Source: a virus
Virus record (IMG/VR): IMGVR_UViG_3300010356_002141
Direction: 5' to 3' (one strand)
Length of the DNA stretch: 38,912 nucleotides
The stretch's first letter is position 1; each line of letters opens with the position of its first letter. The notes below the pieces were generated by a model, which had not been told where the DNA came from, ran no database searches, and worked only from the letters and a program-made list of their open reading frames with translations. The translations under genes and the position numbers were made by a program. Of the stretch, positions 1 through 38,912 are shown piece by piece.

Positions 1-127
1 AAATTCTATTATGGTGATCAATGGAATGAGGAATTGAAGCGGGAATTTGCAGACGTTGGAGCTATGCCTTTTGTTGTTAATAGGGTAGAGCCGATAGTTA
101 CTACTTATGTTTCTCTACAAATAGCAG
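1..127. repeat. Terminal overlap: bases 1-127 identical to 38786-38912 (circular closure; unique length 38,785 bp)
   Basis: Direct comparison of the two window ends. The overlap falls inside an ORF, not at a gene boundary. Confidence 0.95.
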
Positions 128-1710
128 CAAGAAAAAGAATAGCTTATAAAGCCACTACATCTTTATCAAAACATGATTTGCTAGCTGAATATTTAAATAA
201 CATGCTTTATGTTATTCAGGCGCAAAATGATTTTCAAAATAAATCCACTCAGAAATATACTGATGCTTTAATAGGAGGGCTTGGATGGTCTCATTTTGGC
301 TATGAACCTGATAGCACATGTACTTTTTTCTATGATTATGTAGACCCACGAGAAATTTATTTTGACCCAGATGACCAATCTGCTCGTATGGAAGACTCCC
401 AATTTGTTTGCCGCAGTTATTTTGTTAACGGAACAAAATTAAAAAAACGCTATCCTAAATATGCCGAATATTTTGATAATTTGATTGGCAAGCCAGTTGG
501 TACTAATTCCACAGGAGAATTTGCAAGTGGTGGAGCGGGAGCAATTAGAGATGATTATATTCCTTATTCTGATTTAAATCATGGCGATGGATTAGAAGAG
601 TTATGGGTACTTGGTAGGTCAGCACGTATTGTTGAAGTATACTATAAAAAGAACGTTAAATATTATGAGGCAATAGTTGCTTTTCCTCCAGAAACTCCTG
701 ACGGAGTTGTAACCGAGCAATACTTTTCTACCTTTGATAAAGAAATAGCAGAAAGTAGGAAAGTAAAAGGTTCTAATGTAAAAGAACTAGAGGGAACGCA
801 AATTTGGAAAGGTGTATTTTGTGCTGATGTGTTATTGGAACATGGAGCTATTGACGGACAGATACCTAATCAAAAGCATTTCCCGTTAGTGCCTTTATGT
901 TTGAAAAGAAACTATTTGAGTATTCCTTACGGTGTAGTTGATGGGCTTATTCCTCTTTCTACATGTCTAAATTATGTGTGGACTAAAACCATTCATGGTC
1001 TTAATTCAAAATACCTGATTATTGATGAAGATAATGTGAATCTTGAGAAGATGCGACCAATACTCCGAGATGAGCTTAATAGACGTGATGGGATGATTTT
1101 TACTAAAAACCCTCATCAAGTACAGTTAATCAATTCTGAAACATTATTGCCGTTTTTAGAGCGAACACTAACTAGAATTGATTTAGAGTTTGAACAAAGA
1201 ACCCAGTTGTTTGATGAACTAAAAGGAGAACAGACTAACGCAGTAAGCGGTGTTGCTATTCAAGCAAGAGCCGTTAATGCTGCAAGAACTCAAAACCCTT
1301 TGCATGCAACTTATGAACACATGTTATTTTCTGAGGGGCAATTAATCCTTGATACGATTAGAGGTATTAAAAACCTCCAATATGCGTTTAATTACTACAA
1401 AAATAACAAATTTAATACTGGATATTTAAGTGATGAAATATCCACTATTAACTTTGAAATCTTTACTGACTTTGCGCCTAATTTTGCAAGTAGCCACGAA
1501 GAAGAAGCTGCTAAATTTGAGGCTCTACTTAATAGTCCTAATCCAGCATTTATTCTATCAGAACCTCTATTCTTGAAGAAATTAGGTTTTACTGAATCAG
1601 ATAGCTACGCTTTAAATGAAGCATTTATAAAAATGATGCAGGGGCAAGGAAATCAAACAGAAGGGGAAATTAAGGAAGAAATCCCTAATAATCAACAAAA
1701 TGTGAGATAG
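1..1710 (+). CDS. Portal protein, C-terminal part (ORF continues from 38669..38912 across the circular junction; about 608 aa when joined)
   Basis: The frame of track ORF 34..1710 is open from base 1 and joins in-frame with the ATG at 38669. It has an N-terminal FYYGDQW-type motif, portal-like size, and sits directly upstream of the scaffold and capsid genes. Confidence 0.7.
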   Translation, partial: KFYYGDQWNEELKREFADVGAMPFVVNRVEPIVTTYVSLQIAARKRIAYKATTSLSKHDLLAEYLNNMLYVIQAQNDFQNKSTQKYTDALIGGLGWSHFGYEPDSTCTFFYDYVDPREIYFDPDDQSARMEDSQFVCRSYFVNGTKLKKRYPKYAEYFDNLIGKPVGTNSTGEFASGGAGAIRDDYIPYSDLNHGDGLEELWVLGRSARIVEVYYKKNVKYYEAIVAFPPETPDGVVTEQYFSTFDKEIAESRKVKGSNVKELEGTQIWKGVFCADVLLEHGAIDGQIPNQKHFPLVPLCLKRNYLSIPYGVVDGLIPLSTCLNYVWTKTIHGLNSKYLIIDEDNVNLEKMRPILRDELNRRDGMIFTKNPHQVQLINSETLLPFLERTLTRIDLEFEQRTQLFDELKGEQTNAVSGVAIQARAVNAARTQNPLHATYEHMLFSEGQLILDTIRGIKNLQYAFNYYKNNKFNTGYLSDEISTINFEIFTDFAPNFASSHEEEAAKFEALLNSPNPAFILSEPLFLKKLGFTESDSYALNEAFIKMMQGQGNQTEGEIKEEIPNNQQNVR

Positions 1711-1714
1711 ATAT

Positions 1715-2599
1715 ATGAGTGAAAACTTAAATAAAAATAATGTAGACGATGCTTTTGCTAAAATCTTTTTAGGAGAGGTTAATATTGCAGAGAACAAACA
1801 TAGTGAAATTAAATCACAACCAATAGAAATAGAAGAACCAAAAAAGATAGAGGTCAAAGATGAGCAAGAACAAGAAGACATCCAAGAAGAGCCAAAAACA
1901 ACCGAAAAATCAGAAGAACAGCAAAAAGAACTGTTAAAAGCCGATTTAAAGGTTGAATATGAATCATTAAAAAAGCAATTAAATGATGCGAAATCTTGGG
2001 GACATAAGAAAAATGCTGCTTATATTAATGCTAAAAAGAAAATAACTGATTTCTTGTCTAAATTACAGGAAGATTCGCTTATAAATGAAGATGAAGCAAG
2101 TATTGCTCTTAAAGCCTTTGATGAACAGATAAGCGAAGAAGAGCCACAAAGTAATGACAAAGGTAATTCTTATGCTCAGCTAAAGGCCAATCTTGATAAG
2201 GAATTTAATATATTTAAAAAATATAATAAAACTTCGGAGTTAGACGAAAAATACCAAGCTTTTTTTGGATTTTTTCCCTTACTACCTGCTGATGAACAAG
2301 AAAAAATAGTCAATTATATTACTAGTGAAAGTCCAGAAGTGGTAATTGATCATATAATTACTACTGGTTCAGAGATTTACGAAACAGTTTATAAAGGTGC
2401 TACAAAAAGCGGTGGTATTATTCCATTTATAAAATCCTTACATGCTAAAATAGAAAAGCTAGAAAAGCGTAATAAGGAACTAGAGAGCGAAGTTGACACC
2501 ACCGAGGGAATAGTGCATAATAGGTCAATAAATTCTAAAGTTTCTAACCTTGCGAGTACGAAACAAACTAAAAGCTTTGCTGATATTTGGCAAAATTAG
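1715..2599 (+). CDS. Scaffolding-like protein (294 aa, acidic, K/E-rich, coiled-coil)
   Basis: Lies between the portal and major capsid genes. Composition is charged and low-complexity, with no TM segment. Confidence 0.55.
   Translation: MSENLNKNNVDDAFAKIFLGEVNIAENKHSEIKSQPIEIEEPKKIEVKDEQEQEDIQEEPKTTEKSEEQQKELLKADLKVEYESLKKQLNDAKSWGHKKNAAYINAKKKITDFLSKLQEDSLINEDEASIALKAFDEQISEEEPQSNDKGNSYAQLKANLDKEFNIFKKYNKTSELDEKYQAFFGFFPLLPADEQEKIVNYITSESPEVVIDHIITTGSEIYETVYKGATKSGGIIPFIKSLHAKIEKLEKRNKELESEVDTTEGIVHNRSINSKVSNLASTKQTKSFADIWQN
2546..2558 (+). promoter_or_regulatory. Exact copy of 13-nt motif AACCTTGCGAGTA (function unknown)
   Basis: Exact string match. It lies in the 3' end of the scaffold gene, about 250 nt upstream of the capsid ATG, on the sense strand. 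Confidence 0.6.
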
Positions 2600-2811
2600 A
2601 AACAATGGCATTTCTTCAAAGGAAGAGAGGCATTTTATTAATTAATAATGGAGGCGGCCTTAGCCTTACCTGCTAATCATTAATAGTAATTTCTCCCTCA
2701 TAACTTCGCTTTAAAAGATTTCTCCCGTTCTTGGAATTTAATTAATAAAATTTTAGGTTTTTACTTAAAGTTAATATTTTTTAACATTCAAAAAAAGAAA
2801 GGTAATTTAAA

Positions 2812-4047
2812 ATGGCGACATTCGATCGTAGTAATATTTTTCAAAACGAACTGTTCATGAAAAATGTTACAATCCCGTATTTACAGGAGTATAGAAACGT
2901 TACTAATTTTGCCCGTTTCATGGGTGGTAGTGATGCTGTTATTTATAACAAAATGGAAAACAAAGGCGATGGAGATCGTATTGTATTCCCGCTAAGACAA
3001 ACTTTTGATCCTGCTGTTGCAATTGGTAATGAGCAATTAGAGGGTAACGAACAAGAGTTAACTTATGTTAGCGATATGGTAGATGTTGGCAGAATAAGAT
3101 TTGCAACATTGCTAACTGATGTTCAACTTATGAGCTTACAAACTAAGTTTCAATTAGAATCTGACGTTAGAGCTGATTTACTTTCTCAAGCGGATTCACT
3201 AAATACAAAAAGAATTTTACAAGCTTTTGCACTTGCTTTTGATGGTGGTGCTGCTGGAATAAACCCTAGTTTAAATCAACAATTTAGTTACTCTGATTTA
3301 AGAGCTAGAATACTTGCATCTCGTCTTGATCAAGCTGCTGGTGGTATTTCAAGAGCTAGAATATTGATTGGTGATCCAAACCTTGTTGGCGGTAACGCTA
3401 GAACTACTTATGCTGACCTTACAACAGCTTTAGCAGTTGGTCAGTTTCCAGTCGCTACTAACACAATGAACGTATCACATATACGTCAGTTGTTTAACCA
3501 AGCTGCAACTGGTCAAAGTTTACCAATAACCAATGCTGCTTATACAGTTAAAGAATCTTCTGTTAGACCTTATAAATACAAAACACATCAAGGTTTTGAA
3601 GATAAGCGTTATGTACTCTTTATAGCCCCTGAGACTTACAATAAGCTAGCAGCTGATCCAGTATGGCAAGCTCAAGTAAACAGAGGTGTAATTGAGAATC
3701 AAGATCAACCATCAATTCTTTATGGTTCTATGTACAAAGGAACTATTGAGGGTGTAATGGTGATTGTTATACCAGAACTTAGCAATTTCCTTATTACCAA
3801 CGCTGCTGGTAACATTTATGCTTACTCTCTTTTCTGCGGTGCTGCTGCTGTTGGTTTTGGTATGGGTCAAACTCCAACCTTTACTTTCAGAAGTTCTACA
3901 GATTACGAATTGTATAAAGGTCTTGCTCACAATGAAATAAGCGGACTTAAATTGCTTAAATATCCATCCAAGGCTAGAGGTGTTAAAGGAAACAATAACA
4001 ATCTAGTTGAATATGGAATGGTACACTCATTTACAACTATAGCTTAA
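2812..4047 (+). CDS. Major capsid protein (HK97 fold, N4-like/DUF4043-like by eye)
   Basis: 411 aa, positioned after the scaffold gene. The segment KGDGDRIVFPL...LEGNEQELTYVSD..VGRIRFA resembles the LEGNEE-containing capsid family. Confidence 0.8.
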   Translation: MATFDRSNIFQNELFMKNVTIPYLQEYRNVTNFARFMGGSDAVIYNKMENKGDGDRIVFPLRQTFDPAVAIGNEQLEGNEQELTYVSDMVDVGRIRFATLLTDVQLMSLQTKFQLESDVRADLLSQADSLNTKRILQAFALAFDGGAAGINPSLNQQFSYSDLRARILASRLDQAAGGISRARILIGDPNLVGGNARTTYADLTTALAVGQFPVATNTMNVSHIRQLFNQAATGQSLPITNAAYTVKESSVRPYKYKTHQGFEDKRYVLFIAPETYNKLAADPVWQAQVNRGVIENQDQPSILYGSMYKGTIEGVMVIVIPELSNFLITNAAGNIYAYSLFCGAAAVGFGMGQTPTFTFRSSTDYELYKGLAHNEISGLKLLKYPSKARGVKGNNNNLVEYGMVHSFTTIA

Positions 4048-4058
4048 AGAGGTTAATT

Positions 4059-4565
4059 ATGTTTATATTAAATAGATACAACGTTACTACCCCTGCCGCT
4101 GCTGCTGCCGTTGGAGCAGTAAACAACGTAAACCCAAACGTAATAACTGGGGCTACAGGTAATAGTGCTGGTGCAGATTCAGTAACTCCGATTGCTGCTA
4201 ATGCTTCTTATGCTGATCAAGTGATTAGTAAATTAGTTGCAATTAGTATTCCTGGAGGTGGTGGATTATCTGCTGGTGTTAACAATTACCTTACTGTTGA
4301 TTTAGTAAAACTTGGTGTTTCAGGAGTTCGCCCAGTACTTGCAGCTCTCTTGCTAGGTGTTTATGATCCTAATTCTGATGAAAGAGTAGGAGCTGGTGCA
4401 ACACCATCATTTATAGGTATTTGGGACAAAACTGTTGCTAATGTCAACTCTTTATCAGTTGTTAACTCTAAACTGATTTTAAGGATTCCTACTGCTCAAA
4501 TAGCTTTATTTGAAGGCAAAACTGCAATGGTGCAATTATTTTATAGTACTGCTGCTGGTGAATAA
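4059..4565 (+). CDS. Ala/Gly-rich virion protein (possible head decoration protein)
   Basis: 168 aa, with an SD (agagg) and tightly packed after the capsid gene. The strong hairpin at 4578-4599 follows it. Confidence 0.35.
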   Translation: MFILNRYNVTTPAAAAAVGAVNNVNPNVITGATGNSAGADSVTPIAANASYADQVISKLVAISIPGGGGLSAGVNNYLTVDLVKLGVSGVRPVLAALLLGVYDPNSDERVGAGATPSFIGIWDKTVANVNSLSVVNSKLILRIPTAQIALFEGKTAMVQLFYSTAAGE

Positions 4566-4577
4566 CCAAGCATAAAT

Positions 4578-4599
4578 AAAGGAGGTTTTTACCTCCTTT
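4578..4599 (+). terminator. Hairpin aaaggaggt-tttt-acctccttt after the capsid/decoration genes (attenuating terminator candidate)
   Basis: Perfect 9-bp stem with a 4-nt loop, followed by a T-rich stretch. Confidence 0.5.
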
Positions 4600-4618
4600 A
4601 TATCCTTTTAGAGGTATT

Positions 4619-5266
4619 ATGAACGTAACGGAATTAATAGAACTGACAAACCGCTTAAGTACTGATAAGAGCGAGCTAACGCCTAAAGAGCGTGCTGCTT
4701 ATTTGCAATACCTTAATATGGCAAATGATGAGCTTTACGAAATAGCTTCTTCTGGTCTAAACTCGATAGTTCAAGATAAAGTGTTATATTTTCAATTTAT
4801 GGGATCGTTCAAAGATTCTGGCGCATTTACATTACCAGATAATTTATTTAAAATAGACAGTGTTTTTGTTGGTCAATCTTCTTTAAGAAAAGGAAATTAT
4901 ATCAATGCAAGTACTGGTATTGTTCCTGATGAATACATTACTTATAGGAATTATATACTTTGTAATGTAGGTAACTCTTCCTTGAAATATCCAACTGCTA
5001 TTGATCCAACAGATAACGTTAATAAAAAATATTTATATATAACTTATTTTCCTAATCCAAAAAGATTGGTAGAAAACATTAACGATGCTAATCTTGAGAC
5101 TGATACACCAGTTTATCCTTTACCATATCATATATTTTTAGTACATGGAGCGTTATATTACTTCTATTTTAGTAATAAGGTCTTTATGGATAAAATGGCC
5201 TATATCAGGAATGTATGGGAAAATGACAAGAAAATTTTAGCTAATTTTAAAAACTATGGTTTATAA
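4619..5266 (+). CDS. Hypothetical structural protein (possible head-tail adaptor)
   Basis: 215 aa; called on position in the late operon only. Confidence 0.3.
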   Translation: MNVTELIELTNRLSTDKSELTPKERAAYLQYLNMANDELYEIASSGLNSIVQDKVLYFQFMGSFKDSGAFTLPDNLFKIDSVFVGQSSLRKGNYINASTGIVPDEYITYRNYILCNVGNSSLKYPTAIDPTDNVNKKYLYITYFPNPKRLVENINDANLETDTPVYPLPYHIFLVHGALYYFYFSNKVFMDKMAYIRNVWENDKKILANFKNYGL

Positions 5267-7374
5267 TGTTTAATCATCATCCACAAACATTACCGATTCC
5301 ATTTCCATTTAAGGGTATTAACACTAATACTAAAGATGATATATCCTATGGTCGATTTATTCAGAATATACTAGTTAGCGATAATAAAACAGGAGCGTTG
5401 CGGTATGGTACAGAATTAATTGCTAGTTTTCCTTTTTCTGATACTTTTTTTACTCGGGAAGTTTTAGCAATTATGCCATTCTTAAAAGATGATGGAACAT
5501 CTGAAAAATTAGTATATGTGAGTTATCTTGGACAGTCAGCTATTACTCATGAAAATATTACAATTGCTGAACATCCAACTTTAGCTGGATGGTGTAGAGC
5601 GACACTTGTTCTTGCCAATTTTCAACCAGATTATAGAACATTTTTAAGAAATTCAATTAATGATGGGATACGTGTTTATTTTAAACAGGTTCTTGGAGTT
5701 GAAACAGAAATTAGCGTTGTAACATCTACAGATCAATTAATAGTCTTTGATTTTCCTGTTGATAGAGCTAGCATTACTAATCCATTTAATTTTTTTATTG
5801 AAAAAGCTTTAATCGCCAGAGTTACTGCTAACGAAGCTTACGAAATAATAACTGATCAGGTAGACCCGCTTGTTATTGTCTCTTATGTCAACTTTCAAGG
5901 CAAACTATTAATTGCTAATGGAGTTGATCCAGTCAAAGTATATGATGGTAATCAATTAGTAGGTTTAAAAGCTCCTGTTCCTATTCCTAATGTTACTCCT
6001 ATTACTGTAAATGGTTCTAACTTAACTTTTTCTATTCTACAAAATTACCTTGCTACGTTGCAAGCTGATATAAAAGTAGGTGATGGGCTTACTTTAGTCA
6101 GTGATAATGAAAATAGAGCAGTTAGCATTACTAACGTAGTTTATAATGCACCTGCTAATAATCAGGTTGCAATTACAATAACAGTTAATATTGCACCTCA
6201 AGCTAATGTAAAAAAAATATTATATCAAAAACTCTGTCCATCCTTTAGCTATTTAGCTGTTGTTCACAAAAGACTATGGGCAGTAGCAGAGGGTAGAACA
6301 TATAAAAATAAATTTAGATCACCGCTTTTAGCTATGAGAGCTTATTATGCTGCTAAAGTAGAAAGCGTCTACGATTGGTTTAATCCCCAGACTAATCAAA
6401 TTGACTTCATTAATCTAGCTAATAATTCCAGTGTTCCAGATAATCTGGAGGCAATAACAATGTTTGAAGGGAGAACCTTGTTTTTAGGAAGAGAAACAAC
6501 GCAGGTCTTTATTGGAGAAGATCCGACAACTAACGATGATGGACAGAATATTACGTTGCCAGATTTTAAATGGGAACAGACTTTGCCAGTGGGGGTAATT
6601 CAGCAAACTCTATTTGTAGAAGTACCGAATAACCTTATATTTTTATCCAAGTATGGGATTGTTTCTTTGACTTCAGTAAGTGAATACTTGCAAAGGAAAC
6701 TGCAAGTATCCTATCAGTTTTCAACTCCGATTGATCATTATGTCAATAGTCAGCTTAGTTTTATAGAGACTGATAGAGACTTTAGAAGTATGCGAGCTTT
6801 CTTATATCCTTATGGGAGATTTTTAGGTTTTAGGATTAAATATAGCTGTTTTATTTATCAGTTAAATGCTGAGGGAGCATGGGTTGTATTTAGTGAAAAC
6901 TTTGCTGAAAGTTCAAGTATATTATATGATTCAACTACTCAAGACCTATACCTTGGGATGCCGCAAGGAGAATTATTGGTTTACTCTGATAAAGTAGGTA
7001 GGCAATCATATCGTGAATATGGTAAAGGTTATATGTCATGGTTTATTGCCTATAACTGGACATTTTTTGAAAATACATGGTCAAATACTGATATTTACAT
7101 TGATAGTAAAACTTTAGAACCGATTACTGTAATGGTCAGAGTATATCTTGATCAGGACGAGACCCAAAGTATTAATGATCAATTAACTATAGAAAAACAA
7201 GGGGTATTATATGATGTTTCTCCTTTTGGTTTAAAACCATATCCTTTAAATGAAACATCTTTTACTCATGAAATAATAAAATTTACCGCTGATTCTTTAA
7301 TGATTGAATTAAGCGGAATAGGAAATGATTTATTTGTGTTTAATAGATTATTTTTAGCAGGAGGAGCTAATTAA
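5266..7374 (+). CDS. Large tail/structural protein (possible nozzle or tail tubular protein)
   Basis: 702 aa. Start and stop overlap the neighbouring genes (ATG overlaps the previous TAA; TAATG junction at 7371-7376). It precedes the fibre paralogs. Confidence 0.4.
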   Translation: MFNHHPQTLPIPFPFKGINTNTKDDISYGRFIQNILVSDNKTGALRYGTELIASFPFSDTFFTREVLAIMPFLKDDGTSEKLVYVSYLGQSAITHENITIAEHPTLAGWCRATLVLANFQPDYRTFLRNSINDGIRVYFKQVLGVETEISVVTSTDQLIVFDFPVDRASITNPFNFFIEKALIARVTANEAYEIITDQVDPLVIVSYVNFQGKLLIANGVDPVKVYDGNQLVGLKAPVPIPNVTPITVNGSNLTFSILQNYLATLQADIKVGDGLTLVSDNENRAVSITNVVYNAPANNQVAITITVNIAPQANVKKILYQKLCPSFSYLAVVHKRLWAVAEGRTYKNKFRSPLLAMRAYYAAKVESVYDWFNPQTNQIDFINLANNSSVPDNLEAITMFEGRTLFLGRETTQVFIGEDPTTNDDGQNITLPDFKWEQTLPVGVIQQTLFVEVPNNLIFLSKYGIVSLTSVSEYLQRKLQVSYQFSTPIDHYVNSQLSFIETDRDFRSMRAFLYPYGRFLGFRIKYSCFIYQLNAEGAWVVFSENFAESSSILYDSTTQDLYLGMPQGELLVYSDKVGRQSYREYGKGYMSWFIAYNWTFFENTWSNTDIYIDSKTLEPITVMVRVYLDQDETQSINDQLTIEKQGVLYDVSPFGLKPYPLNETSFTHEIIKFTADSLMIELSGIGNDLFVFNRLFLAGGAN

Positions 7375-8387
7375 TGCCTTTGAATCCATTAATTTTTGAT
7401 AATAATTATTTTGCTAAGGTTCAAGCTAGGAATGACTTTATCAAAGCTGGTGATTTTGACAAACAGTTTACTACTATAGGCAGTTACATTAACCAGTTTA
7501 TAGTTCCGACATTAAATCAGTTAATCTCTAGTCAAGTACCTGGTTCTAATAACCCTATAGACGCAAATAAAAATCTTATTAACGTTGGTGACGGCACTAC
7601 TAAATGGGATTTTCCAAAAGCTGAATATATACCAGATTACTCATTATCTCTTAGCAAACTTGTACAAGCAAATGCAGGTTCAATACTTGCTACGGATAAT
7701 AATCAAATATTTAGAGTAGTTAGCCCTAACGGGAGTGGTCTTGCTTTAACAGCGAGAGTGCAAAATACCCCTATTTGGAAAAAAATAGTAGGTAATGAAT
7801 CAATTAGTAATAGAGTAATAACTAGTGATAAAATTGCTTTGCAAGGGCTTAGGTCTGAAAATTTTGGCATAAGTTTTGAAAGAACTTATATTAGAACAGT
7901 TATTAGAAATCAATTAATAGCAGCAAATACAATACCTAGTAGTAAAATAGCCAATGGAGCAATAACTGCTAATGTATTAAGTCAGTCAATGGTTAATTAT
8001 TTAATTGGAATAAATAATACACAAATTGCTCTAGGAGGTAATACTGCTCCTGATAATTTTATTACAAGCCATAAATACATAAATTATTATCCAGGTGCTG
8101 CTTCTCCTGTTGATCATACAAAAATAATACCTGGTTTTCAAATATGGCAGACTTTATATTGTGGAACTGAGGGTTATAAAGCATTTACAGTTCAAAATAT
8201 TGCTAATGGAGCAATTACTAGCCGAAATATTGCAGATGGTAGTTTAAATGGAGAACGTTTATTTTTTTCTCCTGATGGTAAATGGTTTAACAAAAGGACA
8301 CCTAGACCAATATCACAATTATTAGCTGATGGTTGTATAGGAGTACAAAATATACCTGTTAGCTGGAGACAAAAATTAGGGTTGTAA
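7374..8387 (+). CDS. Tail-fibre-like protein, paralog 1 of 3
   Basis: Its N-terminal ~75 aa is shared with the two downstream ORFs (YF..R.....A.DFD.QF....Y.N..I.P..N......NVGDGTTKW). It also carries degenerate I..(S/D)KIA.GAIT-type fibre repeats. Confidence 0.65.
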   Translation: MPLNPLIFDNNYFAKVQARNDFIKAGDFDKQFTTIGSYINQFIVPTLNQLISSQVPGSNNPIDANKNLINVGDGTTKWDFPKAEYIPDYSLSLSKLVQANAGSILATDNNQIFRVVSPNGSGLALTARVQNTPIWKKIVGNESISNRVITSDKIALQGLRSENFGISFERTYIRTVIRNQLIAANTIPSSKIANGAITANVLSQSMVNYLIGINNTQIALGGNTAPDNFITSHKYINYYPGAASPVDHTKIIPGFQIWQTLYCGTEGYKAFTVQNIANGAITSRNIADGSLNGERLFFSPDGKWFNKRTPRPISQLLADGCIGVQNIPVSWRQKLGL

Positions 8388-8388
8388 T

Positions 8389-9444
8389 ATGAGTATAGAT
8401 CAATTTACAAGAGATGCTGCATATTTCCAAGTCATGAGAGATCGCTCTATGATGATAAATGCTGAAGATTTGGATTTGCAATTTAATAATATGGTGGACT
8501 ATTTGAATACAAAGATAGTTCCTATTATAAACAACTTTGTACAAGGTCAATTTATAGGGGTGAATAACCCTGCTTTAGCTGGAGCATGCTTACTTAACGT
8601 TGGTGATGGCACTACTAAATGGGAAAGTATTAATTCTAATATTTTCCCTGATTATTCTATTGCAAGAGCAAAATTTAGCCCCGTTACTCCTTTTAGTATT
8701 ATAGCGACTACTCAAAATAGAAATTGGGTACCTCTACCATCTAATTTAAATGATAGTATATTATTTTCTAGAAATGCACGATCACCTGTTTGGCGTAAAG
8801 TAAATACTGGAGATATTGCTGATAAGACTCTAATAGGTGGTCATATAGCCTTAGGAGCGATAAAGATTGAACATTTAGGAGATGGACTTAGGGAAGCATT
8901 ATTTGCAGCTCCTAGAATAATATTAAATGAAAATATTGCTGAGGCTCAAATCACAGAGGGGAATTTACAAGATAATAGTTTGTCCGCAGAAAAATTAGAT
9001 CCTACATTACTTACAGCTAGACAAAATGGTATAACTGCATGGAATTTTGCTTGGCGTGATAACTCTATAGAAAATAGACATATAGCAGACCAAGTATTGA
9101 TTGGAGGACAAGGTCTTAATAGTGTACCAACTGCGAATGGGCCAAAATACGTTTGTTTGCAAATACGCTATTCTGCCCCTAATACTGATGATAATGCTAA
9201 TTATACATTTACATCTGATAATATTATTGATGAATCCATAACAGAAACTTTGATTGGTCCTACTCCTGGAGTTGGTTTTTACTCAAGATTGTTAAATGAA
9301 TATCAGTTTGAAAATGGTGCAATAGAGCCAAGACATATACAAAATCAAAGCGTTTGGCTTGCTGGTATTGGTCAGGCAAATAGAAATAATTTAATACCTG
9401 CATCAGCACTTGATCCAGTAATTAGATCAAAACTCGGGGTATAG
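8389..9444 (+). CDS. Tail-fibre-like protein, paralog 2 of 3
   Basis: Same conserved N-terminal module (LLNVGDGTTKWES) with a divergent C-terminal two-thirds. Confidence 0.65.
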   Translation: MSIDQFTRDAAYFQVMRDRSMMINAEDLDLQFNNMVDYLNTKIVPIINNFVQGQFIGVNNPALAGACLLNVGDGTTKWESINSNIFPDYSIARAKFSPVTPFSIIATTQNRNWVPLPSNLNDSILFSRNARSPVWRKVNTGDIADKTLIGGHIALGAIKIEHLGDGLREALFAAPRIILNENIAEAQITEGNLQDNSLSAEKLDPTLLTARQNGITAWNFAWRDNSIENRHIADQVLIGGQGLNSVPTANGPKYVCLQIRYSAPNTDDNANYTFTSDNIIDESITETLIGPTPGVGFYSRLLNEYQFENGAIEPRHIQNQSVWLAGIGQANRNNLIPASALDPVIRSKLGV

Positions 9445-10503
9445 ATGGCTGATATATTAAACAGGGATTTATCCTATTTTCGTACTTTGAGAAATAATAA
9501 AAGATTAATAGAGTCTTTTGATATTGATTCTCAATTTGCTACTGTTGCAGATTATTTAAATAATGAAATTATACCGGATGTTAATGCTCTAGTAGCTGGA
9601 GCATTGCCTGGAATCAATGGGAGTCCCGATTATTTTCTAACTAATGTTGGTGATGGTTCTGTTACTTGGAATACATTAAATAATGTTATCGTTGATAGTA
9701 CAATTGCATCTACTAAACTGGAGAAACCACAGAACAATGGAAAAGTTTTAGTCTCCAATAACGCAGGACAATTGGATTTAGCATCTGGTCCCACCTATGC
9801 TAACATGGTACTTACCTATAGAAATGGTGATGTCCCAGAGTATAGGTTTATAAATACTGTTAATATTGAAGATAGGGCTATTACTTATGCAGATATTGCA
9901 AATGGTTCAATAATTAGAGAGCATCTGAATCAGGAAATATTAGATATAATAGATGCTGCTGTTCCTAATGAAAATATAGCAGAGACGTTAAATATTACAG
10001 GTAATAATTTTAATGATTTATCTATTACAACAGATAAATTTGTCCCTAATACTATTACTACATTTAATAAACTTGGCGTAATCCCTAATATTTTGCCAGA
10101 TTTTCCTGCTAATGAGAGTTTGTATTACTCAAAAATTATTTTAAGAAGACATATAAAAAATGGAACTATAACACCTAATAAAATAAAACCTTATACTATT
10201 GGATCATTGCATTTTAACAAGGTTAAATGTATTACAAAAAATAAACTGGCTACTGGGATTATAAATGATACATTTCTGCGGTTAAAACCTGGACAAGAAT
10301 ATGCTATGTATTCCAATGATTCTACTAACAGAACATTACCTTTTACAGCTAGGATGTTATCGCCTAATTTTCGTGTGCAAAGACAGCATTTAGTTGTAGC
10401 AAATACAGATCCTTATGCTGTAAAAGAATTGCATCCTATAGGAGCTAAAGATTTTGAGGACAAGGTATACCTAGCTTTGAGAAGATTTGGAATTACGGGG
10501 TGA
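9445..10503 (+). CDS. Tail-fibre-like protein, paralog 3 of 3
   Basis: Same conserved N-terminal module (LTNVGDGSVTWNT) with a divergent C-terminus. Confidence 0.65.
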   Translation: MADILNRDLSYFRTLRNNKRLIESFDIDSQFATVADYLNNEIIPDVNALVAGALPGINGSPDYFLTNVGDGSVTWNTLNNVIVDSTIASTKLEKPQNNGKVLVSNNAGQLDLASGPTYANMVLTYRNGDVPEYRFINTVNIEDRAITYADIANGSIIREHLNQEILDIIDAAVPNENIAETLNITGNNFNDLSITTDKFVPNTITTFNKLGVIPNILPDFPANESLYYSKIILRRHIKNGTITPNKIKPYTIGSLHFNKVKCITKNKLATGIINDTFLRLKPGQEYAMYSNDSTNRTLPFTARMLSPNFRVQRQHLVVANTDPYAVKELHPIGAKDFEDKVYLALRRFGITG

Positions 10504-10504
10504 A

Positions 10505-10861
10505 ATGAAAGTAATTAGAACCAATTTAAATTTATGCGAAGAAGCTATATTTAACTTAAGCATTAAAAAGGGTAGGGAATTAATAGGAAACTTAACTGTA
10601 TATGAACATCCAGAGGACAGAGTAGGGGGGCAAGTGCATATAGAGATAGTCCCTAAATGGCGTAGCCGCTGGGTTAGCAGGAAACTCCGAGATGATTTAA
10701 TGGATAAGTTAATATCTGTAGCTAAGGGGTTTGGTTTAAAAGTTTTATATAGTACGGCATTTACGGACGTAAGCCCTAGACTTCTTGAGTTTGCAGGGTT
10801 TAGCGAGTATAATGTCAGAGAACCTAAAACATATTATTATTTAATGATTGATGGAGTATAA
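10505..10861 (+). CDS. Small protein with possible GNAT-like acetyltransferase fold
   Basis: I prefer the ATG at 10505 (just after the previous TGA) over the track start at 10487. The pattern VHIEIVPKWRSRWVSRKL...LISVAKGFGLKVLY....SPRLLEFAGF loosely resembles GNAT motif A/B. Confidence 0.3.
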   Translation: MKVIRTNLNLCEEAIFNLSIKKGRELIGNLTVYEHPEDRVGGQVHIEIVPKWRSRWVSRKLRDDLMDKLISVAKGFGLKVLYSTAFTDVSPRLLEFAGFSEYNVREPKTYYYLMIDGV

Positions 10862-10864
10862 AAT

Positions 10865-11815
10865 ATGGGTGGAGTAAGAAAGTGGTTTAGGCCTAAACAA
10901 CCGCCGCCGCCAATTAGGCAATTATCAGCATCAGAATCAGTAGCAAGTAAATATACACCTATTAATTTTGTAAGTATTATGGATGGCTTAATGGGTGATA
11001 AGCTGGATGTTGTTAGAGGGGTAGACGGCAAAATTAGCATGAACTTTACTAATCCAAATGGACGGACTAGCAGAATGTCTCCAGAGCGTAATATTGACGA
11101 AAGAGCCGTAGAGGTGATTGCTTTAAGCGAGGCTATGACAAGACTCGGCAATACTATTGAACAATTAGAGGCGACAAGCCCTTATTTAATACCACAAAAT
11201 CAGGAATTGATTAATAGTTACAGAACTGCTGTTAATAATGCTATGGATCGTGGTTTTGATTTCAAGCAGCAAGCTATAGATACAAAGCTTAGCAAAATGG
11301 GACTTACTAACAGTTCAACAGCTCTTGGCGTTCAAGTAGCACTGGCTCGTGAGAGAGCTAACGCCATGGCAGAAGCAGAGTTAAAACAAGCTGAACTTGC
11401 CCAAGGATTAAAACAACAGGCAATCGGTAATCTAATGAATAGAGGTAAGTTATTAGAAAGTCAGGCTAATACTGAACTTGCACGATTTGGCACTGAAACT
11501 GGAAATCAAATGCAGCTAAGAGGTCAGGACATTCAAAAGGAGATAGCACTATCAACTTTAGATCAGGACAGACAGAAGTTTTTAACCGCAGCAGGTATTG
11601 ATGCTTTAAATACTGGTAACCAACAATCAATTAATGCTGGAGCTGTTGATGCTAACCGAGTTGCTGGACTTAATAATGCGCAGTATCAAAGATATAGCAT
11701 GACTAGTAATCCAATGAGAGAAATGTTTGGAACATTTGGAGGTGCTCTTGCAGGAAATCTGGGAACTAGCTTTGCTAATAAATTTTCTAATAAACTTTTT
11801 GATAATAAAGGGTAA
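10865..11815 (+). CDS. Internal virion / ejection-like protein 1 (Gln/Ala-rich)
   Basis: 316 aa, coiled-coil and Q-rich. It is the first of three consecutive large low-complexity proteins at the end of the structural operon, as in P22/T7-type podoviruses. Confidence 0.4.
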   Translation: MGGVRKWFRPKQPPPPIRQLSASESVASKYTPINFVSIMDGLMGDKLDVVRGVDGKISMNFTNPNGRTSRMSPERNIDERAVEVIALSEAMTRLGNTIEQLEATSPYLIPQNQELINSYRTAVNNAMDRGFDFKQQAIDTKLSKMGLTNSSTALGVQVALARERANAMAEAELKQAELAQGLKQQAIGNLMNRGKLLESQANTELARFGTETGNQMQLRGQDIQKEIALSTLDQDRQKFLTAAGIDALNTGNQQSINAGAVDANRVAGLNNAQYQRYSMTSNPMREMFGTFGGALAGNLGTSFANKFSNKLFDNKG

Positions 11816-11817
11816 TA

Positions 11818-13197
11818 ATGAAGTCAACAGGATATAAAGAATCTTTAAATCAATATCAGGATTTAGTAAATCAACCAACTTTTGCGGATTACTTGGGTAA
11901 TGCTTTCTCTAAAGTAGGGAGTCAACCAGCTATGGGAGAAGCGCAAAGAATGTCTAATGCAATGCTTTCTGGTATGGGTGCTGGTATTTCTGGCGCAGCA
12001 GCAGAGGAAAGGAGAGAAAAGTTATCACCAATGCTTGAGCAAGCTGGGCGTATTACGGCAAAAGCAGCTGAACTTGAAGCGCAAATGCAAGAAGCAGAAC
12101 AAAATAGATTAAAAATAACCCAATTTATGAAACAGTCTGCTGTTCCTATTGCTCAGTTATCGCAAGCATCTTTAGCTGGCGATAGACCAGCAAGTAATGA
12201 ACTAGCTAAGGGAATATACCTAAATTTCAAACAACAAGCCGAAGACCCTAGTATGGGGGATTTTGATCATTACCATAATGGAGTTATTTACTATCACAAC
12301 CTTGAGACTGGGGCTATAGAGGGTGAAAATGTAATTGGTTTAATGTATCAAGCAGGAATTGACCCTGTTAGTATATGGGGACAGGATGCTCCTATGATAG
12401 AAGCGGGATTATCCCCTGGAGCTAAAAAGAATTATGAAGATTCCGAGAAAATGCGTCAGTTAGAGATGGAGGGAAAAAGAGCAGATGTTAATTTAAAACA
12501 AGCTCATGCTGGAGTATATCAGCAACAGGCTAATCAGATTCAGAACGAAATGCAAGCTCCTAAACCTAAATATAGTGAGCCAGTAATGAATAAGCTTATC
12601 GAAACAAATCAGAACTGGGTTAATAGTCTTGATAAAGAACAACAAACACTTGAGACTCAAAGTAATGCTTATAAACAAATAGCAAATTTAATATCTAGAG
12701 AAAAAGAAGCCCTTGGTAGAGCTGGTAGTGGTGTAATAAAAATGGCGCAAAGAGCTGTTAATAAGTCTGGAACGGAAAGCGAGAAAAATCAAGCATTAAT
12801 AGAATTATATCAACAACCATTAATGGCGGGGATAAAACAGATGTTTGCGGGGACTACTTCTGATCGTGATGTTGCTACTTTTATTGCTGGATTACCATCA
12901 CTTGATAAAAACCCAGATGCAGCGATTCAGGTAGCTTTAGAGCGAGCGGCTGGGCTTGATAACCAAATACAAAAAAATAATTTAACTCGAGATGTATTAG
13001 AAAATGATTTTGGTTATAGTGAACCTTACAATTCTCTAGCAGTACAAAATAGAGTTAAGGAACGATTTAAACCTGCAACAGCTAATACTGGGGTTGTTAC
13101 TATGGCAGCTCCTGATGGGAGTACAAGACCTGTTCCAGCAGCTCAAGTAGAATATTGGAAAAGCAAAGGGGCTAAGATAATTGATGAGCAAAAATAA
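11818..13197 (+). CDS. Internal virion / ejection-like protein 2
   Basis: 459 aa, Q/A/E-rich and tightly packed in the operon. Confidence 0.4.
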   Translation: MKSTGYKESLNQYQDLVNQPTFADYLGNAFSKVGSQPAMGEAQRMSNAMLSGMGAGISGAAAEERREKLSPMLEQAGRITAKAAELEAQMQEAEQNRLKITQFMKQSAVPIAQLSQASLAGDRPASNELAKGIYLNFKQQAEDPSMGDFDHYHNGVIYYHNLETGAIEGENVIGLMYQAGIDPVSIWGQDAPMIEAGLSPGAKKNYEDSEKMRQLEMEGKRADVNLKQAHAGVYQQQANQIQNEMQAPKPKYSEPVMNKLIETNQNWVNSLDKEQQTLETQSNAYKQIANLISREKEALGRAGSGVIKMAQRAVNKSGTESEKNQALIELYQQPLMAGIKQMFAGTTSDRDVATFIAGLPSLDKNPDAAIQVALERAAGLDNQIQKNNLTRDVLENDFGYSEPYNSLAVQNRVKERFKPATANTGVVTMAAPDGSTRPVPAAQVEYWKSKGAKIIDEQK

Positions 13198-15148
13198 TTT
13201 CTGGGCGGAATTTGATAATTCTTCTGAAAATCAACAAACTACAAATAATTTCTGGGCAGAGTTTGATAATCCACAAGAAACAGCTGGAATAAATGAACCT
13301 AGTATTGGTCAAAGAATAGCATCGGGGGCAAAGGCAGTAGCAGCTGGAGTAGGGGGAGCAATACCTGATACATTAAGTCTTGCTTATAATTTACCCGTAA
13401 TGGCTCAAAATGCACAAGTTGCCGCTGGTAATTATCAGGCAAACCCTTATGCTTTTGATTTTGCACCCGCTGAGGAAATGACTGCTCCTGCTCCTCTTAT
13501 TCCATCAGCGACAGAAGCTATTGATCAAGGCATTGATATTGCTACAGGCGGGTATACAACAACTCCAGAAGATCAAAAATATATTAATGAGGGACTAAAA
13601 ACTGGTGCATCATTTCTAACTGGTGGAGGAGTTGCAAAAACTGCTCAAGGAGGAATAGCTAAACTTGGTAACATTATTGGCAATACCAGTCCTCTACAAG
13701 CTGCTGGAGCTGCTGCAATGGGCGGGACTACTTCCTATTTAGCTGATCAGGGAGCATCGACTGGCGAAGCTCTAGGCGGTGGGCTTGCTGCTAATCTAGC
13801 AGTAACAGGAACGCCTGCTTTAGCAAAAGGAGTTGGTGGGCTTGCTGGCCGTGCAGCTTTAACTGCTGTAGGCCTTGGTAAGAATAAACTGAATCTGGAA
13901 GCAGCAAAGGCAGCACAAGGATTGGATATTGCACTGCCAAAGGCAGCGGCAAGTGAGGGAAAAGCGATTGCCTTAGCTGATCAGTTTTTAAGTAAAACTC
14001 CTGTTGCAAGTGGTGTTATGAGCAAAAGATATTCAGACATGGCAGATAAAGTCATGAAAGAATTGGACAAAGCTTATGATAGTGCTTTGCCAGCAGCTGA
14101 GCGTGTTGGTGTTGAAGAAAAAATAAGACAGTTATATTTAAATGCTAGAGAATCATTACCTAATGAGGCTCAAATAGTACCCAGTAATGTAACTTCTGTT
14201 ACGGAGCAGATTAAGGCAGAACTTGCAAAATCTGCTTCTTTATCTGCTGGTGAGAAAAAAGTATTAAGTATAATTAATGACTATGAAGATAAGTTTGTGC
14301 CTATGGGCATTAAAAGAATTCCAAGCCCAATCGAGGATTTAGTTGCAAGTCAGGATTCTCTTGGCAAGGTTATAGACTGGAAAGATACTAGCGTAAATTG
14401 GCAAAAAGAGAAAAAAGCCGCTGGAATGGTTAAAAGGCTTTACAATGCAATTAGTAATGATCTTGAGCAATACGGCAAAACCAATCCTGAATGGTATAAT
14501 TATCAAAAGGAAGCAGATAAACTATTTACAAAACTTTCACGTAGAAAAGAGTTAGAAGAGATGTTTGGTGCAGTAGAAAATACTGCTACGGGTGAGATGT
14601 CCTATAATAGCTTGTCAAAAATACTTAATGATGAACAGAATAGAGCTAGATTACAGAAAATAACTAATCCAGAAACCTTTGATCGTCTAGACAAGCTTAG
14701 TAAAGTTGCTCGTGCGATGGCAATTAAAAATAAAAATATCCCGAATCCATCAGGGACTGCCGTAACGCAAAAAACCTTTGATCTCATATCAATTTTAACT
14801 GGAGCATCTGCGGTAGTTGCTCCTGAAAAAACAGCATTAGCAGTAATTGGTGGTTCTGGTCTTGCTCATTTATTAACTGATAAAAAAACATTGGATTTAG
14901 CTATTAAATTTGCAGAAACTCCTATTAATATTAATGCTGTGGAATTTGGAAAAAGAATGAAACAGATTACGGGTTATACTCCTGTTACTCTGCTTAGAGA
15001 AGCACAAAAACTTGAACAGGGCAAAGAAGAAAAGTCAAAACCGCAAGTAATGCCTAAACAACCAGAGAAGAAAGCACCTGCTTTTAATAAAACTATTGAG
15101 GATATGTATAATAATAAATCCATCAGGGGATTTATTGAAGCAAATTAA
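13184..15148 (+). CDS. Internal virion / ejection-like protein 3 (Gly/Ala-zipper hydrophobic segments; two N-terminal NNFWAEFDN repeats)
   Basis: 654 aa from the ATG at 13184 (the track start at 13181 is TTG). It has a G/A-rich membrane-like stretch and is the last gene of the rightward structural block. Confidence 0.45.
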   Translation: MSKNNFWAEFDNSSENQQTTNNFWAEFDNPQETAGINEPSIGQRIASGAKAVAAGVGGAIPDTLSLAYNLPVMAQNAQVAAGNYQANPYAFDFAPAEEMTAPAPLIPSATEAIDQGIDIATGGYTTTPEDQKYINEGLKTGASFLTGGGVAKTAQGGIAKLGNIIGNTSPLQAAGAAAMGGTTSYLADQGASTGEALGGGLAANLAVTGTPALAKGVGGLAGRAALTAVGLGKNKLNLEAAKAAQGLDIALPKAAASEGKAIALADQFLSKTPVASGVMSKRYSDMADKVMKELDKAYDSALPAAERVGVEEKIRQLYLNARESLPNEAQIVPSNVTSVTEQIKAELAKSASLSAGEKKVLSIINDYEDKFVPMGIKRIPSPIEDLVASQDSLGKVIDWKDTSVNWQKEKKAAGMVKRLYNAISNDLEQYGKTNPEWYNYQKEADKLFTKLSRRKELEEMFGAVENTATGEMSYNSLSKILNDEQNRARLQKITNPETFDRLDKLSKVARAMAIKNKNIPNPSGTAVTQKTFDLISILTGASAVVAPEKTALAVIGGSGLAHLLTDKKTLDLAIKFAETPININAVEFGKRMKQITGYTPVTLLREAQKLEQGKEEKSKPQVMPKQPEKKAPAFNKTIEDMYNNKSIRGFIEAN

Positions 15149-15403
15149 ATAAAAATAATAAATAGCATCATAATATAATCTATAACTTTATCTAAGAATG
15201 GTGCAAGTTCCTGTCTTTCTAAAGATTGTTGCAATATTGGTCTAGTCCACAGCGTAAGTATCAGGATATAGATAATATGCTGTATTTTTATTTTTTGTTT
15301 AAATAACCTTTGTTTGATTACATAAACAATAATAAAACTTAAGATTTTTAAAAAAAGCACGTGCAAAAACTCTTATAAAGTTTTCGCAGGATTGCAACAT
15401 TAT

Positions 15404-15425
15404 AAAAAAAGCTTAATCTTTAAGC
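15404..15425 (-). terminator. Rho-independent terminator candidate for the leftward lysis operon
   Basis: The minus strand reads gcttaa-aga-ttaagc followed by a run of 7 T. Confidence 0.45.
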
Positions 15426-15466
15426 AAACTAAATGAACTATTTATGCCTTATAAGGTTGATAAGAG

Positions 15467-15501
15467 TTGCCCACATACTTATCTACAAAAGTTGTGGATA
15501 A
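15467..15501. promoter_or_regulatory. Cluster of three DnaA-box-like 9-mers (TTGCCCACA, TTATCTACA, and a perfect TTATCCACA on the minus strand)
   Basis: String match to the TTATCCACA consensus. All three lie within 35 bp of the convergent intergenic region. Confidence 0.3.
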
Positions 15502-15690
15502 TTAATTGTTAGAATTGTTATTAGGTTCTTTTGCCATAAGAAATACTAGCCCACCAATTATTTCGGCTATTAAGGCAAGCTGATTGTTTTCTAGAAACAT
15601 CAATCTAGTAATTACTAGTAATATAAAAATGTTTTTTAAAAAGGAGTGTTGCGTTGTAAATAATTCTAAAATTTTATGTAACCACTTCAT
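15502..15690 (-). CDS. Small membrane protein (last gene of the lysis block)
   Basis: 62 aa with hydrophobic segments. Its start overlaps the stop of the upstream gene. Confidence 0.5.
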   Translation of the reverse strand: MKWLHKILELFTTQHSFLKNIFILLVITRLMFLENNQLALIAEIIGGLVFLMAKEPNNNSNN

Positions 15691-15929
15691 TTGCTAAGCT
15701 CCTCCTTATAAACATAATATTTAATTTTAAATACATAGAGCTCGTTTAACCAGTTATTAAAATTATCACAGGATTTACGAGGAATACATATTTGCTTTAT
15801 TTCTTCTACAGCTTTTGAGTTAATTAATGGCATGTCTGGTAAATTTAATTTGGGTGATTTACTTGTTTTTATCTGACAACCGCTCAAGATTAGTATCAAG
15901 ATCAGTAGGTTTAACGCTTTCGCTAACAT
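15687..15929 (-). CDS. Outer-membrane lipoprotein, o-spanin candidate
   Basis: Signal peptide with lipobox LILILSGC. Small and Pro/Cys-containing. Its start lies inside the 3' end of the i-spanin candidate in another frame. Confidence 0.55.
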   Translation of the reverse strand: MLAKALNLLILILILSGCQIKTSKSPKLNLPDMPLINSKAVEEIKQICIPRKSCDNFNNWLNELYVFKIKYYVYKEELSK

Positions 15930-16092
15930 CTAATACCTTTTGTTGAATATTAATTACTTTGTCTTTTTCAAAGTTATTTTCTACAAGTTCTTTATTGTCC
16001 AAGGTTAATGTTTTATTTCTTCTTAAAATATAAACAGTAAAAAAAACTCCAATTGTAAGTAAGATTTCTTTAAAATAAGTTATAAAAAACAT
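15859..16092 (-). CDS. i-spanin candidate (N-terminal TM plus charged coiled-coil)
   Basis: 77 aa with TM segment ILLTIGVFFTVYIL followed by a charged helix. It overlaps the lipoprotein gene by about 70 nt (overlapped spanin architecture). Confidence 0.5.
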   Translation of the reverse strand: MFFITYFKEILLTIGVFFTVYILRRNKTLTLDNKELVENNFEKDKVINIQQKVLDVSESVKPTDLDTNLERLSDKNK

Positions 16093-16093
16093 T

Positions 16094-16285
16094 TTAATAT
16101 TGGTTAATAATTTCTTGATTATTATTATTTTCCTGTTTTTGCTCTTTTTTCTTAGCTTGTTCTACAGTAGTTGGGGTCTCTGTTTTATTAAATATTTCAA
16201 TGGTAGGTGAGAAAAAATCATCACAAGCGATTAATAAACTAGTTACTATAAAAAAAATCCCAACAAATATTTTAAATTTATTCAT
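16094..16285 (-). CDS. Small lipoprotein
   Basis: Signal peptide with lipobox SLLIAC and a K/E/N-rich tail. Confidence 0.55.
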   Translation of the reverse strand: MNKFKIFVGIFFIVTSLLIACDDFFSPTIEIFNKTETPTTVEQAKKKEQKQENNNNQEIINQY

Positions 16286-16286
16286 T

Positions 16287-16595
16287 TTAAATCTCCGTAA
16301 TTGTAATAGGATAGATTGCTTCTACCATTTTCTTTTTAACAATATACATATCTGTTTTTACTCCCTTAACATCTTCAATAGTAATTTCCCCATTTGTCCA
16401 AAATACAAGGAAATCACAAACATATTTAACACCAGCTTGTAAATGAAATGGGACTTGTCTTAAAAAAAACAGGATTTCACCGCTGTTTTGTAATATTTTA
16501 AGCTGTTGATATCTTTTATGTTCTTTTTTAGAGGCAAATTTAATTCCGTCAGCTTCGCAAGGTTTAGCCCTGAATTTATGCCTTAAGATTGCCAT
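16287..16595 (-). CDS. DUF1064-family protein (predicted PD-(D/E)XK Holliday-junction-resolvase-like nuclease)
   Basis: Matches the family pattern: FASKKEHKRYQQLKILQNSGEI..L..QV.F.L....KYVCDF...W.NGEITIEDVKGVKT..Y..KKKM. Confidence 0.75.
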   Translation of the reverse strand: MAILRHKFRAKPCEADGIKFASKKEHKRYQQLKILQNSGEILFFLRQVPFHLQAGVKYVCDFLVFWTNGEITIEDVKGVKTDMYIVKKKMVEAIYPITITEI

Positions 16596-17038
16596 AATTC
16601 CAACTCTGCTTTTCTTCTTTTGTATAAACCATTAGAGAACTCGCTATCTATATTAACAACACCTCTAACCTTGCTAAAAAATTCATCAGCAGCTCCGCTG
16701 TAGTCTCCAGCATTTAATTTTCTAAGACCAGTGCTTATTTTAAAATTATATGCCCCCCAGTTGTATATAAGACTTACTAGAGCATCAAATTGACCTTGAC
16801 TTATGTTTACCTTTACAGATGAATTTATAGCGTTCTCTGCTTCTTTAACGTCGTCTTTTAATAGTTGCTCTGCTTTTTCTCTAGTCATACGAGGAGCAGC
16901 TTTTGTTAAAGCAACTAATTTTTGATCTATAACATGACCATAGCCTATAGTTGGTCTCCCAGCAGGACACATATAAACATAATCTCTAAATCCCTCAAAT
17001 TGTTTGATTAGATCAAGTCCCTTTTCTGATACTTTCAT
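16583..17038 (-). CDS. Endolysin, GH24 phage lysozyme
   Basis: The segment LIKQFEGFRDYVYMCPAGRPTIGYGH is the classic T4/lambda-type lysozyme N-terminus. The gene has an ATGA overlap with the upstream TM protein gene. Confidence 0.9.
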   Translation of the reverse strand: MKVSEKGLDLIKQFEGFRDYVYMCPAGRPTIGYGHVIDQKLVALTKAAPRMTREKAEQLLKDDVKEAENAINSSVKVNISQGQFDALVSLIYNWGAYNFKISTGLRKLNAGDYSGAADEFFSKVRGVVNIDSEFSNGLYKRRKAELELWQS

Positions 17039-17220
17039 TTTTCAGGACTTTGTGGGGTTAAATCAATATTTATGCCTGTTTGTTCTTCTATGACTTTCTC
17101 TGATATCTCTTCAACAGGATTGTCATGATACCAAAAATAAGCCGATAACAGACCAATAATTATGGCCGCTATGATAATAAAATATCTGTTAAGAATAATG
17201 ATTTTTAATAATTCTTTCAT
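17035..17220 (-). CDS. Holin-like single-TM protein
   Basis: 61 aa with one TM segment and an acidic tail, immediately upstream of and overlapping the endolysin gene. Confidence 0.5.
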   Translation of the reverse strand: MKELLKIIILNRYFIIIAAIIIGLLSAYFWYHDNPVEEISEKVIEEQTGINIDLTPQSPEK

Positions 17221-17316
17221 GAATCACGCTTTTTATAGTTAACAAATTGCGAGACTTTTTAAAGAATTATTAAATTGAATAAAAAAGGTATCGGGGATAT
17301 TACTATCCCTAATTCT

Positions 17317-17329
17317 TACTCGCAAGGTT
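17317..17329 (-). promoter_or_regulatory. Exact copy of motif AACCTTGCGAGTA (minus strand, sense for the lysis genes)
   Basis: The plus strand reads tactcgcaaggtt. The copy lies in the intergenic region about 97 nt upstream of the holin-like ATG, downstream of a tgttatact -10-like element. Confidence 0.6.
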
Positions 17330-17411
17330 CTGTATTGTTAAATACCCTGTGAGTATAACATATTATTGATTTTATTTAAAACTAAATTTTGAAAACGTTA
17401 GTATTTATACA

Positions 17412-17726
17412 CTAACTATTATCTCCTGATAATAACACAGCTAAATCATGGTCAGCTTGTATTTGCTCTAGTTCTTCTTGGCTTTTAAATGTTGATTCAA
17501 TGCTTATATTATTATTTTCACTAGATAATACGGGGGTAACAGGTGTTGGTTGGTTATTAATAATATCATCTAAAGCATTTAACCCTTTTTTTACTGCAAA
17601 TATCCCAAGACCTATATAAAACCCAGGACTAAGAACTGCTGCTACCAAACCTACGACATTTAATGCACTTTCTACAACTTTATCACCTAATTTTTGATCT
17701 GATTTATTTTTTGTTGTTTCTTTCAT
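17412..17726 (-). CDS. Membrane protein (possible holin/antiholin)
   Basis: 104 aa with hydrophobic core VVGLVAAVLSPGFYIGLGIFAV and a good SD (aaggaga). Confidence 0.4.
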   Translation of the reverse strand: MKETTKNKSDQKLGDKVVESALNVVGLVAAVLSPGFYIGLGIFAVKKGLNALDDIINNQPTPVTPVLSSENNNISIESTFKSQEELEQIQADHDLAVLLSGDNS

Positions 17727-17760
17727 AACATTATCTCCTTAAATATAATAAAAAGGTTTT

Positions 17761-17773
17761 TAGCTGCAAGGTT
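17761..17773 (-). promoter_or_regulatory. Motif variant AACCTTGCAGCTA (10/13), minus strand
   Basis: The plus strand reads tagctgcaaggtt. The copy lies between the 57-aa lipoprotein stop and the 104-aa gene. Confidence 0.45.
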
Positions 17774-17790
17774 CTTTTAAGGTTTCTTAA

Positions 17791-17964
17791 TTAAAAGCCA
17801 ACAGGATGAATTGTGTTTTGTGTAACACTATTACGTAAATCGTTAAGTCGTTGCTCTTTTATGTGTTTTTGTTTTTCTTCTTCGGTCATATTACAAGTAT
17901 GGCCACAACTGCAAAGAGTTAACATACACGTTATTATAGTAATAGAAATTTTAGCCTTGATCAT
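17791..17964 (-). CDS. Small lipoprotein (57 aa; not in the ORF track)
   Basis: Hand translation gives MIKAKISITIITCMLTLCSCGHTC... with a Cys-containing lipobox-like signal. It has a strong SD (ggaggt) 6 nt upstream. Confidence 0.6.
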   Translation of the reverse strand: MIKAKISITIITCMLTLCSCGHTCNMTEEEKQKHIKEQRLNDLRNSVTQNTIHPVGF

Positions 17965-17986
17965 TTTTTTACCTCCTTTTTAAATA

Positions 17987-18850
17987 TTATGCAGCTTCTA
18001 TACCTTGTGAATAATTATATTGCTTGTTGATGTATTCTATACAAGCTAGTTGCTTTTCCTCGCCTAAATCAGCAATACTTTCAACCCCTGCTTTGCTACA
18101 CCACTTGTTGATTATTTCACTTGGCACATTATACACTTTAATAAGTTCTATTAATTCAGCAAGTGTTTCGCTTTTTTCTGCTTCTATATTTTCAAGCACA
18201 GTGTCTAATTTTGAAACAATACTTTGGGATTTAGGCGTTATATTTTTAATTTCTATTTCAAGATCGTTAATATCTTTCCCCTCCATTTCCTCAGCTGTTG
18301 GATGCTGACTGACTATCTCAGGAAAAGCCTTACGTAAGGCTTGTGCCTCAGCACATTTTGCTATCTGTCCGTATGGTCTTTTTTGCCACATACTATTAGG
18401 CGTTGGAGTATCTTTTTTAGTGGCATAGTTTTCCAACCAGTATTCTTTAGCGGTAAACTCAACAATAGTATTATTTACTAGCTTTTTAACTGTTACCTTA
18501 CACCATTTAGGATAGGTAATGTCTACCCCGCCCAAATTACATGTAACATCTTCGCCAAACTCAGGCTCGCTTACACCTGCATATTGATTACTCCGTGCTG
18601 CCTGTATTCTATATAAACCAACCCCAGGCATAACTACGTCTTTATATTCATATCTACCAGTAAGAGAATTTTTTACATTCATTGGGACGATATGAACTGG
18701 TTTTTGCATAGGATCTAATTTTGCTGCCTTGCAATAATCAAGAACCATTTTTATACTTTCATCTTTTGCACCAGTATATAAGCTGTTTTTTAGTGCTGAC
18801 CATATATGCTGGTCAATTTCATTATTATTTGTTACTACTATATTGCTCAT
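17987..18850 (-). CDS. Single-strand annealing protein, RecT/Bet family
   Basis: KLDPMQKPVHIVPM and WQKRPYGQIAKCAEAQALRKAFPE resemble lambda Bet/RecT conserved blocks. The gene is adjacent to the YqaJ exonuclease gene. Confidence 0.8.
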   Translation of the reverse strand: MSNIVVTNNNEIDQHIWSALKNSLYTGAKDESIKMVLDYCKAAKLDPMQKPVHIVPMNVKNSLTGRYEYKDVVMPGVGLYRIQAARSNQYAGVSEPEFGEDVTCNLGGVDITYPKWCKVTVKKLVNNTIVEFTAKEYWLENYATKKDTPTPNSMWQKRPYGQIAKCAEAQALRKAFPEIVSQHPTAEEMEGKDINDLEIEIKNITPKSQSIVSKLDTVLENIEAEKSETLAELIELIKVYNVPSEIINKWCSKAGVESIADLGEEKQLACIEYINKQYNYSQGIEAA

Positions 18851-18858
18851 TTTCTACC

Positions 18859-19776
18859 TCACTTAATTAAAAATACTCTTGATTGCTTTGCGACATTGGC
18901 ATATTTCAAATACATTTCCTTTGCCTCTTCCTTGAACCTTTTAAGATCAAAGCATGACCTTGGAGCTGTATTTTTCCATGTAGCTATCACATTGCCGTTA
19001 TTATCTATAAGTACGTCGTAATCTCTCATAAACTCTTGAATCTCAACCTTTAACTTTTCAATAGTTTTTTGTATTTGTTCTTCTGACATTTTTGCTATTT
19101 TTAATTCTTCAAGTTTGGCAATTATATCATCTTGAGCTAATATTTCCTTATTATTGCTTTGCGGGAATAAATTAAACGTATCTCTAGTAGTAATACATTT
19201 AGGCGGTATCCTTTTTTCTATATGGTTATGCCAGAAATTAACGCCTATTTTGACTATTTTACCCTCTAAATCTTTATTCTTATTATAAGTGTATATTCTA
19301 AAATCTTGACCACCAATTAAAACTGCTATATCAATTTTACGAGCACCAGAGATTGCGGCATAATGAGCAACTTGCACCAGATATGACTCAGGGATTTGGT
19401 CAGTCCCTAAGTCTCCCCATTCTTTAGCCTTGGTAAAACCAGCTGTCTTACATTCTAAAATATGTGTTCCATTATTTACCCATCGATCAACCCAGCGATC
19501 AATATTAGCTCCTAAAAATTTATGTTCAGGGTGGTATATTGTATTTGGCTCTATTTCAATATCATAACCAGTAATTTGTGCATATTCCTTGGCAACAACA
19601 TCCTCTAAAAGAGTTCCCCACCTCATCGCAGCATTAGTCTCTTCGCTAATATCATCACTAGTTTTATCAAGATATACATCAAGAGCAGTCCTATAAGGAT
19701 TAAGACCGCAAATAGCGGCTAAATCAGTGCCACCCAAGTAATTCTTACGCTCTCTTAACCATTCTTGCTTGTTCAT
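18859..19776 (-). CDS. YqaJ-like (lambda Exo-type) recombination exonuclease
   Basis: N-terminus EWLRERKNYLGGTDLAAICGLNPYRTALDVY is typical of the YqaJ viral recombinase family. Confidence 0.85.
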   Translation of the reverse strand: MNKQEWLRERKNYLGGTDLAAICGLNPYRTALDVYLDKTSDDISEETNAAMRWGTLLEDVVAKEYAQITGYDIEIEPNTIYHPEHKFLGANIDRWVDRWVNNGTHILECKTAGFTKAKEWGDLGTDQIPESYLVQVAHYAAISGARKIDIAVLIGGQDFRIYTYNKNKDLEGKIVKIGVNFWHNHIEKRIPPKCITTRDTFNLFPQSNNKEILAQDDIIAKLEELKIAKMSEEQIQKTIEKLKVEIQEFMRDYDVLIDNNGNVIATWKNTAPRSCFDLKRFKEEAKEMYLKYANVAKQSRVFLIK

Positions 19777-20423
19777 ACGGCTACTCTTCTTGAATACATA
19801 TAATCGCTATACATAAGGTCTCTGCTCTTGCGCTCACTTTCTTTATAATTTTCTATTTCCTGTTCTAATGCTACTGGGTCATATTCGGATATTTCCCAGT
19901 AAATTCCAAGGTCTTTAGCCTCCTCAAGTAGCATTTCGTACTGGTCTATCTTATAGCTTAGCTCTAAAAAATTAACATTGTAACAATCATAAGGAATGTT
20001 ATATTTATCAGCTCTTGCCATTTGTTCTTTAATAAAAGCTTTTCTAGCTCTAGCTCCAATTCTTGTAAAAGTTTCCTTGGCAGAATCAGATAACTCTACT
20101 TTGTCTTCTTTAGATTCATGGAATTTAGGAATTTCTGAAATATGATCAGGCAACGCTTTCTGGTTATTTCTTTGAAAATAAACTTTGCCAGCTTCCTTTA
20201 ATGCTTCCAGATTAGAAAGCAGTTGCAGAGCCTGTTTAGGCATTATTACTTTATTTGTCATTGATAACTCGCAAGAAGTAGATTTATATGTTATTGTATC
20301 ACACTCCGCATCTTTGTTCAAATTTTTAGCGGTTAAAATATCACGGGCGAGAGCTAATCCTTCTAGTTGTTTTAAAAAAGTCTCTTGCGGTTTGCTGTCA
20401 TTATTTGTAATCTGTAAGCTCAT
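19773..20423 (-). CDS. Hypothetical protein (first gene of the leftward recombination operon)
   Basis: 216 aa, with an SD (ggagg) and an ATGA-type overlap with the exonuclease gene. Confidence 0.7.
   Translation of the reverse strand: MSLQITNNDSKPQETFLKQLEGLALARDILTAKNLNKDAECDTITYKSTSCELSMTNKVIMPKQALQLLSNLEALKEAGKVYFQRNNQKALPDHISEIPKFHESKEDKVELSDSAKETFTRIGARARKAFIKEQMARADKYNIPYDCYNVNFLELSYKIDQYEMLLEEAKDLGIYWEISEYDPVALEQEIENYKESERKSRDLMYSDYMYSRRVAV
20266..20278 (-). promoter_or_regulatory. Motif variant CTTCTTGCGAGTT (core CTTGCGAGT exact), minus strand
   Basis: The plus strand reads aactcgcaagaag. The copy lies inside the 216-aa CDS in sense orientation. Confidence 0.35.
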
Positions 20424-20461
20424 TTTTATTCCTCCGTTTAAAGATGAAGTGTGTTATATTG

Positions 20462-20497
20462 GCTAGCGATTTGTCCTGCGAAAGAAAAATCGCTAGC
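20462..20497. repeat. Perfect 11-bp inverted repeat gctagcgattt / aaatcgctagc with a 14-nt spacer
   Basis: Read directly from the sequence. It lies in the leader of the leftward operon, 39 nt from the ATG at 20423. Confidence 0.8.
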
Positions 20498-20513
20498 TTG
20501 TAACCCACAAATT

Positions 20514-20547
20514 AGAGCTTAGGTTTTACGGCTTAGGCTCTTTTTTT
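20514..20547 (+). terminator. Plus-strand intrinsic-terminator-like hairpin (10-bp stem with two G-U pairs, then 7 T) inside a minus-strand transcription unit
   Basis: Reads agagcttagg-ttttacgg-cttaggctct followed by ttttttt. Confidence 0.4.
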
Positions 20548-20573
20548 ATGCCTTCATGGATTACTTATAAAAG

Positions 20574-20602
20574 AGTATATCTTTAGTAAGTGAATTAGTC
20601 AA
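20574..20602 (-). promoter_or_regulatory. Sigma70-like promoter, TTGACT-17 nt-TATACT (leftward early promoter candidate)
   Basis: The minus strand reads ttgact aattcacttactaaaga tatact. The predicted leader to the ATG at 20423 is about 140 nt. Confidence 0.6.
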
Positions 20603-20760
20603 TATATTTTTTTAAAATATTCTATTTATTTTTACTTTGTTGTAGAAATGTGAGATAAAAATTACGGGTGAGAGTTCTTAATATTATGAGAAATATAGAT
20701 AGGGTAGGGTATAGTAAATAATAATTGATTACTAAAAGAAAGAATGATAGTTTAGTAAAG

Positions 20761-20826
20761 AGGTAAGCGAACGTCTGCTACATGCAGGGTGTCTTTGCGG
20801 TTTACCGACTTGGTCCTAGCTTACCT
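20761..20826 (-). other. 66-nt structured element closed by the 8-bp stem aggtaagc/gcttacct, directly after the stop of the 130-aa gene (terminator or processing site candidate)
   Basis: Inverted repeat read directly; inner hairpin ctgc-tacat-gcag; T-rich sequence follows on the minus strand. Confidence 0.4.
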
Positions 20827-20832
20827 TAACTT

Positions 20833-21225
20833 TTAGCTTGTTTCCTTATTCTTATCAAACAATTTAATCAAATATCTGTAAGCTAATATTAACCATGTCC
20901 ATACTAGACTCATAATAAAGATGTCTTTTAAAAACGGATATGTAGGCCAATATGATATAATTTTACTTGGATTAAAATCACCTTGCGCATCAAATTCTTC
21001 CCAAAAATTATTATCGCTTTTAATTTTAGGTTTTTTATACTTATCAAACTTAGAACAACGAACTCTAATCCCTTCAAACTTATTTTTTCCTATACAAAAC
21101 TCTTCAACTTGGGTTTTTATCTGGTGTATTTGAAATGAGCTAATCAATGTATCAAAAGAGAAAAATACAACTGTAGGGGCAATAATAAAAAAACAGATAA
21201 AATTAAAAATTCTCTTTATTTTCAT
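20833..21225 (-). CDS. Two-TM membrane protein downstream of the repressor-like gene (superinfection-exclusion candidate)
   Basis: 130 aa with N- and C-terminal TM segments. Its central loop carries the NNFWEEFD motif. Confidence 0.45.
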   Translation of the reverse strand: MKIKRIFNFICFFIIAPTVVFFSFDTLISSFQIHQIKTQVEEFCIGKNKFEGIRVRCSKFDKYKKPKIKSDNNFWEEFDAQGDFNPSKIISYWPTYPFLKDIFIMSLVWTWLILAYRYLIKLFDKNKETS

Positions 21226-21226
21226 G

Positions 21227-21553
21227 TTATATTTGAGATTTAATTGTTTTAGTTTTTATATGTAATTCTAAAAGTTCAAACAGCTTTAATTTATTAATCT
21301 CAAATAAATAACAAGAAGAATTTTGAGGTTTTGATTTTATAATCAAGTCTGTTTTTAACATTTTAGTTAGAGAAGGATATACCACTTGTTTTACTAAAGA
21401 AGATGCTTGCACAATACTCTCAGCTGGCACTGGTTTATCAAACATACTAAGTGCTTTTAATATCTTTTTTGGATTCTTAGTCAATAGAGGGTAGTTATCT
21501 ATTGCTTCAAACAAATTTTCCTTATTATCAAAATCAGTCATTTTTCTTGTCAA
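21227..21553 (-). CDS. Winged-helix DNA-binding protein, repressor candidate
   Basis: 108 aa. The segment ILKALSMFDKPVPAESIVQASSLVKQVVYPSLTKMLKTDLIIKS fits a wHTH layout. The gene is transcribed divergently from the rightward early genes. Confidence 0.45.
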   Translation of the reverse strand: MTRKMTDFDNKENLFEAIDNYPLLTKNPKKILKALSMFDKPVPAESIVQASSLVKQVVYPSLTKMLKTDLIIKSKPQNSSCYLFEINKLKLFELLELHIKTKTIKSQI

Positions 21554-21570
21554 CTTTTAATTAGTATTAA

Positions 21571-21598
21571 TATATAATCTTTTTTATAAAAATTTCAA
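21571..21598 (-). promoter_or_regulatory. Leftward promoter candidate, TTGAAA-16 nt-TATATA
   Basis: Read on the minus strand of the 155-bp divergent intergenic region. Confidence 0.4.
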
Positions 21599-21617
21599 GG
21601 AAAATAAAAAATAATCG

Positions 21618-21644
21618 TTGACATGAATAAAATTAGTGTATAAT
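21618..21644 (+). promoter_or_regulatory. Rightward early promoter candidate, TTGACA-15 nt-TATAAT
   Basis: Both hexamers are perfect but the spacer is a short 15 nt. An inverted repeat taactt/aagtta lies in the leader. Confidence 0.5.
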
Positions 21645-21708
21645 TTTATTACATGAGGTAACTTGAAACCCTAAAAGTTATCATTATTTCAATCAAAATT
21701 AAGGTATC

Positions 21709-21954
21709 ATGGCTCTACTTAATACACATGCTACAGTAAAAAAATTTATGCAACATGGCTTTTCTGAAGAACAAGCCGAGGTTGTAGTAGATGCCATAAA
21801 TGACCAAAGCAATCATCTAGTTACTAAACAAGATTTAGCAATTGCCGTTTCTGAATTAAAATCAGACATAGCTGAGTTAAAAACTAATATAAAATGGATT
21901 ATGGCTATTGGTCTATTAATTGTAGGTATTTTGCTAAAAAATACCTTTATTTAA
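21709..21954 (+). CDS. DUF1640-like coiled-coil protein with a C-terminal TM segment
   Basis: GFSEEQAEVVVDAI......LVTKQDL......LKSDIAELK followed by a TM segment is the typical DUF1640 layout. Confidence 0.6.
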   Translation: MALLNTHATVKKFMQHGFSEEQAEVVVDAINDQSNHLVTKQDLAIAVSELKSDIAELKTNIKWIMAIGLLIVGILLKNTFI

Positions 21955-21959
21955 GTATT

Positions 21960-21985
21960 GCGTAGTAAAAACGTTTATGCTACGC
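21960..21985 (+). terminator. Terminator-like hairpin T1 after the first early gene
   Basis: Reads gcgtagta / tgctacgc (8 bp including one G-U pair) followed by tgttgttt. Confidence 0.4.
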
Positions 21986-22057
21986 TGTTGTTTAACAAAG
22001 TTTTGGATATCTGCAAATTAGATTGGTTTGCATTATTATCTGTAAAATTATCCGCTG

Positions 22058-22070
22058 GTTCTTGCGAGAT
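22058..22070 (+). promoter_or_regulatory. Motif variant GTTCTTGCGAGAT (core CTTGCGAG exact)
   Basis: String comparison; lies in the early noncoding region. Confidence 0.4.
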
Positions 22071-22161
22071 TAAAGGGCTCTTAGTGGGTTTGTGTTAGAG
22101 TTTACTTTCCATAATATAGAGTATGGACGTGGCTAGATGGTGTCTCTACTAACAACTTTTG

Positions 22162-22174
22162 AACCTTGCACGTT
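22162..22174 (+). promoter_or_regulatory. Motif variant AACCTTGCACGTT (first 9 nt exact)
   Basis: String comparison; lies about 30 nt upstream of hairpin T2. Confidence 0.45.
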
Positions 22175-22204
22175 TTGAAATTGTTAGCATAGACATAAAA
22201 AAAT

Positions 22205-22228
22205 AACTCCCTGAGAAATCAAGGAGTT
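22205..22228 (+). terminator. Weak terminator-like hairpin T2 (aactcc/ggagtt, 12-nt loop, T-rich tail)
   Basis: Read directly from the sequence. Confidence 0.3.
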
Positions 22229-22312
22229 TATTTATAAAATTTTATTCTTTTAATGTCGGGCAGACTGAGATTGAATAAAAACTAAAAAACACAACACCCA
22301 CAAAAACCCTTT

Positions 22313-22325
22313 AATCTTGCAGACA
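22313..22325 (+). promoter_or_regulatory. Motif variant AATCTTGCAGACA
   Basis: String comparison; lies immediately upstream of hairpin T3. Confidence 0.35.
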
Positions 22326-22330
22326 TCATA

Positions 22331-22352
22331 AAAAAGGAGTAACTCCTTTTTT
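22331..22352 (+). terminator. Strong intrinsic terminator T3 (aaaaaggag-taa-ctccttttt)
   Basis: Perfect stem followed by a T run; an A run upstream makes it potentially bidirectional. Confidence 0.65.
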
Positions 22353-22382
22353 GCATCAATGAGGCGCCTTACTTCGGCGAAG

Positions 22383-22395
22383 AACCTTGCGAGTA
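22383..22395 (+). promoter_or_regulatory. Exact copy of motif AACCTTGCGAGTA
   Basis: Exact string match, 30 nt after T3. It is followed by a deletion-like echo, AACCTTAGTAA, at 22400-22410. Confidence 0.6.
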
Positions 22396-22433
22396 ATTGA
22401 AACCTTAGTAAGACACAAAACTAGGGAACAGAT

Positions 22434-22446
22434 AATCTTGCAATTA
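22434..22446 (+). promoter_or_regulatory. Motif variant AATCTTGCAATTA
   Basis: String comparison; abuts an ATG that opens only a 9-codon ORF. Confidence 0.35.
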
Positions 22447-22526
22447 TGTTTCCTAAGATCATCACTGATACTTAGGACATTACCATTCTTTTTTGCAGCT
22501 GTCAAGACAGTAATTGCAAAAAAATT

Positions 22527-23120
22527 ATGTTGTTCAGTAAAAATATTTTTTCAAAGATCTATTCTTTATTAACAGTTGACGGGGAAAGGTTATTTTACCT
22601 TGCCTTATCTTCTGAAGAAACAGAAGAGGACGGATTTTTCTTTTTTCAATGTGAAGATTGGTCGGAAAAATACGGCATTCCTAAACCCACTATCAAGAGA
22701 TACCTAAAACATTTAGAAGATCAAAAGCTCATTATAAGAGAACTTAGGGGTTTATCTGAAGATAGCTATTATCCCGTCAAACGAGGCGGCCCTCATTCCT
22801 TTATTAAGGTACTTCCTCCAGAGACAGAAAAAGACATGACGTTCTTTGGGAAGTTACATCTCATTGAAACAAATGCTTATAACCATGGAACAGCAACTTT
22901 TAGGGATGTCTATAACATTCAAGACACTATCAGATTTGCATATGCTTTCTGCGAATTAGACGAAAACAACCTTAACTTCCAGGCATTAAAGAACATGGAA
23001 ACTGGCCAACAGGTAGTTTTTAAAGGGTGTGTTAAAAGGAACACAGAGGGCAGACCTTGGATAGTAGATATTTGGAACATCAGACCAGCAGGGGAGTTTT
23101 ATGCAGACAGAAGAAATTAG
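22527..23120 (+). CDS. Early protein with a wHTH-like segment (replication organiser or regulator candidate)
   Basis: 197 aa. WSEKYGIPKPTIKRYLKHLEDQKLIIREL looks like a helix-turn-helix. Confidence 0.4.
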   Translation: MLFSKNIFSKIYSLLTVDGERLFYLALSSEETEEDGFFFFQCEDWSEKYGIPKPTIKRYLKHLEDQKLIIRELRGLSEDSYYPVKRGGPHSFIKVLPPETEKDMTFFGKLHLIETNAYNHGTATFRDVYNIQDTIRFAYAFCELDENNLNFQALKNMETGQQVVFKGCVKRNTEGRPWIVDIWNIRPAGEFYADRRN

Positions 23121-23241
23121 AACGATAGCCAAGAGGTTAAAGCGAATGACCAAGGTAGGGGATCAGGCGTTAATCCACGGAGTTTTCTGGGATGATTTAG
23201 ATACATTATTAAACTTAATTTTAGAGGCAGATAGTGAGTAA
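23101..23241 (+). CDS. Small hypothetical protein (46 aa; not in the ORF track)
   Basis: Hand translation gives MQTEEIRTIAKRLKRMTKVGDQALIHGVFWDDLDTLLNLILEADSE. It has an SD (ggggag) and overlaps both neighbouring genes. Confidence 0.45.
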   Translation: MQTEEIRTIAKRLKRMTKVGDQALIHGVFWDDLDTLLNLILEADSE

Positions 23242-24664
23242 GGCGGCTATTGTACAATTCCCAGAAGTAAAGAAAACTCGTTTATATTATGTTGATAAAA
23301 AGACTAATAGGCAAAAAAGATTATCAGATAATATTTTTAGAGATTTACAATATATAACAAGGACAAATGACCGCAGTAAAAAAATTTCACTTAAAGCAAG
23401 AAATCTGCTTACAAATTTATTGCAGATGATTTTAAAAAATCCTCATAAAGAGGAGTTTGTAGATCATACTTTCCTTTCTCAGATTACCGAAGTTAGTTCA
23501 AGTAAACAGAATGCAAGGTTACTTGATCAAATAAGCGACATCATTGATTTTACATATCATTCACATATTAGATTCCAAGAAAAAATAAGAGCTTATGGAT
23601 ATGTAATAAAATTAACCGAAGATGGCTACGAAAGAGCTAAAAATCCACTAGCTTTTTATAGCAATTTAGACGGACAAAAATGTTCACCTAATCCGACAAA
23701 AATGTCTAGTCAGGTGGACAAAAATGTCCAGATATATAAAGAAAAAGAAAACCCTATAGAAGAAATAAACTCTAGCTACGCTAGAGAGTTTATTTCTGAA
23801 AAAGAAAAAATATATAAAAAAGAAAAACCCGAAAATGAAACACACGCAACTTTTGCTCCTTGCAACCTTGCGGAGCAGGAGCAAGTTGCTTTAACTAGCC
23901 AAGAAGAAAAAGCAATCGAGCTGGAAAGAAAAACCAGAAGCAACGAGCACACAGGAATGTTTGCTATGTCTGACCTGATGAGCAAAGTGCTAAATGAACC
24001 ACAAAAGGAGGAGGAAATACCAGAAATGAAACTGGAAGAAATACCACAACTTACTGACAAGCAGGAAAGAGCAATGCTACTCTCCAAAGCCCTTTACGGG
24101 TCTTTTGGAGAGCAGCGATCAAACGAAATACAGGACGATTACAAGTTCGTAGAAACAGAACCTAAAAAAGTCTGTATTCAAACAAAAGCAATGCTGTTAA
24201 ACGACATTGAAAAAGCTAAAATTCGCAAATGTATTCAGTCCGTTTACGGCGAAGATGTTACGATAGCAATGCAGCTTATTGAAATCAAGTCGCAAGTCCA
24301 AGAAGTTATGCCATCATATCAGAAGCAAAGCTTCCAAACTTTCAAGTCCGCTATTCCTGATTCAAAGCTAATCACTTTGCTAACAAATCCCTTGGTAAAA
24401 GCTGCTGAAAACTCAAGGGGAATCATCATCGAAGCTGCGCCGTTCTTTATCGATCAGCTAACAGAAGCTGGTAACATGGCAGTCCTTGAAGATGCTGTGG
24501 TTAAAACTAGAATAACTCTAGAACTGAACTATAAAGGAACAAGCAGTGAATATGCTAACAATACCAAAAAGCCAATTGTTCTAACCCCTGAGAAAATCCT
24601 TAAGGATAGGGAATGGCTGGAAAATCATAGAAAATCATTACAGGAGAAAAATAATGGAATTTAA
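23234..24664 (+). CDS. Large early protein with a K/E-rich central linker (replication initiator candidate)
   Basis: 476 aa with a GTG start per the track. Called only on position and size in the early operon. Confidence 0.3.
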   Translation: MSKAAIVQFPEVKKTRLYYVDKKTNRQKRLSDNIFRDLQYITRTNDRSKKISLKARNLLTNLLQMILKNPHKEEFVDHTFLSQITEVSSSKQNARLLDQISDIIDFTYHSHIRFQEKIRAYGYVIKLTEDGYERAKNPLAFYSNLDGQKCSPNPTKMSSQVDKNVQIYKEKENPIEEINSSYAREFISEKEKIYKKEKPENETHATFAPCNLAEQEQVALTSQEEKAIELERKTRSNEHTGMFAMSDLMSKVLNEPQKEEEIPEMKLEEIPQLTDKQERAMLLSKALYGSFGEQRSNEIQDDYKFVETEPKKVCIQTKAMLLNDIEKAKIRKCIQSVYGEDVTIAMQLIEIKSQVQEVMPSYQKQSFQTFKSAIPDSKLITLLTNPLVKAAENSRGIIIEAAPFFIDQLTEAGNMAVLEDAVVKTRITLELNYKGTSSEYANNTKKPIVLTPEKILKDREWLENHRKSLQEKNNGI

Positions 24665-24845
24665 AGAAGCCTACAAAAAAGGACTAAAAACTGGCAAAAC
24701 TATAACCAATGGTAGCTACGAATTAAAACTTTTAGAACACGGCTTACAATGCCATATTGTCGACAATAATACTAAAACACCAGATATTATTGGAATTTTA
24801 TTAGACACGTTTGAAGACAACTGGGAAATCATAAGGGAGGAGTAA
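24654..24845 (+). CDS. DUF2829-like small protein (Tad2-like sponge candidate)
   Basis: The N-terminus MEFKEAYKKGLKTGKTI and C-terminus FEDNWEII resemble DUF2829 hallmarks (by eye). Confidence 0.4.
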   Translation: MEFKEAYKKGLKTGKTITNGSYELKLLEHGLQCHIVDNNTKTPDIIGILLDTFEDNWEIIREE

Positions 24846-25115
24846 ATGAGTGAACTAGAAGCTAGAAAATACACGTCAATTCGCAATTTAAGAGAAGAGA
24901 TTAGGCAGGATATGAGAGATTATCAACTCCTATGTAGTGATGATAATAACGGAAATTACTATTTTCCACTTATTAATGAGTTATCTGATCATGATGTTAT
25001 AGGTTTTTCTTTTACTTTAGAAAGTAAATATTGTTGGTTCTATGACCATTTAAAACAAAAGATTAAGGATAATTTAACAAAATTAAGAGAATTAACGGAG
25101 CAAAACAATGAGTAA
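24846..25115 (+). CDS. Hypothetical early protein
   Basis: 89 aa with an SD (gggaggag). Confidence 0.7.
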   Translation: MSELEARKYTSIRNLREEIRQDMRDYQLLCSDDNNGNYYFPLINELSDHDVIGFSFTLESKYCWFYDHLKQKIKDNLTKLRELTEQNNE

Positions 25116-25443
25116 TTTTAGAGCTAAACATGACGAACTTTATTTAGAAGAGATAACAAGTATTTTAAACACAAGCTCTAGAGGTGGTATTGGTGAATTG
25201 GACAAAAAAACAAAAACTTGTGTTTTAAGTATCATAGCTAATCTTAATTTAGAAAACACAGAATTACTTATTAATCTTTTACAATTATTAAAAAACAATA
25301 CAACAGATGATGATTTTAAAAGTATTTGTGCTATTTATTTTGAAGATTACGAGTCAGAAAACTTAAATAAAATAGTTATGAGAGTTTTTAAACCTAATAT
25401 ATGTGATTTAATTTTAGAAAAATATGGGAAAAACAATGAGTAA
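25108..25443 (+). CDS. Hypothetical early protein
   Basis: 111 aa with a coupled junction aaaacaATGAGTAA. Confidence 0.7.
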   Translation: MSNFRAKHDELYLEEITSILNTSSRGGIGELDKKTKTCVLSIIANLNLENTELLINLLQLLKNNTTDDDFKSICAIYFEDYESENLNKIVMRVFKPNICDLILEKYGKNNE

Positions 25444-26017
25444 ATGGAACAACTTTAACGATGCAGAAGAGCAAATGTCATACGAATTAATACCACATAA
25501 AACTATAGCAAAAGTTCGGCTTTTAATTAAAAAGGGAAATTACATTGCAGGAGAGTTTCAAGACGGCTATGCAACCTTAAGTAAAGCAGGAACTAGTATA
25601 TATCTTGCCTGTGAATTTGTAATCTTAAGCGGTAAGTACGAGAATAGGAAAGTCTGGGGCAATATTGGGCTTCATAGCGATAATTCACAGAAATTTGCTG
25701 AAATTGGTAGAAGCATGATCAAATCTATCCTTGATTCTGCTCATGGATTGCATCCAGCGGACAAATCACCAGAAGCAACAAAGTTAAGAAAAATAAAAAG
25801 CTTTGCTGATCTAGATAATCTAGTATGCGTAGCTGAAATCACCATTAACGATAAAGGCGATCAACCACGTAACGAAATCAAAACTATCATTACTCCAGCA
25901 CACTCTAACTATAGTGAGTATATGGATGAGAAAAGCGGAAAAGTTGCAATTAACTATAATGGATTAGCTAATAAACAAACCGATGATGAGTTTGTAAGTG
26001 ATGAGCTACCTTTTTAA
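25424..26017 (+). CDS. SSB-like protein (DUF669 / gp2.5-like) with an acidic C-terminal tail DDEFVSDELPF
   Basis: The YELIPHKT...IYLACEFVILSGKYENRKVW layout resembles DUF669, and the C-terminus mimics the SSB/gp2.5 tail. An alternative start at 25436 uses the same aaaacaATGAGTAA junction. Confidence 0.5.
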   Translation: MGKTMSKWNNFNDAEEQMSYELIPHKTIAKVRLLIKKGNYIAGEFQDGYATLSKAGTSIYLACEFVILSGKYENRKVWGNIGLHSDNSQKFAEIGRSMIKSILDSAHGLHPADKSPEATKLRKIKSFADLDNLVCVAEITINDKGDQPRNEIKTIITPAHSNYSEYMDEKSGKVAINYNGLANKQTDDEFVSDELPF

Positions 26018-26019
26018 TA

Positions 26020-38912: not shown

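Follow-up and report, generated by a model that had tools for sequence, protein, structure and literature searches.

A membrane hairpin of a Ca. Megaira podophage carries an array of ejection-protein-like peptides and is a candidate for superinfection exclusion

One short peptide occurs in two otherwise unrelated proteins of a small phage genome. The window (the whole stretch of DNA analyzed, 38,912 nucleotides) represents a podophage of ~38.8 kb from the Rickettsiales endosymbiont Ca. Megaira, an unculturable intracellular symbiont, and a related prophage, or prophage remnant, was found within the Megaira chromosome. The virion module contains a P22-type portal gene and capsid, SU10-type adaptor, and tail genes; a lysis cassette at ~15.5–17.2 kb contains small membrane protein, lysozyme, and spanin-like genes; and ankyrin and patatin genes are carried as cargo.

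The peptide occurs twice at the start of a terminal ejection-like (internal virion) protein of 654 aa, encoded by the last gene of the virion module (13184–15148, plus strand; ORF with ATG at 13184). The N-terminus of this protein reads MSKNNFWAEFDN, 9 aa, NNFWAEFDN. By sequence match, copy 1 (residues 4–12; 13193–13219, plus strand) and copy 2 (residues 21–29; 13244–13270, plus strand) are both NNFWAEFDN, and their DNA is identical at 25 of 27 nt. The third occurrence, NNFWEEFD (residues 72–79, preceded by D71; 20989–21012, minus strand), lies in the loop of a 130-aa two-helix hairpin membrane protein (ORF, 20833–21225, minus strand). A preliminary description of this DNA had given all of these positions and sequences correctly, and no further NNFW or FWxEFD was found in the six frames of the window.

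The 654-aa protein has G/A-rich helices and, in the AF2 model, a confident all-alpha core at residues ~280–510; the region of the tandem peptides is predicted to be disordered (pLDDT about 30). In the 130-aa protein the peptide falls in a low-confidence loop with a short helix predicted at residues 74–80, and both placements agree with the earlier proposal of a short linear motif. We retrieved 108 homologues of the 654-aa protein. Nearly all of them open with two tandem short peptides, and about 75, to about 40% identity, retain both NFWxEFD-type copies; NFWEEFD is also retained in four further members of the membrane family (P0002, P0004, L060, and P0143). A 6-mer self-match of at least 5/6 was found within the first 80 aa of 126 of the 155 ejection-like members, compared with at most 16/155 for control segments. 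The peptide type differs by lineage (NFWxEFD, FNPxEHGA, DEFxQFGG, KWxxY, KFEGLG/R, KFDKYK, LxQYER, or a unit of ~30 aa that we call the H unit), the tandem copies inside any one protein are always of one type, and all types have in common a loose hydrophobic-x-x-hydrophobic core directly after MSK.

Three genes occupy the positions of P22 gp7, gp20, and gp16. The first, assigned by position only, encodes a 316-aa protein for which no family match was found (10865–11815, plus strand); the second encodes a 459-aa penultimate ejection-like protein (ORF, 11818–13197, plus strand). Its synteny is conserved in relatives, and the final 14 nt of its gene are also the first of the 654-aa gene. Foldseek matched the 654-aa protein with probability ~1.0 and low TM-scores to long podophage proteins that are labeled "Injection protein" or have SLT/LT_GEWL domains. 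No PDB match was found for the ejection-like proteins and no homology to P22 gp16. The label "ejection protein" thus agrees with gene position and the low-TM fold matches and not with homology to gp16, and on the former basis the 459- and 654-aa proteins may be ejection proteins.

The hairpin protein consists of helix 1 (TM1, about residues 6–29; 21139–21210, minus strand), with the conserved motif MKIKRIFNFICFF, and helix 2 (TM2, about residues 100–119; 20869–20928, minus strand), with the conserved motif W.WLILAYRYL; AF2 predicted helices at residues 2–49 and 96–129. Positive charges are found on the N- and C-tails and are missing from the turn, a charge distribution that suggests an N-in/C-in topology with a periplasmic loop. 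Long array loops are K/R-rich themselves, which complicates topology assignment from charge. With 34 clusters at 90% identity and 12 representatives at 50%, the membrane family is small; it includes two frameshifted or fused fragments (P0010 and P0011) and consists mostly of bare hairpins of 57–79 aa. About eleven sequence variants, on a phage-type and a plasmid-type scaffold sub-lineage, bear loops of two to five different cassettes, which belong to the ejection N-terminal peptide types. Because the conserved helices are common to bare and array-bearing hairpins, the scaffold is predicted to be functional in itself.

The loop of the 130-aa protein contains cassettes of four types in the order KFEGIRVR–SKFDKYKKPK–NNFWEEFD–DFNPS. 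Cassette 1 (KFEGIRVR, xEGLG/R type; residues 49–56, 21058–21081, minus strand) matches ISKNKFEGL of P0101 at 7/9 positions and also the SLEGLRxKP N-termini of L045 and L053. Cassette 2 (SKFDKYKKPK, KFDKY type; residues 58–67, 21025–21054, minus strand) has its counterpart in MSKFDKYKAPK, the N-terminus of about 25 distant ejection-family members, one of them in a Rickettsiales MAG (L078). Cassette 3 is the NNFWEEFD already described; it is the phage's own type and is exactly copy 2 of many homologues, such as MAnkyphage_25.80. Cassette 4 (DFNPS; residues 83–87, 20965–20979, minus strand) is a remnant of the FNPxEHGA type; DNA alignment with L058 and L060 revealed that a 36-nt deletion has shortened it in the window, and the full-length SFNPYEHGAIPINQNN cassette is carried by P0002 and P0004. 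In P0143 the cassette is PSMSKNSFWEEYD, which still includes the initiator MSK of the ejection protein and thus indicates copying from the 5' end of an ejection gene into the hairpin loop. In all of the approximately 11 sequence variants the cassettes are in frame, in the sense orientation, and intact in the core motif.

The preliminary description had judged the match unlikely to be chance. In-window statistics did not bear this out: the peptide has 8 residues and low complexity, the genome is AT-rich, and 7-of-8 matches are expected (P about 0.7), since at least one appeared in 71% of 150 shuffled proteomes, with a mean of 1.45 inter-protein 7-of-8 pairs. The peptide DNA of the 654- and 130-aa genes, which shares 21 of 24 nt with differences as codon bias would give, is likewise compatible with chance. 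The evidence that the match is non-random came only from external comparison, including the retention of the peptide in both families described above. In a regex scan, the only ORFs with at least two matches were ejection N-termini, with two of one type, and hairpin loops, with two to four different types. When an exact 6-mer library of ejection residues 1–50 was used, loop-bearing hairpins ranked 1–4 and 6–8 among 3182 other ORFs, and no hairpin protein was picked by any of four control libraries. All nine loops gave their top local score against ejection residues 1–75 (49–78, compared with 26–46 for body windows), and a search of 2.9 million viral contigs gave just 6 occurrences of NFWEEFD, 4 of them in this ejection-protein family. 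The scan, the library ranks, and the loop scores effectively refute chance similarity, to which we give almost no weight. These comparisons support the view that the shared peptide is probably a functional, transferable module and no coincidence.

A candidate partner for the peptide is encoded immediately upstream. The 459-aa protein ends in a 34-aa H unit, VVTMAAPDGSTRPVPAAQVEYWKSKGAKIIDEQK (13093–13194, plus strand; alignment of 28 units), and in a scan of 4599 ORFs, 55 of 56 C-terminal H-unit matches were directly upstream of an ejection-like gene. Where the peptide was swapped between ~80% identical proteins, the upstream C-terminal H unit was replaced too, and across distant lineages the H-unit subtype follows the peptide type (L016 vs. 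L080/L082). Because the coding stretches for peptide and H unit lie about 100 nt apart or less, linkage alone accounts for such co-transfer; it is only their reciprocal arrangement that argues for an interaction. Of 51 junctions, 44 have the H unit upstream only and 5 downstream only; 2 lack it altogether, and none has it on both sides. The five reversed junctions represent about 3–4 lineages; in three (L085, L089, and L055) a peptide-like sequence forms the C-terminus of the upstream protein (NPWYEQFGGIAAQ, NPWASLGRKVQ, and SPFGGRWKKVQ), and L014 and L087 are without an evident upstream peptide. The ~30-aa H unit of the preceding ejection-like protein is thus the likely partner of the peptide across the gene junction. 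The preliminary description had the peptide docking on a host or phage partner; the phage-encoded alternative is the one favored by this arrangement, and a host protein is not.

As described earlier, the membrane gene lies beside a repressor-like gene: the two are co-oriented, with 1 nt between the repressor stop codon and the ATG. The repressor-like gene (108 aa, putative winged helix-turn-helix; 21227–21553, minus strand) is called "transcription regulator" in MAnkyphage, gave sub-threshold wHTH matches only, and is oriented divergently to the replication genes; at 21598–21569 there is a promoter-like site that was not significant relative to shuffles. The position after this gene is a variable accessory slot. 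In L058 and L061 the hairpin gene follows repressor homologues that are 94–99% identical, yet beside such near-identical genes the loop is absent or contains 4 or 5 cassettes, and between conserved DNA flanks the loops differ by cassette-sized indels; this argues for rapid turnover of the array. Array-bearing genes were found either directly after a phage repressor-like gene or on Megaira plasmid-like elements, which contain ParA/ParB, resolvase, and PIF1 genes and no virion genes. The occurrence of relatives on such virion-less elements fits a defensive or exclusion role. No array genes were found in the sequenced Megaira plasmids in PLSDB.

On the basis of these sequence comparisons, we lean toward a role for the 130-aa protein in superinfection exclusion, in which it would present mimic peptides to the periplasm. 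The idea of a decoy had been put forward for the single peptide and can be extended, because the loop contains several ejection N-terminal peptide types; exclusion itself we infer. The protein would be a prophage- or plasmid-borne inner-membrane hairpin whose periplasmic turn has grown into a cassette array, in which each cassette copies the N-terminal module that one related phage type has in its terminal ejection-like protein. During normal infection the tandem peptides, through their hydrophobic core, would bind the C-terminal H unit of the preceding protein and so join the two ejection-like proteins while the DNA conduit is being built through the periplasm and inner membrane. The array would offer identical peptides on a dead-end membrane anchor, trap H units from incoming phages according to type, and block completion of the conduit; the outcome would be superinfection exclusion, or plasmid-encoded defense, through molecular mimicry. 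The many peptide types, the cassette exchange, and the multi-type arrays would then be the outcome of an arms race.

Both proteins might instead have recruited the same host envelope partner, for example a Rickettsiales periplasmic or inner-membrane protein, separately and for unrelated purposes, with no decoy involved. A single degenerate groove could accommodate the loose core after MSK, and the hairpin scaffold is conserved by itself; however, the arrays mix types instead of repeating one, the same-type copies within each ejection protein point to recognition by type, exchange of the peptide type also involves the phage-encoded H unit, and the cassettes evidently came from ejection gene 5' ends, MSK included. 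We consider a shared host partner unlikely, and slightly less likely still a sensor, in which the array detects ejected proteins of a superinfecting phage in the periplasm and the hairpin triggers abortive infection through membrane damage, or controls lysis timing like the T4 RI antiholin. The recognition logic of a sensor is identical to that of the decoy model, and in its size and shape the two-helix hairpin recalls holin/antiholin-like and RexB-like effectors. Against it are the location of the 130-aa gene outside the lysis cassette, the presence of hairpin genes on plasmid-like elements without lysis genes, and the failure of PADLOC to give a match.

It is very unlikely that the arrays are neutral recombination debris, functionless ejection gene 5' fragments gathered in an insertion-tolerant turn. 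The indel-variable loops between near-identical flanks, the shortened cassette in the window, and the frameshifted or fused members would be expected of debris, but a single kind of insert, in frame with an intact core in about 11 variants and on two sub-lineages, would not, and no other ORF of the 4599 gathers these peptides. Even less probable is that the peptides mimic eukaryotic short linear motifs of the aromatic/acidic kind (WxxF or LIR-like) and act on a protist host. An intracellular symbiont is the host of the phage, whose cargo includes ankyrin and patatin genes, and the peptide chemistry presumably resembles that of adaptor- or Atg8-binding motifs; but a virion-internal protein and a bacterial inner-membrane loop are both unexposed to the host cytosol, and many unrelated types paired with a phage-encoded unit do not fit a single eukaryotic target.

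The candidate exclusion function can be compared with known systems. The bare hairpin is similar in size to some small exclusion proteins, presumably including T4 Imm, although homology is not expected. None of Imm, HK97 gp15, TP-J34 Ltp, and Tuc2009 Sie2009 is known to have target-copied sequence, and they are not known for array-like modular variation. These four are small phage-encoded envelope proteins that act at DNA entry, and escape from HK97 and TP-J34 exclusion maps to the tape-measure or conduit protein (PMC10883804). SieA of P22 is a prophage inner-membrane protein of a short-tailed phage and prevents the injection of DNA; genetically, it targets the ejection proteins gp20 and gp16, and two SieA types that were compared did not differ in their specificity for target phages (Leavitt et al. 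2024; PMC10883804). The likeness lies in the P22-type portal and in the gp20 and gp16 gene positions, which are those of the 459- and 654-aa proteins. SieA and the 130-aa protein are not related in sequence (hhalign probability 0.3%); SieA is 164 aa, has more membrane segments, and is without copies of target sequences, whereas the 130-aa protein has a modular array of target-derived peptides for which type-by-type specificity is predicted. In the HXS system, the periplasmic effector HxsA, with HxS repeats, halts phage DNA entry; it requires rSAM maturation enzymes, and electrostatic DNA binding has been proposed (PMC13128918). It resembles the 130-aa protein, whose exclusion role is deduced from sequence, as a periplasmic, repeat-bearing effector against phage DNA entry, but its repeats are not phage-derived and the loci have no genes in common.

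Two more distant systems use related principles. The translocation domains of colicins and filamentous phages have disordered N-termini with short epitopes that bind host Tol/TonB proteins during import through the Gram-negative envelope; the disordered N-terminal region, the short linear epitopes, and a periplasmic docking partner are similar, but the candidate partner here is the phage-encoded H unit, and no Tol/TonB-box-like sequence is present. In the integrated decoys of plant NLRs, a defense protein contains, as bait, a copied sequence from the interface between attacker and target. They differ in kingdom, scaffold, and signaling, and the 130-aa protein would string together several baits copied from the attacker's own protein–protein junction. 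If the proposed mechanism is true, the array would be an apparently new means by which a resident phage or plasmid stops incoming phages, through mimicry.

The 654-aa terminal ejection-like protein (13184-15148, + strand) begins with MSKNNFWAEFDN...NNFWAEFDN, and the 130-aa membrane protein (20833-21225, - strand) carries D-NNFWEEFD at residues 71-79, flanked by two hydrophobic helices; these peptides, and the coordinates that the preliminary description gave for them, were all confirmed in the window. That description also held that such a match was unlikely to arise by chance. Within the window this argument failed: 71% of shuffled window proteomes contained a 7-of-8 match between proteins, the average being 1.45 pairs. 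The sole other 7-of-8 match between proteins of the window was LINVGDGTTKWD, which occurs at identical residue positions in the 337- and 351-aa products of three adjacent, paralogous tail genes (7374-8387, 8389-9444, and 9445-10503; 337, 351, and 352 aa). Because the match is not significant alone, the case rests on comparison with relatives. The suggestion of a short linear motif agreed better with the data, since the peptide is short, conserved, and located in a disordered region, with its core kept and its flanks varying. In the AF2 model, residues 1-39 of the 654-aa protein have a pLDDT of ~30, and a helix of four residues falls on the motif. A search of 2.9 million viral contigs for NFWEEFD gave six occurrences, four of them in this ejection family; the other two were isolated, which is about the number expected by chance. 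A lone occurrence at the level of chance expectation was seen at ~8277-8297 of L094, an unrelated 38-kb viral contig (37% GC), in a protein that starts with MSLPKNFWEEFDRRLDAKLEP... and continues as a coiled-coil akin to the CCDC90/DUF1640-like 81-aa protein of the window.

The genes for the 316-, 459-, and 654-aa proteins lie consecutively after the tail genes, in the position of P22 gp7, gp20, and gp16 (229, 471, and 609 aa). A 61-sequence profile of the 654-aa family showed no homology to P22 gp16 (hhalign probability 1%), and Pfam, PHROG, and NCBIfam gave nothing usable for the 130-, 459-, or 654-aa proteins. AF2 modelled the 654-aa protein as an all-alpha fold in which residues ~280-510 form a confident core and the N-terminus is disordered. 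Foldseek found no match to this model in the PDB; the matches obtained were long podophage proteins named injection protein or containing SLT or LT_GEWL domains, with probabilities of ~1.0 and low TM-scores of ~0.2. We infer the label "ejection protein" for this family from gene position and from this weak structural likeness.

A search of 5.8 billion proteins with the 654-aa sequence produced 108 homologues, and scans of viral and genome collections added ~50 further loci, some of them in MAGs labelled as Rickettsiaceae, Rickettsiales, or Ca. Finniella. Two tandem short peptides are present at the N-terminus of nearly every full-length member; within the first 80 residues a 6-mer self-match of at least 5/6 was found in 126 of 155 members, whereas control segments reached 16 of 155 at most. 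The type of peptide varies by lineage. The types were NNFW[AE]EFD or FWEELD; LxQY[EK]R; FNPxEHGA; DEFxQFGG; SKW[ED]xY; SKFEGLGG or SLEGLRxKP; SKFDKYK or SKYDKYR; VFQGLDV; NFW[ED]GTDAEII; and, as the longest, a unit of ~30 aa, IRVxxPDG...IP...A...G. Most types directly follow Met-Ser-Lys and have a hydrophobic-x-x-hydrophobic core in common.

The hairpin family of the 130-aa protein is small: it forms 34 clusters at 90% identity, and 1.84 billion proteins yielded 12 representatives. A genome-collection scan for it gave no match. Both ends are strongly conserved (MKIKRIFNFICFF... and ...W.WLILAYRYLIKLFD). The majority of members consist of a bare hairpin, 57-79 aa long, and sit in complete phage contigs (L012/L056 and L062) and in a Megaira plasmid (P0136, CP113874). 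In ~11 sequence variants there is a long loop at the hairpin turn, and it is composed of the peptide types of ejection-like N-termini. The loop of the window protein (P0001) reads KFEGIRVR – SKFDKYKKPK – NNFWEEFD – DFNPS, the last being truncated. In other members we found two ~30-aa units – DEFSQFGGY – SNFWEEFD – SFNPYEHGAIP (P0002); SNFWEEFD – FNPYKHGAIP (P0004); combinations of DLSQYKR, FDPLEHGAR, DKWEKY or DWSQYERKKP, and SKFEGLRTRP or SKFDKYKKPK (P0003, P0005, P0007, P0008, and P0123); and FNPLEHGARPVQ – SKSKWAQYEV – PSMSKNSFWEEYD – IGGYEIPV (P0143). The initiator MSK survives in one P0143 cassette and suggests that the very 5' terminus of an ejection gene was the source of the copy. Array-bearing hairpins were sought on sequenced Megaira plasmids in PLSDB, and only one bare hairpin was found.

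The correspondence between loops and N-termini was evaluated in several ways. When all six-frame ORFs of 75 loci were scanned for the type patterns, two or more matches were found only in ejection N-termini, which carry two of one type, and in hairpin loops, which carry two to four different types. Matching at 5 of 6 positions against ~2700 words was too permissive to discriminate, and the matching was tightened to exact 6-mers and 7-of-8 matches. When exact 6-mers drawn solely from ejection residues 1-50 were scored against 3,182 unique other ORFs, the array hairpins took ranks 1-4 and 6-8; libraries from four segments of the ejection body never selected them. Each of the nine loops scored highest, in ungapped local comparison, against ejection residues 1-75 (49-78, vs. 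26-46 for every body window). We conclude that the shared peptides are almost certainly copied and selected cassettes, and not chance matches.

Prediction of the 130-aa protein by AF2 with the family alignment gave helices at residues 2-49 and 96-129 (pLDDT 72-84) and a low-confidence loop (pLDDT 53-67) with a short helix, 74-80, on FWEEFDA. The positive charges of bare hairpins fall on the N-tail (MKIKR) and C-tail (RYLIKLFD...), with zero or one in the turn; by the positive-inside rule this distribution suggests an N-in/C-in topology. The turn, and hence the arrays, would then be periplasmic. The 130-aa protein has the traits of a class II holin, being small, with two predicted TM segments and a predicted N-in/C-in orientation. 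A holin is nonetheless an unlikely reading, because the lysis cassette has its own membrane protein and relatives of the 130-aa protein occur on plasmid-like DNA. The 130-aa gene lies outside that cassette (15502-17220, - strand), 3.8 kb from its lysozyme gene, and adjoins the repressor-like gene. The cassette encodes a 61-aa single-TM protein, a lysozyme (16583-17038, - strand; PF00959 in relatives) with the 61-aa protein upstream, a DUF1064 protein, and a pair of overlapping genes that look like spanins, one for an N-terminally anchored protein (15859-16092, - strand) and one for a lipoprotein-like protein with LSGC (15687-15929, - strand). A profile of the hairpin family showed no homology to P22 SieA (hhalign probability 0.3%), and PADLOC-DB v2 defence HMMs gave no match at E <= 0.1 to five members of the hairpin family.

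Nucleotides 1-127 of the window are identical to 38786-38912, so that it is a circularly permuted complete genome with a unit length of 38,785 nt; its G+C content is 33%. The DNA is ~85% identical to that of the Megaira polyxenophila phage MAnkyphage_25.80 (OP381185), whose host is a Rickettsiales endosymbiont inside the alga Cryptomonas (PMC10925606). The window encodes a P22-type portal (P22_portal, E 1e-39), a capsid protein, an SU10-type adaptor, a T7-type fibre N-domain, and terminase. Because chromosome CP113867 of Ca. Megaira polyxenophila holds a closely related prophage, or its remnant, these phages are probably temperate. The window also has eukaryote-facing cargo, an ankyrin-repeat protein and a patatin-like phospholipase (26070-26375 and 32676-33716), with the patatin gene located between the terminase and tail-fibre genes; this combination is reminiscent of Wolbachia phage WO.

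The 130-aa gene starts 1 nt past the stop codon of the 108-aa repressor-like gene, on the same strand. The 108-aa gene, which is annotated as a transcription regulator in MAnkyphage and had only sub-threshold winged-HTH matches, is divergent from the replication genes; a promoter-like site upstream of it was not significant relative to shuffles. A variable accessory slot separates the repressor-like gene from the 216-aa/YqaJ/RecT operon (window 20424-20832; L001 17237-18352; L080 17798-19962; L082 20055-21612). It contains unrelated membrane proteins in MAnkyphage and the Megaira prophage, and elsewhere SocA/Panacea, ParE/YoeB toxin(-antitoxin), and M78-peptidase genes. In the window, a 400-nt gap in this slot includes a palindrome with a 12-bp stem at 20514-20541.

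Turnover of the loop was evident at several levels. Repressor-like genes 94% and 99% identical to that of the window accompany a five-cassette array (L058) and a bare hairpin (L061), respectively. DNA alignment showed matching hairpin flanks around loops that differ by indels of cassette size, and a 36-nt deletion shortens the FNP cassette of the window. Genes of the P0003/P0007 sub-lineage, in which single cassette positions are swapped among otherwise near-identical proteins, lie downstream of a DnaA-N-like gene on elements that carry ParA/ParB, resolvase, PIF1 helicase, and RickCE autotransporter genes, no virion genes, and up to 91% nucleotide identity to Ca. Megaira polyxenophila plasmids. 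Some elements that bear arrays encode no ejection protein, and the arrays include non-self types; both facts speak against a function in assembly of the phage itself. At 5991-9051 of the sequenced Megaira plasmid pPCS148 (L084, AP017966), a Mod-type DNA methylase follows the DnaA-like gene on the opposite strand; P0003-type array genes occupy that position in metagenomic relatives, which makes it another variable slot for defence-related genes.

A candidate partner for the peptides was found at the C-terminus of the preceding 459-aa protein (window 13093-13194, + strand). When the NFW type is replaced by LxQYER between ejection-like proteins with bodies ~80% identical, the last ~40 codons of the upstream gene are exchanged as well. 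This region, the H unit, is ~30 aa long with the consensus hydrophobic-x-M-x-x-P-D-G-x4-V-P-x6-A-x3-G-x-x-V-V-E, and both the N-terminal units of the IRVxxPDG type and the two long P0002 cassettes align to it gap-free. Among 4,599 ORFs it was almost confined to this junction, 55 of 56 C-terminal matches being immediately upstream of an ejection-like gene. Its subtype tracks the peptide type even across distant lineages; for example, ...YFDVPA...YPDLVRQ together with DLSQYKR is common to L016 and L080/L082, although the L016 body is only ~33% identical. At 51 unique junctions, the H unit was at the upstream C-terminus only in 44, at the downstream N-terminus only in five, at neither in two, and at both in none. 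In three of the five reversed junctions (L085, L089, and L055) the upstream protein terminates in a peptide-like motif (NPWYEQFGGIAAQ*, NPWASLGRKVQ*, and SPFGGRWKKVQ*, respectively); L014 and L087 had no clear upstream peptide. Such a split of H unit and peptide across the junction, in either orientation, is expected of interaction partners. Physical linkage alone would explain the co-transfer and the type correlation, but not this reciprocity. From the complementarity, we infer that the H unit may be the partner of the N-terminal peptides.

The H unit had no significant match among solved structures; an EF-hand-like match to ALG-2 (whole-sequence E 0.002) was rejected as probably spurious, because each stretch had E > 1 and the loop spacing was unlike that of an EF-hand. 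Several junctions were unusual. The terminal ejection-like protein of L085 (6001-8022), and that of L086, has an H unit at the N-terminus and another at the extreme C-terminus (residues 644-672 in L085, SIRMIGPDGTVAMIPPLMVKSAQKMGARL), and those of L089 and L055 have two N-terminal copies. Two distant lineages (L038, ~9842, and L042, ~9824) have neither H unit nor usual peptides; instead, tandem repeats of another sort open their terminal proteins (two copies of MSDEELLREL, or coiled-coil-like EKQALES/EKAALES). The C-terminus encoded upstream is charged and helical in these lineages, which may have a different kind of junction module. In L087, an IS605-family element (1788-3822; Y1 transposase and OrfB/TnpB-like gene) lies directly upstream of the ejection-like gene, whose upstream partner has shrunk to a 95-aa ORF; ParB and HU genes are also present on this contig, which may be a plasmid-borne prophage in decay. 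The N-terminus of P22 gp16 (L090 485-2314, gene 16) appeared H-unit-like by eye, in the reversed arrangement, and P22 gp20 (L091 1070-2485, gene 20) ends ...SKSGIKFTVE. An H-unit HMM did not detect the gp16 N-terminus, and the likeness by eye is unproven; if it is real, the junction idea could be tested in a model phage.

On balance we lean, from the sequence comparisons, toward the interpretation that the array is a periplasmic mimic that excludes superinfecting phages at DNA entry. The hairpin would be an inner-membrane scaffold displaying, in the periplasm, mimics of terminal ejection-like N-terminal modules from several phage types. While the conduit is being built in a normal infection, the N-terminal module would engage the H unit on the ejection-like protein encoded just upstream; the array would present the same ligand on a dead-end anchor, so that completion of the conduit would be blocked type by type. 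Such a decoy would account for why the two copies in each ejection protein are identical, why there are many types and these are swapped in lock-and-key cassettes, why arrays combine several types, and why the gene lies beside the repressor-like gene and occurs on plasmid-like elements. A more tentative extension, which we consider possible but doubtful, is that the loop is a heritable, protein-level catalogue of past enemy phages conferring type-specific exclusion. The 5' ends of ejection genes would be the source of the cassettes, which would then be gained, lost, and swapped within the array, each capping the matching junction module of an incoming conduit, and phages would escape by exchanging H unit and peptide as a single recombination cassette.

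Other explanations of the shared peptides were weighed against the decoy. The two proteins might bind a common host partner with no decoy function, which we regard as unlikely, or the hairpin might be a sensor for abortive infection or lysis timing, which is slightly less likely still. That the cassettes are neutral debris of recombination is improbable, that they are motifs directed at the eukaryote is more improbable again, and chance, to which the window match by itself could have been assigned, is the least credible of all. None of these explains the type-specific arrays together with the junction complementarity as well as the decoy does.

By its proposed action, the hairpin array belongs with membrane-bound superinfection exclusion at the DNA-entry step, which is a known kind of exclusion. 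How membrane exclusion proteins recognize incoming injection machinery is largely unknown. For P22 SieA, the best-studied case in a short-tailed phage, the authors cannot explain recognition in the face of extreme ejection-protein diversity (PMC10883804). The hairpin is unrelated to SieA in sequence and offers an explicit and testable recognition code, in which the peptides of the defender are literal copies of the junction module of the attacker. The literature searched contained no description of the tandem N-terminal peptides of these proteins, of the H unit, or of target-derived peptide arrays in exclusion proteins. If correct, the decoy would be a new, mimicry-based mechanism of exclusion with modular, array-like specificity; if the array is truly a catalogue of enemy types, the defence principle itself, arrays of target-derived peptide mimics, would be new. 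Two ejection proteins of short-tailed phages would also turn out to be connected by a modular joint not recognised before, a lock and key of H unit and tandem peptide that could be examined in many podophages, and the mosaic hypervariability at ejection-protein termini would be the signature of an arms race. The peptides and the H unit are small, making direct biochemistry possible without culture of the host. Phage biology in obligate intracellular symbionts is almost unexplored, and these loci would reveal active phage-phage and plasmid-phage conflict in Ca. Megaira and other Rickettsiales.

Follow-up and report, generated by a model that had tools for sequence, protein, structure and literature searches.

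The window, i.e. the whole stretch of DNA that was analysed (38,912 nt, IMG/VR virus record IMGVR_UViG_3300010356_002141), is 83% identical to the Megaira polyxenophila phage MAnkyphage, and on sequence comparison it is a relative of this tailed phage of the endosymbiont Megaira. Annotation and family searches describe a podovirus-like, tailed phage of ~39 kb, whose portal is of the P22 type and whose tail is of the T7 type. The features surrounding positions 21955-22526 were analysed (Table 1). As the initial annotation proposed, this region is a gap without a gene. It lies between a CCDC90-like gene and a rep-like gene (rep); the gap and rep stay together in each homologue, and the gap length remains ~470-640 nt throughout, even where Rep identity falls to 52-55%. 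The absence of a convincing ORF, also claimed by this annotation, was borne out: no conserved ORF was found on either strand of the gap in 16 homologues, in which stop-free stretches, the ORF 22387..22572 included, vary in frame and position. A minus-strand ORF starting from the TTG of a -35 box was discarded, as it shows nucleotide conservation only and indels break its frame in relatives; a type I toxin-antitoxin reading was rejected because this ORF is not conserved as a frame. No tRNA or tmRNA was present in a dedicated search. Rfam 15 gave no match in the window at the gathering threshold, and a permissive search (E<=10) of 21500-22700 reached at best 20.6 bits, versus a gathering score of 43.

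The early rightward promoter, which is also conserved in MAnkyphage, belongs to a divergent promoter region opposite a leftward regulator gene (21227-21553) and is the sole recognisable promoter upstream of rep. The promoter scan found no sigma-70-type promoter for rep inside the gap, and therefore transcripts from the early promoter must pass the hairpin T1 and the U-tract of T3 to reach it; rep could also have an unrecognised promoter of its own. The description of the gap as a non-coding, presumably transcribed control region ahead of the replication genes holds.

Table 1. Features in and around the gap between the CCDC90-like and rep-like genes (positions in the window)
Feature	Position	Strand	Details
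Early rightward promoter	21618..21646	+	TTGACA ... TATAAT/TAATTT; drives CCDC90-like gene; read from sequence
CCDC90-like (DUF1640) small membrane protein gene	21709..21954	+	Pfam PF07798, E=1.8e-8
T1 hairpin	21960..21985	+	8 bp, -8.8 kcal/mol; end of first gene
T1 U-rich tail TGTTGTTTAACAA, boxA-like 13-mer	21986..21998	+	11/13 versus E. coli rrn boxA; nearly invariant
5' arm of long hairpin	22000..22103	+	includes motif variant 22058; pairs with 22279-22508
attP, dif-like 11-6-11 site	22104..22131		28 bp; + strand ACTTTCCATAA TATAGA GTATGGACGTG; hairpin tip
Optional hairpin module	22140..22196		loop holds motif variant AACCTTGCACG (22162)
T2, predicted terminator	22197..22228	-	hairpin 22228-22205, U-run 22204-22197
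A/U-rich hairpin TTTTATTC...GAATAAAA	22240..22280		variable inner stem-loop
3' arm of long hairpin	22279..22508	+	three side branches; motif copies 22313, 22383, 22434
T3 hairpin	22330..22352	+	A6-GGAG-UAA-CUCC-U6; -10.1 kcal/mol on +, -7.8 on -
Exact motif AAGAACCTTGCGAGTAA	22380..22396	+	3' strand of helices with 22046-22063
Predicted countertranscript promoter	22477..22505	-	-35 TTGACA (22505-22500), 17-nt spacer, -10 TAATGT (22482-22477)
Palindrome CTGTCAAGACAG	22499..22510		17 nt upstream of rep start
Rep-like winged-helix protein gene	22527..23120	+	PHROG replication-initiation families, E=1e-6

The long-range hairpin and the terminator-like hairpins

The + strand of the gap folds into one imperfect hairpin of ~490 nt in the 16 homologues. 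In the window, the minimum free energy (MFE) is -182.3 kcal/mol (z=-10.5), and the two arms are joined by a succession of ten long-range helices totalling 85 bp. The 5'-arm strands of the MFE helices are 22000-22017, 22020-22027, 22028-22032 and 22035-22043, followed by 22046-22055, 22057-22063, 22064-22077, 22084-22096 and 22099-22103, all with partners in the 3' arm; 22035-22043, for example, pairs with 22428-22436, and 22057-22063 with 22380-22386. Between 52 and 97 long-range pairs are kept per homologue, and the + strand fold is more stable than that of the - strand by 7-35 kcal/mol in 16/16 cases. With RNAalifold the + strand gave -33.75 and 43 long-range pairs, versus -22.5 and 27 pairs for the - strand. 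Cells of the alignment are paired in 97% of cases, compared with 38-46% when the partners are slid. Consensus pairs include 101 G·U cells versus 3 A·C cells, or 15 versus 3 columns. This asymmetry and the folding energies indicate selection for pairing on the + strand, and the comparison of homologues thus shows a + strand RNA under selection to fold into the ~490-nt hairpin. Folding the region and looking for covariation had been put forward as a check. Double compensatory changes are few: they occur in three pairs of the conserved arms (a count reached in 8/500 shuffles), and the arms are supported mostly by conservation and by wobble changes on one side of a pair. Cross-pairing of the variable inner helix between phages yielded -22.3 kcal/mol for cognate versus -19.5 kcal/mol for non-cognate combinations, a contrast of little weight, as the TAGCTGGTG/CACCGCTA core is common to most lineages.

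The motif copies described in the initial annotation were placed on this fold. The exact 14-mer AACCTTGCGAGTAA is found at 22383 and has three occurrences in the window; allowing <=3 mismatches, there are 13 matches versus 3.8 expected, a number reached in 0/100 shuffles. The extended form at 22380-22396 is invariant across all homologues, and a truncated echo of the motif is indeed present at 22401-22411. The variants at 22058, 22162, 22313 and 22434 also exist, but as complementary helix strands and not as independent copies of a site: because CUUGCGAG can pair with itself through G·U, the variants form both strands of the long-range helices. An alternative local hairpin carrying the 22383 motif in its loop was rejected (91% paired, no covariation).

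Several smaller elements accompany the arms. The optional module is found in some homologues, missing in others and doubled in one (L028); its stems have wholly different sequences and retain pairing. In the A/U-rich hairpin the outer stem of 8 bp is invariant (alignment columns 329-336 with 366-373). The half-sites of the palindrome upstream of rep co-vary in distant relatives (ATGTC...GACAT); it is a candidate operator or RNA hairpin.

The hairpins T1, T2 and T3 exist where they had been placed by the initial annotation; their reading as a chain of three rightward terminators does not hold. The T1 stem is maintained by compensatory or wobble changes (GC to UA once, GU three times) and is more stable on the + than on the - strand in 14/16 homologues. 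It is a modest stem whose tail is U-rich and not a pure U-run, and T1 is likely a partial rightward terminator, judging from these characters. T2 is the sole terminator-like site called in the gap by the scan, and it lies on the minus strand. Its minus-strand hairpin is perfect and followed by a U-run in 16/16 homologues (-10.2 to -12.5 kcal/mol), and the plus-strand version, with its C·A mismatch, ranges from -0.7 to -9.3 kcal/mol in the 16 homologues. As T2 occurs in two covarying sequence versions as well, the alignment shows a conserved element with the make-up of an intrinsic terminator of leftward transcription. T3 is a side branch between two long-range helices. A terminator-like hairpin with a U-tract was found there in the window and in one relative (L013); in most relatives the hairpin is weak or absent (0 to -3.5 kcal/mol) and only the T-run (U7) is conserved, so that the T3 hairpin is, by this comparison, lineage-specific.

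The attachment site and the prophage junctions

The 28-bp site at the tip of the hairpin reads CACGTCCATAC TCTATA TTATGGAAAGT on the reverse complement. Rickettsiales are reported to possess dif/Xer, and their published dif sites end in the arm TTATGGAAAAT, as in Ehrlichia (ATATTACATAA TGTATA TTATGGAAAAT) and Rickettsia (TTGTTCTATAA TATGTA TTATGGAAAAT) (PMC2731167). The XerD-like arm of the attP in the window agrees with TTATGGAAAAT at 10/11 positions, and phage sites overall at 10-11/11; in relatives the site is TATGGACATAC TCTATA TTATGGAAAAT. The XerC-like arm of the window site is degenerate, and in a genome-wide scan of this A+T-rich sequence the whole-site dif match is unexceptional. The status of attP rests on prophage junctions and on the closer matches of relatives. 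A second candidate site lies at 29429-29456. The dif-like site, like the long-range pairing, had been overlooked in the initial annotation.

Chromosome-phage junctions in four sequences (L007, L019, L026 and L035) map to 22104-22131. Two of them are independent junctions at the same site, L007 adjoining ybeY/corC and L026 adjoining rpsA. In the M. polyxenophila chromosome CP113867, a prophage of 37.4 kb is bounded by attL and attR, 37,407 bp apart. The attL, TATATACATAA TCTATA TTGTGGTAAGC, lies between a host SSF gene and the rep side; the attR, TAAATACATAA TCTATA TTATGGAAAGT, has the CCDC90/5'-arm side on one flank and host rpsA on the other. At its right end the prophage closes with the CCDC90-like gene, in the order CCDC90-like gene, T1, 5' arm, attR, host rpsA, and at its left end it opens with rep. 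The arms of attL and attR are reciprocal phage/host hybrids: in attR, a XerC arm like that of the phage is joined to a XerD arm of consensus sequence, giving a near-canonical dif-like site, and attL bears the degenerate arm of the phage. Phage lineages carry the site in opposite orientations, and the orientation of the prophage relative to rpsA inverts accordingly. The site is missing from the gap in two lineages (L005 and L006), which retain the arms, and one junction (L016) is located elsewhere. Downstream of rpsA, two related genomes showed no empty attB, and a scan of IMG/VR for further attR junctions gave no additional contigs. Taken together, the junction sequences show the 28-bp site to be the point at which the phage crosses over with a dif-like site of the host chromosome.

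No integrase or recombinase domain was detected in the sizeable ORFs scanned against Pfam, PHROGs, NCBIfam and PDB sequences. The MAnkyphage annotation holds no integrase either; it lists a small 'resolvase', which is missing from the window. The same searches left two proteins, of 476 aa and 447 aa, without a detectable family, and one of them may be a novel recombinase. The dif-like site, the hybrid junctions and the lack of a detectable integrase point to an integration of the Xer type, in which we infer, by analogy, that host XerC/XerD serve as recombinases. A folded single-stranded attP in the style of CTXphi was dismissed, the site being apical and not built by pairing of two half-sites. 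We favour, with moderate confidence, the view that a temperate tailed phage of Megaira, lacking an integrase, attaches by way of this gap, and that the gap belongs to the untranslated leader of its replication operon.

Proposed control of rep and alternative explanations

A putative leftward promoter lies beside rep. It matches the consensus at 9/12 positions and was not called by the scan tool; its hexamers and spacing (TTGACA-17-TAATGT) are kept in 16/16 homologues, with a spacer that differs at 5/17 positions in the most distant ones. T2 probably ends the countertranscript started at this conserved promoter, and together they define a predicted RNA of ~275 nt. The suggestion in the initial annotation that the region might encode a set of short regulatory RNAs survives partly, in the form of this single predicted transcript.

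These elements can be arranged in the following scheme. As happens with IMEX elements, host XerC/XerD would recombine the phage and chromosome sites. When the genome is circular, transcription from the early promoter would read through T1, across attP and into rep, and the 5' arm would close onto the 3' arm once the leader has been transcribed across attP. The ~275-nt countertranscript, starting at the 22505-22477 promoter and stopping at T2, would have perfect complementarity to the 3' arm, for which it and the 5' arm would be rivals; this competition would limit rep expression, like plasmid countertranscripts. On integration, the promoter, T1 and the 5' arm would come to lie at one end of the prophage, separated from T2, the 3' arm and rep, which would lie at the other. 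The leader being split in this way, rep would be cut off from the promoter and its leader incomplete until excision restores the joint. In the prophage, T1 and T2 would face outwards and shield host genes. The presence of attP in a conserved RNA hairpin, the outward terminators and the predicted countertranscript suggest that the replication genes are on only in the excised circle. We propose tentatively, as a possibility and not as the probable case, that the phage is the first tailed IMEX, hijacking the XerC/XerD-dif system of an obligate intracellular Rickettsiales symbiont to lysogenise it, with its attP on the tip of the ~490-nt hairpin whose RNA reports the integrated or free state; a riboregulator and the link between promoter and replication genes would be broken by integration and rebuilt by excision. 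If this is true, Xer-dependent integration, described for filamentous/non-tailed phages in the literature searched, would extend to a tailed phage. The strategy would also reach a reduced endosymbiont genome, and it would explain the lysogeny of Megaira by an integrase-less phage family.

Copies of the 14-mer also lie outside the gap. Exact or near-exact copies occur at 2546, 17316(-), 29628, 31191 and 37879, each 11-24 nt downstream of a -10 box and in the orientation of the gene; three of these promoter-proximal copies end 5-6 nt ahead of a start codon. MAnkyphage keeps the core CCTTGCG at its capsid, lysis and terminase positions. The predicted countertranscript holds the exact complement of the 14-mer, and the countertranscript or the leader could act mainly on targets elsewhere, in trans, by pairing with the AACCTTGCGAG motif in the short 5' leaders of late operons, thereby timing the late genes. 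A protein recognising the motif explains the copies equally well, and the invariant motif of the gap offers no covariation with targets. We regard such a trans-acting RNA as unlikely; it is compatible with the leader and attachment-site explanation and does not exclude it.

The arms could also act as DNA, as accessory sequences that control synapsis through bound proteins, the RNA fold being incidental. They flank a recombination site, and extended flanks are known for Xer plasmid sites and attP sites: cer and psi have accessory arms of ~180 bp, and lambda attP has arm sites. The high sequence conservation with little double covariation would also fit. However, the excess of G·U over A·C columns and the greater stability of the + strand in every homologue are unexpected for double-stranded protein-binding sites. 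The arms are fixed while the site inverts between lineages, they persist without the site in L005 and L006, and the 3' arm extends to ~20 nt from the rep start. Arms acting at the DNA level are, on this evidence, improbable.

The main interpretation of the initial annotation was a processive antitermination switch, as in lambda N/nut or HK022 put, in which a modified RNA polymerase passes T1, T2 and T3. The position is similar to that of both systems, after the first rightward early gene and before the replication genes, and at least one hairpin needs read-through. Rep lacks a recognisable promoter of its own. The read-through postulated to reach it stands for T1 and the T3 U-tract, and not for T2, which faces leftward. 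Directly after T1, moreover, comes the boxA-like 13-mer, followed by a long-range stem, an order that resembles rRNA leaders; in rrn leaders boxA precedes a long-range stem. BoxA-like matches (<=2 mismatches) are not enriched in the A+T-rich window, with 7 found versus 3.3 expected, and because of this the 13-mer at 21986-21998 is kept as a lead only. Unlike in lambda N/nut, no boxB follows the boxA-like element and the T1 hairpin precedes it; unlike in HK022 put, no paired stems adjoin the promoter. A pair of put-like stem-loops directly after the early promoter was not found (Rfam, E<=10), and the long structure begins ~350 nt or more downstream of this promoter, beyond a coding gene. The early proteins scanned include no N-like arginine-rich RNA-binding family and no Q-like protein; small ORFs of no assigned family remain among them. 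With one 'terminator' reversed, the T3 hairpin missing in most relatives, no Rfam family match and motif copies that are helix strands rather than repeated recognition sites, antitermination was abandoned as the main reading and appears quite improbable.

A replication origin beside the initiator gene, iteron-type or structured, with hairpins for unwinding or priming, would suit the A+T-rich gap, the palindrome just upstream of rep and the weak similarity of rep to replication initiators, but it is very improbable, given that 21955-22526 holds no family of direct repeats (at least three of ~17-22 bp, regularly spaced, next to rep, were looked for), that the repeated elements are inverted and complementary with strand-specific, RNA-type wobble, that the gap is split in the prophage, and that lambda-type initiators usually have their origin elsewhere, inside or downstream of the initiator gene.

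Relation to known systems

The arrangement with attP inside a leader was compared with systems sharing one or several of its traits. Like IMEX (the filamentous phages CTXphi, VGJphi and TLCphi, and dif-type double-jelly-roll vibriophages), the Megaira phage has no integrase of its own that we could find, and it carries a 28-bp dif-like 11-6-11 attP with one good and one degenerate arm, adjoining a repressor/early-control module. Three characters of IMEX are found here: a dif-like attP, reciprocal hybrid junctions of which one is a near-canonical dif-like site, and no detected integrase. The near-canonical attR left after integration is also a trait of IMEX (PMC12715192). Unlike the IMEX phages described in the literature searched, which are filamentous or non-tailed, the Megaira phage is tailed, podovirus-like and ~39 kb long. 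It also differs in that no XafT-like factor was recognised, in that its Xer dependence is deduced from the site and junctions, and in that its attP sits within an RNA hairpin presumed to be transcribed.

The proposed regulation brings together features that lambda sib, Tn916 and plasmid copy control are each known to show on their own. Lambda sib exerts retroregulation of int, through a structure downstream of int that triggers RNase III decay. As with sib, an RNA structure, here putatively regulatory, is built from both sides of attP; since it spans attP, it exists only while the genome is not integrated, and the prophage has it in two separate parts. In contrast to sib, the structure of the Megaira phage is upstream of rep, measures ~490 nt and has no sequence relationship to it. 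Tn916 shows circularisation-dependent transcription. As would be the case here, an outward promoter located at one end cannot reach the genes at the opposite end until excision has brought the two ends together. Tn916 differs in being a conjugative transposon with its own integrase, and it is not known to have a long RNA hairpin or countertranscript.

With the plasmid systems (R1 CopA/CopT, pT181/pIP501 attenuation, IncI/IncB Inc RNA) the phage shares a long structured rep leader and, as predicted here, a convergent antisense promoter near rep, whose transcript would end at a dedicated intrinsic terminator. As in IncI/IncB, the antisense RNA is likewise predicted to face competition from long-range intramolecular pairing. 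In contrast to the plasmids, the antisense RNA predicted here has a greater length (~275 nt), attP interrupts the leader, and the competing partner is a 5' arm of ~100 nt that resembles this antisense RNA. On the practical side, the 28-bp site and its flanks give exact prophage borders for Megaira genomes, and they identify a contig labelled as a Bacteroidales MAG as a Megaira phage.

A long hairpin in the rep leader

The gap between the CCDC90-like gene and rep is well supported as an attachment site lying within a conserved, strand-specific RNA hairpin, accompanied by a leftward terminator. The observation made in the initial annotation was partly confirmed, and its interpretation is supported only in part. 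The three hairpins (T1, T2 and T3) and the motif copies were found where it had placed them. The gap is non-coding, as it had proposed: every reading frame is broken by indels in homologues, and no stop-free stretch is conserved. Rfam and tRNA searches gave no match. Homologous gaps, all of about 470-640 nt, were gathered from IMG/VR, metagenomes, one Megaira genome and contigs with Rep homologues (identity down to 52-55%).

The 14-mer motif AACCTTGCGAGTAA occurs three times exactly in the window and 13 times with up to three mismatches, against 3.8 expected, and none of 100 shuffles reached 13. Its variants had been read as separate motif copies; they are actually strands of long-range helices, which they can form because CUUGCGAG is self-complementary once G·U pairs are allowed. 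An inverted-repeat search gave the first sign of this long pairing (22063-22096 with 22288-22321). The fold of the whole gap (-182.3 kcal/mol, z=-10.5) links a 5' arm and a 3' arm by ten consecutive long-range helices, among them 22046-22063 with the exact-motif region 22380-22398, 22064-22077 with 22307-22320, and 22028-22043 with 22428-22443.

The two arms were aligned in 16 distinct homologues, and the consensus structure contains 55 pairs. Paired cells amount to 97%, versus 38-46% when partners are slid by 1-3 columns. Changes on both sides were seen in 3 pairs, a number reached in 8 of 500 shuffles; double covariation is limited because the arms are well conserved. Strand asymmetry is stronger evidence for pairing. 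The plus strand folds better than the minus strand in 16/16 homologues, the margin being 7-35 kcal/mol, and far more of the long-range pairs persist on it. RNAalifold gave -33.75 with 43 long-range pairs for the arm alignment (reverse complement: -22.5, 27 pairs) and -66.9 versus -53.1 for the full-length alignment. G·U accounts for 101 cells in 15 columns of the consensus pairs, and A·C for 3 cells. This asymmetry argues that pairing is selected on the rightward single strand, which in a double-stranded DNA phage means a rightward transcript.

A smaller hairpin module, whose loop contains the motif, is not found in every homologue: six lack it, most of the others have one copy, and L028 has two in tandem (1055-1170). 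Its stems are unrelated in sequence and pairing is always retained; the module behaves like a small mobile or fast-evolving cassette.

Features of the window in and around the gap
Feature	Position	Strand	Remark
Terminator-like hairpin	20514-20541		strong, 12 bp, with T-run
Divergent promoter region	21524-21648		between regulator gene and CCDC90-like gene
28-nt inverted repeat	21541-21568 with 21603-21630		in divergent promoter region; candidate operator pair
Early promoter	21618-21646		rightward
CCDC90-like membrane protein gene	21709-21954	+	first rightward gene
T1	21960-21985	+	hairpin
5' arm	22000-22103
dif-like site (attP)	22104-22131		28 bp
Optional hairpin module	22140-22196
T2	22205-22228		hairpin
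3' arm	22279-22508
T3	22330-22352		hairpin
Predicted countertranscript	roughly 22470 to 22197	-	about 275 nt
Candidate leftward promoter, -10	22482-22477	-	TAATGT
Candidate leftward promoter, -35	22505-22500	-	TTGACA
rep	22527-23120	+	winged-helix protein, weak similarity to phage replication initiators
Ankyrin-repeat protein gene	26070-26375
Tad2-like (anti-Thoeris) domain	27990-28406		weak
Second dif-like site	29429-29456
447-aa ORF	29799-31142
Patatin-like phospholipase gene	32676-33716
AACCTTGCGAG copies	2546, 29628, 31191, 37879	+
AACCTTGCGAG copies	17316, 17760	-

Attachment site and prophage junctions

Three rep-side chromosomal copies lose phage homology at an identical point of the gap, each beside a different host gene: after ybeY and corC in a Megaira chromosome (locus L007), after a solute symporter gene in M. 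polyxenophila CP113867 (L019), and after rpsA in L026. Homology breaks off at the edge of a 28-bp element of 11-6-11 layout, which resembles the published Rickettsiales dif sites of Ehrlichia (ATATTACATAA TGTATA TTATGGAAAAT) and R. prowazekii (TTGTTCTATAA TATGTA TTATGGAAAAT) (PMC2731167). On the strand suited to comparison, the phage site is TATGGACATAC TCTATA TTATGGAAAAT in L008, CACGTCCATAC TCTATA TTATGGAAAGT in the window (22131-22104), and CAAATACATAA TCTATA TTGTGGAAAGC in lineages where it is inverted.

The second prophage end was sought via homologues of the CCDC90-like protein. The right end in CP113867 is ordered as follows: CCDC90-like gene, T1, intact 5' arm, TAAATACATAA TCTATA TTATGGAAAGT, 3' end of host rpsA. 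The two junctions lie 37,407 bp apart, i.e. the phage size, and are reciprocal hybrids of phage and host arms: attL (TATATACATAA TCTATA TTGTGGTAAGC) joins a host left arm to the degenerate right arm of the phage, and attR joins a phage-like left arm to a consensus XerD-type right arm, thus forming a near-canonical dif-like site. The L026 site has the opposite orientation and its rep side abuts rpsA, as expected if the direction of insertion follows from site polarity.

None of the ORFs scanned showed an integrase or recombinase domain. The phage collection yielded a single matching record, Megaira polyxenophila phage MAnkyphage_25.80 (83% identity; circular, 38.4 kb), and its deposited annotation has no integrase or recombinase except a small 'resolvase', whose gene is not in the window. 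The counterpart position in the window holds the 447-aa ORF, which has no match in Pfam, PHROGs, NCBIfam or PDB sequences and sits in a ~4-kb segment (27055-31261) without homology to MAnkyphage. As far as sequence can tell, the junctions, together with the failure to find an integrase, are the signature of an integrative element exploiting Xer (IMEX). Service of the site by host Xer recombinases, a dependence that we infer, is moderately supported. In the literature searched, the IMEX lifestyle concerns filamentous and non-tailed phages.

The window's own site was not conspicuous in a blind dif scan of this A+T-rich sequence, two lineages have no dif-like site in the gap, and two related genomes gave no empty attB downstream of rpsA. 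The rpsA 3' spacers of these two genomes, both from Rickettsiaceae (L039, 4715-5000; L042, 4703-4996), carry G+C-rich palindromic elements and no dif-like site; the order of genes next to rpsA therefore varies. One junction lies elsewhere than at a dif-like site: in metagenomic contig L016 (1746-1830) a class-III aminotransferase gene meets the rep leader at GAATAAAAAC, some 110 nt right of the expected site position, at 1.8x coverage. This lineage has no dif-like site in the rep leader, and the join may reflect a chimera, a deletion or integration at another point.

The window contains a second dif-like site, closer to the canonical form (plus strand ATTTTCCATAA GCTTTA TTATGTATTCA; reverse complement TGAATACATAA TAAAGC TTATGGAAAAT, with a perfect XerD-type Rickettsiales arm). 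Its central 6 bp differ from those of the gap site. In L019, L021 and L022, a set that includes a lineage without a site in the rep leader, it is conserved together with its flanks ahead of the terminase gene. The CP113867 prophage (L019 1-20603 plus L035; CP113867.1 about 1,412,899-1,450,306) seems to have undergone an internal inversion, bounded by two oppositely oriented copies of a 433-aa reverse-transcriptase gene (RVT_1), which puts two host genes between the phage segments; a transposase and a group II intron RT adjoin it.

Terminator-like hairpins, a putative countertranscript and a model of rep expression

The initial annotation had proposed a chain of three rightward terminators, and T1 may be one of them. 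This hairpin (about -8.8 kcal/mol) has a U-rich tail and a stem preserved by compensatory and wobble changes, and is plausibly a partial terminator. In 16/16 homologues only the minus strand forms T2 as a perfect hairpin, of 10-12 bp, with a U-run behind it; T2 therefore terminates leftward transcripts. It exists in two covarying versions (AACTCCCTG.../...CAAGGAGTT and GAGTTCCTAAAT.../...TTTAAGAACTC) and includes a G·U pair which on the plus strand is a C·A mismatch. T3 forms a good hairpin in just two cases, the window and its close relative L013; in the other homologues its stem reaches 0 to -3.5 kcal/mol and the U7 tract alone is retained.

Short regulatory RNAs, another early proposal, survive as a predicted countertranscript. 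A candidate promoter, TTGACA-17 nt-TAATGT, is the one conserved source predicted for leftward transcription; its hexamers and spacing are retained in 16/16 homologues, and in the most distant of these 5 of the 17 spacer positions differ. The putative RNA would be exactly complementary to the 3' arm (fold z=-3.6), and its existence is moderately supported. Concerning the read-through thought necessary to reach rep, T1 must still be passed, and nut- or put-type antitermination finds no specific support. The 13-mer following T1 is invariant and shares 11 of its 13 positions with E. coli rrn boxA; it serves as a lead only, the window holding 7 boxA-like matches against 3.3 expected. An iteron origin is not supported, the repeat search having found no iterons.

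No sigma-70-type promoter was detectable between the dif-like site and rep, and rep is therefore probably read from the early promoter in the circular genome. The regulatory logic that follows is a model only. The early transcript would pass T1, cross attP and enter rep, whereupon the two arms would close the hairpin. The 5' arm would in effect be a cis-encoded look-alike of the countertranscript, itself complementary to the 3' arm, so both would compete for the rep leader, like the antisense RNA and long-range leader pairing that compete in plasmid copy control. Integration would carry the promoter, T1 and the 5' arm to the right prophage end, and T2, the 3' arm, the countertranscript promoter and rep to the left one. 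Such a split would cut rep from its promoter, leave the leader incomplete, and turn T1 and T2 outwards to host rpsA and the symporter gene. In lambda sib an RNA structure is split by attP, and in Tn916 transcription crosses the restored joint; the proposed arrangement resembles both.

Phage identity and late-operon motif copies

The window has 33% G+C and, judged by sequence, carries the gene set of a temperate podovirus-like phage. It encodes terminase, a P22-type portal, lysozyme and T7-type tail proteins, a YqaJ exonuclease and RecT, and a leftward regulator gene opposite the rightward early promoter. Also present are the ankyrin-repeat protein, the weak Tad2-like domain and, placed between terminase and tail genes, the patatin-like phospholipase. 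The Rep protein is encoded on a 38,912-nt NCBI contig labelled 'MAG TPA: Bacteroidales bacterium', probably a complete phage genome put in the wrong MAG; the relatives are without exception phages or prophages of Megaira.

At 11-24 nt past -10-like boxes there are copies of AACCTTGCGAG, in gene orientation, at the starts of capsid, lysis, terminase and other late operons, and three of them end 5-6 nt ahead of a start codon. The countertranscript predicted in the rep leader would carry the exact complement of AACCTTGCGAG. The CCTTGCG core is retained in MAnkyphage at the capsid, lysis and terminase positions.
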